DNA of 60,369 nt. Origin: Pseudomonadota bacterium (lineage in GTDB: Bacteria > Myxococcota > JACRCW01 > JAFGSX01). The notes beneath the pieces were generated by a model. The model was not told where the DNA came from. It worked only from the letters and a program-made list of their open reading frames with translations, and did no database searches. Location: positions 1-60,369 of the forward strand of contig JBDRCO010000106.1 in NCBI GenBank assembly GCA_043821645.1, read 5' to 3'. Both the position numbers and the translations under genes were made by a program. The number at the start of each line of letters is the position of its first letter. Position 1 is the stretch's first letter. Shown in pieces: positions 1-60,369 of the stretch.

Positions 1-1710
1 GCGGCGGCCGGGATCGCCCTGCGCTTCGAGCGGGACGGCGCACGTCTGTACGTCGAGAACATGCACGCCGTGGTACGCGTGACCGCACTGCAGCTCGAGG
101 AGACCTTCAGCCAGGCCGAGCAATTCGTCGAGCTGCTGGCCCGCACCGAGCTCAGCCGCACCAGTGACGAGGTGGACCTGCGCAACCTGCTGTCCGAGGT
201 GACCTCGGCGCTGCGGCAACAAGGGGCCATGGCCACCCTGGCCCTGCGCGACGACAAGACGGTGGTCGATCTGGCGGATCAGCTCTCTGTCGACGAGGGG
301 GCACTGCTTCGCGAGGCGCGAGCTGCCTGTCCTGCCCAGCCAGGCAAGCTGTGCATCTCCCACGTGTTCGACGCGCTCGGGCGACACCTGGTGGTGGTGT
401 CCAGCCGCCATGACAACGACGCGGACAACGAGCACAACGTCTATGCCGTGATCATCAACTGGGAGCGCGTGGGTCGTCGTATCACCCAGGAAACCCGGCT
501 CGACGCCTGGAGCAAGGGCTTCGTGCTCGACGGCGATGGCACCCTGCTGGCCTGGCCAGACGACACCAAGCTCCCCGGGTTCAAGGCAGTGGACACCGAG
601 GCGGGCTGCGCCCAGTGCCACCACGACCAGGGTTCCGAGCTGGGCATGTCCTGGAACGATCAGACGCGCATCGCCACCATCAGCATCCAGCAGCGAGCGC
701 ACCTGGTGGCCACCGAGCCTGTGCCTGTCGGCGGCGGCCGCATGTTCGTGGGCATGGTCGCCCCGCGCAGCGCCGCCCTGGGGCGCATCGGCCCGGTGCT
801 GCGATGGGGGCTGCCGCTGTTGCTGGCGCTGGTCGTGCTGCTCGCGTTCATCGTGTACAGGCTGCACCGCCTGGGCACGAGCCAGGTTCGCGCCTTCGCC
901 GAGATCAACCAGGCCGTACGCCAGCTCAACGAGGAACTGGAGCACAAGGTGGCCGCGCGCACCGCCCTGCTCGAGCAGGCCAACGCCCGCGAGCAAGAAC
1001 TGCTGCGGCAGCATTCGACCCTGGACCGGCTGTCGGCAGTGGGCGAGCTGGCCGCGGCCTTCGCGCACGAGGTGCGCACCCCACTCAATGCTCTGTCCAT
1101 CGCCGCCCAGCGCCTGGGGCGACTGGCGCGTCGTGACGAGGGCATCGACCCCGCGGCGGCGGAGGAGATCCTGCAATCGCAACAGGGCGCCGTGCAGATG
1201 ATCAACGGCTACGTCGAGAACTACCTGGCCTTCACGCGCAAGGCGCGCGCCGTGGTGCACGACGAGGTGCTGGTGACCGACCTGCGTCTGCTGGCCCGCG
1301 AGGTCTTTGGCTACGTGCGGCCCGAGGCCGAGCGCAACGGCGTCGAACTGCACGCCCACGACGTGCCCGAGGACCTGCGCTTCCGCCTCGATCAGGGCAA
1401 GCTGCGCCACGTGCTGGTCAATCTGGTGCTCAACGCGGTCCAGGCACAGCCAGGGGGAGGCTCGGTGCTGGTCCGCGCCCAGTGCGTCGACGAAGCCTTG
1501 ATCATCGATGTGCATGACAGAGGCCCGGGGATCCCCGAAGACACGGTGGCCACCATCTTCGAGCCCTTCATGTCCTACCGCGAGGGCGGCACCGGGCTGG
1601 GACTCGCCATCTGCCACCGTCTGGCGCAGGAGGACGGGGCCAGCATCGTCTACCTGCCCGGTGACGACGGTGGGGCGACCTTCCGCGTGACCTGGCCGGT
1701 GCGCGCGTGA
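1..1710 (+). CDS. Membrane sensor histidine kinase with a periplasmic heme-c motif; 5' end truncated by the window
   Basis: Frame is open from base 1. Periplasmic Cache-like region contains CAQCH (607-621), then a TM helix (WGLPLLLALVVLLAFIVY), H-box AHEVRTPL, N-box NLVLNA, D-box DRGPGI and G2 GTGLGL. Confidence 0.92.
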   Translation, partial: AAAGIALRFERDGARLYVENMHAVVRVTALQLEETFSQAEQFVELLARTELSRTSDEVDLRNLLSEVTSALRQQGAMATLALRDDKTVVDLADQLSVDEGALLREARAACPAQPGKLCISHVFDALGRHLVVVSSRHDNDADNEHNVYAVIINWERVGRRITQETRLDAWSKGFVLDGDGTLLAWPDDTKLPGFKAVDTEAGCAQCHHDQGSELGMSWNDQTRIATISIQQRAHLVATEPVPVGGGRMFVGMVAPRSAALGRIGPVLRWGLPLLLALVVLLAFIVYRLHRLGTSQVRAFAEINQAVRQLNEELEHKVAARTALLEQANAREQELLRQHSTLDRLSAVGELAAAFAHEVRTPLNALSIAAQRLGRLARRDEGIDPAAAEEILQSQQGAVQMINGYVENYLAFTRKARAVVHDEVLVTDLRLLAREVFGYVRPEAERNGVELHAHDVPEDLRFRLDQGKLRHVLVNLVLNAVQAQPGGGSVLVRAQCVDEALIIDVHDRGPGIPEDTVATIFEPFMSYREGGTGLGLAICHRLAQEDGASIVYLPGDDGGATFRVTWPVRA

Positions 1711-1794
1711 TAGGCCATTTTTGGTGACATTGTGGCAGCGTGCGGCTTCCCGCCGGATCCGCCGTGGCCAGGACACCGAGTCGAGGACACCGCC

Positions 1795-3159
1795 GTGAGC
1801 CTGATCCTGTTCGTCGATGACGACGCCACCACCCGCAGCCAGCTCAAGCAGGCGCTGGAGGAGAGCGGTCACGAGGTGCTGGTGGCCGCCAGTGGCGACG
1901 AGGCCATCGCGCGCCTGCCCACCGCGGATCTGGATCTGGTGATCAGTGACCTGCGCATGGGAACGGTCGACGGGCTGGCGGTGCTTGACGCGGTGCGATC
2001 TCAGCGTCCCGAGACCCCGGTGGTGATCCTCACCGGCCAGGGTTCCATCGACACCGCGGTCGAGGCCATGCGCCGCGGCGCCGTGGACTACCTGACCAAG
2101 CCGGTCAACCTCGACAGGCTGGACCTGGTGATCGTCAAGGCGCTGGCCAGCCGTCGCCTGCTGCGGGAAAACGCGGAGCTGCGGCGCCAGCTTGCCGGCC
2201 GCGGGGGGCTGCGCCCGCTACTGGGTGGCTCACTGCCCATGCAGCGGCTCAAGGCCGACATCGACCGCATCGCCGGCACCGTGGCTACGGTGCTGTTGCT
2301 CGGTGAGAGCGGCACGGGCAAAGAGCTGGCTGCCGAGGCTATACACCGCAACAGTTCGCGGGCAGAGCACCCCCTGATCAAGGTCAACTGCGCGGCCCTG
2401 TCCGAGGGCCTGCTGGAAAGCGAGCTGTTCGGCCACGAGCGCGGTGCTTACACCGGTGCCCACCGCAGCCGCGAGGGACGCTTCGAGGCAGCGGAGGGCG
2501 GCAGCATCTTCCTCGACGAGATCGGCGACCTCAGCGTGGCCTCACAGCTCAAGCTGCTGCGCGTGTTGCAGGAGCGCACCGTCGAGCGCGTGGGCGCCAA
2601 CGCCACGATTCCCGTGGACGTGCGCGTGATCGCCGCCACCAACAAGGACCTGCAGGCCGCGGTGCGGGACGGCAGCTTCCGCGAGGAACTCTATTACAGG
2701 CTGAGCGTCGTCACCCTGCGCTTGCCCGCCCTGCGCGACCGGCACGAGGATCTCGAGCTGCTGCTCGAGGCCTTCTTGCAGGAGTTCAACGCAATCCATG
2801 GCCGCCAGGTGCAACGGCTCAGTGGCGCCGCCCTGCAGCGCCTGCGCGCCTACGCCTGGCCAGGCAACGTCCGCGAGTTGCGCAACTGCATGGAATCCCT
2901 CGTGGTCATGGCTCGCGGCGAGAGCATCGAACTCGCCGATCTGCCTGATCACCTGCGCGCCACCGAGGCAGGCACAGATCAGTTCAGCATTCCTCTGGGC
3001 CGCACCCTTGATGACGTCGAGCGCGAGTACATCCTGCGCACCTTGAGCAGCGTGGTCGGCAACAAGGCGCGCGCCGCCCGGGTGCTCGGGATCGGCGCCA
3101 AGACCCTGTACCGCAAGCTGCACGACTACGGTTTCGTGTTCGAGGACAGGGACGGGTGA
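1795..3159 (+). CDS. Sigma54-dependent response regulator (NtrC/AtoC family: REC-AAA+-Fis HTH)
   Basis: REC domain (VDDD, DLRM, KP), Walker A GESGTGKE, GAYTGA loop, [14 protein letters not shown] and C-terminal HTH. GTG at 1795 follows a GAGGA RBS; the ORF-track start is 1732. Confidence 0.95.
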   Translation: MSLILFVDDDATTRSQLKQALEESGHEVLVAASGDEAIARLPTADLDLVISDLRMGTVDGLAVLDAVRSQRPETPVVILTGQGSIDTAVEAMRRGAVDYLTKPVNLDRLDLVIVKALASRRLLRENAELRRQLAGRGGLRPLLGGSLPMQRLKADIDRIAGTVATVLLLGESGTGKELAAEAIHRNSSRAEHPLIKVNCAALSEGLLESELFGHERGAYTGAHRSREGRFEAAEGGSIFLDEIGDLSVASQLKLLRVLQERTVERVGANATIPVDVRVIAATNKDLQAAVRDGSFREELYYRLSVVTLRLPALRDRHEDLELLLEAFLQEFNAIHGRQVQRLSGAALQRLRAYAWPGNVRELRNCMESLVVMARGESIELADLPDHLRATEAGTDQFSIPLGRTLDDVEREYILRTLSSVVGNKARAARVLGIGAKTLYRKLHDYGFVFEDRDG

Positions 3160-3428
3160 TTTTTTTTCTGCCCACTCCTGTCGCCCCAGTGTCATGGGGC
3201 ATCCTCCCGAAGTGAGTCAAATTGACATGACACTGAAAATTATCCCTACAAGTCCTCTGTCTTTTTGACAGTCATTGTAATCATTTTTCATTTTGCATGA
3301 TACACCCTGAGTGGCTATCTAATTTTTTTATGCACGTTACCTAAAAAAACAACATTGCCAGACTAGGAATTCGCAGAGAGATTGCCCCCCAATACGGTCG
3401 GCAAAAAAGCCGCGATGAGGAGGTTCTT
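3160..3428 (+). promoter_or_regulatory. AT-rich regulatory region upstream of the cytochrome cluster, with two GTC-N5-GAC palindromes
   Basis: Sharp GC drop. GTCAAATTGAC at 3216-3226 and TGTCTTTTTGACA at 3258-3270. 10-bp inverted repeat CAGTGTCATG (3187-3196) / CATGACACTG (3226-3235). AGGAGG RBS before the GTG at 3429. Confidence 0.6.
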
Positions 3429-6104
3429 GTGAGGAAGCATTTTGTTGTGAGCATCGTGGCCTCTGGCCTCGTGCTGATGGCCTGCGAAGGCCCGGCCGGG
3501 CCGGCAGGCGCAAACGGAACCAATGGCAACGGCGGCGCGCCCTGTTACGAGGGCCTGACCGATCAGAACGGCGACGGCACCGTCGACGTTCTGGATTGCC
3601 GGGGCCAGGATGGCACCAATGGTAACAACGGCACCAATGGCACCAACGGCACCAACGGCAACAATGGCAGCAACGGCATGGACGGGATCTGGCAGGGCAA
3701 CCTGTCCGGCACCGTGACCAACGCCCTGAGCAACGCCGCCATGCAGGACGTGGCCGTGGACCTGGACCCCATGCCCGCGTCCGCCACCATGGCGCACACC
3801 GACGCCAGTGGCATGTACGGCTTTGACCTGCCCATCGGCGTGTACATGGTCACCTTCTCGGCCACCGGCTACCCGGACGTGACCGAGATGGTCTCCATCG
3901 TCGCCAATGCCACCGTCATGCTGGACGTGGCCCTGTCGCCCACCGCTCCCTTCGTGGTCAGCATTGCGGCACCCACGGCAACCGCGCCGGGCGGCACCGC
4001 CACCCTGACCGCGACCGCCACCGCCTACAACGGCGCCAGCGCGCCGACCTATGCGTGGACCCAGACCGCGGGCCCCACGGCCACCATCGCCAACGGCACC
4101 ACCGCGGCGGCCGGGATCACCCTGGCCAACGTGACTGCCTACAAGACCGCCCTGTTCACGCACCTCGAGCGCCATGACCGCAACATGGTCATGGGCATCA
4201 ACCCCTTCGCCCTCGAAGAGGCTGGCCACACCGAGTTCAAGGTCACCGTGACCGCCGGCGGCAGCACCTACACCAAGACCGTCACCATGCCCGTGACCCT
4301 GCCCTGGGCCGTGGCTGCTGGTATCCGTACGATTCCCCGCAATATCCCCGTGCTGCTCAACGCCATGGACTACGGCACCTACGACTGGGCCATCGCCAGC
4401 CAGCCCTCGGGCACCGCCGATGTCCTGGTCGACGCCACCACCCGCAACCCCTACTTCGTGCCCACCAAGGTTGGTGTCTACGACCTGACCGTCAGCGGCG
4501 CCACCATGCACCTGTACGTCGACAACTACAGTGACGGCATCATCACGGGCGTCGGCACCGATGGCCGCCCCACGGTCAGCACCACCTGCACGGGCTGCCA
4601 CGATGACAGCACTGCTCCTGACAAGTTCACCCCCTGGGCCAAGTCCGGCCACGCAGAGATCTTTAGCAGCAACATCGACAACCCGGCCGGTCACTGGGGC
4701 GCTGCCTGCGCCACCTGCCACGGCATCGGCGTCGACGGCAACACCGCCAACGGCGGCATGGACGCCAAGATGGCGACCGCCAACTGGACCGTGCCGTCAC
4801 ACGGCGAGGTGGGCTACTACGAGGACATGTTCGCGGACACCAACCTGGCGCCCATCGCCAAGGCCGCCAACATCCAGTGCGAGAACTGCCACGGCCCGCA
4901 GGGCACTCTGGTTGGCCACAACAAGGTTGGCACCGACCCCATGGCCCGCACCTCCCTCGGCTCCGAGGTCTGCGCCACTTGCCACGGCGAGCCCCTGCGC
5001 CACGCCCGCTTCCAGCAGTGGGAAGAAAGCGGCCACGCCAACTACGAGCTGGCCGGGGAAGAAGGCGACAGCAGCAACTGCGGTCGCTGCCACTCGGCCG
5101 AGGGCTTCTTGGCCTGGCTGCCCGCCCTGCTCGACAACGACCCGACCAATGACACGGACAGCCTGACCGGCTACAGCAACCCCGAGCCGCACCCCCAGAC
5201 CTGCGTGGTCTGCCACGACCCGCACAGCGAGGGAACCACCACCGGCGAGCCCAACAACGCCACCGTGCGCATCACCGGCGACACCGCCAACCTGCTCAGC
5301 GGCTACGGCGCGGTGTACGGCGCTGGCCGTGGCGCCATCTGCATGACCTGCCACAGCGGCCGCCGCGGCCTGCAGAACGACAGCATCCCCCGCAGCGCCA
5401 CCTCCTACAGCACGCCGCACGGCGCCTTTGACGAGAACGGCGGCTATGGCCCGGCCCAGGTCGACGTGCTCATGGGCCAGAACGCCTACTTCACCGACGT
5501 GGGCCAGCGCTCGCCCCACAGCTACATCCAGGACACCTGTGCGTACTGCCACATGGTGGCCACCCCGCCGCCGGCCGAGTACAGCAATGCCCTGTCCGGC
5601 ACCAACCACAGCTTCCGCGCCAGCCTGAGCATCTGCGCGGAGTGCCACGGCGACTACGACGGCGAGGGCCTGCAGAGCGTGGCCAAGGCCCTGGGCAATG
5701 CCCTGCTGGACAAGCTGGGCGCCTCGGCCACGGCCGAGCTGGCCAACCGCTCGCTCAAGTTCTCGACGGGTGGCGGCCACGGCGCGCCCACCGTCGCTTA
5801 CGAGGTGGTCAGCGGCACCATCTCGCACGTCACCATGGGTGACGGCATGATCTTCAACTTCGAGTTCAGCAGCCCGGTGGCGCCGGTGGCCGGCGGCACC
5901 GCCGTGACCACGCTCGAGGGCGTGGGCATCGGCTCGGTCAAGACCATGGGTGACGTCGTTCTGTGGAGCGGCAACAGCAACCTGGTCAAGGCCATGTGGA
6001 ACTACTCCCTGATGCGCATCGACGGTTCCTACGGCGTGCACAACCCGTCGTGGACCCTGGACATGCTGCAGGGTGCCATCGACGCCGACGTGGACCTGCC
6101 GTAA
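3429..6104 (+). CDS. Outer-membrane lipoprotein multiheme cytochrome c (9 CxxCH), OmcB/OmcC-like
   Basis: Lipobox LMAC, collagen-like GxN repeats, DQNGDG Ca-loop and beta-rich N-domains. Heme motifs CTGCH, CATCH, CENCH, CATCH, CGRCH, CVVCH, CMTCH, CAYCH, CAECH. C-terminal DGSYGVHNP motif. Confidence 0.9.
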   Translation: MRKHFVVSIVASGLVLMACEGPAGPAGANGTNGNGGAPCYEGLTDQNGDGTVDVLDCRGQDGTNGNNGTNGTNGTNGNNGSNGMDGIWQGNLSGTVTNALSNAAMQDVAVDLDPMPASATMAHTDASGMYGFDLPIGVYMVTFSATGYPDVTEMVSIVANATVMLDVALSPTAPFVVSIAAPTATAPGGTATLTATATAYNGASAPTYAWTQTAGPTATIANGTTAAAGITLANVTAYKTALFTHLERHDRNMVMGINPFALEEAGHTEFKVTVTAGGSTYTKTVTMPVTLPWAVAAGIRTIPRNIPVLLNAMDYGTYDWAIASQPSGTADVLVDATTRNPYFVPTKVGVYDLTVSGATMHLYVDNYSDGIITGVGTDGRPTVSTTCTGCHDDSTAPDKFTPWAKSGHAEIFSSNIDNPAGHWGAACATCHGIGVDGNTANGGMDAKMATANWTVPSHGEVGYYEDMFADTNLAPIAKAANIQCENCHGPQGTLVGHNKVGTDPMARTSLGSEVCATCHGEPLRHARFQQWEESGHANYELAGEEGDSSNCGRCHSAEGFLAWLPALLDNDPTNDTDSLTGYSNPEPHPQTCVVCHDPHSEGTTTGEPNNATVRITGDTANLLSGYGAVYGAGRGAICMTCHSGRRGLQNDSIPRSATSYSTPHGAFDENGGYGPAQVDVLMGQNAYFTDVGQRSPHSYIQDTCAYCHMVATPPPAEYSNALSGTNHSFRASLSICAECHGDYDGEGLQSVAKALGNALLDKLGASATAELANRSLKFSTGGGHGAPTVAYEVVSGTISHVTMGDGMIFNFEFSSPVAPVAGGTAVTTLEGVGIGSVKTMGDVVLWSGNSNLVKAMWNYSLMRIDGSYGVHNPSWTLDMLQGAIDADVDLP

Positions 6105-6114
6105 CGACGACTCC

Positions 6115-6152
6115 AGGCGCGGGGCAGGCCGTCATGCCCCCGCCTTCTTTCT
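6115..6152 (+). terminator. Putative intrinsic terminator after the first cytochrome gene
   Basis: Stem AGGCG(C)GGGGCA / TGCCCCCGCCT followed by a pyrimidine/T-rich tail TCTTTCTCT. Confidence 0.55.
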
Positions 6153-6371
6153 CTCCCCTTCACTTCATCGCCTGACCACGACGCTCGACAGAGCGCGGGC
6201 GGGACTCCTCTCTTGCGGTCTGGATGCTTGCCGCACCAGGTCACTTGTGCGCGCGTTTGACCCGGGACCTGGCGAACGACTTCTGTTACAGTGACGGCCT
6301 TCGACACGAAGAGAGTTCGCTAGAAATGAAGCCGCGGGTCGTGACACAAGCACGACCTGTTCTCGTTGTGA

Positions 6372-6387
6372 TGGTGCGATTATTGCG
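6372..6387 (+). promoter_or_regulatory. Putative sigma54 -24/-12 promoter
   Basis: TGGTGCGATTATTGCG matches TGGCACG-N4-TTGC with exact GG-N10-GC spacing, about 50 bp before the ATG at 6439 (AGGAG RBS). Confidence 0.65.
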
Positions 6388-6438
6388 TCCAATCACGACG
6401 AGAAACGGTAACGACGTGACTCACGAAGGAGCACGACA

Positions 6439-7974
6439 ATGATCAGACGGATAGGCATCGCGTGTATGGGTGTGCTGGTGCTGGTGGCCTGTGGACAGGA
6501 AGGCCCCGAAGGCGCTGCGGGCAAGAACGGCGTGGCTGGTGACCCGGGCACCCCCTGCTACGAGGGTCTGACGGACCAGAATGGCGACGGCATCGTCGAC
6601 GTTCTCGACTGCCGAGGCAGCAACGGCCAGAACGGCGGCAACGGTCAGAACGGCAGCGACGGTCAGGCCTGCTGGGACCTCAACGGCAATGGCGTCGCTG
6701 ACGTGCTCACCGAGGACGCCAACGCCGACGGTCTGGTCGATGTGCTGGACTGCCGCGGCACCAACGGCAGCGACGGCCAGGACTACCAGCCGCCGACCTA
6801 CGTGGGCTGGGAAGCCTGCGCCACCTGCCACCAGGCGCTGTACGACAAGGTCGCGCGAAGTGGCCACGGCAATGCCCTGCGCGGCGTCAGCGGCGTGCGC
6901 CCGCCCAACCTGCAGCAGAACCTGAACATGACCGAGCGTCCGGCCAACGGCAACGCACCCACGGATCCGCCGGCCGGGTACACCTGGGCCGACATTTCCT
7001 ACCTGATCGGCGGCTGGGGCTGGATGGTCCGCTTCGTCGACCAGCAGGGTTACGTGATCACCTGCCCGAAGGGCGACACCGACTCCGACGGCGACGGCTT
7101 CTGCGACATCGAGTGCGGCGGCACTGCCCTCACGAGCTGCGGATCACCCGGCACGGACTTCGCCGACCAGTGGAACCTGGCCACCGACGCCAAGGTGCCC
7201 TACGAGCGCGGCACCTACCAGAAGACCTTTGACTGCGCCCCCTGCCACACCACGGGCTTCGATCCCACCCTGCCCACCCTCGACGCCAGCGGCAACATCA
7301 TGCACGGCATCCTGGGTTCCTGGAAGGAAGAGGGCGTCACCTGCGAGCGTTGCCACGGCCCGGGCAGCCGCCACATCGGCAACCCCCGCCACGAGGGCAT
7401 GGTCATCGAGCGCGACGCCGAGCTCTGCGGCGAGTGCCACACCTATGGCACCCTGGGCCAGGTCGCGGCCACCGTCGACGGCTTCGTCGAGCACACCGCC
7501 CAGTTCAACGAGCTGTACACCAGCAAGAAGTTCGTGATGCGCTGCATCGACTGCCACGACCCGCACCAGAGCGCACACTTCGCGGACAACACGCACAACC
7601 CGAACCGTAGCGTCAACCGGAGCTGTGAGGTCTGCCACTTCGAGCAGAAGGCCCGCCAGAACGACCTCGCGGGCACGGGCACGTCGTTGATGGCCTCGAT
7701 GGTCACGTGCGTGGACTGCCACATGCCCTACCTGGTCAAGTCAGCCGAAGCCAATGCCACACCCTACAAGGCGGACATGCGAAGCCACCTGTTCGCCATC
7801 AACACCGATGTGGCCGCGCCGCAGCTGGCCAGTGGCGGCAGCCTGGTCAACCCCTACCTCACGCTGACCACCGTCTGCCGCTCGTGCCACAAGCTGAACC
7901 CCACGGACACTCAGCCCTGGAGCGTCAAGAGCGATGCCGAGCTGACGCAGTCTGCGGCTGGCTACCACGACTGA
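6439..7974 (+). CDS. Lipoprotein octaheme cytochrome c (8 CxxCH)
   Basis: Lipobox LVAC, collagen-like stretch and several Dx[DN]xDG loops. Heme motifs CATCH, CAPCH, CERCH, CGECH, CIDCH, CEVCH, CVDCH, CRSCH. Confidence 0.9.
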   Translation: MIRRIGIACMGVLVLVACGQEGPEGAAGKNGVAGDPGTPCYEGLTDQNGDGIVDVLDCRGSNGQNGGNGQNGSDGQACWDLNGNGVADVLTEDANADGLVDVLDCRGTNGSDGQDYQPPTYVGWEACATCHQALYDKVARSGHGNALRGVSGVRPPNLQQNLNMTERPANGNAPTDPPAGYTWADISYLIGGWGWMVRFVDQQGYVITCPKGDTDSDGDGFCDIECGGTALTSCGSPGTDFADQWNLATDAKVPYERGTYQKTFDCAPCHTTGFDPTLPTLDASGNIMHGILGSWKEEGVTCERCHGPGSRHIGNPRHEGMVIERDAELCGECHTYGTLGQVAATVDGFVEHTAQFNELYTSKKFVMRCIDCHDPHQSAHFADNTHNPNRSVNRSCEVCHFEQKARQNDLAGTGTSLMASMVTCVDCHMPYLVKSAEANATPYKADMRSHLFAINTDVAAPQLASGGSLVNPYLTLTTVCRSCHKLNPTDTQPWSVKSDAELTQSAAGYHD

Positions 7975-8047
7975 GCGACGCTGTTCGCGCGGGTGTGCGC
8001 GGGCCTCGTCGAGGGCCGGCCCGACACGCACCGCAGCGGGAGATGCG

Positions 8048-9502
8048 ATGAGACGATCCACGGTGCTGTTGTGCAGCGGCCTGGCCTGGATCCTGTGCAG
8101 CGCGGACGCGAACGCCCAGGACGCCCAGCCGGCCGAGGTGGTGCACGTCGACGAGGACGGCACACCGACCCCGGAGGCTGGCGCGGAGTCCAGCGCCGCC
8201 GAGCCCGCCGCCACGGCCAGCGCCGAGATCGACAGCGGCCCGGGCTGGCAGCTGCGCTTCTTCGCCGACGAGGAGGCGCGGGTGCGCGTGGCCATCGCCC
8301 CCGACGAGACCGACATCGACGGCAGGCTGTACCTCGACGCCAGTGTGGCCGACCCCGAGGATCACTTCGGTGGCGCCGCGGCCCTGGGTCTGTGGGCCGA
8401 CTTCGATGGCGTGAACCACCCGGCCAACCCCAGCGGCTTCACCGAGATTCACGAGCCGCGCAGTCTGCCCGCGTGGGTCGATGTGTACAGCCTGCACGCG
8501 CGTTACCAGTCGCATGACATGGTGCGCCAGGTGCGTGCTGGCCGTCTGGTGGTTCAGCACGGCCTGCCCCTGACCGTCGACGGGGCTCACGTGGCACTGG
8601 CCCCTCTGGGCCCGATGCTCGAGATCTTCGCCTTTGGCGGCCGCTCGGTGCACTTCTTCGAGGTGAGCCAGGACCTGTTCGAGGACTGGATTGCCTCGGT
8701 GGGCGTGGCCAGCGAGCCCCTGCACGGGCTCAAGCTCGAGCTCGACTACGCCTTTCACGTCGAGGACACCGAGAACGAGCAGGGCCTGCAGGAACACAGC
8801 TACGGTCTGACGGGCTGGTATCGGCTGGACGACTGGCTGGGCGTGCGCGGCTACGTGCGCGGCCTCGACGCCGAGCTGTCCCACGTCGGTGGCGCGGTGC
8901 GCGGTCGCTGGGCCGAGCAGGACCTGGGCGCCGAGCTCAGCGTGCAGGCCCAGACCGTGGAGCTGGGCGAACTCAGCGAGGTGGCAGATCCCTATTTCAC
9001 AACCCTGGGCAAGAGCCTTCCTTACCTGCGCTGGCGGCTGGACCTGTTCAAGGGCTTCGATACCGAGGTCGGCAGCTATGCCCTGCACCTGGGCAGCGAC
9101 GGCCGCCACGTGCTCAGCGACGAGGAGAGCCGCTTCAACCGCACCTTCAACCGCATCTACGCCATGGCCACGGCCACCGACATCGTCATCCACGGGCCCT
9201 TTGCCTCGCTGACCCTGGCGCGGCACTCGGTGGACTACGACTTCGCTGGCGACGGCCTGTGGAGTGTGAGCGGGGCCGCTGGCTACGCGGACAGGAGCCT
9301 GCGCGCCGAGGTCGGCTCCAGCTACGACATGTACAAGTACACCTACTACTTCAGCGTCGACGAGATCCAGGACGTGCGCACGGTCTACGCCGAGCTGCGC
9401 TACAAGCCCTGGGACTTCTTGGCGCTCAAGGCGCGCTACCAGTACGAGCTCTTCGCCTGGGACATCCACACCGTCACCGTTGGCGTGAGCCAGGTCTTTT
9501 GA
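8048..9502 (+). CDS. Putative outer-membrane beta-barrel porin of a porin-cytochrome complex
   Basis: Signal peptide, alternating amphipathic strands rich in Y/W/F, and terminal VTVGVSQVF with C-terminal Phe (BAM signal). Flanked by multiheme cytochromes. Confidence 0.75.
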   Translation: MRRSTVLLCSGLAWILCSADANAQDAQPAEVVHVDEDGTPTPEAGAESSAAEPAATASAEIDSGPGWQLRFFADEEARVRVAIAPDETDIDGRLYLDASVADPEDHFGGAAALGLWADFDGVNHPANPSGFTEIHEPRSLPAWVDVYSLHARYQSHDMVRQVRAGRLVVQHGLPLTVDGAHVALAPLGPMLEIFAFGGRSVHFFEVSQDLFEDWIASVGVASEPLHGLKLELDYAFHVEDTENEQGLQEHSYGLTGWYRLDDWLGVRGYVRGLDAELSHVGGAVRGRWAEQDLGAELSVQAQTVELGELSEVADPYFTTLGKSLPYLRWRLDLFKGFDTEVGSYALHLGSDGRHVLSDEESRFNRTFNRIYAMATATDIVIHGPFASLTLARHSVDYDFAGDGLWSVSGAAGYADRSLRAEVGSSYDMYKYTYYFSVDEIQDVRTVYAELRYKPWDFLALKARYQYELFAWDIHTVTVGVSQVF

Positions 9503-9510
9503 GGCGAGCC

Positions 9511-10341
9511 ATGCGCAGCATCCCCCGCGTCACCATCGTCCTGTCGCTGCTCGCCGTCGTCGCGACCGCGCGAGCCGACGAGGCCAAGCCCTTCTCGCAC
9601 AAGTTCCACCTCGAGGAGGCCGGCGCCGCATGCACCGACTGCCACCAGGCGGACCCGGCCAAGAAGAGCGGCATGGGCCTCAACGCCGAGAGCTGTTCCA
9701 ACTGCCACGATCCGGCACCCGTGTATGTGCTGCAGCCGCGGCACCGCCGGCTCGATGTCGCCTTTCCGCACCTGGCACACGTCGACAAGGCCAAGCTGGA
9801 GTGCCTGGCCTGCCACGGCGACATGCCCGTAGACAGCATCGTCGCGGGCAAACCTGTGCTCACCCAGGAGCGCTGCGTCGCGTGCCACGCCGAGAACAAG
9901 GTGAGCGTGGCCGAGAACCAGTGCGTGCGCTGCCACGGGGTGGATCAGAAGCGCGAGAAGCCCACCGACCACCAGAAGACCTGGCTGGCACGCCACGGCA
10001 CCGAATCGCGCTGGCGGGTGTTCGACGAGCACGGCCAGCAATGCCAGCTCTGCCACGGCGAGCGCGCCTGCCAGACCTGCCACCTGTCGCGACTGCCCCG
10101 GGATCACAACGGCCTGTGGCGAACCCGCATGCATGGTTCGGCGGCGAGCTGGGACCGGGACCGCTGCAAGACCTGCCACGAAACCGGCACCTGCGTGTCC
10201 TGCCACCGCAGCGCCGCACCGGTCAGCCATCGCGGCGACTGGCGCCACCTGCACGGTCGCGTGGCCGGTGGCTTCGACTCCAACTGCACGGTGTGCCACC
10301 AGCCCTCGCGCTGCGTGAGCTGTCACCGTCGGGAGCAGTGA
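9511..10341 (+). CDS. Periplasmic 11-heme cytochrome c (class III-like; OmaB/ExtA-type Pcc partner)
   Basis: Signal peptide from ATG 9511. 11 CxxCH in 276 aa, FSHKFH and FPHLAH c3-type motifs, and W..xHG repeats with closely paired CxxCH. Confidence 0.88.
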   Translation: MRSIPRVTIVLSLLAVVATARADEAKPFSHKFHLEEAGAACTDCHQADPAKKSGMGLNAESCSNCHDPAPVYVLQPRHRRLDVAFPHLAHVDKAKLECLACHGDMPVDSIVAGKPVLTQERCVACHAENKVSVAENQCVRCHGVDQKREKPTDHQKTWLARHGTESRWRVFDEHGQQCQLCHGERACQTCHLSRLPRDHNGLWRTRMHGSAASWDRDRCKTCHETGTCVSCHRSAAPVSHRGDWRHLHGRVAGGFDSNCTVCHQPSRCVSCHRREQ

Positions 10342-10343
10342 CC

Positions 10344-12011
10344 ATGAAGGCGCGCCCTGCCCCTCATCGCCTGCCCTGCGTCGTTGCGATCGCCCTTGCG
10401 GCAAGCTTCGTCGCCTGCGACCGCACACCCCTCGTCTCGGGTGCCCGCACCGGCGATGCCCCCGAGTGCATGGTGTGCCACGGTGGCGACGACAACGCTG
10501 CCCCGCCGCGCGACCTGAGCGGCTCCGACGACACGTCCCAGATCACGGTGGGCGCGCACCAGGCCCACCTGCGGGACGGTGCCATCCGCAAGGCGGTGGG
10601 CTGCCCTTCCTGCCATGTGGTGCCGACCACAACCGCGGATCCAGGGCACCTGGGTGAGGGTCCTGCCGAGGTGGTCTTCGACGTCTTTGCCCACGGCGAA
10701 GGCCTGAACCCGAGCTGGGATCGCGTGACCGGTCGTTGCAACGCCACCTACTGTCACGGTGGAGAGCTCGAAGGTGGGCTGCACAGCGCCCCGCTGTGGA
10801 CGCAGGTCGATGGCAAGCAGGTGACGTGCAAGGGCTGCCACGGGGCACCACCGCCCGAGCCACACCCGCAGTACTCGAACTGCTGGCTTTGCCACCCGGA
10901 CACCGTCCATGACGACGGCACGATCAAGGTCGCCGACGACAAGCACCTCGACGGCGAGGTGCAGGCCCTCAAGGAATGCTGGGACTGCCACGGCACCGAG
11001 GACAACCAGGGTGCGCCCCCGGCTTCCGTCGACGGCAGCACAGATCGTTCCGTCGTCGGGGTCGGTGCGCACACCGCACACGTGCAGGGCAACGTGTACA
11101 GCGCAGGCGTGTCCTGCGCCGATTGCCATCGCGTGCCCACGCTGCTCGGTGACCCTGGCCACCTCGGTAGCGAGCTTCCGGCCGAGATCACCTTTGGTGC
11201 CGTGGCCAGTGCCGACGGTGCACATCCGACCTGGAACGGCGAGACCAGCCCACCGACGTGCAGCAACGTGTACTGCCATGGCAGCACCCTCGAGGGAGGT
11301 ACCAACCTGAACCCATCCTGGACCCAGGCCGAGGCCCTGGGCCTGGAGTGCGATGCCTGCCACGGCAACCCGCCGCCGGCGCCGCACCCCCAGAACACGG
11401 CCTGCGAGGTCTGCCACCCGGGTACGGCCGCCGACCGCGATCACGTGATCGCGAGCAGCGGTCTCCACGTCAACGGCGTGGTGGATGTGCCCACGGCCTG
11501 CAATGGCTGCCACGGCGACGCCACCAGCGCGGCCCCTCCACGCGGCGTGGACGGCGCAAGCAGCACCACCCAGCATGGCGTGGGTGCGCACCGCGCGCAC
11601 GTCGAGGACAGCCCGATACGTCAGGCCCTGGCCTGCGAGGCCTGCCACGTGGTGCCCCTGAGCGTGAACAGCCCGGGCCACCTCGATGACAGCCCGGCCG
11701 AGGTCGTGTTCGGAGCACTGGCACGCAGCGACGGCGCAAGCCCGGAGTGGAATGGCAGCGCGGACCCGCCGACCTGCAGTGCCGTGTACTGCCACGGCGC
11801 CAGCCTCGCGGGAGGCGTGGCCACGTCGCCGACCTGGACCCATGTCGACGGCTCCCAGGCCGCCTGCGATAGCTGCCACGGCAACCCCCCGCCAGCACCC
11901 CATCCGCAGGTTCTGTCCTGCGAGATCTGCCATCCCAGGACCGCGGGTCCGGGGCCGGTGATCCGGATCGAAAACGGGACGCACATCGACGGAGAAATCA
12001 CTTTTTTCTGA
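10344..12011 (+). CDS. Lipoprotein multiheme cytochrome of the Geobacter CxxxxCH...CxxCH family (12 CxxCH + 3 Cx4CH in three tandem repeats)
   Basis: Lipobox FVAC. Three ~175-aa units, each CxxCH..APP..VGAHxxH..CxxCH..PGHL..Cx4CH..CxxCH..PPxPHPQ..CxxCH. Confidence 0.88.
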   Translation: MKARPAPHRLPCVVAIALAASFVACDRTPLVSGARTGDAPECMVCHGGDDNAAPPRDLSGSDDTSQITVGAHQAHLRDGAIRKAVGCPSCHVVPTTTADPGHLGEGPAEVVFDVFAHGEGLNPSWDRVTGRCNATYCHGGELEGGLHSAPLWTQVDGKQVTCKGCHGAPPPEPHPQYSNCWLCHPDTVHDDGTIKVADDKHLDGEVQALKECWDCHGTEDNQGAPPASVDGSTDRSVVGVGAHTAHVQGNVYSAGVSCADCHRVPTLLGDPGHLGSELPAEITFGAVASADGAHPTWNGETSPPTCSNVYCHGSTLEGGTNLNPSWTQAEALGLECDACHGNPPPAPHPQNTACEVCHPGTAADRDHVIASSGLHVNGVVDVPTACNGCHGDATSAAPPRGVDGASSTTQHGVGAHRAHVEDSPIRQALACEACHVVPLSVNSPGHLDDSPAEVVFGALARSDGASPEWNGSADPPTCSAVYCHGASLAGGVATSPTWTHVDGSQAACDSCHGNPPPAPHPQVLSCEICHPRTAGPGPVIRIENGTHIDGEITFF

Positions 12012-12093
12012 GACGCACCGCGTAACACAACCGTGACAGTCCACAGGGCTGTCGCCGCCCCCAAACACCCCCGCGTGCGGTATAGGTTCAAGC

Positions 12094-13578
12094 ATGAGCG
12101 ACGGCGCCGACAAGGCCTCCAGCGACGGGGCCAGCGACCCACGACAGACAGGCTGGCAGCTCGCGATGAGCACCGTCTGGCGCAGCAAGATCGGCGTGCT
12201 CGGCGTCCTGATCACCACCGTGTCCGCAGCGCTGATCCTGGTCGCGCTGCTGCAGGACTTGCTGTTTGGTGGCCTGGGACCCTATGCCGGGATCATCTCG
12301 TACATGATGCTGCCCGCGGGTTTCCTGGCCGGTCTGGCCCTGATTCCCCTGGCGCTCTATCTGCAGCGGCGACGAGCCCTGCGCGGCGAGCCCGAGAAGT
12401 CCTCGCGCCTGGTGCTCGACCTGACCAACCCCAAGCACCAGCGCCTGCTGGTGTTCGTCAGCGGCATGTCCGTGGTCAACCTGGCCCTGCTCAGCGTGCT
12501 GGGCTACCAAGCCTACCACTTCACCGAGAGCACGGCCTTCTGCGGCAAGCTCTGCCACTCCGTGATGGAGCCCGAGTACACGGCCTACCAGAGATCGCCT
12601 CATGCGCGCGTGGCCTGCGTCGAGTGCCACATCGGCTCCGGCGCCTCGTGGTTCGTCAAATCCAAGATCTCGGGCCTGCGCCAGGTCTGGGGCGTACTCA
12701 CCGACGACTTCAGCAAGCCCGTGCCCGCGCCCATCCACAACCTGCGCCCGGCGCGCGATACCTGCGAGCAGTGCCACTGGCCCGAGGTGTTTCACGGCAC
12801 GCGGCCCAAGATCTTTTACCACTACTCCGACGAGGGCAGCGTCGAGGACCCCGAGATCAGCGCGGTCATGCTCCACGTCGGCGGTCACGACAAGAAGACA
12901 GGCAGCTACCAGGGCATTCACTGGCACGTGTCGCGGGATCTGCAGGTGCAGTACCGCGCCCTCGACGAGAAGCGGGCGCAGATCCGCGAGGTCAAGGTGG
13001 TGCGCACCGACGGCAGCGAGAAGCTCTTCGTCAACAAGGCCATGCCCGAGGTCCCGGAGGGTACCGAGTGGCGACGGATGGACTGCGTGGACTGCCACAA
13101 CAGACCCACGCACATCTACGACACAGCCGAAGACTCCGTGGACGGTCAGATCCGGCAGGGGCGCCTGGATCCCACCCTGCCCGAGTACCGCAGCGCCGCC
13201 CTCGAGGTGGTCCAGGCGGCCTACCCCTCGCGCGAGGCTGCGCGCCAGGGTCTCGTCGACAATCTGCTCAAGTTCTACACCGAGAAGCACCCCGAGGTGG
13301 CGCAGGCTCGCCGGGCAGACATCGAGAAACAGGCCGCGGTGCTGTACGAGCAGGTGTGGTCTGCCAACATCTACCCGGCGATGAAGATCACCTGGGGCAC
13401 CTACCCGACGCAGCTCGGTCACCACAACGACTCGGGCTGTTTTCGCTGTCACGCGGACCAGCACAGCACGGATACCGGCGAGACGATCTCGCAGGATTGC
13501 GACCAGTGCCACAACCTGGTGGTGCAGGAGCAGAAGCTCTCCGAGCTCGACGAGAACATCAAGCATCTCCTGTTCTAG
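12094..13578 (+). CDS. ImcH-like inner-membrane NapC/NirT-family multiheme cytochrome (quinol oxidase)
   Basis: Three N-terminal TM helices. NapC/NirT signature FCGKLCH..SPHARVACVECHIGSGA..KSKISG, plus CEQCH, CVDCH, CFRCH and CDQCH (6 motifs in total). Confidence 0.85.
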   Translation: MSDGADKASSDGASDPRQTGWQLAMSTVWRSKIGVLGVLITTVSAALILVALLQDLLFGGLGPYAGIISYMMLPAGFLAGLALIPLALYLQRRRALRGEPEKSSRLVLDLTNPKHQRLLVFVSGMSVVNLALLSVLGYQAYHFTESTAFCGKLCHSVMEPEYTAYQRSPHARVACVECHIGSGASWFVKSKISGLRQVWGVLTDDFSKPVPAPIHNLRPARDTCEQCHWPEVFHGTRPKIFYHYSDEGSVEDPEISAVMLHVGGHDKKTGSYQGIHWHVSRDLQVQYRALDEKRAQIREVKVVRTDGSEKLFVNKAMPEVPEGTEWRRMDCVDCHNRPTHIYDTAEDSVDGQIRQGRLDPTLPEYRSAALEVVQAAYPSREAARQGLVDNLLKFYTEKHPEVAQARRADIEKQAAVLYEQVWSANIYPAMKITWGTYPTQLGHHNDSGCFRCHADQHSTDTGETISQDCDQCHNLVVQEQKLSELDENIKHLLF

Positions 13579-13609
13579 GAGCGAACCGAACGTAGCGAGG
13601 GAGTGACCG

Positions 13610-15775
13610 ATGACCCTGCCGACGCGCCCAGACCGTGCCACCGGTGTCGCCTGCTGGCTGCTGCCCCTGGCCTGCGTCCTGGGGGGAGGACCGGCCCTGG
13701 CCCAGGATTCGGCCCCGGCCGCAGCGGCGACCGTGGACAACGAAACCTGCCTGGGCTGCCACACCGACGCCAGCCTCACGGCCGAGACCGAGCGCGCCAA
13801 GAAACTCACGCTCGTCGTCAAGGAGGACATTCTCACGGGCTCGGCGCACGAGGGCCTGGCCTGCACCGACTGCCACACCGGAGCCAAGAGCTTCGAGGAC
13901 GTGCCGCACAACGAGGGCAAACCCCTGACCCTGGGCTGCGCCACCTGCCATGAGGAGGTCGACACCGAGTACCAGAAGAGCATCCACGGTGGCCTGCGCC
14001 GGATGGGTGATACGGAGGCCGCGACCTGCTCGGACTGCCACGGCACCCACGACATCCTGGGTCCCAAGGACAGGCGATCCAAGGTCAACAAGTTCAACCT
14101 GTCCAAGACCTGTGCGACCTGCCACCAGGGCGGACAGATGCTCAAGACCCATGACATCGCGCAGAAGGAGCCGGTCCAGCACTACATCGACTCCATCCAC
14201 GGCCGCGCGCTACTGGTCGATGGTCTGTCGGTGGCTGCCACCTGCAACGACTGCCATGGCGTGCACGACATCCTGCCGCACGAGAACGTGCGGTCTCGCA
14301 TCAGCAAGCAGAACGTACCCAAGACCTGCGGCACCTGCCACGTGCTGGTCGAGGAGGTCTACAACAAGAGCATCCACGGCCGACTGCTCGCCGCCGGGGA
14401 CAAGCGAGGCCCAACCTGCATCGACTGTCACAGCTCGCACGAGATCAGCCAGCCCCGGCGCGAGGTGTTCAAGCTCTCGATCGACCACAAGTGCGGCAGC
14501 TGCCACGAGGACAAGCTCGAGCGCTATCGCGAGACCTTCCATGGCAAGGCCATCGCCCTGGGGCGCACCGGCGTGGCGGCCTGCTACGACTGCCACGGCC
14601 ACCACGACATCCAGAAGTCCAGTGATCCCGCCTCACATACGAGCGAGGCCAGGCGCCTGGAGACCTGCCGCAAGTGCCACGCCGACGCCAACGAGAACTT
14701 CTCGAACTACCTGGTGCATGCCAGCCACACGGACAAGGAGAGCGCTCCCCAAGTCTACTACGTCTACGTGTTCATGACCGCGCTGCTGCTCGGGACCTTC
14801 CTGTTCTTCGCGGTTCACAGCGTTCTGTGGTTGCTGCGCTCAACGGTGCTGTACATCCGGGACTCCAAGACCTTCCGCGAGACCAAGTTCAGGGCGCGCG
14901 CTGACGACGAGGAATTCGTGCGCTTCCGGCCCGTGGATCGCTTCATACACGCTCTGATCATCTTCAGCTTTCTGCTGCTGGTGCTCACGGGCATGCCGCT
15001 CAAGTTCTACTACACGGACTGGGCGCGCTGGATGCTCGACGTCATGGGCGGGCAGGCAGTAGCGGCCGTGCTGCACCGCGTGGGTGCCATCGTCACCCTG
15101 TTCTACTTCGCGCTGCACATCTCCACCATGACGACGTCGATCTGGCGCGCACGGGATAGATTCAAGGATGCGACCAGCGGGCGCTACACCCTGCGTTCCG
15201 TCCTGAGCCAGGCCTTCGGTCCGGACTCGCCGGCGCCCAACCTGCAGGACCTGCGCGATTTCGTCGCCCATCAGAAGTGGTTCTTCGGCCGGGGCGAGAA
15301 GCCACAGTTCGATCGCTGGACCTACTGGGAAAAGTTCGACTACATGGCGGTGTTCTGGGGCGTCGCCGTGATCGGCCTGTCGGGCCTGATCATGTGGTTC
15401 CCCGAAAGCTTCACGACGGTGCTGCCTGGCTGGATGATCAACGTCGCCCTGGTCATACACTCGGACGAGGCTCTCCTCGCCGCGGGCTTCATCTTCACCT
15501 TCCACTTCTTCAACGTGCACTTCCGCCTCGAGAAGTTCCCCATGGACCCCATCATCTTCTCGGGCCGCATCTCCAAGACCGAGCTGCTGCACGAGCGCAA
15601 GCGCCAGTACGAGCGCTGGGTCGCCGAGGGCACGCTGGACGAGCACAGGCTCAAGGATGAGTGGTTGAGCTGGAAGCGCATCGCCCTGCCCGCAGGCTTC
15701 GCAGCCTTCCTCACGGGTGTGGTCATCGTCGTGCTCATCTACGCCGCGATGTATTCACGGTTGCTACAAAACTAG
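13610..15775 (+). CDS. CbcL-like c+b-type cytochrome (11 CxxCH plus cytochrome b membrane domain)
   Basis: Signal peptide and 11 CxxCH with repeated SIHG motifs. C-terminal FdnI/HyaC-like cytochrome b domain: RFIH, LTGMPLKF, LHRVG, WEKFDY, IHSDEA, FHFFNVH. Confidence 0.88.
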   Translation: MTLPTRPDRATGVACWLLPLACVLGGGPALAQDSAPAAAATVDNETCLGCHTDASLTAETERAKKLTLVVKEDILTGSAHEGLACTDCHTGAKSFEDVPHNEGKPLTLGCATCHEEVDTEYQKSIHGGLRRMGDTEAATCSDCHGTHDILGPKDRRSKVNKFNLSKTCATCHQGGQMLKTHDIAQKEPVQHYIDSIHGRALLVDGLSVAATCNDCHGVHDILPHENVRSRISKQNVPKTCGTCHVLVEEVYNKSIHGRLLAAGDKRGPTCIDCHSSHEISQPRREVFKLSIDHKCGSCHEDKLERYRETFHGKAIALGRTGVAACYDCHGHHDIQKSSDPASHTSEARRLETCRKCHADANENFSNYLVHASHTDKESAPQVYYVYVFMTALLLGTFLFFAVHSVLWLLRSTVLYIRDSKTFRETKFRARADDEEFVRFRPVDRFIHALIIFSFLLLVLTGMPLKFYYTDWARWMLDVMGGQAVAAVLHRVGAIVTLFYFALHISTMTTSIWRARDRFKDATSGRYTLRSVLSQAFGPDSPAPNLQDLRDFVAHQKWFFGRGEKPQFDRWTYWEKFDYMAVFWGVAVIGLSGLIMWFPESFTTVLPGWMINVALVIHSDEALLAAGFIFTFHFFNVHFRLEKFPMDPIIFSGRISKTELLHERKRQYERWVAEGTLDEHRLKDEWLSWKRIALPAGFAAFLTGVVIVVLIYAAMYSRLLQN

Positions 15776-15786
15776 CCGGAGGTTTC

Positions 15787-17880
15787 ATGAGGTCGGCTCC
15801 CCGGGGAACAACAAACTGGATGCCGGGGGGTGGGCGAAGTATTCTCTTAGTGTTTTTGTCTGTATTTAATTTTTTCTCGCCCGTCCACGCCCTGGACGGG
15901 GGCGGCAGCCCGGAGGCGAGCACCGAGGCCGCACCAGGCAACCCCTGCCTGGATTGCCACGGTGACGACAGCATCGAAGCCGTCAGCGAACGCGGCAAGA
16001 AGCTGAAGTTGCACGTCAAGGCGGACGCGCTGCAAGCGAGCGTGCACGCGGACGTCGGCTGCACGGACTGCCACGTGCTCGGCGCCGAGGCCGACAGCCA
16101 CTACGAGGCCGGCCTGAAGAAGGTGGAGTGGGGCTGTGCGGGCTGCCACGACGACGTGGTCTCGACCTTCACCAAGGATTGTATCCACGGCCGCGAGCTG
16201 GCCAAGGGCAACCCCAAGGCGCCGAACTGCCAGAACTGCCACGGTGGCCACGACATCCGCAAGGGCACCGACCCCGACTCACAGATGGCCCCGCTGCACC
16301 AGCCCGACACCTGCGGCGCCTGTCACGGCGGACGCACTGGCAAGGTTGCCCACCCCCTGGCCGGCAAGCGCCTGCTGGTCGAGCGCTACCAGGAGAGCGT
16401 GCACTTTCAGCAACTCAAGGCCGGCAAGCCCGCGGCCTCGTGCAGCGACTGCCATGGCTCGCATAACATCCTCCCGTCTTCGGACACCAACTCGCAGGTG
16501 ACGCGACTGACCTTGCTGAACACCTGTGCCAAGTGCCACGCGGCAGAGGTGCAGGCCTACAGCCAGGGCGCCCACGGCAAGACCTTGCTGCACGGCAACC
16601 AGGACGTGCCCACCTGCATCACCTGCCACGGCGACCACGACGTGATGTCGCTCAAGACCCAGGCCGGTGGCAAGCGCGACTTTGCCGCCACCCAGGTCTG
16701 TATCTGGTGCCACGGCAACCAGCGAATGATGGCGCGCTACGACTTGGATACGTCACAGGTCGACAGCTACATGCGCGATGTCCACGGCCTGATGCAGCGA
16801 GGGAGCAGCGGCGCCTCGGCAACCTGCGCCGACTGCCACGAGGCGCACCAGGCCCTGCCCTCGACCGATGAAAACGCGCGCATGAACCCCAAGAACCGTG
16901 CCGAGACCTGTGCGAGCTGCCACGGCAAGGTCTCGGAAACATTTGCCCAGAGCTTTTCGCACGCGACCAGCAAGGGTGAGACCACCGGCGGCGTGATCAA
17001 GCACTACATCGTCGTCACTTACGTGCTGCTCATCATCGCGATCATCGGCGCCATGTTCATGCACAACCTGGTCATCTGGGTGTACTTCGTGCGCCGCAAG
17101 CTGGCGTACCAGAAGCAGAACGGAGTGGCGCAGCGGCTGTCGTCGGGGGAGCGGCTGTGGCACCTGTTCTTGCTGGGCTCGTTCTTCCTGCTGGTGCTCA
17201 CCGGGTTTGCCCTGAGCTTCTCGGATGCGTGGATGTTCCGCTGGTTGCTGTCCGTGGGTATCACCGAGGGCGTGCGTGGCCTGTTGCACCGCATCGGTGC
17301 CGTCGTCAACACCGGAGCCATGGGTGTGGTACTGGTGTGGGCCTTCACCCGCGCCGGTCGCCAGAAGTGGTGGGTCGCCATGTTCCCGCGCTGGCGTGAT
17401 GTGCGGGATTTCATCGGCACCATGAAGTACTACCTGACGCTGCAAAAGGAGAAGCCGCGCTTCGCCCTGTTCAACTACGCCGAGAAGGCCGAGTACTGGG
17501 CCCTGTGGTGGGGCTCGGTGGTCATGCTGCTCACGGGCTGCATGATGTGGTTCTCGAAGTCGCTACCCGAGAGCTGGCCCAACTGGATCATCGATGCCGC
17601 GCGCACTGTGCACTACTACGAGGCGGTGCTGGCCACCCTGGCCATCGGCGTGTGGCACCTGTTCCACGTCATCTTCCACCCCGAGGAGTACCCGCTGAGC
17701 ACCATCCTGGTGACAGGGAACCTCACCGAGCACGAGGCCCACGATCGCTTCGATGCCGAGGCCATACGCGAGCAGGCCATCCCCGTCGAGGAGCCCGCAG
17801 AGCCGCTGTCGGACAAGCCCTGGATGGAGGACGGGGAACAAGCCGGCGAGTCCAAGGGGCCCAAGGCCTCGATCAAGTAG
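15787..17880 (+). CDS. Second CbcL-like c+b-type cytochrome (11 CxxCH plus cytochrome b domain)
   Basis: GGAGG RBS before ATG 15787 and 11 CxxCH. Cytochrome b domain motifs RLWH, LHRIG, YAEKAEYW, VHYYEA, WHLFHV. Confidence 0.87.
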   Translation: MRSAPRGTTNWMPGGGRSILLVFLSVFNFFSPVHALDGGGSPEASTEAAPGNPCLDCHGDDSIEAVSERGKKLKLHVKADALQASVHADVGCTDCHVLGAEADSHYEAGLKKVEWGCAGCHDDVVSTFTKDCIHGRELAKGNPKAPNCQNCHGGHDIRKGTDPDSQMAPLHQPDTCGACHGGRTGKVAHPLAGKRLLVERYQESVHFQQLKAGKPAASCSDCHGSHNILPSSDTNSQVTRLTLLNTCAKCHAAEVQAYSQGAHGKTLLHGNQDVPTCITCHGDHDVMSLKTQAGGKRDFAATQVCIWCHGNQRMMARYDLDTSQVDSYMRDVHGLMQRGSSGASATCADCHEAHQALPSTDENARMNPKNRAETCASCHGKVSETFAQSFSHATSKGETTGGVIKHYIVVTYVLLIIAIIGAMFMHNLVIWVYFVRRKLAYQKQNGVAQRLSSGERLWHLFLLGSFFLLVLTGFALSFSDAWMFRWLLSVGITEGVRGLLHRIGAVVNTGAMGVVLVWAFTRAGRQKWWVAMFPRWRDVRDFIGTMKYYLTLQKEKPRFALFNYAEKAEYWALWWGSVVMLLTGCMMWFSKSLPESWPNWIIDAARTVHYYEAVLATLAIGVWHLFHVIFHPEEYPLSTILVTGNLTEHEAHDRFDAEAIREQAIPVEEPAEPLSDKPWMEDGEQAGESKGPKASIK

Positions 17881-17938
17881 GCCCGGGCGCGAGCGTCCCA
17901 GGCTCGCCCACAACTCACCTTCACGATTTCTCTGTTAC

Positions 17939-18943
17939 TCACGACGAGGCGGAAGGATCACTGCCCTGGTCAGCATCCTTTCGCACGGCCTTCCCCCGAG
18001 GCCTGCGCTCCGGGGTCTGGTGCACGCGCAGCGCGGCCCGGGTCCCCGCCACCACCTCGAGACAGCGCGGTGCCAGCTCGACGAAGTCGCGCCTGAGCTC
18101 GCGCAGACGACAGCGCTCTGCCTGGATCAGCGCCCCGGCGGTCACGAACAGTTCGTCGCGTTCAAGGCCCTGCACCCGCGAACGCCACAGTCCGCGCAAC
18201 CAGTCGCGCAACCAGGCCTCGCCCACGGCAGCGTCCTGGTGATCGCCGAGCACGTCCTGCATGCGCACCAGGCTGTCGCGCACAGCTTGAAGATCGAGGG
18301 GACTGACCGCGGCGAAGAACTCGCAGGTGTAGCGCGCGCGCTTGACCTCGATGCGCAGGGCGTGCAGCGCCGCATCCGGCATGCGCGGGATCTTGTGAGG
18401 TCGTAGCTTTTGCACCGGACGCAGGCCCAGCCGGACCTGCTGCACCGAGGCCTGTGCGGCCAGGCCCGTCGGAGGCGTGTGCAGCAAGCTCGACGAGAGC
18501 AGCTCCAGCGCATCGATCAGGGTCGTGCAACGCGGGGACCGGAGGGCCTGCTCCAGGGCCAGGATCGCGGGCCCCCTGCGGCGACGCAGGCGCTCGTGCA
18601 GGCGGCGGCGGACACCTGCCCCCTCTTCCACCTGGTCGAGCAGACCGTCGAGGCGAGGCCCAAACACGTCGAGATCGCGCACGGCACCTGCCACCTGGGC
18701 CAGCCAGCGCAATTCGACTTGCAGCGCATCGTACCGGGCCTTTCCAACGACCTTGCGGAACTGTCTCAGGGCCGCGCGAGCACGCCGGGTGGCCACGCGC
18801 AGATCGTGCACGTGCTCGGGATCCTCGCCGGCGAGGGCGCCCGGGATGTTGGCGCGCACGACCCGGGCCTGGGTCGACAGGATCTGGGCAACCAGCTCCT
18901 CGACGCTGCTCGGCAGGGGAGCGGGCTCGGTGGTGTTCTGCAT
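17939..18943 (-). CDS. CHAD-domain polyphosphate-binding protein
   Basis: CHAD motifs EHVHDLRVATRRARA, VRDLDV, LHALRIEVKRARY and QDVLGDHQD. Start set at MQNTTEP; the rest of the 909-aa track ORF is antisense to the PPK2 gene. Confidence 0.85.
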   Translation of the reverse strand: MQNTTEPAPLPSSVEELVAQILSTQARVVRANIPGALAGEDPEHVHDLRVATRRARAALRQFRKVVGKARYDALQVELRWLAQVAGAVRDLDVFGPRLDGLLDQVEEGAGVRRRLHERLRRRRGPAILALEQALRSPRCTTLIDALELLSSSLLHTPPTGLAAQASVQQVRLGLRPVQKLRPHKIPRMPDAALHALRIEVKRARYTCEFFAAVSPLDLQAVRDSLVRMQDVLGDHQDAAVGEAWLRDWLRGLWRSRVQGLERDELFVTAGALIQAERCRLRELRRDFVELAPRCLEVVAGTRAALRVHQTPERRPRGKAVRKDADQGSDPSASS

Positions 18944-19135
18944 AGGGACCCCCTGCAGCTGCCCGGAATGTGCCATTGCAGCAGACAAGCGTGGTGGGCC
19001 CAGCCCGCGGACGCTCCCGTCGTCACCATGACAAATGGGCGGTGTCGCCACAAGGGCCGGCATGGCCTTGCATCGATCCAGGGCGGCGAGGCATGCTGGG
19101 ACCTCACCCGACGACGACCAGGCACAGGAGAGGTC

Positions 19136-20626
19136 ATGCTCGAGAACGTGGATCTCGGGGTCAAGCTCACCAAGGCCGACTACAAGAAGGCCATGGCCAA
19201 GCTGGAGCTGGAGCTGGGCGAACTGCAGCGCACGGCCCGCGAGGTGGGCCTGCCGGTGCTGGTGGTGTTCGAGGGCTGGGAGGCCGCGGGCAAGGGCACG
19301 CTGATCAACAAGCTCATCCACGCCATGGATCCCCGCGGCTACACCGTGCAGCTGGTCGGGCCTCCCACCGAGGACGAGCGCCTGCGCCCCTACCTGTGGC
19401 GCTTTTGGAACCGCACGCCCGAGGGCGGCCGCATCACCCTGTTCGACCGCAGCTGGTACCGGCGGGTGCTCATCGAGCGCGTGGATCGCATGGTCTCCCG
19501 CACCCAGTGGGCCCGGGCCTACCAGGACATCAACGCCTTCGAGCGCCAGCTCACCGACGGCGGCGCGGTGCTGGTCAAGTTCCTGCTGCACATCGACAAG
19601 GACGAGCAGCGCAAGCGCCTGAAGAAGCTCGACGAGGACAAGGCCACCTCGTGGCGCGTGACCAAGGACGACTGGCGCCACCACAAGCTCTACGAGCGCC
19701 ACCTGGCTGCCTTCGAAGAGATGCTGGAGCGCACGGACACGGCCCTGGCGCCGTGGAGCGTGATCGCCTCGCACGATCAGCGCCACGCTGCGGTGCGCGC
19801 CTTTCAGGTGCTCACCGAGGCCATCCGTCGCGGGGTCAAGGCGGCCAAGGCACCCAAGCCCAAAGCCAAGCCCGCGATCCGCCGCAAGCCGACCGCGTCG
19901 AAGGCGGGTCACACGGTCACCCTGGATCGGGTGGACCTGTCGGCGGACATCGAGTCCGAGCGCTACCAGCGCGAGCTGAAGAAGACCCAGAAGAAGCTGG
20001 GCGAACTGGGCTTTCGCATCTACAGCGCGCGCCTGCCCGTGGTCGTGGCCTACGAGGGCTGGGACGCGGCGGGCAAGGGCGGCAACATCCGACGCGTGAC
20101 CGAGCCCATGGACCCGCGCGCCTACGACGTGATCCCGGTCGCCGCACCCAATGACATCGAGAAGCGACACCACTACCTGTGGCGCTTCTGGCAGCACATG
20201 CCCAAGGACGGGCACATCGCCATCTTCGACCGCAGCTGGTACGGCCGGGTGCTGGTGGAGCGGGTCGAGGGCTTCTGCCGCGAGCAGGAGTGGCGACGGG
20301 CCTACCGCGAGATCAACGAGATGGAAGAGCACATGGCCGCCCACGGTGCGGTCATCGCCAAGTTCTGGCTCCACATCTCGCCCGAGGAACAGCTGCGGCG
20401 CTTCAAGGAGCGGCAGCGCCTGGCGCACAAGAAGTGGAAGATCACCGACGAGGACTGGCGCAACCGCGACAAGTGGGATCTGTACCGCGAGGCGGTCGAG
20501 GAGATGTTGCTGCGCACGAGCACCACCTACGCGCCCTGGACCATCGTCGAGGCCGACAGCAAGCGCCACGCCCGCATCAAGGTCATGCAGACCCTGGTCC
20601 AGGCCATCGAGGCACGACTGAAGTGA
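19136..20626 (+). CDS. pap: Polyphosphate:AMP phosphotransferase (two-domain class II PPK2)
   Basis: Two PPK2 domains with Walker A EGWEAAGKG and EGWDAAGKG, and DRSWY twice. AGGAGAGG RBS. Confidence 0.92.
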   Translation: MLENVDLGVKLTKADYKKAMAKLELELGELQRTAREVGLPVLVVFEGWEAAGKGTLINKLIHAMDPRGYTVQLVGPPTEDERLRPYLWRFWNRTPEGGRITLFDRSWYRRVLIERVDRMVSRTQWARAYQDINAFERQLTDGGAVLVKFLLHIDKDEQRKRLKKLDEDKATSWRVTKDDWRHHKLYERHLAAFEEMLERTDTALAPWSVIASHDQRHAAVRAFQVLTEAIRRGVKAAKAPKPKAKPAIRRKPTASKAGHTVTLDRVDLSADIESERYQRELKKTQKKLGELGFRIYSARLPVVVAYEGWDAAGKGGNIRRVTEPMDPRAYDVIPVAAPNDIEKRHHYLWRFWQHMPKDGHIAIFDRSWYGRVLVERVEGFCREQEWRRAYREINEMEEHMAAHGAVIAKFWLHISPEEQLRRFKERQRLAHKKWKITDEDWRNRDKWDLYREAVEEMLLRTSTTYAPWTIVEADSKRHARIKVMQTLVQAIEARLK

Positions 20627-20699
20627 CCTGAGGCCGGGCCGCGATCCGGCAGCGGTGAAACCCGCCACCCGACGCCGTTGCGTCAGGTCCTTGCGATTC

Positions 20700-21320
20700 T
20701 CAGGCGAACAGGATGACCAGCGTCGGCAGCAGGATGCCGGCGACCAGGAACATGCCGCCGCGCCCGCGCAGGCCCTTGCGGCCCTTGACGATGAGCACGC
20801 CAGACAGCGCCATGAACAGCAGCACCAGGGCGTAGCCGTCCCCCACCCAGGTCCACAGCCAGCGCTTCTCGTTGAGGTGCAGCATGTTGAACTGGCGGAT
20901 CAGCGGCCGCGGTGTGCGCTGCGTCCACTCGGCCACGCCCGTCGACGGGATGTAGTCGACCACATCGAGCTCGCCCTCGGCATAGAACAGGCTCAGGCGG
21001 TCAGGATTGCGCCAGAACACCTTGCGCGGTGGCTGCGGGCGCTCGAGGGCACGACCGATGGCCTGCACCAGGTCGGCCTGTCGTTCCCGGGCCAGGCTGC
21101 GCTGTGCCGTCGCCGGGTCCGGGCCCGCGGTGTCACCCCACTCGCCCAGGAGCGCCGCCGGATCCCCCAGCGGGAGCGCGCGGACCTCGACGCTGTGGTT
21201 GTAGTCCCAGTGCGCGCGGTGATTGGTGGCGATGCCGCTGACCGCATACACCACGGTGAGCCCGAACACGAAGTAGCCCAGGTCGCGGTGCAGGATGATG
21301 AGGGGACGTCGCCAGGTCAC
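20700..21320 (-). CDS. PepSY-associated TM helix domain membrane protein
   Basis: N-terminal LHRDLGYF..YAVSGI..NH, then FNMLHLN..W and C-terminal TM helices. Confidence 0.75.
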   Translation of the reverse strand: MTWRRPLIILHRDLGYFVFGLTVVYAVSGIATNHRAHWDYNHSVEVRALPLGDPAALLGEWGDTAGPDPATAQRSLARERQADLVQAIGRALERPQPPRKVFWRNPDRLSLFYAEGELDVVDYIPSTGVAEWTQRTPRPLIRQFNMLHLNEKRWLWTWVGDGYALVLLFMALSGVLIVKGRKGLRGRGGMFLVAGILLPTLVILFA

Positions 21321-21328
21321 CCGTGGAC

Positions 21329-21958
21329 TCAGATGAAGTCCGCGCCCGAGGCCCGGACCACCACTTGCTTGATATTGGCGGTGATGGCCTCGGGATCGCC
21401 CAGCTTGTGCTCGCCGGCAATGTGCTTGGCGTGCTCGGCCGCGACCTCGATGACCTCGACCACACCCTCGGCGTCGGCGGTCTTGCCGATGGATCCCGGA
21501 GGCACCAGGAAGGCCGGGGCGGTCATCACCCGCACGAAGCGGCCGCTCTGGTCGTCAGCGACCACCGCGAACCAGCCTCGCCTGTGATGGCACATGGCCG
21601 AGATGTTGCCCTTGATGCGCACCTTCTTGCCGGCAAAGTCGTCGGGCTTGGCCAGCAGCTCGCTGACGCTGACCACGGCGCCATCGGCAAAGTCTGCGCC
21701 GGCGTGGGTGATGGTCTCGCCCTTCTCGTTCTGCCGGGTGACCACCTTGTCATCGCTGAGCTCGGTGGTGCCCTCGGCGCAGTCGTGCTCGACCTTGGGT
21801 GTCGCGTGTGCGGCCACGGGCATGGCCTCGTCGGCCTTCACCGCCGCCTGCTGCTGCCCCGGCTCCTGGGCCGAGGGAACGACCTCGCCCTGCTGCTGGG
21901 GCGGGCAGGCCAGGAGGAGCAGGGTCGCGGGGAGCGTCGAAAACAGGATTCGCTTCAT
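21329..21958 (-). CDS. DUF4920-like OB-fold lipoprotein
   Basis: Lipobox LLAC. GKKVRIKGNISAMCHHRRGW and AEHAKHIAGE resemble DUF4920. Confidence 0.6.
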   Translation of the reverse strand: MKRILFSTLPATLLLLACPPQQQGEVVPSAQEPGQQQAAVKADEAMPVAAHATPKVEHDCAEGTTELSDDKVVTRQNEKGETITHAGADFADGAVVSVSELLAKPDDFAGKKVRIKGNISAMCHHRRGWFAVVADDQSGRFVRVMTAPAFLVPPGSIGKTADAEGVVEVIEVAAEHAKHIAGEHKLGDPEAITANIKQVVVRASGADFI

Positions 21959-22184
21959 GACACATTCCTCCCGTCACCATGACGGTGCTGGATGCCTAAC
22001 AAAACCGGTGGCGTTAGCCAATCGAGAGCGGCATGCCAGGACACCTTTCGGGACGGCCTGGGTGATCGCACCCTTGGTATGACCGCGCCTGACACACTGC
22101 GGCGAGTTCGCAGCCCCCCACCCTCCGAAATCGCTGCCGACCAGATATGATGAATGAGCGATTGCCACTTGGGCCGGAGTACAC

Positions 22185-23693
22185 ATGGGGAACAACACCA
22201 TCCAGGGACCGCGAATCAACCAGACCACCGGTGCCGTGGAGATGAAGAAGCCAGGCAATGGAGCAGCCCCGGATGGACCGGGTGAGCTGTACCAGGTGCA
22301 GTCCGGAGACTCGCTGTACAAGATCGCCCAGAACAAACTGGGTGACGGCGAGCGCTGGCGCGACATCGCACAGCTCAACCCACAGCTTCAGGACCCCAAC
22401 AAGATCTTCCCGGGGGACGCGCTGCGACTGCCCGAGCTTCGCACCGCCCCTCTGGGCGAGCAGGTCGTGCAGCAGCGGACGGGTATGGCGGACCAGCAGG
22501 CTGTCGTCGAGAATTTTGCCCAGCACAAGGGCCCCAGCGCTGAGCTGCCCAGGAAGAGTGGCGTGCTCAACCTGCTGAGCAAGAAGGAGCCGTCGCTCGA
22601 GCAGAAACCGGACCAGGAGAGCAAGGCCCAGCTCGACCAGAAATCCGGGCCGGGCCCACAGGTCGAGCAGCGCATCGAGAAGCACCCCGAGATCGCGCAG
22701 CAGAACGAGGTGGTGCAGAAGGTCGAGCAGCGACTCGAGCAGCGCACCGAGGTCGAGCAGCGCATCGAGAAGAAGCCCCAGATCGAGCAGAAGATAGACC
22801 TGGATCAAAGGAAGGTGCCCGACGAGCCGCCGGACCGGCGCATCGACGCGCCGGACGACCCCGAGTGGGACTACGACCTCGACGACCCCGAGGACCCGGA
22901 CGGCCCTAGCGAGGTCGACATCCCGGACCGCCCGGATGTTCCGGAGGTTCCCGATCGTCCGCACGTGCCAGAAACCCCGGACCTGCCGCACCAGCCGGAA
23001 CCACCAGAAGACATACCGCACTGGCCGGTGGAGACGCCGGGCGATGTCGACGAGCCCGAGCCGCCGGTGTGGACCTGGCCCGGTGGCGGGGAGCCCCCGT
23101 TCGAGCCGCCGGTCCGACCGGAGCCCCCGGTACACACGACTCCGGAGAACCCGCCGGGGCGCGTGCCGAACCGCCCTGTGGATCCGCACCCACCCGTCGT
23201 CGTGCAACCCGAGGACCCGCCAGGACACGTGCCGAACTGGCCTACGGATCCCTACCCGCCCGTCGTCACCACACCGCCAGTGGTCACAAGACCCGTGGAC
23301 CCTTCACCAGGCCGAGTGCCGCGGCGCCAGCCTGATCCCACGCCGCCCGTCGTCACGCGGCCCGTGGATCCCTCACCAGGCCGTGTCCCCAGGCGCCAGC
23401 CTGACCCCACACCTCCTGTGGTCACGCGCCCGGTGGACCCCTCGCCAGGCCGCGTACCGCGGCGCCAGCCTGACCCCACACCCCCTGTGGTCACGCGCCC
23501 GGTGGACCCCTCGCCAGGTCGTGTGCCCCGTCGCCAGCCCGACCCCACGCCGCCGGTGGTGAACAGGCCTGCCACCCCGAATCGGGTGCCCAGGCAGCCC
23601 AACGTGGTGCAGCCGAATCGGTCACCGACCACGGGCAACGGAACCAATCCCCCCTTGAACGTGCCACCTCGTCGCTTCCCGACAGACGGTTGA
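22185..23693 (+). CDS. LysM-domain protein with Gln/Glu-rich and Pro-rich repeat tail; no signal peptide
   Basis: LysM YQVQSGDSLYKIAQ..WRDIAQLN..IFPGDALRLP, followed by low-complexity repeats. GGAG RBS. Confidence 0.8.
   Translation: MGNNTIQGPRINQTTGAVEMKKPGNGAAPDGPGELYQVQSGDSLYKIAQNKLGDGERWRDIAQLNPQLQDPNKIFPGDALRLPELRTAPLGEQVVQQRTGMADQQAVVENFAQHKGPSAELPRKSGVLNLLSKKEPSLEQKPDQESKAQLDQKSGPGPQVEQRIEKHPEIAQQNEVVQKVEQRLEQRTEVEQRIEKKPQIEQKIDLDQRKVPDEPPDRRIDAPDDPEWDYDLDDPEDPDGPSEVDIPDRPDVPEVPDRPHVPETPDLPHQPEPPEDIPHWPVETPGDVDEPEPPVWTWPGGGEPPFEPPVRPEPPVHTTPENPPGRVPNRPVDPHPPVVVQPEDPPGHVPNWPTDPYPPVVTTPPVVTRPVDPSPGRVPRRQPDPTPPVVTRPVDPSPGRVPRRQPDPTPPVVTRPVDPSPGRVPRRQPDPTPPVVTRPVDPSPGRVPRRQPDPTPPVVNRPATPNRVPRQPNVVQPNRSPTTGNGTNPPLNVPPRRFPTDG
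23274..23549 (+). repeat. Coding tandem repeat, 4 x 69 bp (PPVVTRPVDPSPGRVPRRQPDPT)
   Basis: Four amino-acid-identical 23-aa units with synonymous codon differences. Confidence 0.9.
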
Positions 23694-23786
23694 TCGCGCT
23701 CCAGGGCCTCCTCCATCCCTCTGCCCGGGCGACTGGCGTTGACCCGCCCCGGCGTGCATGAAAACAATCCGCATCGCGGAGGTCAT

Positions 23787-24098
23787 ATGGCCAGGGACAG
23801 CGGCAGCACAGGGCGCAATAGCAGCCTCAAGCAAAAGAGCGTGGAGGTCGGCATGAAGGTCGTGGGCAAGGTCCTGCAGGACCCTGACCGCGCCCGCTCC
23901 ATGATCGAGATGGTGGGCAAGGTGCAGCGCTCGAAGGAGGCCTTCGACGACGCCACGCACCGCCTGCGCAACGTCGGCCACCTGCCCAGCCGCGAGGACC
24001 TGGCGCGCATCGGTCGCCACGTGGGCGCCCTGCGCCGCGAGGTGCGCCGGCTCAAGTCGCGCATGAGCGCCATTCGCACCAAGCTGGAGCGAGCCTGA
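23787..24098 (+). CDS. Small helical protein, phasin/PhaE-C-terminal-like
   Basis: GGAGGT RBS; LPSREDL motif followed by a coiled coil. Confidence 0.5.
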   Translation: MARDSGSTGRNSSLKQKSVEVGMKVVGKVLQDPDRARSMIEMVGKVQRSKEAFDDATHRLRNVGHLPSREDLARIGRHVGALRREVRRLKSRMSAIRTKLERA

Positions 24099-24100
24099 GC

Positions 24101-24958
24101 GTGCGACGCGACGACGATCCCTCGACCTCCTCGCCCCGCCCTGCCATGCCCGATGCGCCTGCTGTCGATGACCAGGGGCGCCGCATCGCCAGCGAGCTCG
24201 CAACACTGCACGCCATCATGAAGCGTCTGCGCTCGGATACCGGTTGCCCCTGGGACCGCGCGCAGTCCCTGGCCTCGCTGCGGCCCTACCTGATCGAGGA
24301 GACCTACGAGCTGCTCGAGGCCATCGACAGCGGCGACCTCGAGCACCACCGCGAGGAGCTGGGCGACCTGCTGTTTCAGGCCTTCTTTCAGGCGCAGATC
24401 CGCGACGAGGAGGGCGCCTTTGACCTGGGCGACGCAGCGCGCGCCATCGCCACCAAGCTGCTCAGGCGCCACCCGCATGTGTTCGGCGACGGCGACAAGA
24501 AGGACAGCCCCGAGGCCGTGCGGGTGAGCTGGGAGCAGATCAAGCGCGACGAGAAGAAGGGTCGCCGCACGCTGGATGGAGTGCCCGAGACACTGCCCTC
24601 GCTGCTGCGCGCGGTGCGCACGGGTGAGAAGGCGGCCAGTGTGGGCTTCGACTGGCCCGATGCGCCGGCGGTGCGCGAGAAGATCCACGAGGAGCTGGCC
24701 GAGCTCGACGAGGCCCTGGCCGCCGGCGATCCGACTCACGCCGAGGCCGAGCTGGGCGACCTCCTGTTCGCGGTCTGCCAGTACGCACGACACCTGCGGC
24801 TCAGCCCGGAGGACGCGCTGCGCGGCTGCGTGAACCGTTTCCGCCAGCGCTTCGCACTGGTCGAGGACAAGGCGACGCAGCGCGGGCTGGTGCTGACCGA
24901 GATGAACATCGACGGGCTCGAGGAGCTGTGGCAGCAGGCGAAGCGCGACCTGGCGTGA
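24101..24958 (+). CDS. mazG: Nucleoside triphosphate pyrophosphohydrolase MazG
   Basis: GCPWD, EETYE, EELGDLL, RRHPHVF, GFDW and ELGDLLF; tandem MazG domains. Confidence 0.93.
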   Translation: MRRDDDPSTSSPRPAMPDAPAVDDQGRRIASELATLHAIMKRLRSDTGCPWDRAQSLASLRPYLIEETYELLEAIDSGDLEHHREELGDLLFQAFFQAQIRDEEGAFDLGDAARAIATKLLRRHPHVFGDGDKKDSPEAVRVSWEQIKRDEKKGRRTLDGVPETLPSLLRAVRTGEKAASVGFDWPDAPAVREKIHEELAELDEALAAGDPTHAEAELGDLLFAVCQYARHLRLSPEDALRGCVNRFRQRFALVEDKATQRGLVLTEMNIDGLEELWQQAKRDLA

Positions 24959-24967
24959 GCGAGGTGC

Positions 24968-26146
24968 TCACCAGCTCTCGGGTGTTCGCACGCAGTCGTA
25001 GGTCAGCGCGATGGGCGGGTCGGTCGCCACCACCTCGAAGTCCGTCGGTTCAATGCCCACCAGGTCGTGCGAGCCGAGCAAGCTGTCCCACTTGGCGGTG
25101 GTGAAGGTATCCGCCTGCGCGGTGAGCGCCACGTTGCCGCCGTCGGCCAGCAGCATGCCGTACTTCTTGAGTGCGCGCGCCACCACCTGGGCGCCGGCCG
25201 AGTAGCCGCTGACATCGAAGTCGCTCTTGAGCCGCCAGCGCGTGCCGTAGGTCGGCGCATCGGCCGAGCTGGCGGACGGACCTCCCGCGTGTGTGGCCGG
25301 GTGCACGTACCAGTCCGCGCGCATGCGCGCGTTGGGCAGGATGAAGCGGATGGCGTGCGCGATCTCGCCGGCCGCCACCTCGTCGGCGGTGAACAGCAGG
25401 GGCGCGATGGGAAAGCCGGCGGCATCGGCGCTGGTGCACTGCTCGCCACGTCCCTCGGCGGGATACACGCGTGTCATGTCCCACACGGCCTCGCAGGTCC
25501 CACTCAGCACGCCACCCGTGTAGTCGGCCTGCCACATCTCGTACAGGCGGTTGACCCGCCTGTCGGCCACGATCAGGTGGCAGTCGCCGGCGCTGGCGCA
25601 GGAGTAACCGGTCTCGCCTTCAAGGCGGCCACCGGCTGGGATGGGAAAGTCCAGGGTGTCGCAATCCGGCAACCAGTCCGGATCGTAGTCGAGCGTCACG
25701 TAGGGCGTGCTGGACTCGGCCTCGAGCACCTCGATCGAGAAGTCGATCTGGAAGCGGCTAAAACCCCAGCCTCCGTTGTCGGCCAGCCACCTGGTGATGG
25801 CCGAGGAGTTGGGATCGAGCGCGGCCTGCGAGACGTCCTGGTACATGAAGGACGTGGACGGAAAGTACTGGCCACCCGGTTGGGCGGCGTCGGCGATCGT
25901 CCCGCCATCCACCTGCATCGAGCCATCGGCACCGACAGCGCCATCCGGTCTCGTCGCGCCATCTGCAGTGACAGCGGCATCCGGTGTGCCGGTGGAGTCC
26001 GGGGAGCCGATGTCGCCAGCCGCGCTGTCGACGACGGCCGCGTCCTGACCCGAGGCGGCATCCACCGCCGAGGAATCGTCAGGACAGGCGGTGAGCGCCA
26101 GAACGCCGAGGACCATGGCCGGGCACAAGGAAATGGAGGTTCGCAT
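24968..26146 (-). CDS. Lipoprotein with Asp/Ala/Gly linker and an uncharacterised globular domain
   Basis: Lipobox LTAC and PDA-rich linker. Domain contains GDCHLIV, SADAAGFP, EIAHAIRF and YGMLLADGG. Confidence 0.7.
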   Translation of the reverse strand: MRTSISLCPAMVLGVLALTACPDDSSAVDAASGQDAAVVDSAAGDIGSPDSTGTPDAAVTADGATRPDGAVGADGSMQVDGGTIADAAQPGGQYFPSTSFMYQDVSQAALDPNSSAITRWLADNGGWGFSRFQIDFSIEVLEAESSTPYVTLDYDPDWLPDCDTLDFPIPAGGRLEGETGYSCASAGDCHLIVADRRVNRLYEMWQADYTGGVLSGTCEAVWDMTRVYPAEGRGEQCTSADAAGFPIAPLLFTADEVAAGEIAHAIRFILPNARMRADWYVHPATHAGGPSASSADAPTYGTRWRLKSDFDVSGYSAGAQVVARALKKYGMLLADGGNVALTAQADTFTTAKWDSLLGSHDLVGIEPTDFEVVATDPPIALTYDCVRTPESW

Positions 26147-26229
26147 CACAGCCCCCGCCTCTGCATACCTGCAGGCAGCCTCAAAGATAGCAGGCCCCGC
26201 TTTGCTGGCCACTGACGTATCCTCGACCC

Positions 26230-26955
26230 GTGCGCGCCCATATCCCCATGCTGCTGGTCCTGCTCGGTCTGACGCGCTGCGACTGCAGCTCCGGGCTCGC
26301 GGTACGGGACACGGGTCAGCTGGTCATGCTGGACACAGGGGGGCAAGGGGGCGATGCCTGCCCGGATGCAGGCGATGGCGACGCGCCCTCGCTGGACCAC
26401 AGTGCAGGAGACCTGTGGGACCTGGATCGCCGCAGGGACGTGGGCGTGGGCCCGGACCAAGGCAGCGTGGACAGCACGACGGGCGCGGACAGCTCGTCGG
26501 CGCTTGATGCGCCTCCAGTCGCTGATCAGCACGTGGACAGTTCGGACACGACGGACGCAACACCGGGCCTGGATGCGACGGAGGCTACAGATCTCCAGAA
26601 TCCCGACGCCAGCAGCTGCGCCTCGACCTGTGTTCCCGTCGCCAACGAGTGCCACGTCTGCGTCGACATCCTCATCGATAACTTCTGCAACACCTCGGTG
26701 GCACCCGCGGCGGTCGACGTACCCGTGGACACCACGCTCACCCTGACCTTCGTCAATCGCAGCGAGGACTACGCTGCGGACGTGTGGTCCTCGCGCGGCT
26801 ACGGCTTCATCGAGTTGCCCACCGGTGCCACCTGGGAGGATCCCATCTGGCATTGCACGGGACCCACGGTCTACACCGAGTACTTCGACGTCAGCATCTA
26901 CGGCGGCGGAACGTCATCCTGCCCGGCGCAGCGCTTCAACATGCACTGTCAGTGA
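26230..26955 (+). CDS. Hypothetical lipoprotein with Asp-rich linker and C-terminal beta-sandwich
   Basis: Hydrophobic leader ending LTRCDC, an acidic linker and a Cys-containing beta-rich C-terminus. Confidence 0.55.
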   Translation: MRAHIPMLLVLLGLTRCDCSSGLAVRDTGQLVMLDTGGQGGDACPDAGDGDAPSLDHSAGDLWDLDRRRDVGVGPDQGSVDSTTGADSSSALDAPPVADQHVDSSDTTDATPGLDATEATDLQNPDASSCASTCVPVANECHVCVDILIDNFCNTSVAPAAVDVPVDTTLTLTFVNRSEDYAADVWSSRGYGFIELPTGATWEDPIWHCTGPTVYTEYFDVSIYGGGTSSCPAQRFNMHCQ

Positions 26956-27025
26956 GCCGGAGGCCGGATTTCTGCGCTGGCGCCAGTTTGTGGGCTCTGC
27001 AGATAGATCTCTCGTGGAGGGCGCA

Positions 27026-28363
27026 ATGTCACCGCGACCGCTGCACAGGATCTCGTGCTTGCTGCTACTTGCTGCCGGGGCCTGCGACTGCGGTGGCCTG
27101 GTCGCTCCCTGGGGCGATGGCAGTGACGACGCGGGGGTCACCAGCGACGCAAGCGGCGATGGCGGCCGTGGTGCCGACGCCGGGGGTGACGCGGGATACT
27201 GCGGCGGCCTGCTTGCCCAGACCACCTTCACCTTCGGCCTGTGCGTGTGCGAGGACCTCAACATGGGCGCGGGCTTTTACACCGACGGCTACAGCGCCAG
27301 CTCAGGGGCTTACCAGCCCGGCCAGGAGAGCGGCAGCGTGGGCGTGCACGGAACCTTTCGCAACTACGGCGACAGCGACATCGGCGGCACTCTTTACTGC
27401 GGCGTGGACTCGCGCCCCATCGGCAACCACGACATCCGGGGCGAGCTGCGCGTGGGCGGCGAGGCCTTCACCGCCGGCGCTGACATCCACATCTTCAACG
27501 ACGCCTTCGTCGTCGGCGACATCACGGGCATTCGCTACGTCATCGACGGCACCTTGCACATCCCCGCGGCCAGCACCGTGGGCGCAGCCGTGGATGCGAC
27601 CCAGGTGGTGCGCGAGCCTGTGGTGGTGCAGACGCCCTGCCGCTGCCAGGGCGACAACCCCGTCGACATCACCGGCCGCATCGCCCAGGCCGCCCAGCAC
27701 AACGACAACGCCCGCATCGGCCTCACCAGCGACGCCCTCGTCGACGTCACCACCGAGACCGATCTCGACCTGCCGCCCGGGCAGTACTACCTGGACTCCG
27801 TGAGCGCGATCTGGCCGGTGCGGCTGCACCTGACTGGACCCACCGCCGTGTACATCGCGGGAGACCTGCACTCGACATCGGTCTTCGAAGCCGTGCTCGA
27901 GACAAGCGGCCCCAACCCGCAGCTCGACCTGTTCATCGGTGGCAACATCGCAGCCACCGGGCAATTCGAGCTGGGCACCCGCACCTTGCCCTCGCGGGTG
28001 CGCGCCTACGTCGCGGGCAGCGACGACATCGTGCTGCTCGGCGATCTGAACCTGGGCCTCAACCTGTACGCGCCCTACGCCCGGGTGCTGGCGGCCGGCC
28101 CGCTGGAGATCTGGGGCGCCCTGTACTGCCGCGCGCTGGTCGAGGCCGGTCTGGTCGAGGTGCACTACGACAGCGACGTGCTGGCCGCGGCCCAGACCTG
28201 CGATCCCACGGCGCCGGTGCACCTGCCCGAGCGCTGCGACAGTTGCCTCGACTGCGGCAACCAGGCCTGCCGCAACAACCAGTGCACGACCTGCACCGAC
28301 TCGACCCAGTGCTGCCCGCCGCTGATCTGCAACAGCGGGGTGTGCATGGCCATCGGCTACTAG
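27026..28363 (+). CDS. Cys-rich lipoprotein with putative beta-helix region
   Basis: GGAGG RBS; leader ending AGACDC; Gly/Val-rich repeats, LYAP motif and a C-terminal Cys cluster. Confidence 0.65.
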   Translation: MSPRPLHRISCLLLLAAGACDCGGLVAPWGDGSDDAGVTSDASGDGGRGADAGGDAGYCGGLLAQTTFTFGLCVCEDLNMGAGFYTDGYSASSGAYQPGQESGSVGVHGTFRNYGDSDIGGTLYCGVDSRPIGNHDIRGELRVGGEAFTAGADIHIFNDAFVVGDITGIRYVIDGTLHIPAASTVGAAVDATQVVREPVVVQTPCRCQGDNPVDITGRIAQAAQHNDNARIGLTSDALVDVTTETDLDLPPGQYYLDSVSAIWPVRLHLTGPTAVYIAGDLHSTSVFEAVLETSGPNPQLDLFIGGNIAATGQFELGTRTLPSRVRAYVAGSDDIVLLGDLNLGLNLYAPYARVLAAGPLEIWGALYCRALVEAGLVEVHYDSDVLAAAQTCDPTAPVHLPERCDSCLDCGNQACRNNQCTTCTDSTQCCPPLICNSGVCMAIGY

Positions 28364-28366
28364 CGC

Positions 28367-29452
28367 GTGTCCTCGACCCTGCTGGCGCTCAACGCCGTCA
28401 CACCGCAGCGCCTGGTCGAGGCCCTGCCAGGTCTCACGCTGACCCAGGCGCGCAAGGCCGTTGCCCGCACCCACCGGGGCGAGCCGCTGCAGCCCGTGGC
28501 TGGTTTGAGCCGTGCCGCTGTCGACCGGATCCTCGCGAGGACCCATCTGCCTCGGCTGGAGCTCGTCGAGCGCGCGTCGAGCACCCTCGACCCCTTCGAG
28601 AAGTTCCTGCTGCGGGCCCCCGACGGTGCCCTGATCGAGACCGTGCGCATTCCGCTGGAGAAGCCGGACCGCCTGTCGGTGTGTCTGAGCAGCCAGGTGG
28701 GCTGCGCCTTCGCCTGTACCTTCTGCGCCACAGGCCGTTTGGGTCTCCACCGCAACCTGGAGACCTGGGAGATGATCGAGCAGGTCAGGGCCGTGCGCGA
28801 GACACTGAACAGGGGGCAGCGTGTCCACGGTGCGGTGTTCCAGGGCATGGGCGAGCCCCTTGCCAACCTCGAACACGTCCTCGAGGCCATCGAGGTGTTC
28901 AGCGACCCCAGCGCACTCAGCATCCAGGCCCGCTCGGTGACCGTGAACACGGTGGGGCTGCCGCGCCGCATCCGCGAGCTGGCGCGACGGGCCCCCAAGG
29001 TCAGGCTGGGGCTGTCCCTGGGCAGCGCGCGACCCGAGCAGCGCCTGCAGCTCATGCCAGGGACGCGGGGGCACCCTCTACCGCAGGTGATGGAGGCCTG
29101 CGTCGAGCACGCGCAGGTCACGGGCCTGGCGCCCAGCCTCGCCCTGCTCCTGCTCGCGGGCGTGACGGATACCGACGAGGAGGCCGCGGCCCTGGCCAGG
29201 CTGGTGCAGGACTTCACGCGTTGTGCCGGCATGGCGCCGCGCCTGAGCATCCTGACCTACAACCCCATCGGGGACGACGAGCCCTACACCCGTGTCGACG
29301 ACGTCGACGTGGCCAGGTTCCGGGATCGCCTGCGCTCCCTCGGGGTGAGCAGCCATCGCCGCTACTCCGGCGGCTCGGACGTGGCGGCGGCTTGCGGGCA
29401 GCTGGCAGGGCGTGGGCCGGGCCCCCGCGCGGTCCGCAACGAGCCCACCTGA
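28367..29452 (+). CDS. RlmN/Cfr-family radical SAM RNA methyltransferase (divergent)
   Basis: IETV, CLSSQVGCAFACTFC (CxxxCxxC), GMGEPL and C-terminal AACGQL. Confidence 0.85.
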   Translation: MSSTLLALNAVTPQRLVEALPGLTLTQARKAVARTHRGEPLQPVAGLSRAAVDRILARTHLPRLELVERASSTLDPFEKFLLRAPDGALIETVRIPLEKPDRLSVCLSSQVGCAFACTFCATGRLGLHRNLETWEMIEQVRAVRETLNRGQRVHGAVFQGMGEPLANLEHVLEAIEVFSDPSALSIQARSVTVNTVGLPRRIRELARRAPKVRLGLSLGSARPEQRLQLMPGTRGHPLPQVMEACVEHAQVTGLAPSLALLLLAGVTDTDEEAAALARLVQDFTRCAGMAPRLSILTYNPIGDDEPYTRVDDVDVARFRDRLRSLGVSSHRRYSGGSDVAAACGQLAGRGPGPRAVRNEPT

Positions 29453-29476
29453 GCTCTGGCGCGAAACGTCAGCGGG

Positions 29477-31825
29477 ATGCAGACTGCCGGTCGACCGCCG
29501 TATCGGATGGTGACCATGACCCGACTCGCTTCCGCCTTGCCATGGCTTCTCACCTGCGTTGGCGTCGGCACCTGGCTCGCGCTTGCCGGGCTGTGGCCGT
29601 CGGCGGCACCCCGCCCCATGCCGGACGCCGAGACGGGTCGCAACCTGCTGCTGCCCGGTGGCCTCGCACTCGTCAGCTTCACTGTGCTGTTCGCGCTGCT
29701 GGAGCATGCGCTGGGACGCCGCCGCCTCGACTCGCCGAGGACTCCTGAGAAGCCGCACTCCGCCGGGTGGACCCTGCTCCTGGTCAGCGGGAGCGCACTC
29801 TTTCTCGAGGTCATGCTGATCCGCTACACGGGATCGCAGATCCGTGTCTTCGCCTACTTCAAGAACATCCCGCTACTCGCAGCCTACCTCGGGCTGGGCA
29901 TCGGCTGCTGGCAGGGCGGCGAACGCGCTCCGCAACTGATCGCATTCTTCAGGTGGCTGCTGCCTGTGACCGCCCTGCTCAGCCTGGGCCCCATAGCCTT
30001 CGGACAGGACATCGGGCGCTGGGCTGCGCTCGGCAGCAGCGAACACGTGCTGGGCCTGGCCGGCGAGCACCAGCCCTCGAGCTTCGAGGTGTTGAGTAGC
30101 CAGGCGCTGATGGCCGGCGTATGCGTAGTGGCGCTGGTGGTGCTGACCCTGCTGTTCGTGCGCATCGGGCGGCTGCTCGGCCCTGCCTTCGACGGCATGC
30201 CACGCATTGCCGCCTACTCGATCAACGTCGTCGGCAGCCTGCTCGGCATCCTCCTCTTCGTGGGCCTTGGCTACCTCGAGACACCACCCTGGCTCTGGTT
30301 TGCGATCGGCCTGGCGCCCCTGCTTCTGCTCGGGGAGGGCTGGCGGTCACGCGCCCGGAATGCGGTCCTGGTGGCAGCGTGCTGTGCCCTGGTCTGGCCC
30401 TCGCCGGGTGAAACGGTATGGTCGCCGTACCAGAAGCTCATCGGGCATCAGGTTCCGGCCGGCCCTGGCGGTACCGGCAACCGGTCACCCGGCTTCCTGG
30501 TCGAGATCTCCGATGTGTTCTACCAGGTCGCCGTCGACCTCCGGCCGGGGGCGACGATCGCGGGACAGCCCGAGCTCTTTCCTCACTACCGTCAGGCCTT
30601 CGCCGAGGTGGCGCCGGGTGGGCGCATCCTGATCGTGGGCGCAGGAACCGGAAACGACGTCGCCGCGGCCCTGCGCGCCGGCGCAGCACGGGTCGACGCG
30701 GTCGATATCGATCCCGCGATAGTGCGCATGGGCCAGCAGTACCACCCCGAGCAGCCCTACGCCGACGCGCGCGTGCACGTGATCGTCGACGACGCGCGCG
30801 CCGTGTTCCAGAAGGCGCCGGCAGGCACCTACGACGCGGTGGTGTTCGGCCTGCTCGACTCGCACACCCAGCTCGGTTTCTCGTCGGTACGCCTGGACAA
30901 TTACGTGTTCACCGTCGACAGCCTGGCTGCGGTGCGACGCCTGCTGAGGCCCGGCGGGCACATCGTGCTCACCGCCGCGACTCACCAGCAGTGGTTCCGC
31001 GAACGCTTCGTCGCGATGATGCAGACGGCGTGCGATGGACCCGTCGCCGCGGTCGATGGCGCCTGGTCCAGCTTCAGCTGCCAGGTGTCGAGTCCGCAGC
31101 AGACGCCGGTCGCTCGCCCGGCCGGGTCGAGCGTGCTCCCAAGCGATGACTGGCCCTTTCTCTACCTCCCTCGCCGCGAGATCCCCCTCGTGTACGCCCT
31201 GACCATCGCCGTGCAGGCTCTGGCCTCGGCGCTGCTGCTGCGCGGCCATGGCATCCGCTGGCAGGCCATGACCGCGGCGCACGGGCACCTGTTCTTTCTC
31301 GGCGCGGCCTTCCTGCTTCTCGAGGTCTCCAGCATCAACCGTCTGGCCCTGCTCTTCGGCACCACCTGGATGGTCTCGGCGTTCACCATTGCGATCGTGC
31401 TGGCGCTGATCGTCGCGGCCAATCTCGCGGTACAGCGACTGCCAAGGTCCCTGCCCCACGCGGTTGGTTACACGGGGCTGCTCGTCAGCCTGACGTTGAG
31501 CTTCGCGCTGCCGCCCTCGCTGGCGCTAGGAAGCGCCTGGCCGCTGCAGCTCGCCTACGCTGGTGTGCTGCTGTCGCCGGTCTTCTTCGCTGGCCTGGTG
31601 TTCGCGCACTCGTTCTCCTCGAGTGCGGCGGCCGGTCCGGCCCTCGGCGCCAACATGCTCGGGGCCGTGGTGGGGTGCTGGGCTGAATATCTGACCATGG
31701 CAGTAGGTATTCGTGCTCTCGTGCTGCTGGCCGCCGTCTTCTATCTGGCCTCGCTGCTCATGGCATGGCGCGCCCGACACGGTGTCAGCGCTGGCTTCGC
31801 AACACCACCCGCAGACCCGGGTTAA
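29477..31825 (+). CDS. Polytopic membrane protein with central spermidine-synthase-like SAM-binding domain (start may be 29507 or 29516)
   Basis: Many TM helices. WSPYQK, GAGTGNDVAAAL, VDIDP, DDAR, LLDSH, RLDNYVFT and DDWPFLY. Confidence 0.8.
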   Translation: MQTAGRPPYRMVTMTRLASALPWLLTCVGVGTWLALAGLWPSAAPRPMPDAETGRNLLLPGGLALVSFTVLFALLEHALGRRRLDSPRTPEKPHSAGWTLLLVSGSALFLEVMLIRYTGSQIRVFAYFKNIPLLAAYLGLGIGCWQGGERAPQLIAFFRWLLPVTALLSLGPIAFGQDIGRWAALGSSEHVLGLAGEHQPSSFEVLSSQALMAGVCVVALVVLTLLFVRIGRLLGPAFDGMPRIAAYSINVVGSLLGILLFVGLGYLETPPWLWFAIGLAPLLLLGEGWRSRARNAVLVAACCALVWPSPGETVWSPYQKLIGHQVPAGPGGTGNRSPGFLVEISDVFYQVAVDLRPGATIAGQPELFPHYRQAFAEVAPGGRILIVGAGTGNDVAAALRAGAARVDAVDIDPAIVRMGQQYHPEQPYADARVHVIVDDARAVFQKAPAGTYDAVVFGLLDSHTQLGFSSVRLDNYVFTVDSLAAVRRLLRPGGHIVLTAATHQQWFRERFVAMMQTACDGPVAAVDGAWSSFSCQVSSPQQTPVARPAGSSVLPSDDWPFLYLPRREIPLVYALTIAVQALASALLLRGHGIRWQAMTAAHGHLFFLGAAFLLLEVSSINRLALLFGTTWMVSAFTIAIVLALIVAANLAVQRLPRSLPHAVGYTGLLVSLTLSFALPPSLALGSAWPLQLAYAGVLLSPVFFAGLVFAHSFSSSAAAGPALGANMLGAVVGCWAEYLTMAVGIRALVLLAAVFYLASLLMAWRARHGVSAGFATPPADPG

Positions 31826-31972
31826 TGGACCTCGATACCCCGTTCCGTGTGCTTCCGCAGGCTCCTGGCACACACCCAGTCGCCGGAACGTCCCGCCATT
31901 GTCGGGCTCCACTTTATCTGCTAGCAAGGCGTCTCTCTTTCGCGAGTCACCAAACGCATGGAGGCGTTCATC

Positions 31973-34684
31973 ATGACACAGCACGTCTATTTCTTCGGTG
32001 GTGGCCAGGCCGACGGCGAGGCCAAGATGAAGAACCTGCTCGGCGGCAAGGGCGCCAACCTGGCCGAGATGGCCAAGCTTGGCATCCCGGTGCCCGCGGG
32101 CTTCACCATCACCACCGAGGTCAACACCTACTTCACTGCCCACGGCAAGACCTACCCGGCCGGCCTCGAAAAGGACGTCGACGCAGCCATGCGCAAGGTC
32201 GAGGAGATCATGGGCATGAAGTTCGGCGACGCCAGCAACCCGCTGCTGGTGTCGGTGCGCTCGGGCGCGCGCAAGTCCATGCCTGGCATGATGGAGACGG
32301 TGCTCAACGTGGGCCTGTGCTCGTCGACCATCCCGGGCCTGATCAAGAAGACCGACAACCCGCGCTTCGTGTACGACGCCTACCGGCGCCTCATCATGAT
32401 GTACTCGGACGTCGTCATGGAGAAGGCCGCGGGCGTCGAGCCCGCCGAGGGCAAGGCCATCCGGCAGCAGCTCGACCGCATGCTCGGTGAGGTCAAGAAG
32501 GCCAAGGGCTACAAGAGCGACGCCGACCTGACCGCCGACGAGCAAAAAGACCTGTGTGAGAAGTTCAAGGTCCGCGTCAAGGAGACCCTGGGTAATGAGT
32601 TCCCGGACAACCCCAAGGACCAGCTGTGGGGCGGCATCAGCGCCGTGTTTGGCTCGTGGATGGGCAAGCGCGCGGTGTCCTACCGACGCATCGAGGGCAT
32701 CCCCGAGGAGTGGGGCACCGCGGTCAACGTGCAGGCCATGGTCTTCGGCAACATGGGCGACACCTCGGCCACCGGCGTGGCCTTCTCCCGCAACCCTGCC
32801 ACCGGCGAGAACAAGTTCTACGGCGAGTGGCTGGTCAACGCCCAGGGCGAGGACGTGGTGGCGGGCATCCGCACCCCCAACCCGCTCAACGAGTCGACCA
32901 AGAGCGAGCACAACAAGGAGCTGCCGTCGCTGGAGACGGCCATGGCCGGCGTCTACAAGGACCTCGATGGCATTCGCCTGAAGCTCGAGAAGCACTACAC
33001 CGACATGCAGGACATCGAGTTCACCATCCAGGATGGCCGCCTGTGGATGCTGCAGTGCCGCGTGGGCAAGCGCACCGGCACCGCCGCCCTCAACATGGCC
33101 ATGGACATGCTGGGCGAGAAGCTCATCGAGAAGAAGGAAGCCGTGATGCGGCTGACCCCGGCCCAGCTCGACGAGCTGCTGCACCCGCTGGTGGATCCGG
33201 CGGCCGAGGCCAAGAGCACGGTGCTGGTCAGCGGCTTGCCCGCGGGCCCGGGTGGCGCGGTTGGCCAGATCGTGTTCACCGCCAATGACGCCGTGGCCTG
33301 GGCCAAGCAGGGCAAGACGGTCATCCTGGTGCGTGAAGAGACCAACCCCGAGGACGTCGAGGGCATGCGCGCGGCCGAGGGCATCCTGACCGCTCGCGGC
33401 GGCATGACCAGCCACGCGGCCCTGGTGGCCCGTGGCTGGGGCAAGTGCTGCGTGGTGGGCTGCTCGGCCCTGCACGTGGACGTGCAGGACAAGAAGGCCC
33501 ATGTCGGCAACAAGACCTTCAAGGAAGGCGACTGGTTCAGCCTCAACGGTACCCGAGGCCGCGTCTACGAGGGCAAGCTCGACATGATCAGCGCGACCGA
33601 GAACCCGCGCTTCGTCGAGTTCATGAAGATCGTCGACACCTTCCGCACCCTGGGCGTGCGCACCAACGCCGAGACCGCCGAGGATGCCAAGCGCGCGCGC
33701 GACTTCGGCGCCGAGGGCATTGGCCTGTTCCGCACCGAGCACATGTTCTACGGCAAGGGCTCCGAGGAGCCGCTGTTCTTCCTGCGCAAGATGATCCTGT
33801 CCAACACCGTCGAGGAGCGGAAGAAGGCCCTGAGCGAGCTGTTCCCCTTCGTCAAGCGCGACGTCAAGGCGACTCTCGAGGTCATGGACGGCTTGCCGGT
33901 GACCTTCCGCCTGCTGGATCCGCCGCTGCACGAGTTCGTGCCCCAGAGTCCCGAGAAGCAGGCCGAGCTGGCCAAGGCCCTGGGCATCGCGGTCGAGGAC
34001 GTGCACAAGCGTGGCGAGGCCCTGCACGAGATGAACCCCATGATGGGGCACCGCGGCGTGCGCCTGGCCATCACCTACCCCGAGGTCTCGGAGATGCAGA
34101 TCCGGGCCATCGTCGAGTCGGCGGCCGAGCTCAACAAGGCCGGCAAGAAGGCCCTGCCCGAGCTCATGGTCCCGGTCACCGGAGACGTCGAGGAGCTCAA
34201 GGATCAGAAGCGCATCTTCGACCGCGTCGTGGACGAGGTGACCAAGGCCAACGGTGGCACCGCGATCCCGATCAAGTACGGCACCATGATCGAGATTCCG
34301 CGCGCCTGCTTGACCGCCAACAAGATGGCCGAGAGCGCCGAGTTCTTCAGCTTCGGCACCAACGACCTGACCCAGATGACCTACGGCTACAGCCGCGACG
34401 ACATCGGCGGCTTCCTGCAGGACTACCTGGACAAGAAGATCCTGGCGGCCGATCCCTTCCAGACCATCGACCAGGAAGGTGTGGGCCAGCTCATGGAGAT
34501 GACGGTCACCAAGGGCCGCCAGACCCGCAAGGACCTCAAGGTCGGCATCTGTGGCGAGCAGGGTGGTGACCCGGCCTCGGTCGAGTTCTGCTTCAAGATC
34601 GGCCTCAACTACGTGAGCTGCTCGCCCTACCGCGTGCCCATCGCACGGCTGGCCGCGGCCCAGGCTGCGCTGTCGGCCAAGTAG
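31973..34684 (+). CDS. ppdK: Pyruvate, phosphate dikinase
   Basis: LGGKGANL, PLLVSVRSGA, GGMTSHAA (phospho-His), GIGLFRTEHM, FGTNDLTQ and GICGE. GGAGG RBS. Confidence 0.97.
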   Translation: MTQHVYFFGGGQADGEAKMKNLLGGKGANLAEMAKLGIPVPAGFTITTEVNTYFTAHGKTYPAGLEKDVDAAMRKVEEIMGMKFGDASNPLLVSVRSGARKSMPGMMETVLNVGLCSSTIPGLIKKTDNPRFVYDAYRRLIMMYSDVVMEKAAGVEPAEGKAIRQQLDRMLGEVKKAKGYKSDADLTADEQKDLCEKFKVRVKETLGNEFPDNPKDQLWGGISAVFGSWMGKRAVSYRRIEGIPEEWGTAVNVQAMVFGNMGDTSATGVAFSRNPATGENKFYGEWLVNAQGEDVVAGIRTPNPLNESTKSEHNKELPSLETAMAGVYKDLDGIRLKLEKHYTDMQDIEFTIQDGRLWMLQCRVGKRTGTAALNMAMDMLGEKLIEKKEAVMRLTPAQLDELLHPLVDPAAEAKSTVLVSGLPAGPGGAVGQIVFTANDAVAWAKQGKTVILVREETNPEDVEGMRAAEGILTARGGMTSHAALVARGWGKCCVVGCSALHVDVQDKKAHVGNKTFKEGDWFSLNGTRGRVYEGKLDMISATENPRFVEFMKIVDTFRTLGVRTNAETAEDAKRARDFGAEGIGLFRTEHMFYGKGSEEPLFFLRKMILSNTVEERKKALSELFPFVKRDVKATLEVMDGLPVTFRLLDPPLHEFVPQSPEKQAELAKALGIAVEDVHKRGEALHEMNPMMGHRGVRLAITYPEVSEMQIRAIVESAAELNKAGKKALPELMVPVTGDVEELKDQKRIFDRVVDEVTKANGGTAIPIKYGTMIEIPRACLTANKMAESAEFFSFGTNDLTQMTYGYSRDDIGGFLQDYLDKKILAADPFQTIDQEGVGQLMEMTVTKGRQTRKDLKVGICGEQGGDPASVEFCFKIGLNYVSCSPYRVPIARLAAAQAALSAK

Positions 34685-34974
34685 GTCGTCGACCGCCTCC
34701 CTTCTCGTTCTCTCTTCCTCCCATCGCCCTGCCCTGACGCCCGGATGCGGAGCCGCGGGCAGAGCCTTGCGCGCGGCCTGGCGCGCGGCCCCCGTTGTGA
34801 CTCACGTCACCAAGAATCTGTGCGACCGGCCCTGGCCCCCCGCGTCCTTGGGTCGGAGCTGCGCGCACCTTCTCGCCGTAGCCCGCACACTGCGCGTCTT
34901 CGTCGCCGACAGGCGCGCCAGCACCGGGTCCCCTGCTCGCGCAGCGAGGACTCGCAGGAACCGGAGGGGTCCGC

Positions 34975-36006
34975 ATGAACATGAACGCACTGCGCACCGG
35001 TGTCCGCATCCAGCGCGAGGCGCTGGGCGAGGTCGCCGGGCGTCCCCTGCACCATCTCGGACTGGTCGCTGGCGCCGCGGTCACCGCCGGCGTGGCGCCA
35101 CTATGGGGTCAGGCCCTGTCGACCCACGGCTGGATGGAAGCTCGCCGCCGCATGCCCGCCGAGGGCCTGGTGGCCCTGGGGCAGATCCTGATCCCGCAGC
35201 GTGCGCGACCGCTGTATGCCGACGGCGTGTGGCGCGGGCTGTGGCGCGTCCACGGGCTCAGCCTGGCCCTGGCCTGCGTGCAGGCGCCCGCGGTGGCCCT
35301 GGCCATGCTCCCGGCCTTCCTCGCCTACCAGCTCCTGGCGCCGGCGGCCGGCATGTTCCCGGATCCCGTCGTCGCCATGGCCGTGGCCCAGGGCCTTCCC
35401 GCCCTGCTGGGGCTGGCGCTGGTGTCGCTGGTCGCGGGTCAGACCCTGCTGGTGCTGCGCCTGCTCGGGCAGACCCATGGAGCCTCCTCGCTGGGACAGA
35501 TCGCGCGCACCTCGTCCGAAGCCTGGCGCGTGGCCCTGCAAGATCTGCCGACGCTGGCCACCCTGGGCTTGTCTCTGGTGGTCGTCGGCGCCATGGGCGC
35601 AGCCTTCGTCTACGCCAACCTGCGCCTCGCGCTGTGGCTGGAGCTGGGCGCTGGCGTGCAGCTGGTGACCACCTGGGCCGGAGCCATCACGCTGCTATTG
35701 GTCGCTGCACTGTCTTTCGAGGTGATGGCGCGCTGGGCCGAGCGCGTCGACGTGAACGCGCCGGTGGCGACGCATCCCTTCTCCTTCACCACCTGGCTGA
35801 CGACGTGGCTGCGCAGCGTGGTGGCCTGGTTCGCAGCGCGCGGCATGGTGTCCATGGGCACCGCCGTGGTGCTGGCTGTCGGCGGCCTCACAGCCCTGCT
35901 CGCCCTGCTCAGCGGTCAGACCTTCACCTCCTGGGTGGGCCTGGGCTGGTTCGCCGCGTCGGCGGCGGTGCTGGTGGTCCTTCACGTGACAGGACGGCGC
36001 TCATGA
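34975..36006 (+). CDS. Hypothetical integral membrane protein
   Basis: GGAGG RBS and multiple hydrophobic helices. Confidence 0.6.
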   Translation: MNMNALRTGVRIQREALGEVAGRPLHHLGLVAGAAVTAGVAPLWGQALSTHGWMEARRRMPAEGLVALGQILIPQRARPLYADGVWRGLWRVHGLSLALACVQAPAVALAMLPAFLAYQLLAPAAGMFPDPVVAMAVAQGLPALLGLALVSLVAGQTLLVLRLLGQTHGASSLGQIARTSSEAWRVALQDLPTLATLGLSLVVVGAMGAAFVYANLRLALWLELGAGVQLVTTWAGAITLLLVAALSFEVMARWAERVDVNAPVATHPFSFTTWLTTWLRSVVAWFAARGMVSMGTAVVLAVGGLTALLALLSGQTFTSWVGLGWFAASAAVLVVLHVTGRRS

Positions 36007-36890
36007 ACGGCATCAAGTTCCTTTCGGGTTTTATCGGTTTGGCTTGGGTGCTGGGCGGAGCAGGATCCCTCACCACGAACCTGGCCAGCGGCAAGGCTCG
36101 CGACGACGCCGCGATCGCGCAGCGGACCGAGATCCAGGAAGAGCTCACTCGCGCCCTGGCCTCCGTCGACGAGGAGATCGCCTCTACCCGCGAGCGCGGC
36201 GAGGCAAACATCGCTCGCACCACCGAGAGGCTCGAGGAAGACCAGGCTGCCCTGGACCTGGCCGGCGTCGAGATCCGCTCCCAGATCGAGACCACCCAGG
36301 CCTCGCTGGCTGCCGAGTCCGACCTGCGCAAGGTCACCCGCCTCGAGGCCCAGATCGTGAGCCAGCAAAAGCGGCTCGCGCGTCGCACCACAGCACCCCA
36401 GAACAGGCGAGACGCCAGTGCCGAGAAGGTCGACAAGGCCAAGGCCGAGCTGACCCAGGCCATCGCCGCCCTCGAGGCCAGCAAGCAGACCCTGAACAAG
36501 GGCGCCGAGACCAAGCTGGCGGCCGTCAGCACCATGCAGGCCATACCCGTCGCTGGCGCGTGGTGGAAGGGCGTCATCGCCCTCGTCATCGGCGTGCTCG
36601 GGATGGCACTGAGCTTCGTGCTGCGCGCCACACCTGTCCTGCACGTCGGGGTGCGTGCCGAACAGGACGGTGACGACAGCATCGCCGTCGAGGACAGCGA
36701 CGTCTTCGCCTCGGCAGCCGCCCAGGTGGCGACCATGCCGCCGGTGATCGAGAACGAGATCGCCGCGCGCGAGGACAGTGAGCGCAGGCGTCAGCAACGC
36801 ATCGCGGCCTTCCTGGGTGACGAGGGTCTGGATCCGTCTCTCGACGACAGCAAGCGGCGCGACCGCGGCCGGGCAGCGCCCCACAGCTAA
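36003..36890 (+). CDS. Hypothetical membrane protein, TM-coiled coil-TM
   Basis: ATGA overlap with the upstream stop; N-terminal hydrophobic segment, long heptad region and a second TM helix. Confidence 0.6.
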   Translation: MNGIKFLSGFIGLAWVLGGAGSLTTNLASGKARDDAAIAQRTEIQEELTRALASVDEEIASTRERGEANIARTTERLEEDQAALDLAGVEIRSQIETTQASLAAESDLRKVTRLEAQIVSQQKRLARRTTAPQNRRDASAEKVDKAKAELTQAIAALEASKQTLNKGAETKLAAVSTMQAIPVAGAWWKGVIALVIGVLGMALSFVLRATPVLHVGVRAEQDGDDSIAVEDSDVFASAAAQVATMPPVIENEIAAREDSERRRQQRIAAFLGDEGLDPSLDDSKRRDRGRAAPHS

Positions 36891-38422
36891 CCTGGCAGGC
36901 TTGTCGGCTGCGAGCTGGCTCCCGGACAGCTTGCGGGGATCTTGTCGTCCGGCACAACCTCGCAGCGTAGCTCGGGCCACAACATCAGCATCAGGCTTGC
37001 CTGCTCACGCAACTGGAACCATTCGTAGCCATCGAAGGGTGGCGGAAATTCTCGAGGGAGCGCCGCCATATCGGCGCGCGACGGCGGCCAGTGCTGCTGC
37101 CAGCGATCTCCCACGCGCTCCCAGCACTCGCTCATGCGATACCCGCTGCCGTCCGTGTTGCGCCCCTTGAGCAGCACCCAGGCCAGGTCAGGAGAAACCT
37201 GGTGCACCTGCTCGATACGCAGTCCCATGCGCAGCACGGGCATGAATTCCTTGTTGCTGCGAAACTCGGCCTTGAATCCGTTCACCTCGCGGTGCCTCGC
37301 CTCCACGGCCTTGGCCTCAGCCTTCATCTCGCGGCGCAGATCGAGCCACACCTGCTGTCGCCTCTCGACCGAGGGCTGGGTTCCTGGCCAACGCAGCTTG
37401 GAGTCCCTGAGCTTGACCGGTTCGCCATCCGTGATGAACGCCGCCGTGGCACGACGCTGCAATCTCTCCCACCAACCTCGACCGCCCGCCAGGAGGATCG
37501 CTTGATCCAGGGCGGCTGCCTCGACGGAATCCAGCTCCAGACGCGCCTTGAGTCTCTCGGTGGCTTCCTGGAATTGATGCCAGGTCACATCCCAGTGAAA
37601 GCACTCCAGGGCCTCGTCCACACCGAGCTCCTGGGCTCGGAAGCAGCTGATCACGGCCTTATCCAGCTGCTGCAGATCCACGATGCCTTCACCACTCGCG
37701 GTGTCGAGCAGGGGCTGCGCCATGCGGATCGGGCGGGCGAAGGCGAGGCCCTCGGCGCCGCCCATGATCTTGAGCGTGTTGATGCCCACCACCTCCCCTT
37801 GCTCGTTGATGAGGGGACCGCCCGAGTTTCCAGGATTGAGCGCAGCGTCATGCTGGATGGCACCCTGGTGTACGGCGCTGACCACGCCCGAGGTGAAGGA
37901 CCACACGGTCTCCTGGGGGTGGCCCAGGGCCACCACGCGCTGACCCGCGTGCAGAGGCGCCTCGCTCACCGGAATCCGGTGCAAGTCCCGCGTGTCCGCG
38001 TCCAGTCGCAGCACGGCCAGATCCATGCCCTCGTGCATGCGCACCAGGCGCGCTGGCACCAGTTCGTCCTGGTACTCGAAGAGATAGCGCGCCAGCCCAC
38101 CGTCCATGGGTGTGTAGCTCGTGCGACCTTGACGGTAGAGCATGGCCTGCAGCGTTTTCGCGCCGAGGACGATGTGCAGGTTGGTGAGTACCAGATCGTC
38201 GTCCTGCACCAGCAGTCCCGCACCGTAGCCGAGACTGCCGTCCGCGCGGGTCGCGACCACCAGCACCACGCCTGGCAGAACTTCTTCGGGATCGACCTCG
38301 TGTGTGCGCCCAGCGCCTGGCGTCGTGGAAGGGCGGGAGGTGCCACAGGCGACTGCGACCATGGCCAGGAACAGCCCCAGCGGCATGCGGCTGGCCCTCT
38401 GCGCTGCGCGTGTAGTGCTCAT
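36887..38422 (-). CDS. Trypsin-like (S1C/HtrA-type) serine protease lipoprotein without PDZ domain
   Basis: Lipobox AVAC; catalytic triad motifs LTNLH, MDLAVL and NPGNSGGPL. Confidence 0.8.
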   Translation of the reverse strand: MSTTRAAQRASRMPLGLFLAMVAVACGTSRPSTTPGAGRTHEVDPEEVLPGVVLVVATRADGSLGYGAGLLVQDDDLVLTNLHIVLGAKTLQAMLYRQGRTSYTPMDGGLARYLFEYQDELVPARLVRMHEGMDLAVLRLDADTRDLHRIPVSEAPLHAGQRVVALGHPQETVWSFTSGVVSAVHQGAIQHDAALNPGNSGGPLINEQGEVVGINTLKIMGGAEGLAFARPIRMAQPLLDTASGEGIVDLQQLDKAVISCFRAQELGVDEALECFHWDVTWHQFQEATERLKARLELDSVEAAALDQAILLAGGRGWWERLQRRATAAFITDGEPVKLRDSKLRWPGTQPSVERRQQVWLDLRREMKAEAKAVEARHREVNGFKAEFRSNKEFMPVLRMGLRIEQVHQVSPDLAWVLLKGRNTDGSGYRMSECWERVGDRWQQHWPPSRADMAALPREFPPPFDGYEWFQLREQASLMLMLWPELRCEVVPDDKIPASCPGASSQPTSLPG

Positions 38423-38578
38423 GCCACCCCCGGCTCCGGCTGGAATCCGCTTTATACCAGCCGAAGCTTGAATATGGGACCGACAGGTGGCGTATCAAGG
38501 GGTGGGGCGTCGGTTCGAGCCTGCGCCTTGACGTTCCCCAAAGGCCGTACCCCGGTGAAGCACCGATGGAGAAATAGC

Positions 38579-39265
38579 ATGAGGTCGAGGGGTCAGCTCG
38601 CGGCTGCGGGCGTTCTGTGCAGCCTGTGCCTGGGGTGGAGCCAGCCAGCGCGCGCGGCCGGCGACGATGGTCTTGACCAGGTCGGCACCACCATGTGGGT
38701 GATCAGCGTCGCCGAGTTCGCCTTGCTGGGAACCCTGCTCGGCCTCGGTGCCCTCAGTGCTCTCGGCGGCGGCAGAGGCAGCGGAGACCTGGGTCTGGGC
38801 CTTGTCGGAACACCCCTGATCCTGGGTATTGGCGCCGGCTACGCGAGCATGCAGGACGACTGGGATCCGCACATCGCTGGCGCCATGCACCAGGGTCTGT
38901 GGACGGGTGCCGCCCTGACAGGCTGGGGCGTGCTGCTGGGCCAGCAGATCGACGAGAGCTCGCCCTGGCCCTCGGTGGCCATGGCGGTGGGGCTGGGAGC
39001 GCTCGGGGTGCTGGGCGGGGCGGCCGTTGGCGGGCTGCTCGTCGACAGCGAGAACGAGATGTGGATGGTCTACGCCGCGCCCGTGGCCAGTGGCGCCGCG
39101 GTCCTGGTCACCTGGTTGACCCTGCTGGTCATGGAGGGAGCCACCGGCGAGCCACCGCTGGAGGATCGCGCACTGGCCACCACCCTGGTGGCCGCGGCCA
39201 CAGCGCCGTTGCTCGTCGGCACCCTCGGCGTCGTCGCGCTCAGCGTCATGCAAGCGATCGAGTGA
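38579..39265 (+). CDS. Hypothetical Gly-rich membrane protein
   Basis: GGAGA RBS, signal peptide and several Gly/Leu-rich helices. Confidence 0.55.
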   Translation: MRSRGQLAAAGVLCSLCLGWSQPARAAGDDGLDQVGTTMWVISVAEFALLGTLLGLGALSALGGGRGSGDLGLGLVGTPLILGIGAGYASMQDDWDPHIAGAMHQGLWTGAALTGWGVLLGQQIDESSPWPSVAMAVGLGALGVLGGAAVGGLLVDSENEMWMVYAAPVASGAAVLVTWLTLLVMEGATGEPPLEDRALATTLVAAATAPLLVGTLGVVALSVMQAIE

Positions 39266-39273
39266 TCCCGTCC

Positions 39274-40098
39274 TCAGTTGCCCGCGCACAGCTCCTGGGT
39301 CCGGGTGTCCCAGTCCAGCAGACCATTGAGAATGGTGTCGATGATCCAGTTGTCGTCGGTGGAAGCATTGACGCCGTGAAAGGCCATGTGCCGCCACACC
39401 GGATAGAAGTGGGCGATGCGGCCAGGCGTGGGTTCGTAAAAGAGCTCGAGCTGGAAGTCGAACAGGTACTCGTTGGCGTCGGTGTCAAAGTACTCGGCAG
39501 GGTCCGGCATGTAGATGCGTGAGAGGATGGCCGGGCCGTAGGCGAGTTCGACGCTGTCGTCGGCGCCGATGTAGCGCAGGCCTCCCTTGCTGTGCGCGCC
39601 GTACTTGGCCGCGGGCATGGGCGTGGCCTCGTAGTACATGTCCCAGGTGATGGTGTTGCTCTGCCTCGATGTGTAGTCGTCGAGCGATGACGTGTAGGTG
39701 CGCTGGTACGTATCGTAGACCTCGGGATACTTCTCGGCCTGGTTGAGGTCGTACAGGATCTTCTCCAGCTTGATCAGGTCGCAGTCGAACATGTTGGTCA
39801 CGAACATGCCCTGGGCCGGCTTGGGATCGCGATCCTGCATGTCCACCACGGCGAGCTCGTCGCGGGTCAGGTCCTTGAGCAGCCCGCGGTCTTGCTCGCT
39901 GAAGGTGTCAAAGGCATTGGCCTTGTGCACCTTGCGCATGGCATCGACCATGGCTGTGTCATCCGCCTGCAGGTAGTTCACCCACAGCCAGTGCGCGATG
40001 CCGTTGATGTCTTCGGGCGCCGGTTCCAGTGGCGGCTCGCAGGCAAACATGGACCAGAGCAACAGCCCCCCTGCTGCCAGGATCCTGCTTTGGCGCAT
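39274..40098 (-). CDS. Hypothetical lipoprotein
   Basis: Lipobox SMFAC and GC3-rich coding pattern; divergent from ddl. Confidence 0.65.
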   Translation of the reverse strand: MRQSRILAAGGLLLWSMFACEPPLEPAPEDINGIAHWLWVNYLQADDTAMVDAMRKVHKANAFDTFSEQDRGLLKDLTRDELAVVDMQDRDPKPAQGMFVTNMFDCDLIKLEKILYDLNQAEKYPEVYDTYQRTYTSSLDDYTSRQSNTITWDMYYEATPMPAAKYGAHSKGGLRYIGADDSVELAYGPAILSRIYMPDPAEYFDTDANEYLFDFQLELFYEPTPGRIAHFYPVWRHMAFHGVNASTDDNWIIDTILNGLLDWDTRTQELCAGN

Positions 40099-40305
40099 CG
40101 GTCTCGCTCCCTCGCCGATCGGTGTGAAAACCGGTGAACGAGGTTGAGTATACCTCCGCTGCTCGCCCGTGCTCCCCCCGGGCTTCACTTTCATGACGCA
40201 CTGCACCTGCTCACGGTGGCCTCGCAATTGCCGCTGCTCTCGGATTAAATGCGCTGCTGGTCCCGTTAGGTATCGCGGATCCCCATCCGCTGGAGGTTCT
40301 CGTCC

Positions 40306-41418
40306 ATGCCCACACCGCTGCGTGTTGCCGTGCTGTTTGGAGGCAAGTCGGGCGAGCACGAGGTCTCGTGCACCTCGTCGCGGGCCGTGATCCAGGCCCT
40401 GCAATCCATGCCCGAGCACTACACTGTCGTCCCCGTGGGCATCACGCGCCACGGGCGCTGGGTCAGTGGCGGCGAGGATTTGCTCGAGCTGCTGCGCCAG
40501 ACCGAGGGCTACAAGCCCCTCCCGGACACGGCACGGGCGCTGCCCACCGTGTACCCTGATCCGGCGGGAGGCGCCTTCATCTCCGTCGACAGCTCGGGCA
40601 AGGTCGAGCGCATCGAGATCGATGCCGTGTTCCCTGTGCTGCACGGCCCCAACGGCGAGGATGGGACCGTGCAGGGCCTGCTCGAGGTGGCGGACGTTCC
40701 TTATGTCGGCTGCGGTGTGCTGGCCTCGTCGCTGGCCATGGACAAGGTCGTGGCCAAGGCCGTGTTTCACGCCGCGGGGCTGCCGGTCATGCCGTGGGTG
40801 GATTTTCTGGGACCGCAGTGGCGTGGCGACGAGAAGACGTGGAGCGAGCGCGTCGAGAAGGAACTCGGCTATCCCTGCTTCGTCAAGCCAGCCAACATGG
40901 GTTCCAGCGTCGGCATCACCAAGGTGCACGAGCGCAGCGAACTCGGACCGGCGGTGGTCGAAGCCCTGCGCCACGATCGCAAGGTACTGGTCGAGAAAGC
41001 TGCGACCGAGATCCATGAGATCGAGTGTGCCGTCCTTGGCAACGACTCCCCCGAGGCCTCGGTGCCAGGCGAGATCGTGCCCTGCAAGGAGTTCTACGAC
41101 TACGAGGCCAAGTACCTGGCCGATGGCTCCAAGATCCTGATCCCGGCTCCCATTGCCGCTGACAAGATCGCGCGTGTCCGCGATCTGGCCGTGAAGGCCT
41201 TTCGTGCTGTCGACGGCAGCGGCATGGCACGCGTCGATTTCTTCGTCGACAAGGCCGGCGACGGCATCTGGCTCAACGAGATCAACACCATCCCTGGCTT
41301 CACGCCCATCAGCATGTACCCCAAGATGTGGCAAGCCAGCGGCATCAGCTTCAACGGCCTAGTGCACCGCCTGATCCAGCTGGCCATCGAGCGCCACCAG
41401 GTGAGAGCCCATTCCTGA
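40306..41418 (+). CDS. ddl: D-alanine--D-alanine ligase
   Basis: GGKSGEHEVS, LHGPNGEDG, VKPANMGSSVG, FYDYEAKY, ARVDFF and NEINTIPG. Confidence 0.96.
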   Translation: MPTPLRVAVLFGGKSGEHEVSCTSSRAVIQALQSMPEHYTVVPVGITRHGRWVSGGEDLLELLRQTEGYKPLPDTARALPTVYPDPAGGAFISVDSSGKVERIEIDAVFPVLHGPNGEDGTVQGLLEVADVPYVGCGVLASSLAMDKVVAKAVFHAAGLPVMPWVDFLGPQWRGDEKTWSERVEKELGYPCFVKPANMGSSVGITKVHERSELGPAVVEALRHDRKVLVEKAATEIHEIECAVLGNDSPEASVPGEIVPCKEFYDYEAKYLADGSKILIPAPIAADKIARVRDLAVKAFRAVDGSGMARVDFFVDKAGDGIWLNEINTIPGFTPISMYPKMWQASGISFNGLVHRLIQLAIERHQVRAHS

Positions 41419-41480
41419 GGCTGGTACGCGGCTCTATTGTCTCCTAATCTCGCCCGGCACCTGTCGCAGGGGGGTCGTCC

Positions 41481-41801
41481 ATGAAGCCCGTTCTTCGCCC
41501 TCTTCTCCGCGGGGTGCTCACCTCGCTTCTCCTCATCGTGGCGCTCGGTTCGAGCCTGGCCTCGCTGACTCTTGCCGGGCCCTCGAGCAGCGAATGCCAG
41601 GAGCTGTGCGACTGGGCCGCCCAGGTCTGCACCGGAGACCAGGGCTGCATGGAGGACTGTCTGGGATCCAGTACTGCCGAGATCGACGACGCGCGGTCGC
41701 GATGCCTGGGTGACACGCCCTCGACCTGCAAGAGCGCCAACTGCTGTCTTAAATTCACCTACGATGCCGAGTACTGGCAACAGAACTGCTACGGCAACTG
41801 A
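41481..41801 (+). CDS. Small exported Cys-rich protein (10 Cys)
   Basis: Hydrophobic N-terminus followed by CQELC..C..CMEDC..C..C..CC..C. Confidence 0.6.
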   Translation: MKPVLRPLLRGVLTSLLLIVALGSSLASLTLAGPSSSECQELCDWAAQVCTGDQGCMEDCLGSSTAEIDDARSRCLGDTPSTCKSANCCLKFTYDAEYWQQNCYGN

Positions 41802-41929
41802 GCACTGTTCCGACGGATCCGGTGAGGCATTGAACAGCCGCGCTGTCACCGCGTCTCACAATGGGCTAGAGTGCCTCCCCGGCGCGACGCATTGCCGCGC
41901 CATAGGGGGCTCGCACCCGGGAGGTCACC

Positions 41930-42391
41930 ATGAACATGTTGCTCCTGTGCTCTGCGATGAGCGTGCTGCCAGCCGGCGGTCTGATCGGGAACCCTGACGT
42001 GGAGGTGGTCAAGGCCAAGGCAGCCCCCACCCAGCTGCAGTTCGAGGTCGAACCCGCCAACGTCATCATCTTCGTCGACAACAAGAAGAAGGGTGTGGCC
42101 AAGAAGCTCAAGGCGGTGAACGTCAAGCCAGGCACCCACACGGTCAAGCTGGTGTGGAACAAGGACGAGACCGAGTTCGACATCAAGGTCGAAAAGGGCA
42201 GGACCGTCGTCGTCAAGTATGCCTTCGAGGACTCTGGCAAGGAGAACACGCCTCCTGCAGAAGAGACACCGCCCCCTGCCGAGGACAACAAGAAGAAGGA
42301 CGCACCCAAGGGGAAGCAGGACAAGGCCCCATCACCGCCACCGGACGACGACGAGCCCGGGGACGACCTGGACTCCGATATCCCTCGCTGA
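41930..42391 (+). CDS. PEGA-domain protein
   Basis: GGAGGT RBS; VEPANVIIFVD..VKPGTHTVKL..KVEKG and an acidic Pro-rich tail. Confidence 0.7.
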   Translation: MNMLLLCSAMSVLPAGGLIGNPDVEVVKAKAAPTQLQFEVEPANVIIFVDNKKKGVAKKLKAVNVKPGTHTVKLVWNKDETEFDIKVEKGRTVVVKYAFEDSGKENTPPAEETPPPAEDNKKKDAPKGKQDKAPSPPPDDDEPGDDLDSDIPR

Positions 42392-42508
42392 GTGCCCCGC
42401 GCACCCCGTCCAGTGACTGCCTGATCTCGCGACCCCGTGGCAGCTCGCGCTGGTCGCCTGCACACGCTATCATCGAGCACAGCACTAAGCATTGACGAGG
42501 GCCTGCGC

Positions 42509-43219
42509 ATGCCACGTCTCGCTCGGACACTGCTCGCGATCGCCCTCACCTGGCTGGCCCTGGCAGGCTGCAACCTCGCGGTGGAACCAGTCGATACAGC
42601 GCCTGGTCCCGACCCGCTGGAGCACCGAGATGCGGGGCTGGATGCCTGGGGTCTCGACCACGATGCGGTCAGTGCGCCAGACCAGGGCCTGACCGACACG
42701 ACGAGCGCGTCAGACCGATCCAGCGCCTCGGACCGGAGCAGCGTTTCGGATCCAGGCGACACAGTCGACGCGGTCATGGCTGAGGACGCGGTGGCCATGG
42801 ATCAGCCTGTCCTCGTCGACGCGCTCAGCACTGCGGACACAGGAGCCCCGGACTCGGACGCCTCGACCGAAGATGCGGCCGTGTCGCCCTGGTGCACGGC
42901 ACCAACGCCCACCCTCGTGGGTTTGAGCCCCCAGGAGCTGCACGACAGGCTCCCCACCAAGGACTTCTTGCTCATCAACGTCGCCGACAGCACGGGGCCA
43001 CAGATCCCCGGCACCGACACCTTCATCGACTACCGCGACGTCGACGGACTGGTCGCCTACATCGGCAGCGCCCTCGACACCCAGGTGGTGTTGTACTGCC
43101 AGAGCGGCAACCGCTCGTCGCAGGCGGGCAATGCCCTGATCGGCAGAGGCTACTGTTCGATCCGCCACCTGCTGGGCGGGCGCAGCGCCTGGAGTAACGC
43201 GGGCTACACCTTCGAGTGA
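42509..43219 (+). CDS. Rhodanese-domain lipoprotein
   Basis: Lipobox LAGC, Asp-rich linker, active-site loop YCQSGNRS and LLGGRSAW. Confidence 0.8.
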   Translation: MPRLARTLLAIALTWLALAGCNLAVEPVDTAPGPDPLEHRDAGLDAWGLDHDAVSAPDQGLTDTTSASDRSSASDRSSVSDPGDTVDAVMAEDAVAMDQPVLVDALSTADTGAPDSDASTEDAAVSPWCTAPTPTLVGLSPQELHDRLPTKDFLLINVADSTGPQIPGTDTFIDYRDVDGLVAYIGSALDTQVVLYCQSGNRSSQAGNALIGRGYCSIRHLLGGRSAWSNAGYTFE

Positions 43220-43226
43220 GGGTCGC

Positions 43227-44357
43227 TCACCCCCCGTCGTCCGCCATGGCAGGCTCGGTACTCAGGGCTTGCTGTCCGGCCAGGATGCGTCGGTAGTAGG
43301 CGAGCAGCAGGCAGGTCATGGGCAGGGCGATGAGCAGACCGAGCATACCCAGCAGCTTGCCCCACACCGACAGCGACAGCAGGATCATGGCAGGCGACAG
43401 ACCCGTGACCTTGCCCATGATGCGCGGTACCAGGACAGCATCCTGCACGACCTGGGCGACCACGAACACGCCGCCGGTGAGCCCGAGCACCAGCCAGAGA
43501 TTGGATCCCGTCTCGAGAGCGTGGATCACGGCCAGCAAGGCCGCCGGCAACAGGGCCACGATCTGCAGGTAGGGCACCATGTTGAGCAGACCCACGAAGA
43601 GGCCAAACAGGATGCCCAGAGGCAGGCCGATCAGGGTGAAGCCAATGGCGCAGACCACGCCCACCGCGGCGGCAATCACCGCCTGGGCCCTGAAGTAGCG
43701 GTTCATGGCGAGGTCGAAGTCGCGCGCGAAGAGGACCACGCGCTGCCGGTAGCCCTCGGGGATGAGGTCCTGCCAGCCCTCGCGCACGCGCTGGTAGTCC
43801 ATGAGCAGGAACACCACGTACAGCACGATCACCGTCAAGCCGACCAGGCCCAGCACCAGACTGGTCGCGCCGCTGAGCAGACCCCACACGCCTGGCAGGA
43901 CCTTCTGCCCGACGACGCTGGCCAGCTTGTAGGCGTTGTCCGCGCTGAACATCTCTTGCACGTCAGGTCGCGCGAGCAGGTCGCGCACCGCCAGCCACAG
44001 GTCCGGAGGCAGGCGGTCCTGCGCGGTCTGGGCCAGGGTCGAATTGCTCACCAGCTGCGAGATCAGGCGACCCGCGTGCGCCACCTCACCCAGCACCAGG
44101 GGCACCACGATGGCGACGGCGATCAGCCCTGTCAGGGTGACACCGACAAGACTCAGGGCCACGGCTGCAGCGCGCCCCGGCACCTTGCGCTGCACCAGGG
44201 TGACCAGGGGGTCGAGCAGGTAGGCCAGCAGCAGGGCCACGGCGAAGGGCACCAGGACGTCGGCGAGAACGTGCAGCAACCAGAACAGCCCCACGGCGGC
44301 GGCAGCGCTCAGAGTCAGGCGGACCAAGCGATCCAGGGTGTAGCGCTGTGGCTCCAT
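43227..44357 (-). CDS. AI-2E family transporter
   Basis: LAYLLDPLV, YFRAQ, LNMVPY, PRIMG and GLLIALP. Confidence 0.88.
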   Translation of the reverse strand: MEPQRYTLDRLVRLTLSAAAAVGLFWLLHVLADVLVPFAVALLLAYLLDPLVTLVQRKVPGRAAAVALSLVGVTLTGLIAVAIVVPLVLGEVAHAGRLISQLVSNSTLAQTAQDRLPPDLWLAVRDLLARPDVQEMFSADNAYKLASVVGQKVLPGVWGLLSGATSLVLGLVGLTVIVLYVVFLLMDYQRVREGWQDLIPEGYRQRVVLFARDFDLAMNRYFRAQAVIAAAVGVVCAIGFTLIGLPLGILFGLFVGLLNMVPYLQIVALLPAALLAVIHALETGSNLWLVLGLTGGVFVVAQVVQDAVLVPRIMGKVTGLSPAMILLSLSVWGKLLGMLGLLIALPMTCLLLAYYRRILAGQQALSTEPAMADDGG

Positions 44358-44358
44358 C

Positions 44359-45033
44359 TCAGCCCCCTGCCCTGGCCTGGCTCCAGTCGAGGATGGGCCA
44401 GCCCCGTCGTCGCGCCAGGCGCCCCAGGCGAAGATCCGGCTGCACCACGCGCGGGTTCTGCACGCGCTCCAGCATGGGCAGGTCGGTGATGCTGTCGGTA
44501 TAAAAAAAGCTCCGGTCGATGTCGATGCCGTGCTCCGCGGCGAAGCGCTCGGCATGCACGACCTTGCCCGCGCCGTAGCAAAGTGGTCGCACCACGTCGC
44601 CCGTGAACCGTCCCTCGACAACCTGGTAACGCGTGCTTAGCCAGGCATCCAGACCGAAGTGCGCCGTCGCCGCTTCGGACTCGTAGGGTGACGAGGCCGT
44701 GAGCAGGACGCACAGGTGTCCCTGATCGCGATGGTCTTGCAGGGCCGCTCGCGCCCCCGGTGCCTCGTGCTGCTTGACCTCGCGATCAAACCAGTCCCGG
44801 GTCCGGCTGCGCACCGTGTCCTCGTCGACACCTTTGACCGTCTGCAGAGCCTTGACCATCACGCCGTCCATGTCGACCGCGTGCAGCGAGTAGGCGAACA
44901 GGTAAAAGGTCGCCTCGACCATCTGCCAGGCGCTGACGCGTTTTTCCTGCCGTTCGCGCTCGAGCCACAGCCTGCCGCTGTTGACCGTGATCAGGGTGCG
45001 ATCGAGATCGAAGAAAGCAGCGATGCGGCTCAT
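44359..45033 (-). CDS. HAD-IB family hydrolase (SerB-like)
   Basis: FFDLDRTL, LTAS, GKV and YTDSITDLPML. Confidence 0.88.
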   Translation of the reverse strand: MSRIAAFFDLDRTLITVNSGRLWLERERQEKRVSAWQMVEATFYLFAYSLHAVDMDGVMVKALQTVKGVDEDTVRSRTRDWFDREVKQHEAPGARAALQDHRDQGHLCVLLTASSPYESEAATAHFGLDAWLSTRYQVVEGRFTGDVVRPLCYGAGKVVHAERFAAEHGIDIDRSFFYTDSITDLPMLERVQNPRVVQPDLRLGRLARRRGWPILDWSQARAGG

Positions 45034-45064
45034 GCCGGGCTCCTGGGTGACGCCGGTGGCCACC

Positions 45065-45469
45065 TCACCCGCCGCGCCCGCCCTCGCCGAAGAAATTGAC
45101 GCTATCGTATAGCTCCACATCTGCACCGTACATGCGCACCTCGTCGTGGTGCACCACGAAGGTCGCCTGCTCGCCGAAGTTCTTGCTGAAGTACACCCGC
45201 TGGGGCTCGCCCTCCTCGTCCAGGCGCAGCACGTGGCACAGGTTGCGGCTGACCGGGCTGGTCAAGTCCTCGCCACACACCGGGCAGGCTAGCTGCACCC
45301 GGTCGCCCTCGCTGAGGACCAGATCGTCGCCGACAATGGTCTTGTAGTTGCCCACCTGCGGGCTGAGCAGGACCAGACCCCGCTTGCGGCCATGCCCAAT
45401 GCGAAGCACGACCTTGTTGCCCGGGTTGAGCGAGGCCTTGCAGTGAGGGCACCGGTAGCTGTTGGACAT
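45065..45469 (-). CDS. Hypothetical protein with two CxxC motifs (Zn-ribbon-like)
   Basis: GAGGAG RBS; CPHC and CPVC. Confidence 0.65.
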   Translation of the reverse strand: MSNSYRCPHCKASLNPGNKVVLRIGHGRKRGLVLLSPQVGNYKTIVGDDLVLSEGDRVQLACPVCGEDLTSPVSRNLCHVLRLDEEGEPQRVYFSKNFGEQATFVVHHDEVRMYGADVELYDSVNFFGEGGRGG

Positions 45470-45620
45470 GCAGGCTCTCCTCGCGGCGCTGGATCGATGA
45501 CGACGGAGCGTTGAACCTGGCACAGCCCGCTGCCCGGGACAAGGGCCCTTCTTGACCACGCGGGGCTTCCCGGCGGCGCAGGTCGTGCGCCCTCAACAGG
45601 ACAGCAGCGCATTGACGACG

Positions 45621-46652
45621 TCAAACAGGTCCCGAATGTTCCAACAATCGCCACAGGCATGCGGGCTCACCGAGCCGCGCTCCGTCCGTGTCATGGAGCG
45701 TGCCGCGGGTCGCCACGGTGCGGCCTGGACAGCCTCCGCGACAGCTCGCGATGCTTTCGCAGCCCGCGCAGGCGCCACCGGGCAGCTGGGCCGCCAGCTC
45801 CCGCTGCACGCGCTGCATGGCCTCGCCGAAGAGGATCTCGTGCACGAGCCGGGTGCGCGTGTTGCCCGCGAGGTAGTCCGGAAACATGAGCGCCGTGCAG
45901 GGGTACACGTCGCCCACGGCGGTGATGTAGGCCATGCGCTGGCCAGCATGGCAGCGGAACATCGAGTGGCCAGGGTAAGCTCCGGTGGGGCAGTCGACGA
46001 TCAGGTCGAGACCCGGACGCGTCTGCTCGCGCGCCACCACCTCGAAGAAGCGGCGCACCTGCTCGCTGGACCAGGCCTGCTCGTCGTATCCCTGTCCGGC
46101 CGCGCGCCCCACCGGCGCCCACAGCGTGTAGCGCAGGCCAGTGACGCCGAGCTGGCGAGCCAGCGCGATCATGGGCTCGATCTCGCCCGCGGTCTCAGGT
46201 GCCAGCAGGGTGCACAGGTAGGTCTCGAGCCCCTGGCGCATCCCCTCCTGGGCCGCCTCGATGGCGCGCTCGTAGGCGCGGCTTGGCCCCACGCGCAGGC
46301 GCCGGGCGGCCTCGGCGGTGACCCCGTCGAGGCTCACCTGCAGCACGCCCAGACCGTTGATTCTGAGCGCACGCAGGCGTTCGGCGCTGGCAAGCAGGCC
46401 GTTGCTGGCCAGCCCCACCGCCATGCCACAGCGTGACGCCAGCCAGGTCAGGGCGTCGAGATCGTCGCGCAGCAGCGGCTCGCCGCCCGACCAGCCCAGG
46501 GTGTCGACGCCGCAGGCGGCGAGATCGCGGATCAGGGCGCCCGCCTCGGCGGTATCCATCTCGTCGTCACGGGGCCGCCCGGCGTCGACGAAGCAGTGCC
46601 GGCACTTGAAGTTGCAGCGCCGCGTGATCTCGAGGCCGACGGTGAAGCGCAC
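45621..46652 (-). CDS. Radical SAM protein with SPASM domain
   Basis: CNFKCRHC, SGGEPL and VSLDG. SPASM C-x17-C (CHAG..GDVYPC), Cx2Cx5Cx3C and a terminal Cys. Confidence 0.9.
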   Translation of the reverse strand: MRFTVGLEITRRCNFKCRHCFVDAGRPRDDEMDTAEAGALIRDLAACGVDTLGWSGGEPLLRDDLDALTWLASRCGMAVGLASNGLLASAERLRALRINGLGVLQVSLDGVTAEAARRLRVGPSRAYERAIEAAQEGMRQGLETYLCTLLAPETAGEIEPMIALARQLGVTGLRYTLWAPVGRAAGQGYDEQAWSSEQVRRFFEVVAREQTRPGLDLIVDCPTGAYPGHSMFRCHAGQRMAYITAVGDVYPCTALMFPDYLAGNTRTRLVHEILFGEAMQRVQRELAAQLPGGACAGCESIASCRGGCPGRTVATRGTLHDTDGARLGEPACLWRLLEHSGPV

Positions 46653-46691
46653 GATGGTCAGGTGTCAGGATGCTGGGGCCCGCGTCGCCGC

Positions 46692-47411
46692 TCAGCCATC
46701 CTTGCGACGAGTCCGCTTGCGCGAACTGGGAGCGACGATGCCGATGGGCTTGCGCGCCCTGCCTTTGCGACCCTTCTTGCCCGTGCCCGGGGGCGGCATG
46801 ATGTTCATGGGCCCGTCGTGACCCGTCCCCGGCGGCGGCATGATGTACAGCGGTCCGTCGTGGCCGGTTCCCGGAGGCGGCATGATGTAGATCGGTCCGT
46901 CGTGACCCGTCCCTGGCGGCGGCAGGATGTACAGCGGTCCGTCATGGCCGGTGCCTGGAGGCGGCATGATGCCGATGGGACCGCCACCCGTGCCCGGGCG
47001 CGTGCGCCCGTCGGGCGCGATGATGTAGTACGGCCCATCCGTGCCCGGACGTCCACCCGGGGGCATGATGAAGATGGGCTCACCGCCCGATCCCGGCCCC
47101 TTGCCCTGTTGCTTGGCCTGGGCCTCGATCTGCGTGCGATTGAAGCTCCGCGCCGGCTTGTGCTGCGCGCCGGGCGTCTGCTTCTGCAGACCGTCGAGGC
47201 TGTCTCCCTTGTTTCCGAGGTTGAAGGTCTTGCCAGCGACCGTGAAGCTGTCCGGAAACTCGAGCGTGGTGCCCGGCTTCACGTCCTTGGCGCTCTTCAG
47301 CTGGTTGAGCTGGGCGACCTGCTTGGCCGCTTCGGCCACATGCTTGGCCGGCACGCCTTTGTCGCGCAGGATCTGAGACAGGTTCTGACCCTTCTTGACC
47401 GAGACCTTCAT
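46692..47411 (-). CDS. LysM-like protein with C-terminal 14-aa tandem repeats (candidate radical SAM substrate or precursor)
   Basis: GGGGAGGT RBS; VKKGQNLSQI..LNQL..VKPGTTLEFP is LysM-like; repeats IMPPPGTGHDGP[LIM][YN]; basic tail. Confidence 0.75.
   Translation of the reverse strand: MKVSVKKGQNLSQILRDKGVPAKHVAEAAKQVAQLNQLKSAKDVKPGTTLEFPDSFTVAGKTFNLGNKGDSLDGLQKQTPGAQHKPARSFNRTQIEAQAKQQGKGPGSGGEPIFIMPPGGRPGTDGPYYIIAPDGRTRPGTGGGPIGIMPPPGTGHDGPLYILPPPGTGHDGPIYIMPPPGTGHDGPLYIMPPPGTGHDGPMNIMPPPGTGKKGRKGRARKPIGIVAPSSRKRTRRKDG
46779..46970 (-). repeat. Coding tandem repeat, ~4.6 x 42 bp (IMPPPGTGHDGPLY consensus), with degenerate copies to ~47080
   Basis: I[ML]PPPGTG occurs five times at 42-bp spacing, with synonymous variation between copies. 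Confidence 0.9.
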
Positions 47412-47481
47412 GGTGGACCTCCCCGACACACCCCGGATGGGGGACATGCATACTATCCTGGAACAGAAGAATCTGGCGAGG

Positions 47482-48744
47482 TCAGACTCCGGCCAGGGCC
47501 TTGTCGAGGGCGCGGAGGAGATCCTCGGTGTCCTCGACCCCCACCGAGATACGCACCAGACCATCGGTGATGCCGGCCTTGAGGCGCTTGTCCTGCGGGA
47601 TGCAGGCGTGGGTCATCGAGGCGGGGTGCTGGATCAGTGAGTCCACGCAGCCCAGGGACACCGCCAGGGTGAACACCTCGATGGTGTCCATGAGCTTCTT
47701 GCCGGCATCGAAGCCGCCCTTCAGCTCGCAGGTCACCATGCCGCCGAAACCCGACATCTGCTTGCGGGCCAGGGCGTGCTGGGGATGGTCCTCGAGCCCG
47801 GGGTAGTAAACCTTGGACACCTTGGGGTGGGCCACCAGGAACCGCGCCACTGCCATGGCGTTGTAGCAGTGCTTCTCCATGCGCATGGGCAGCGTCTTAA
47901 GGCCGTTGTTGGTGAGCCAGGCATCGAAGGGGCTGGGCGACGAGCCCACGTCCTTGATGATCTTGTACAGCTCGTCCTTGATGGCGTCGTGGGGAGTGGT
48001 GACCACCCCGCCGACCACGGTGCCGTGGCCGCTGATGTACTTGGTGGTCGAGTGCACCACGATGTCGGCTCCCTGCTCCAGCGGGCGCTGCAAGAAAGGG
48101 GTGGCAAAGGTGTTGTCGACGATGACGTAGCACCCGGGGTTGACCTGCTTCACTGCCCGCGACACAGCCTCGATGTCGGCGATCTCGAGGGTCGGGTTGG
48201 TCGGCGTCTCGAACAGGATCGCCTTGGCTCCGGGGTGGGCCTGGATGGCTGCCTTGACCGCACCGAGATCCGCGACCTTGACCTCGACGGTGTTCACGCC
48301 GAAACGGGACAGCACATTGCTGCACAGGTGCTCGGTGGCTCCGTATACGACGTCACCGACCAGGATGGTGTCGCCGCCTTTGGCACAGGCCATGAGGGCG
48401 GCGCTGATGGCTGCCATGCCCGACGAGAAGACAAGGCTCGAGACGCGCCCTTCTGGGTGGTCCAGCTTCCACTTGCCCCCCTCGAGCGCGTTCATCTTGG
48501 CCTCGAGCACCAGCACGGTGGGATTGCCCAGGCGCGTGTACATGTAACCCGGAGTCTCGCCCTTGAAGATGCGCGCGCCCTCGTCGGTGTTCTTGAACAC
48601 GAAGGTCGACGACTGGTAGATGGGCGTGGTGTGCGCCGGCGTGTCAGGCTGGCCGACGTGCTCACCGGCGTGCAGGGCGCGCGTGGCAAAGCCGCAGTCC
48701 AGGTAGAAATGCTTGATGAAATCCGCGTTTTTGGAGTCTTCCAT
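47482..48744 (-). CDS. Cys/Met metabolism PLP-dependent enzyme (methionine gamma-lyase / cystathionine gamma-synthase family)
   Basis: PIYQSSTF, YTRLGNPT, SSGMAAI, ETPTNP, DNTF, HSTTKYISGH (PLP Lys), AVSLG, HPASMTH and RISVGVE. Confidence 0.92.
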   Translation of the reverse strand: MEDSKNADFIKHFYLDCGFATRALHAGEHVGQPDTPAHTTPIYQSSTFVFKNTDEGARIFKGETPGYMYTRLGNPTVLVLEAKMNALEGGKWKLDHPEGRVSSLVFSSGMAAISAALMACAKGGDTILVGDVVYGATEHLCSNVLSRFGVNTVEVKVADLGAVKAAIQAHPGAKAILFETPTNPTLEIADIEAVSRAVKQVNPGCYVIVDNTFATPFLQRPLEQGADIVVHSTTKYISGHGTVVGGVVTTPHDAIKDELYKIIKDVGSSPSPFDAWLTNNGLKTLPMRMEKHCYNAMAVARFLVAHPKVSKVYYPGLEDHPQHALARKQMSGFGGMVTCELKGGFDAGKKLMDTIEVFTLAVSLGCVDSLIQHPASMTHACIPQDKRLKAGITDGLVRISVGVEDTEDLLRALDKALAGV

Positions 48745-49090
48745 GACCTGCTCCTCAGCTGGGCTGTGACGACGTGATGGACCGGCAAGCGATGGCACTG
48801 CGACCGCGCAAAGGCAACCGGGAACAGCTCCCGGATGTCCCATGCGATTTTGCGGCATTGGGCCAGAGGTCTCCGAGGCCACCTGCTTTGACTGGGCTGA
48901 CCTGTGCTTTTTTGCCCTGAGATGTGGTCAGGCGCGCCACATCGAGCTGCGAATCCTGCACGTGAAGCTGCAGGATCTGCAGCTCGGAGCGCAGCCCGAA
49001 CTCGAGACCGGTCCGGGCAGACTCCGGCCACATTCGTCAACAGTCCGAAAAAACGATAGAAAGCTTGCCAGGCTCGCGCGTCGGAGCGGC

Positions 49091-49106
49091 TGGCATGCCG
49101 CTTGTA
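49091..49106 (+). promoter_or_regulatory. Putative sigma54 promoter for the Spy/ZraP-like gene
   Basis: TGGCATGCCGCTTGTA has a strong -24 and a TTGT variant at -12. It lies 55 bp upstream of the ATG (AGGAGG RBS), and a cognate sigma54 regulator is encoded downstream. Confidence 0.5.
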
Positions 49107-49161
49107 ATGTCCTTACCTCGAAGAGGTCGCACACGACGACCTCAACCCCAAGGAGGTCGAG

Positions 49162-49653
49162 ATGAAGATGACACGCATGATGACCCTGGCCGTATTTGGA
49201 CTGGGAGCCCTGTTGCTGGCCACCACCGCGGAGGCTCGCGGTCCCCGAGGGCAAGGCCGAGGTGGCCATGGCGGCAAGGGCGGCATGGGCCCACAGATGC
49301 TCGAGCAGCTCGACCTGAGCAACGAGCAGCGCACCCAGATCGAGAAGTCGCAGCTCGCGATGCGACAGGATCTCGTCGATATCAAGGCCCAGCTGCGCGA
49401 GAAGAAGGATCAGCTGCGCGACCTGTGGCTGGCGGACAACCCCAGCGAGAAGTCCATCCTGGCCAAGCACAAGGAGATGGATCCCCTTCGCAACAAGATC
49501 CGCGAGCGCAAGATCAAGCATCGCCTCGAGGTCCACAAGATCCTGACGCCGGATCAGCGCGCCAAGCTGGGCGAGCTGGCCAAGAAGCGCGGCAAGGGTC
49601 CTGGCGGCCCACGCGGACCCGGTGGCCCCGGCTTCGACCGGGAGGATGACTAG
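49162..49653 (+). CDS. Spy/CpxP/ZraP-family periplasmic chaperone or signal protein
   Basis: Signal peptide, Gly-rich region, and LTxxQ-type motifs LDLSNEQR and ILTPDQR. Confidence 0.85.
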   Translation: MKMTRMMTLAVFGLGALLLATTAEARGPRGQGRGGHGGKGGMGPQMLEQLDLSNEQRTQIEKSQLAMRQDLVDIKAQLREKKDQLRDLWLADNPSEKSILAKHKEMDPLRNKIRERKIKHRLEVHKILTPDQRAKLGELAKKRGKGPGGPRGPGGPGFDREDD

Positions 49654-49690
49654 CACTCTTTCTCCGGCTCCTCGACGACAGCAGGGCTGA

Positions 49691-50986
49691 ATGTCGCACG
49701 ATCGCATGAGCAGCTCGACCCCACCGCGTCACGCCAGGAGTGCACGGTGGGGTCTTCTCGTCGTCACCGTGATGACCGCCCTGGCCCTGATCCTGTCGGC
49801 CCTGGCGGGCATTGCCGGCGCTCGACGGGGGTCCGACGCCGTCACCCAGGCGGTGGGCTTTGGCCTGGTGCGCGAGATCCGGCGCGAGCTGATGTGGAGC
49901 CGGGGGGAGCCCCAGAGCGCCCTGGACCTGGCCCTGGAAGATCTGCGGGATGAGGGCCTGCGATTTGTTGGGGTCTTCGGAGGCCGCGGCGCTCTGGTGG
50001 CCTCGGCCGGAGTAGCGCTCACTCCGATAAGCAACCTGCCTCCGCCGCCCGAGAAGGGCGAGCAAGTTCTCGTTGTCGACGGCGGTCAGCGCGCGCTGGT
50101 GGTTGTCCCCCTGCGCCCCCAGCGCCGCAAGCACGGCGAATCACCGCCCTGGATGAAGGGCCCCGAGCGGCGACGCATGGCACTGGTTGTCGAGTTCGAG
50201 CCCCTGGCGTCGCGGGCCGTGATTCGCCGTGCCCGCATCACCTTCGGGGTCAGTGCCATCGCGGCCGCGGCCTTGATGCTGGTGGCGCTGGTGTTCTGGC
50301 GCATGTCCCGTCGAGCCGAGCACGCCGAGCTGCAGCTTCAGGACGATAGGCAGCTCAAGAGCCTGGGCCAGATGTCCGCGGTGCTGGGTCACGAGTTGCG
50401 CAACCCTCTGGCCTCGCTCAAAGGGCATGCCCAGCTGGTCGTCGAGAAACTCGATCTGTCCCACGCAGCGAGGCGAAGTGCGGATCGGGTCGTGCAAGAG
50501 GCCACCCGCCTGGAACAGCTCACCGGGCAGGTGCTGGACTTCGCTCGCTCGGGCCAGCTGGATCGTCAGCCCACCGCGATCCGAGCTCTGCTCGAGGACG
50601 CTGTGGCGAGCAGTGAAGCGACCCCGGTCCAGATCAACGTCGATGGCTCGTCCCTGGAGTGGTCCATGGACCGCCCTCGCATGGAGCAGGTGCTGGTGAA
50701 TCTGCTGCGCAACGCACGCCAGGCCTGCGAAGGGGACGCCGAGGTGCTGGTGGGTGCGCGCGTCGACAACGGACAGCTGCTGCTCGAGGTTCGCGACCAT
50801 GGGCCCGGCATCGCGGCGGACGATCTGGACAGGATCTTCGAGCCCTTCGTGACCACGAGGGTGCGTGGCACCGGTCTGGGCCTCGCCCTTGCCCGCCGCA
50901 TCGTCGAGGAACATGGAGGCCGCATCTCTGCAAGCAACCAGCCCGGGGGCGGTGCCCGCTTCGTCATCGAGATCCCCCAACGCTGA
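49691..50986 (+). CDS. Sensor histidine kinase (ZraS-like)
   Basis: Two TM helices; HELRNPL, NLLRNA, DHGPGI and GTGLGL. Confidence 0.92.
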
Positions 50987-50995
50987 GGACGGGCC

Positions 50996-52321
50996 ATGGA
51001 ACGCGCACTGGTGGTCGACGACGAGGAGGGAATCCGCAGCTTCATCCAGGAAGTCCTGGAGGGCGAGGGCCTGGCCGTGACCACCGCCGTCGACGGTCAG
51101 CAGGCCCGCGAACTCCTCGACCGCCAGGCTTTTCACCTGTTGATCACGGACCTCAAGATGCCGCGTCTCGACGGCATGAGCCTGCTGCGTCAGGCGCGGG
51201 CCCTGGCTCCGGAGATGGAGGTCCTGGTGCTCACCGCCCACGGCACCGTGGACAGCGCAGTCGAGGCCATGAAGCTGGGCGCCCACGACTACCTGGCGAA
51301 GCCACTCTCCGGACCTGGCGAGCTCAGGCTGGTGGTACAGCGCGCCCTCGAGCACCGCAGGTTGCGCGACCTCCAGCAACGGACCCAGCGCAGCGTCGAA
51401 GACGGGGCGCAGGTGGTGGCCGAGGATCCCGCCATGCGCGCAGTGCTGGCCCAGCTTGGCAAGGTCGCTCCGACCCAGGCCAGCGTGCTGCTGCTGGGCG
51501 AGAGCGGCACGGGCAAGGACCTGGCTGCGCGCTGGATTCACGCCCACAGCCCACGCCACGGTGGCGCCTTCGTGGCGATCAACTGCGCTGCGATGTCAGC
51601 GCAGCTCGTCGAGAGCGAGCTGTTCGGGCACGAGAAAGGCGCCTTCACGGGTGCCAGCGAGAGACGCCGGGGTCGCTTCGAGCTGGCAGACGGAGGAACG
51701 CTCTTCCTCGACGAGGTGGCCGAGCTTCCTCTCGAGCTCCAGCCCAAGCTCCTGCGCGTGCTGCAGGAGCGACGCTTCGAGCGAGTCGGGGGCTCGCGCA
51801 CCCTCGAGGTGGATGTACGCGTGGTCGCCGCCACCAACCGCGACTTGCAACAGCAGATGCAGCAGGGGCATTTCCGCGAAGATCTGTACCACAGGCTGGC
51901 CGTGTTCCCTGTGATGTTGCCAGCCCTTCGGGATCGTCCCGCGGACATCGAACCTCTGGCGACGACCTTGTTGCAGAGCAGCGCTGCCGAGCTTGGTAAG
52001 CCAGTCACGGGATTCACCGCCGCGGCCCTGGCGCTCCTGCGGCGCTACCCCTGGCCCGGCAACGTGCGTGAACTGGGCAATGCCGTCGAGCGCGCCGTGA
52101 TCCTGGTCGATGGAGACTGCATTACCGAGGAGCACCTGCTGCTGGGTCCGGTTTCTCCCGCCGCGGCCCCTGCCCTGTCCGGCAGCCTGCGCGAACTCGA
52201 GCGCGAGGCCATACGCCAGGCCCTGGTGCAGCACGGCGGCCATCGCAAGCGAGCAGCAGAGCAGCTCGGACTACCTCTGCGCACCCTCTACGCCAAGCTC
52301 AAGGAGCACGAACTGGACTAG
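50996..52321 (+). CDS. Sigma54-dependent response regulator (ZraR/AtoC-like)
   Basis: REC domain, [28 protein letters not shown] and HTH. Confidence 0.95.
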
Positions 52322-52373
52322 CGCCCTCGTTCGAATGAGTGAAATCGTCTGTGATCTGGGGCACAATTGAATC

Positions 52374-55300
52374 ATGACACGGTCTGTGCACGGGAAGGTC
52401 TGCGCAAGCGGGTCCTGGCGCTTTGCACCGCGCTTCGCTGCGCTGACCCTCGTCGTCATGTGCATCGCTGATGCCGCACCGGCCCAGGTCGAACAGGACC
52501 TTGCCACCGCAGCTGGGGTGATCCAGCTCGATGGCCCCGCGAGCAACAAGCTCGGGGGTGAATTCCTGGCGAATGCCTTCAGCGTTTACTGGGACGCCAC
52601 CTCGACCGGCAACAGCACGGGCCTGGGCCCTGCCAGCCAGCGCGGCGTTGTCACCTGCGACTTCGATGGTGACGGGCTGCTCGACCTGGCGGTGAGCGCC
52701 CCGGGCTACTCCAGCAATCGCGGCGCGGTCTACGTGTTCTATGGCACTCCCACGCCCACCCGATCCGGCATCGTCGATCTCAACACCTCGACGAACTTCG
52801 ACGTGCGCATCAACGGCGCGAGCGGTGGCCACTTCGGCGTGGACATCGCCGCAGGAGATGTCAACGACGACGGCTACTGCGACCTGCTGGTCGGCTCCTC
52901 GAACCGCAGCAACCAGGGCTCCATCTACCTCTACCTGGGTGGAGCCAGGGCAGCCGGCACCTTCTTCCCCCCCAGCCCCGGAGCCACCCTCGACGGCAGC
53001 ACCAGCTACAGCCTGCGCATCTCACCGTCCGCCTCGACGGACTCGCGCGCCTATTCCGTGACGGTGGGCGACGTGTCCGGCGACGGCGTCCCCGACTTCA
53101 TGGTGGGCGCGATTTTCTTCGACCGCTCAGGGCAGCAGGATGCCGGCGCTGTCGCGATCTACTTCGGCGCGAACACCGCGACCCGGGCCAACACCAGCGG
53201 CCTCAACCTGGACTTCGACACCGTGGCCGCAGCAGGCCAGACCTGGAATGGCTTCAACGTGCGCTACCAGGCCGAGGAAGGCTACAACTCCGGTTTCCTG
53301 CAGTACCACGGCCCGACCGAGAACCTGGGCACGGCCATGGCAGCGCTGGACGTCGACGGCGATGGTGTGAAGGACGTGATCCTGGGCGCACCCTGCCCCG
53401 AGCTGAGCTACGCCGGCGGAACGACCACCTCGACGGGCAGCATCTACTTCATCCGCGGAGGTGGAACCGCGAGCGGCAGCGGCACGGTCAACCTGGGGAG
53501 TGGCGACCTCATCCTGGGCGCCGCCGGCACCTACCATCTGCGTCTGAATGGTGTGCAGGACTACGCCCACATCGGGGGAGCGCTCACCGGTGGCGAGGTC
53601 ACGGGAGATACGGCCGAGGACATCGTGGTGGCGGCGCCCTATGGCTGGTACGGAGGGAGCAACACCAGCCGGCGAGGTACGGTCTACTTGATTCCAGGGA
53701 GCACCAGCTGGCAGGCGCTCAGTAAATCCAACAACAATGCCAACCTCGACGACGCGGTGTACCACTCCACCTGGCGTTTCGACGGCGCGGCCGACAGCGA
53801 CGAGCTCCGCAGTGTGGCCGTGGGCGACGTTGATGGGGACGGTCAGGCCGACATCTTGATGGGTGCTCCTGGTCTCGACCCGAGTGGCCGCAACAACGCC
53901 GGTGGCGTCTACGAGTTCTTCGGACCTCTCGACGGCAACGGCACCGTGGATCTCGGAAACGTCACACCTGCGTACGATCGAAGGGTTGTTGGGGCCGCCG
54001 CAGGTGATCAGCTCGGGCTGACGTTGGACGTGAGTGCCTTTGCCTGCGCCAAGCCCCGCCGCGTCCTGGCCGCGCCCTACGCGTCGAGCAACGCGGGCAA
54101 GGTCTACCTCATGCCCTCCGAGGACCCGGACACCACCTGCAACAACCAGGACGAGGATTGCGACGGCGCGCCGGACGACGACTATGCGTCGCAGCCGACC
54201 ACCTGCGGCCAGGGGGTGTGCGCGTCCACGGGGACCGAGACATGTGCTGGTGGCGTGCTGCAGGACTCCTGCACGCCGGGCACACCAACGGGCACCGACA
54301 ACAACTGCAACGGCATCGACGAGAACTGTGTCGGAGGCAACGACGAGAACTACGTTGCCCTGGTGACCAACTGTGGCACGGGGGTCTGCGCCAGCACCGG
54401 GGCGACTTCGTGCGTCGGCGGTGCCGTGCAGGATTCCTGTACCCCTGGGGCTCCGACGGGGGCCGATGACAACTGCAACGGCATCGACGAGGACTGCGTC
54501 GGTGGAGCCGATGACAAATACACCCCCGTACCCACCAATTGTGGCGCTGGCGTGTGCGCGAGCACCGGCGCGACCGCCTGCGTCGGCGGCGCTGTGCAGG
54601 ACTCCTGCACCCCTGGCGCTCCCACGGGCACCGACAACAACTGCAATGGCGTCGACGAGAACTGCGTCGGAGGCGCGGACGAGAACTACGTGCCACTGGC
54701 GACGAACTGTGGCACGGGAGTCTGCGCCCGGACCGGTTCCACCACGTGCGTGGGCGGCACCGAGCAGGACTCCTGCACCCCGGGTGCGCCGACCGGCACG
54801 GACAACAACTGCAACGGCGTCGACGAGAACTGCGTCGACGGTAGTGACGAGAACTACGTGCCGCTGGTGACGAACTGCGGCACGGGAGTCTGCGCCGGTA
54901 CCGGGACCACATCCTGCGTCGGTGGCACCTTGCAGGACTCGTGCACGCCAGGCGCTCCGACGGGACCGGACAACGATTGTAATGGCATCGACGAGAATTG
55001 CGTCGGGGGTGTGGACGAGAACTACGTCCCGGTCACCACGACCTGCGGGCAAGGCGTGTGCCAGCGCAGCGGAATGTCCTCGTGCGTCAACGGTGTCACC
55101 CAGGACTCCTGCGCCCCGGGCCGCGCCACGGGCGCCGACGACAACTGCAACAACGTCGACGAGAACTGCTCGGGCGGCGCGGACGAGAACTACCCGTCCC
55201 AGCCCACGAGCTGCGGGCTCGGCGTGTGCGCGCGGACCAGCAGTACGGCCTGCGTCCTGGGTGCGGTGGAGGATCTCTGCATCCCCGGGACGGCCACGGG

Positions 55301-56621
55301 TCTCGATGACGACTGCAACGACGTCGACGAGGATTGCTCCGGGGTGGCGGATGACCGCTATACCTCCCATGCCACCCGCTGCGGCACAGGCGCCTGCGCT
55401 TCGACAGGGGTGACCTCGTGCAGCGGGGGCGTCGAGGGGAACAGCTGCGTGCCGGGAGTGCCTCTGTCAGCGACCGACGGCACCTGCGACAACGTCGACG
55501 ACGACTGCGACGGGCAGACCGACGAGGATGCCAGTACAACCGGCGACTGCGCGGGTCTGGCACGTGGCGCCTGCGAACGCGTCGTGTGCCTGTCCAGCGA
55601 ATTTCGGTGCGAGGTGGAGCATCTGCCTGGGTGCTGCAGCGCGGACCAGGACTGCCAGACTCCAGGCTCGTGTGTGCTCGGTCGTTGCGACCTGGACACC
55701 GCAACCTGCCAGCACGACAGGCCAGCTCGCTGCTGCAGCGAGGCCAGTGACTGCGACGATGGCAACGCCTGCACCGACGACAGCTGCGACTCCCGGAGCG
55801 GCGTCTGCGAATCACGCGAGGTTTTTGATTGCTGTCAAACAGATCAGGACTGTGACGACGGTGATGCGTGCTCCGCGGACCTGTGCACGGACCTCGACCG
55901 CTGCGCGCACCGTCCGACCTCCTGCACGGTCGACGGCCCCTGCGGCCAGGAGCTGGCCTGTCTATACAGCGGGCTGCTGGTGACGCGCAGCCAGGGCAGT
56001 CCTGGCGGTGTGATGGTGCAGCAGAGAAGCTCGCAGCTCGTGCTGGGTCTGGGCCTGACCACCGCGGCCATCGGCGGGCACCTGCGCAGTCTGCGCCTGG
56101 CCCTCAGTGGTGTGTCCGACGCTGCCCTGGCTGAGAACACGCTCCGCGCGAGGCTCTACCATGACATCGACGCCAATGGTCAGGTCGATCCGGGGGACAC
56201 GGTCCTGGCCGACACCCTGAGTGATCGCCACGGGGTGTTTGTGCTTGCCGCCGATCCCGGTTTGCGACTTGCTCCCGCCACCCACGAGGCACTTCTGGTG
56301 AGCCTGCAGGTCATCACCCCCGACAGCGGGGCCTGCGCGGTCACCGACCTCAGGCCGAGCTGGTGGTTCTCGCTGGTCTTGCTGCTGGTCCTGCGCTCCC
56401 GCCGGAAGCAGCCAGGTCCCCGGTGGCGACGGCGCCGCTGGTGGCTGGCTGGCGTGCTCATCCTCGGCATGGCCTGCGTTCGCACGGGCTACTACGACGT
56501 CGTGGATGCGCGCCTCGTGCTGCAGGCCGCCACGGATCTTCAGGTCCAGGCCGGTGCCAACGAGGCTCTGTCCGTGCTGGGAGCACCAGTCACCAGCGTG
56601 CCGTTCAAGATCATGCTGTGA
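52374..56621 (+). CDS. Large cell-surface protein: FG-GAP (integrin-alpha-like) propeller, Cys-rich repeats and C-terminal membrane anchor
   Basis: Repeated D[FV][DN]GDG.xDL.vGAP..GxVY motifs, eight 56-aa CNGxDExC repeats, CDDGNxCTxDxC units and a MYXO-CTERM-like segment near the end. Confidence 0.85.
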   Translation: MTRSVHGKVCASGSWRFAPRFAALTLVVMCIADAAPAQVEQDLATAAGVIQLDGPASNKLGGEFLANAFSVYWDATSTGNSTGLGPASQRGVVTCDFDGDGLLDLAVSAPGYSSNRGAVYVFYGTPTPTRSGIVDLNTSTNFDVRINGASGGHFGVDIAAGDVNDDGYCDLLVGSSNRSNQGSIYLYLGGARAAGTFFPPSPGATLDGSTSYSLRISPSASTDSRAYSVTVGDVSGDGVPDFMVGAIFFDRSGQQDAGAVAIYFGANTATRANTSGLNLDFDTVAAAGQTWNGFNVRYQAEEGYNSGFLQYHGPTENLGTAMAALDVDGDGVKDVILGAPCPELSYAGGTTTSTGSIYFIRGGGTASGSGTVNLGSGDLILGAAGTYHLRLNGVQDYAHIGGALTGGEVTGDTAEDIVVAAPYGWYGGSNTSRRGTVYLIPGSTSWQALSKSNNNANLDDAVYHSTWRFDGAADSDELRSVAVGDVDGDGQADILMGAPGLDPSGRNNAGGVYEFFGPLDGNGTVDLGNVTPAYDRRVVGAAAGDQLGLTLDVSAFACAKPRRVLAAPYASSNAGKVYLMPSEDPDTTCNNQDEDCDGAPDDDYASQPTTCGQGVCASTGTETCAGGVLQDSCTPGTPTGTDNNCNGIDENCVGGNDENYVALVTNCGTGVCASTGATSCVGGAVQDSCTPGAPTGADDNCNGIDEDCVGGADDKYTPVPTNCGAGVCASTGATACVGGAVQDSCTPGAPTGTDNNCNGVDENCVGGADENYVPLATNCGTGVCARTGSTTCVGGTEQDSCTPGAPTGTDNNCNGVDENCVDGSDENYVPLVTNCGTGVCAGTGTTSCVGGTLQDSCTPGAPTGPDNDCNGIDENCVGGVDENYVPVTTTCGQGVCQRSGMSSCVNGVTQDSCAPGRATGADDNCNNVDENCSGGADENYPSQPTSCGLGVCARTSSTACVLGAVEDLCIPGTATGLDDDCNDVDEDCSGVADDRYTSHATRCGTGACASTGVTSCSGGVEGNSCVPGVPLSATDGTCDNVDDDCDGQTDEDASTTGDCAGLARGACERVVCLSSEFRCEVEHLPGCCSADQDCQTPGSCVLGRCDLDTATCQHDRPARCCSEASDCDDGNACTDDSCDSRSGVCESREVFDCCQTDQDCDDGDACSADLCTDLDRCAHRPTSCTVDGPCGQELACLYSGLLVTRSQGSPGGVMVQQRSSQLVLGLGLTTAAIGGHLRSLRLALSGVSDAALAENTLRARLYHDIDANGQVDPGDTVLADTLSDRHGVFVLAADPGLRLAPATHEALLVSLQVITPDSGACAVTDLRPSWWFSLVLLLVLRSRRKQPGPRWRRRRWWLAGVLILGMACVRTGYYDVVDARLVLQAATDLQVQAGANEALSVLGAPVTSVPFKIML
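54129..55475 (+). repeat. Coding tandem repeat, 8 x 168 bp (56 aa, 6 Cys each) plus a partial ninth copy
   Basis: Consensus DNNCNGxDENCxGGxDENY....TNCGTGVCAxTGxTSCVGGxxQDSCTPGxPTG at 168-bp spacing. Confidence 0.9.
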
Positions 56622-56645
56622 GTGGATGTGTGGGCCGAGACCGAG

Positions 56646-58289
56646 CTAGCTGGCCGCCACGGCTCGTCTCACCGCGGCTGCCGCGGCGGGTATGACGATG
56701 AGGTGCTGGACACCCAGCGCCAGGAGCTGACCAACCGCCTCGGGATCGGACGCGAGTTCACCACCGACCAGAACGTCGCTGTCCCGCCCAAGCTCGCGTG
56801 CCTGATCCAGGATCAGCCGCAGCATGCGGTAGATGCCGGTGCTCCCGGGCGCCAGGTAGCTGCTGACCGCGGCGTTGTCCCTGTCCGCCGCCGCCAGGTA
56901 TTGAGCCAGGTCGTTGGTACCAACCGCGACGCAGCTCACCAGGGGGAGGATCTCGCGCACGTGCAGGGCCGCCGCGGGGACCTCGATCATCGAGGCGATC
57001 TTGAGCTGGCGGTTGTGCGCCACACCGCGGGCTGCCAGGGAATCGGCTTCCTCGAGCACCATCGTACGCGCGCGAACCACGTCGTCGACGGTGGTAACCA
57101 TGGGAAACAGGATGGTCGCATCGACACCTTCGCTGGCGCGCAAGAGCGCACGAATCTGGGTGCGCAGTTCCTCGGGACGCAAGAGCAGGTGGCGACGAAG
57201 TCCGCGCAGGCCGAGCGAAGGATTGGCCCCTGCCTCGTGCCGGAGGCTTGCCACGACCTTGCCGCCACCCAAGTCGAAGCTGCGCAGGATCAGAGGACAG
57301 CCCCCCAGCGCACGAACCAGCGTGCGATAGACGTCGACCTGTTCCTCCTCGTCGGGCGTGCAGCCATTGGCCATGACCAGGAACTCGGTGCGCAGCAGAC
57401 CGACGCCGCGGAGCATGCGGCGCGGACACTGCTCGACTTGTTCTGGATTGTCGATGTTGGCCCACAAGGTCACGGCCTTTCCATCGCGCGTGTGCACGAC
57501 ACCGTGGGCTTCTGCCTGGGTGGCAGGCTCTGAAATGGACCGCGCGCGCCCCAAGACTGTCGCGATGGTCTCGGGACGAGGACGAAACACGACCTCGCCT
57601 CGCTCGGCGTCCAGCAAGATCGGCATGCCCTCGACGAGAGATGCACGATCCAGTGCCACCCCGCCAACGCTTGGGATCTCGCTGGCTCTAAGCAGGATCA
57701 CTCCATGCGACGAGTAGGCCAGGCTGCTGGTGACAAATCCCACGGCGCCGGCTTGCCTGGCCCGGAGGACGGCCGAGGGATGGAGTTCGGCGGAGACGCA
57801 GATCGTGTCCTCTTCGAAGCGCAGGTGGGGGCGAAACCTCTGCTCGCCGCGCAGCAGGGCTTCGCGCAGGGTCTCGCAGATGTCGCGCAGGTCCTCGATG
57901 CGCCCGCGCAGGTAACGGTCGCGGGACATGGCGAGACGCGAGACCACGGCACGAAAGGCCTGTTCCACGGCCTCCTCGGCGCCAAGCCCGAAGGTGCGAA
58001 TGCGCTCTCGAATGCCCTCGAAGAAGAGAGCATCTTCGAGCACCATCTGATGCGCAGCCATGATCCGGAACAGATCCTCGTCAGCCGCCAGGTGCGACGA
58101 GCGCACGTGCTCCTGCAGATGCTCGCGAACCAGAGCAAGGGCGGTATCCAGCCTCTCCACCTGGTCGAGGTCGGTACGCACCGCCGCGGCTAGAGCGGGC
58201 GCCTCCAGCAGCGTGACATCGAGGTGCGCCCGACCGAGCACCGGGCCGCCGAACAAGGGTCGTCCGGTCAGCCTGATTTCTTCCACCAT
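56646..58289 (-). CDS. PEP-protein phosphotransferase (PTS enzyme I-like), catalytic Cys replaced by Gly
   Basis: GGAGGA RBS; SSHGVIL (phospho-His), GVGLLRTEFL, NPSLGLRG, MIEVP and VGTNDLAQY. VGGE stands where CGE is expected. Confidence 0.85.
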   Translation of the reverse strand: MVEEIRLTGRPLFGGPVLGRAHLDVTLLEAPALAAAVRTDLDQVERLDTALALVREHLQEHVRSSHLAADEDLFRIMAAHQMVLEDALFFEGIRERIRTFGLGAEEAVEQAFRAVVSRLAMSRDRYLRGRIEDLRDICETLREALLRGEQRFRPHLRFEEDTICVSAELHPSAVLRARQAGAVGFVTSSLAYSSHGVILLRASEIPSVGGVALDRASLVEGMPILLDAERGEVVFRPRPETIATVLGRARSISEPATQAEAHGVVHTRDGKAVTLWANIDNPEQVEQCPRRMLRGVGLLRTEFLVMANGCTPDEEEQVDVYRTLVRALGGCPLILRSFDLGGGKVVASLRHEAGANPSLGLRGLRRHLLLRPEELRTQIRALLRASEGVDATILFPMVTTVDDVVRARTMVLEEADSLAARGVAHNRQLKIASMIEVPAAALHVREILPLVSCVAVGTNDLAQYLAAADRDNAAVSSYLAPGSTGIYRMLRLILDQARELGRDSDVLVGGELASDPEAVGQLLALGVQHLIVIPAAAAAVRRAVAAS

Positions 58290-58445
58290 GTCCTCCCCCG
58301 CAAGATCGGACCTGGTATCAAATCGCACCGCGACAGCAAGCTCAAGTCCACCCGGGACACGACTGTGACGGGAGGCAGTCGACCTCTCGCGCCGGCGTGC
58401 TAGAGTCTGCGCCGCGGCGCCTGGGATGGGCGTCCAGGAGCCATC

Positions 58446-60062
58446 ATGCGTGTGCCTCACTCGACCATTCCCGCTCTGTTCTCCCTGTTGTTCCTCGTGG
58501 CCTGCCCCGAACCTGTCACCGATCCCTGCGGTGACGGCGTGGCGGGCGACGACGAGGTCTGTGACGGCAGCGACTTCGCGGGTGCCACCTGCGCCACCGA
58601 GGGCTTCTCTTACGGCGACCTGGCTTGCACCACGAAATGCCGGCTGGACACCTCGGCCTGCGTGGACGACCCCTGCTGGTCTTATCCCTGCGCGCCCTAC
58701 GGCACGTCATCGGGCAAGGTCATCGAAAACCTCGAGCGCCTCGCCAGCAATGACGCGGCCAGGACCCTGGCGGGTGAAGACGGTGTGCTCGCCCTTGCCG
58801 AGCTCTACCAGCAGAACGAAGCCCACGGAGGTTCGCTGCGCGGTGCCATGATCTTCGTGACCACCGGCTGGTGTCCCTTCTGCGCCGAGGAGGCAGACAC
58901 GCTCGAGGCCCTGTACCAGGCCAACAAGGACAGCGGCATCCTGCTCATCGGCATGGTCACCGAGAACAACTCCGGACGACGCGCCACCCCCGAGTTCGCG
59001 CAGGGCTATGCCGAGACACACCACTGGACCTTCCCGACCCTGGCCGGTGATTTCCCCATCGATCTGTGGCTCCCGGACGATGCCGGTGCGGTCCCCATGC
59101 ATGTGTTCGTGGACCTGCGCACCATGCGCATCACCGGACGCTTCACCGGAGTGGGCCATCCCAAGCTTCTGCAGATCGCTCTCACGGAGCTGGTCGAGGG
59201 CCCCCACTATGGCCCCGACTTCTCCCGCGAACCCGATTTTGACTGCGCCCCCGGCGTGGGCACCGAGCATGAGCCCAACACCTCCCTGACCCCCGAGGAC
59301 GGGACCACTCAACCCTTTGCGCTCTCGGGCACGCTGTGCCCACCCCTGGTCGCGGAAGGCATGCTTCTCGACGAGGATGTGGTGGATCTTGGGCAGCTCA
59401 GTGCGGGAGCCGTCGTCGACGTGCAGATGGAGTCCGGGACAGGATCCCCCGCCTACCCCTTCTTCCAGGTCCTGCGCCTCAACAGCACGGGGACCCAGGC
59501 CACCTGGACCCAGATGGGACCCGCACGGCTCAGTGCCGGCCGGATCCGCCGCCAGTTCATCGCCGAGGAGGCGGGCCGCCACGTCGTGGTGGCAGTCGAG
59601 GGGCACGCCATGGCCGGTCTCTTTTACGGTGATTCGCAACCCCCACCAGCACACAGTTGCTGCGAGGGTGGCGACGCATACACCTATGATCTGTCCGTCT
59701 CCAGTACCGCGATCGCGGCGGGCGAGCCCGCCCTTGCAGTGGACCAGACACGCGGCGACGCCATCGATCCGGAGTCCTTGCGGGTCTATCCGCTGGCCCT
59801 CACCACCGGACAGCGCGTTGCCATCGGCATGACCTCGGGCAACGCCAGTGAGCTGGACCCCTACCTGGTCTTGCTCGATTCGCAGAACGGCCAGGTGCTG
59901 GCCTTCAACGACGACAAGGACTACGACAACCAGAACTACAACTCCGAGATCGTGTGGACAGCGACGGCGGATCAGACCGTGTGGGTCGTGGCCAGCTACT
60001 TCAGTGCGCTGTTTCGCGCCACCGCGCCCAGCTACAGCATCCAGGTCAGCACGGTGCCGTGA
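58446..60062 (+). CDS. Lipoprotein with Cys-rich N-region, thioredoxin-like (WCPFC) domain and PPC-like C-terminal domains
   Basis: Lipobox LVAC; CGDGV..EVCDG; TGWCPFC; EHEPN; LDPYLVLLD..NDD. Confidence 0.75.
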   Translation: MRVPHSTIPALFSLLFLVACPEPVTDPCGDGVAGDDEVCDGSDFAGATCATEGFSYGDLACTTKCRLDTSACVDDPCWSYPCAPYGTSSGKVIENLERLASNDAARTLAGEDGVLALAELYQQNEAHGGSLRGAMIFVTTGWCPFCAEEADTLEALYQANKDSGILLIGMVTENNSGRRATPEFAQGYAETHHWTFPTLAGDFPIDLWLPDDAGAVPMHVFVDLRTMRITGRFTGVGHPKLLQIALTELVEGPHYGPDFSREPDFDCAPGVGTEHEPNTSLTPEDGTTQPFALSGTLCPPLVAEGMLLDEDVVDLGQLSAGAVVDVQMESGTGSPAYPFFQVLRLNSTGTQATWTQMGPARLSAGRIRRQFIAEEAGRHVVVAVEGHAMAGLFYGDSQPPPAHSCCEGGDAYTYDLSVSSTAIAAGEPALAVDQTRGDAIDPESLRVYPLALTTGQRVAIGMTSGNASELDPYLVLLDSQNGQVLAFNDDKDYDNQNYNSEIVWTATADQTVWVVASYFSALFRATAPSYSIQVSTVP

Positions 60063-60369
60063 TGCGAGCGCACCTCGCATCCCGATCCGTTTCCGGAGCG
60101 CTCCTCGCGACGACAGCTCTGTTCGGGCTGCTCGTGGCCTGCCCGCCGGGACAGGCAGACGGGGATGCCGGCGCGACCCTGGACAGCACTCCCGGGCTTC
60201 CTGGCGAACCCCTGTCCAGCGAGGAGAGCTCGGACCTGGCCGCCGTCCTGCCCGAGGCCTCGCGCAAGAAGATCGTGGCCATCCCGACATCGCTCCTCGA
60301 TGGCGAGGACATCGACGCCGAGAACACCTCGGTGCTGGAACTCCTGGACAGCCAGGGCCAGCGCGTCGG
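60062..60369 (+). CDS. Putative lipoprotein, 3' end truncated by the window
   Basis: ATG overlaps the upstream TGA (TGATG). Reads MRAHLASRSVSGALLATTALFGLLVAC (lipobox) and the frame stays open to the window end. Confidence 0.6.
   Translation, partial: MRAHLASRSVSGALLATTALFGLLVACPPGQADGDAGATLDSTPGLPGEPLSSEESSDLAAVLPEASRKKIVAIPTSLLDGEDIDAENTSVLELLDSQGQRV

Follow-up and report, generated by a model that had tools for sequence, protein, structure and literature searches.

Gene organization of the locus

The window analyzed here is the whole stretch of 60,369 nt from Pseudomonadota bacterium GCA_043821645.1 (contig JBDRCO010000106.1, forward strand 1..60,369), which has the GTDB lineage Bacteria; Myxococcota; JACRCW01; JAFGSX01. 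A gene for a core-repeat protein (P0001), a candidate substrate or precursor, and a gene for a radical SAM (rSAM)/SPASM enzyme (P0002, termed rSAM#1) lie next to each other on the minus strand. The features are as follows, with the source of each assignment in parentheses.

46692..47411, minus strand: gene for core-repeat protein P0001, 239 aa, stop codon included (translation; homologues P0123 and P0161)
47238..47411, minus strand: N-terminal LysM-like domain, approximately residues 1-58 of P0001 (sub-threshold Pfam match, AF2 model, Foldseek)
46728..47078, minus strand: array of eight Ile-centered cores (regex coordinates)
47058-47078, 47013-47033, 46959-46979, and 46917-46937, minus strand: first four single cores (regex)
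46875-46895, 46833-46853, 46791-46811, and 46728-46748, minus strand: last four single cores (regex)
46780..46971, minus strand: 42-nt tandem repeat, 4.6 copies, encoding the 14-aa units GTGHDGP[LIM][YN]I[LM]PPP (TRF)
46695..46796, minus strand: basic C-terminal tail of P0001, enclosing the last core, PIGIVAP (translation)
46653..46691, minus strand: intergenic spacer, 39 nt (sequence; promoter/terminator scan)
45621..46652, minus strand: gene for radical SAM/SPASM enzyme P0002 (rSAM#1), 343 aa, no RRE domain (Pfam)
46593..46616, minus strand: CX3CX2C radical SAM cluster motif, C13/C17/C20 (translation, alignment A1)
45657..45992, minus strand: SPASM region with the seven-Cys motif and the invariant C221 (Pfam, alignment A1)

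The P0002 open reading frame opens with GTG, 39 nt past the P0001 stop codon, in agreement with the gap of about 40 bp between co-oriented genes given in the first-pass annotation. The scan returned no sigma-70-like promoter and no terminator-like site in the spacer or in the region before both genes. The sole terminator-like site from the scan sits elsewhere, at 44908-44920.

Architecture of the repeat protein

The translation agrees with the initial description of P0001 as a 239-aa signal-less protein with a LysM-like N terminus, repeats, and a basic tail; no hydrophobic N-terminal stretch was seen when the translation was judged by eye, and 13 of the last 34 residues are K or R. Eight cores matched P[ILMVY][YFGN]I[IVML][AP]P (PIFIMPP, PYYIIAP, PIGIMPP, PLYILPP, PIYIMPP, PLYIMPP, PMNIMPP, and PIGIVAP), among them the three degenerate P-x-x-I units previously noticed at the flanks of the array (PIFIMPP, PYYIIAP, and PIGIVAP). 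The near-identical 14-aa repeats were likewise recovered, but "about five" units became four full GTGHDGP-x-x-I-x-PPP units, holding four of the eight cores, within a TRF repeat of 4.6 copies (period, 42 nt; 82% matches). Over the six unit pairs, codon differences among these four units fell at 30 synonymous versus 11 nonsynonymous positions, and this mostly synonymous variation suggests that the reading frame is under selection at the peptide level. Proteins of this type are rich in Pro and Gly and are predicted to have little order (pLDDT of the ESM Atlas's own model, 0.49).

A phmmer search gave 24 matches, and 12 fetched sequences were examined. P0123 is a homologue with 38% identity and the same architecture, and P0161 is a further homologue of similar architecture; six of the 12 were rejected as unrelated low-complexity repeats. 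P0001 itself, P0123, and P0125 are also among the 24 matches. L002 in genome G002, which matched the repeat region (E, 1e-5), was likewise rejected as a relative, having different units (DGPIRSLP) and no rSAM in the 2.4 kb seen.

For the N-terminal domain, the Pfam LysM model (PF01476) scored below its cut-off (16.5 versus 20.9 bits; E, 0.008). An AF2 model of residues 1-70, built from a 4-row alignment, reached a pLDDT of 81 with a strand-helix-helix-strand order, and nearly all of its top Foldseek matches in the PDB were LysM domains, each of them weak (E, 0.009-0.9). The ESM Atlas look-alikes of P0001 (0.76-0.77; TM < 0.4), which are leads only, also point to LysM. The domain occurs without cores in L004/P0165, L003, P0148, P0150, and P0153, and among core-bearing precursors it is confined to P0001, P0123, and P0161, the others having five other scaffolds. 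The earlier idea that LysM acts as a leader therefore does not hold in general.

A distinct family of radical SAM/SPASM enzymes

New peptide chemistry comes mainly from radical SAM/SPASM enzymes, and to our knowledge the function of a family without a characterized member is not predictable from sequence. P0002 passed the Pfam cut-offs for both Radical_SAM (PF04055; 1e-22, 81.5 bits versus 29.5) and SPASM (PF13186; 3.8e-7, 30.7 bits versus 21.5). Its seven SPASM cysteines (C234, C252, C295, C298, C304, C308, and C332) follow the pattern CX9-15GX4C...CX2CX5CX3C...C as C234, G247-x4-C252, C295-x2-C298-x5-C304-x3-C308, and C332. In alignment A1, which consists of 27 family rows, all seven are invariant, as is C221, and C13/C17/C20 are near-invariant (at least 90%). 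With both cut-offs passed and both cysteine motifs located, the original assignment as a radical SAM enzyme with a full seven-Cys SPASM domain holds.

The rSAM#1 family is tight, sharply bounded, and unnamed: by sequence comparison it contains 64 clusters (identity, 45-56%; E, 5e-120 to 3e-84), and the next matches fall to 36%. A description of it was not found in the literature, although subscription-only papers and the supplementary tables of rSAM atlases could hold one. No NCBIfam cut-off was reached by P0002, including those of the AhbD, NirJ, MftC, and PqqE models. The scores were 111 bits for AhbD (cut-off, 500), 95 for AhbC (650), 99 for NirJ (515), 123 for NirJ2 (500), and 87 for NirJ1 (650). 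At 95-123 bits against cut-offs of 500-650, the enzyme stands apart from AhbC, AhbD, and NirJ, the grouping that had been named as refuting the proposal. MftC and PqqE gave 124 (265) and 94 (381) bits, respectively.

The AF2 model of P0002 has a pLDDT of 90, and its nearest folds by Foldseek are PqqE, SkfB, SuiB, anSME, and CteB. Predicting a complex of the enzyme (A1) with SAM, three 4Fe-4S clusters, and residues 150-210 of P0001 yielded a score of 0.01, which counts neither for nor against the pairing.

Conserved pairing of enzyme and core protein

In each of the 10 loci whose flanks are readable (the window, G001/L006, and L025-L032), an enzyme of the rSAM#1 family adjoins an Ile-core protein; since the five type-A loci form one lineage, this corresponds to about six independent scaffold types and not to ten independent observations. 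The expectation that a repeat-bearing reading frame accompanies homologues of the enzyme was thus borne out. The core protein is encoded upstream on the same strand in eight loci, downstream in L026, and convergently in G001, which makes three arrangements. The carriers (115-458 aa) fall into six unrelated scaffolds, namely LysM-like, G001 type, L025, L031, L026, and the "type A" family, none of which has a Pfam or NCBIfam name and which have only the core in common. The L025 and L031 carriers are lipoprotein-like by eye, the L026 carrier includes a long C-terminal domain as well as a hydrophobic segment, and the L032 carrier has a single core.

Two further orthologue loci, L047 and L104, had no core-bearing reading frame in the available sequence; there the contig stops within the rSAM gene, and what lies downstream falls outside it. 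Among the 80 loci listed from a metagenome profile scan with A1, one orthologue was found, the incomplete L104, and the system is rare, being present in 3 of 401 sampled genomes of the phylum. Indirect support for the pairing comes from contig matches. P0123 and the rSAM orthologue P0020 are each recorded on a 6328-nt contig, and a 6328-nt contig (run X1) matches parts of both genes; four type-A precursors lie on contigs sized like those of the rSAM#1 orthologues (4550, 4310, and 3481) or were seen in L027-L029/L032.

The only genes common to at least 3 of 12 loci are the rSAMs and the core proteins. By the same measure, no protease or exporter is shared, and the window's contig has no RRE (the four PqqD-domain matches of the genome, three of them above the Pfam cut-off, sit on other contigs), so the initial remark that none of these is visible nearby extends to the relatives for protease and exporter and to the whole contig for RRE. 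Heme d1, Ahb, PQQ, and mycofactocin genes are not conserved beside the enzyme in the 12 loci. The neighbors in the window (a Zn-ribbon protein, a HAD-IB hydrolase, a methionine gamma-lyase-like enzyme, and an AI-2E-type permease) were rejected as pathway members because none recurs in at least 3 of the 12 loci.

Definition and specificity of the Ile core

What is kept across the family is hydrophobic-x-Ile-[ILMV]-[A/P]. Of the 14-aa unit, neither His nor Asp nor Gly is conserved, the H-D-G part being missing from most relatives, and Tyr is replaceable, many cores having G, N, A, S, M, or F in its place. Tyr is nevertheless the commonest residue before Ile (40 of 72 regex-defined cores). In these cores the Ile is fixed by construction of the regex, and its constancy was read instead from the periodic arrays of P0001, L025, L026, L031, and G001, all of which keep it. 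The L031 cores (GVMAIMAQ) are without Pro, Tyr, and His and stand in a Gly-rich setting. The proposal that the His/Tyr-containing 14-aa unit is itself the modified core is accordingly not supported. No nucleophilic or aromatic partner residue is conserved in the cores.

The strict core, which was defined from the window alone, occurs in 1 of 63,081 six-frame reading frames (at least 60 aa) of the whole 7.07-Mb genome, that of P0001, and its concentration there is far above chance. The same strict motif was found in 4 of 9 orthologue loci, whereas none of the 149 control loci had it (70 non-orthologue loci from genomes and 79 from metagenomes). Under a relaxed criterion (at least 3 cores per reading frame), the count was again 4 of 9 for orthologue loci versus 6 of 70 and 7 of 79 for the controls, and the controls that passed had unrelated, non-repeated pentamers.

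Core type and enzyme also correlate within the type-A precursors. Those with Ile cores (L027-L030 and L032) have rSAM#1 and a second rSAM (rSAM#2) alongside. In those with K-Y-M-V-V-P-type cores only (G281 and G378), the second rSAM is the only one adjacent, and rSAM#1 was not found in either genome (E <= 1e-60); precursors without Ile cores are thus also without rSAM#1. The second SPASM maturase is nearest to nif11/GDL-motif maturases (240 and 221 bits, below cut-off), and the G001 enzyme is fused to a B12-rSAM methyltransferase-like domain, so that tailoring partners typical of peptide-modifying pathways do occur in relatives.

Comparison with known systems

The systems most like this one are those of the cyclopropyl synthases TvgB and TigE. 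As described in PMC10878394 and PMC9062424, the target of these rSAM/SPASM enzymes is a Val or Ile that is conserved in the repeats of the precursor (TVGG in TvgA, TIGSVS in TigB), and the modification is intra-residue, without a partner, at -2 Da per repeat. For TigE, flavodoxin with flavodoxin reductase was required as the reductant (PMC10878394). A short motif in many copies with a constant, unactivated Val or Ile is common to both systems, P0001 having eight Ile cores, and the tig cluster contains a second rSAM (PMC10878394; PMC9062424), as do relatives here. However, neither P0002 nor any row of A1 (0 of 27) has the GYW motif, which according to PMC10878394 is strictly conserved in cyclopropyl synthases and provides the Tyr that ligates auxiliary cluster I. 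TigE (8vpo) is also distant from P0002 (E, 8.6e-7 by sequence; Foldseek rank 34). In addition, the Tvg/Tig clusters are described with transporters, peptidases, and 60-aa peptides, whereas the system here has 115-458-aa carriers and no conserved protease or exporter.

YydG/EpeE is an rSAM that acts on Ile and Val of a ribosomal peptide without a partner residue (PMC13012085), much as proposed for P0002. The best relative in both sequence and fold is PqqE (6c8v; E, 1e-32; Foldseek rank 1), and MftC gives the higher model score of the two; both are of similar size to P0002 and lack a fused RRE. Unlike them, P0002 has no PqqD/MftB-type partner on its contig and stays below both cut-offs, and the P0001 cores are neither Glu...Tyr nor C-terminal Val-Tyr substrates.

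anSME, likewise a SPASM enzyme, converts Cys or Ser to formylglycine within a short linear motif of a full-length protein and needs no leader peptide. It is a structural neighbor of P0002 (4k36-4k39; Foldseek ranks 7-15), but P0001-type cores need no Cys or Ser, and the sulfatase_rSAM model is not among the best 25 NCBIfam rows for P0002. Triceptide maturases and other aromatic cross-linkers are rSAM/SPASM enzymes whose precursor carries a short motif several times; each of these motifs must contain an aromatic residue, which many cores here lack. Aro-Xaa-Asn motifs are mentioned in PMC9062424. A SPASM rSAM is reported to add thioether cross-links to methanogen proteins (PMC13692751); its substrates are protein sized, as here, but the chemistry is that of cysteine, which the present cores do not contain.

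Proposed function and alternative explanations

The pairing in about a dozen related bacteria points, by sequence, to an undescribed enzyme-made protein change. With the enzyme standing apart from the heme-pathway group and the adjacent core protein retained in every readable locus, the initial proposal of a candidate new rSAM/SPASM system stands in a revised form: a new motif-directed system that would modify a protein or peptide at the Ile core, as a minimal two-gene module of enzyme and substrate (probability, roughly 0.65). The enzyme class, the pairing, and the core are plain from the loci, and we infer from them both the core as the modification site and the type of chemistry. In this module, rSAM#1, having no RRE, would read directly a short linear motif, the core hydrophobic-x-Ile-[Ile/Met/Leu/Val]-[Ala/Pro], and would modify each copy post-translationally in the neighboring protein. 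Recognition would be directed by the motif, as with anSME on the sulfatase motif, and not by a leader. Because no nucleophilic or aromatic partner is conserved and the SPASM domain is of the full two-auxiliary-cluster type, the leading guess for the chemistry, by analogy and from the SPASM cysteine count, is a partner-independent two-electron oxidation at or beside the conserved Ile (-2 Da per core). Possible products include a ring of the methyl-cyclopropylglycine type, which TigE makes, and a C-C link over a very short range. A modified protein is a more likely end product than a released small peptide, since the carriers are whole proteins and no protease or exporter is conserved.

An epimerase is an unlikely alternative, in which the conserved Ile or its aliphatic neighbor would be converted at C-alpha to the D-residue, with no mass change, as by YydG/EpeE. 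It would need no partner residue and would fit cores in which the Ile-aliphatic pair is the only constant; epimerases are paired with C-methyltransferases in proteusin pathways, which the fusion in G001 resembles. In PMC13012085, EpeE epimerizes Ile12 and Val4 of its substrate and has one auxiliary cluster, in a truncated T-SPASM domain, and Cys223 as the H-donor, whereas P0002 has the full seven-Cys SPASM, with no Cys assigned as an equivalent donor. Moreover, the YydG profile aligns only with residues 4-90 at the N terminus (E, 4e-9), while PqqE (1e-32) and SkfB (3e-27) match over the full length. The full two-cluster SPASM thus favors a -2 Da oxidative change over YydG-type epimerization. 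Cross-linking or splicing at the Tyr or His of the 14-aa units, in the manner of triceptide, streptide, mycofactocin, or spliceotide maturases, seems quite unlikely. Both residues occur in the window's four units, Tyr often precedes Ile, and MftC (124 bits) and PqqE (94 bits) are among the nearest NCBIfam matches; yet these scores are far under the cut-offs of 265 and 381, H-D-G is absent from most relatives, and cores without any aromatic residue make up 3 of 8 in P0001 (PIGIMPP, PMNIMPP, and PIGIVAP), 5 of 7 in L026, and 3 of 4 in L031.

It is very unlikely that rSAM#1 serves a cofactor or small molecule (AhbD/NirJ-like heme or PQQ/mycofactocin-like chemistry), with the repeat protein as a mere neighbor or a non-substrate partner. 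NirJ2, AhbD, MftC, and PqqE are among the best NCBIfam matches (94-124 bits), PqqE is the best solved relative, and the contig lacks an RRE, all of which would suit such an enzyme. However, no curated cut-off is reached, the corresponding biosynthetic genes are not conserved alongside, the adjacency of the core protein survives changes of scaffold and orientation, and where the precursors have no Ile cores there is no rSAM#1 either. Least credible is a low-complexity, fast-evolving structural protein in which the shared "core" reflects convergent composition and is no recognition site. The Pro/Gly-rich, poorly ordered sequence and the unrelated low-complexity proteins also collected by phmmer agree with this, but the strict motif is unique in the 7-Mb genome and absent from all 149 control loci, the codon differences within the array are mostly synonymous, and the L031 core is kept in a Gly-rich setting without Pro.

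A broader form of the motif-directed module is put forward tentatively. Here, rSAM#1 would be a leader-independent "protein editor" that recognizes a 5-7-residue hydrophobic motif and places a new modification on the unactivated Ile or the Ile-aliphatic pair, and rSAM#2 might do likewise on K-Y-M-V-V-P cores. Its targets would be full-length proteins that are LysM-like and cytoplasmic, lipoprotein-like, or membrane anchored; if this holds, the system would count as a new class among protein post-translational modifications rather than as a peptide natural product pathway. Should the cores be modified, then either unactivated isoleucine undergoes new chemistry or the installation of cyclopropyl groups or D-residues has arisen a second time, independently; SPASM enzymes would also be extended further from peptides toward whole proteins. 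Motif-directed recognition would also serve protein tagging. The locus offers a two-gene test case, with a compact enzyme, no RRE, and a sharply defined motif present eight times in one substrate, and the natural core variants already show which positions are tolerant.

A repeat protein encoded beside a radical SAM/SPASM enzyme

The first-pass annotation had described a repeat protein beside a co-oriented radical SAM/SPASM gene, and translation, repeat analysis and motif searches confirmed every point of that observation. Two co-oriented genes lie on the minus strand of window 45621-47411:

46692-47411, minus strand: upstream gene, encoding the core-repeat protein P0001 (translation, 239 aa)
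GTG start 39 nt downstream of the P0001 gene, minus strand: second gene, encoding P0002, or rSAM#1 (translation, 343-aa radical SAM/SPASM enzyme)

Read by eye, P0001 has no N-terminal hydrophobic stretch. Eight cores matched the regular expression P[ILMVY][YFGN]I[IVML][AP]P, four of them inside near-identical 14-aa units that the DNA encodes as 4.6 tandem copies of a 42-nt repeat; the tail carries 13 Lys or Arg among its last 34 residues. Codon positions differing between the units were synonymous in 30 cases versus 11 nonsynonymous, which indicates selection on the repeat peptide. In P0002, the CX3CX2C motif is C13/C17/C20 and the seven-Cys SPASM motif is complete.

The N terminus of P0001 scored 16.5 bits against Pfam LysM, under the threshold of 20.9. 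The best PDB matches of its AF2 model (pLDDT 81, 4-row alignment) were nearly all LysM domains, with weak E values of 0.009 to 0.9, and "LysM-like fold" seems a fair label for the predicted domain. With no signal peptide apparent in P0001, peptidoglycan binding by such a domain would be doubtful. The domain also occurs in two other core-bearing proteins of the lineage (P0123 and P0161). As a module (M-x-V-x-V-x-x-G-D-T-L...G-V-P...F-P-D-x-F) from residue 1 onward, it was seen in several otherwise unrelated proteins of 89 to 405 aa, apparently without signal peptides, which is odd for a peptidoglycan-binding domain. Its core-less carriers were as follows:

L004 (G000:C12), 1450-1668: P0165
L003 (G003:C242), 1444-1710
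Proteins P0148, P0150 and P0153

P0002 represents a discrete enzyme family

P0002 reached no curated NCBIfam cut-off. Its best rows (bits versus cut-off) were MftC (124 versus 265), NirJ2 (123 versus 500), a pseudo-SAM family (122 versus 525), GeoRSP (119.5 versus 400), AhbD (111 versus 500), and PqqE (94 versus 381). Scores this far under the cut-offs rule out an AhbC/AhbD/NirJ heme enzyme, an assignment that the first-pass annotation had named as refuting its proposal. In a collection of 5.8 billion proteins, 64 close clusters at 45 to 56% identity were followed by a gap to 36%; judged by sequence, the family is discrete and unnamed. Relatives are annotated only as "radical SAM protein," and their hosts are Myxococcales and deltaproteobacterial MAGs. 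Searching 401 sampled genomes of the phylum with a 27-member profile (A1) located the family in three; it is thus rare and patchy.

The solved structures closest in sequence were PqqE, SkfB, and CteB, and the AF2 model of P0002 (pLDDT 90) superposed best on PqqE, SkfB, SuiB, anSME, and CteB, each a SPASM enzyme that modifies peptides or proteins. P0002 contains no fused RRE, since its radical SAM core starts at residue 8. The four PqqD-domain matches in the window genome (three over the Pfam cut-off) all lie on contigs other than that of P0002.

The enzyme is paired with an Ile core on interchangeable carriers

Scanning a genome collection with A1 gave 79 loci, including nine orthologues at 45 to 57% identity (L025-L032 and L047); the same-family genome G001 contributed a 36% homologue. 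When flanks were read, an ORF carrying the short hydrophobic core adjoined the enzyme gene in 8/8 full orthologue loci and in G001. With the window included, rSAM#1 was paired with a core-bearing ORF in 10/10 loci, so the neighboring repeat ORF that the first-pass annotation had proposed looking for is indeed present; L047 and L104, whose enzyme gene is cut by the contig end with nothing upstream, were left out of this count as uninformative. With respect to the enzyme gene, eight loci have the core ORF upstream and co-oriented, L026 has it downstream, and in G001 the two genes converge.

Cores beside rSAM#1 homologues
L025: 4 copies of [RP]IYAIMP
L026: 7 copies of GP-I-[NGY]-I-I-[AV]-x-PP
L027, L028, L029: 2 or 3 copies of PIYILPP (L029 has AHDGPIYILPP, matching the window)
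L030: PIYIMAP, PMYIVAP
L031: 4 copies of GGGV[MW]AI[MV]AQGG
L032: 1 copy of CYYIIAP
G001: 6 cores, e.g., PPIGIVATPP, RVFAIVAPS

Outside the cores, the carriers are unrelated and fall into six scaffolds, none with a Pfam or NCBIfam name. By eye, two have a lipoprotein-like N-terminal hydrophobic stretch ending in Cys; another combines a hydrophobic segment with a 200-aa domain C-terminal to it.

The core center is always Ile, which rests on reading the periodic arrays, as the regular-expression tally itself fixes this residue. The next residue is I, M, L, or V, and the one after it A or P, with G, S, or V seen rarely. Immediately N-terminal to the Ile stands Y, A, G, N, M, F, or S, and the position before that is hydrophobic. 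Most relatives lack the His, Asp, and Gly found in the 14-aa unit of P0001, and L031 lacks Pro, Tyr, and His altogether. Thus, the earlier idea that His and Tyr are the modified residues is not supported.

A strict motif derived solely from the window sequence matched 1 of 63,081 six-frame ORFs in the window's own genome. It occurred in 4/9 orthologue loci versus 0/70 non-orthologue loci from the A1 genome scan and 0/79 of the metagenome loci listed. Loosening the criterion to three or more pentamers per ORF gave a less clean separation (4/9 versus 6/70 and, among the metagenome loci listed, 7/79), the control matches being different, nonperiodic pentamers in long ORFs. When all ORFs of 12 loci were clustered, only the radical SAM enzymes and type-A precursors (one scaffold family), besides their antisense shadows, recurred in at least 3 loci, and no conserved protease, exporter, or RRE was found. 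One further gene lies directly downstream of the enzyme and has no counterpart in the other loci examined:

45065-45472, minus strand: 135-aa protein with two CxxC pairs and sub-threshold Zn-ribbon Pfam matches only

A 6328-nt contig from the same sequencing run (X1) aligns in patches to the enzyme and precursor genes (window 46100-47034); it appears that a related population carrying this two-gene module (P0020 and P0123) coexists with the window organism.

In G001, the rSAM#1 homologue occupies the C-terminal half of a fusion protein of 827 aa (L006, G001:C327, 1447-3930, minus strand). The N-terminal half resembles B12-dependent radical SAM C-methyltransferases (KedN5 family, 95 bits versus 700), which suggests that these cores may undergo a second tailoring step.

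Proposed modification of the Ile cores

Enzyme class, pairing, and core are established for this module. We consider it probable (roughly 0.65) that rSAM#1 modifies the Ile cores of the adjacent protein. Given the lack of an RRE and the interchangeable scaffolds, the enzyme would bind the core directly and then modify each copy. Because neither a nucleophile nor an aromatic residue is conserved as a partner in the core, a partner-independent chemistry is expected. There are two precedents for Ile/Val: the cyclopropyl synthases TvgB/TigE, whose repeated TVGG or TIGSVS motifs each lose 2 Da (PMC10878394; PMC9062424), and the epimerase YydG/EpeE (PMC13012085). The two-cluster SPASM motif is complete in P0002, as in oxidative SPASM enzymes, whereas EpeE has a single-cluster T-SPASM domain (PMC13012085) and matches P0002 over the first 90 residues only. 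This comparison tilts towards two-electron oxidation over epimerization. The cyclopropyl-synthase signature GYW was found in 0/27 family members, which rules out membership in that family; by analogy, P0002 may still work like a cyclopropyl synthase. A loss of 2 Da is a tentative reading, carrying about one third of the probability given to modification itself. The end product is likelier a modified protein, considering the whole-protein carriers and the lack of a conserved protease or exporter.

A radical SAM/SPASM maturase with a multi-core substrate is an already known kind of system. Novelty lies in the clade of the enzyme, the Ile-centered core, the lack of an RRE, and carriers that are protein-sized and interchangeable. 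Neither partner has a Pfam or NCBIfam model, and searches of openly available full text yielded no description of the family, the cores, or their pairing.

A second maturase accompanies type-A precursors

In five loci (L027-L030 and L032), a second SPASM maturase of about 376 aa (rSAM#2), closest to nif11-class and GDL-motif maturases but under their cut-offs, lies just upstream of a type-A precursor with N-terminal K-Y-[MAG]-V-V-P repeats and C-terminal Ile cores. A profile search gave 21 type-A precursor clusters, 13 with C-terminal Ile cores (counting P0140, with one atypical core only) and 8 with none. Genomes G281 and G378 have type-A precursors without Ile cores, each adjoined by rSAM#2 (60% and 53% identity), and rSAM#1 was not found in either with the A1 profile at E ≤ 1e-60. 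Thus, in these sequences rSAM#1 tracks Ile cores and rSAM#2 tracks K-Y-M-V cores. Precursor clusters and rSAM#1 clusters also come from contigs of coinciding size (4550, 4310, 3481, and 6328), which, with the 6328-nt X1 contig, indirectly favors the pairing of rSAM#1 with Ile cores.

The unnamed maturase beside type-A precursors, with or without rSAM#1, constitutes a sister system. Its precursors contain 1 to 7 K-Y-[MLIAG]-V-[VR]-P repeats (regular expression) and a conserved helical middle domain:

L191 (G281:C20), about 5594-7337
L192 (G378:C419), about 2876-4596
L027, 4028-5890

Other observations

Another repeat protein, probably unrelated to P0001, was seen in a same-class genome, and no radical SAM gene was found in the 2.4 kb read at that locus. 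Two further features lie in the window, both read from translations only; the first, about 2 kb from the two-gene locus, may be an envelope-stress module.

L002 (G002:C98), 432-881, plus strand: about six DGPIRS[LF]P-[DE]-A-x-A units
Window 49162-52321, plus strand: Spy/CpxP-like periplasmic protein, then sensor histidine kinase and sigma-54-type response regulator
Window 52374-56621, plus strand: protein of 1415 aa whose N-terminal repeats are FG-GAP-like, with some eight Cys-rich units of about 45 aa each (C-N-G-[IV]-D-E-[ND]-C ... C-G-x-G-V-C)
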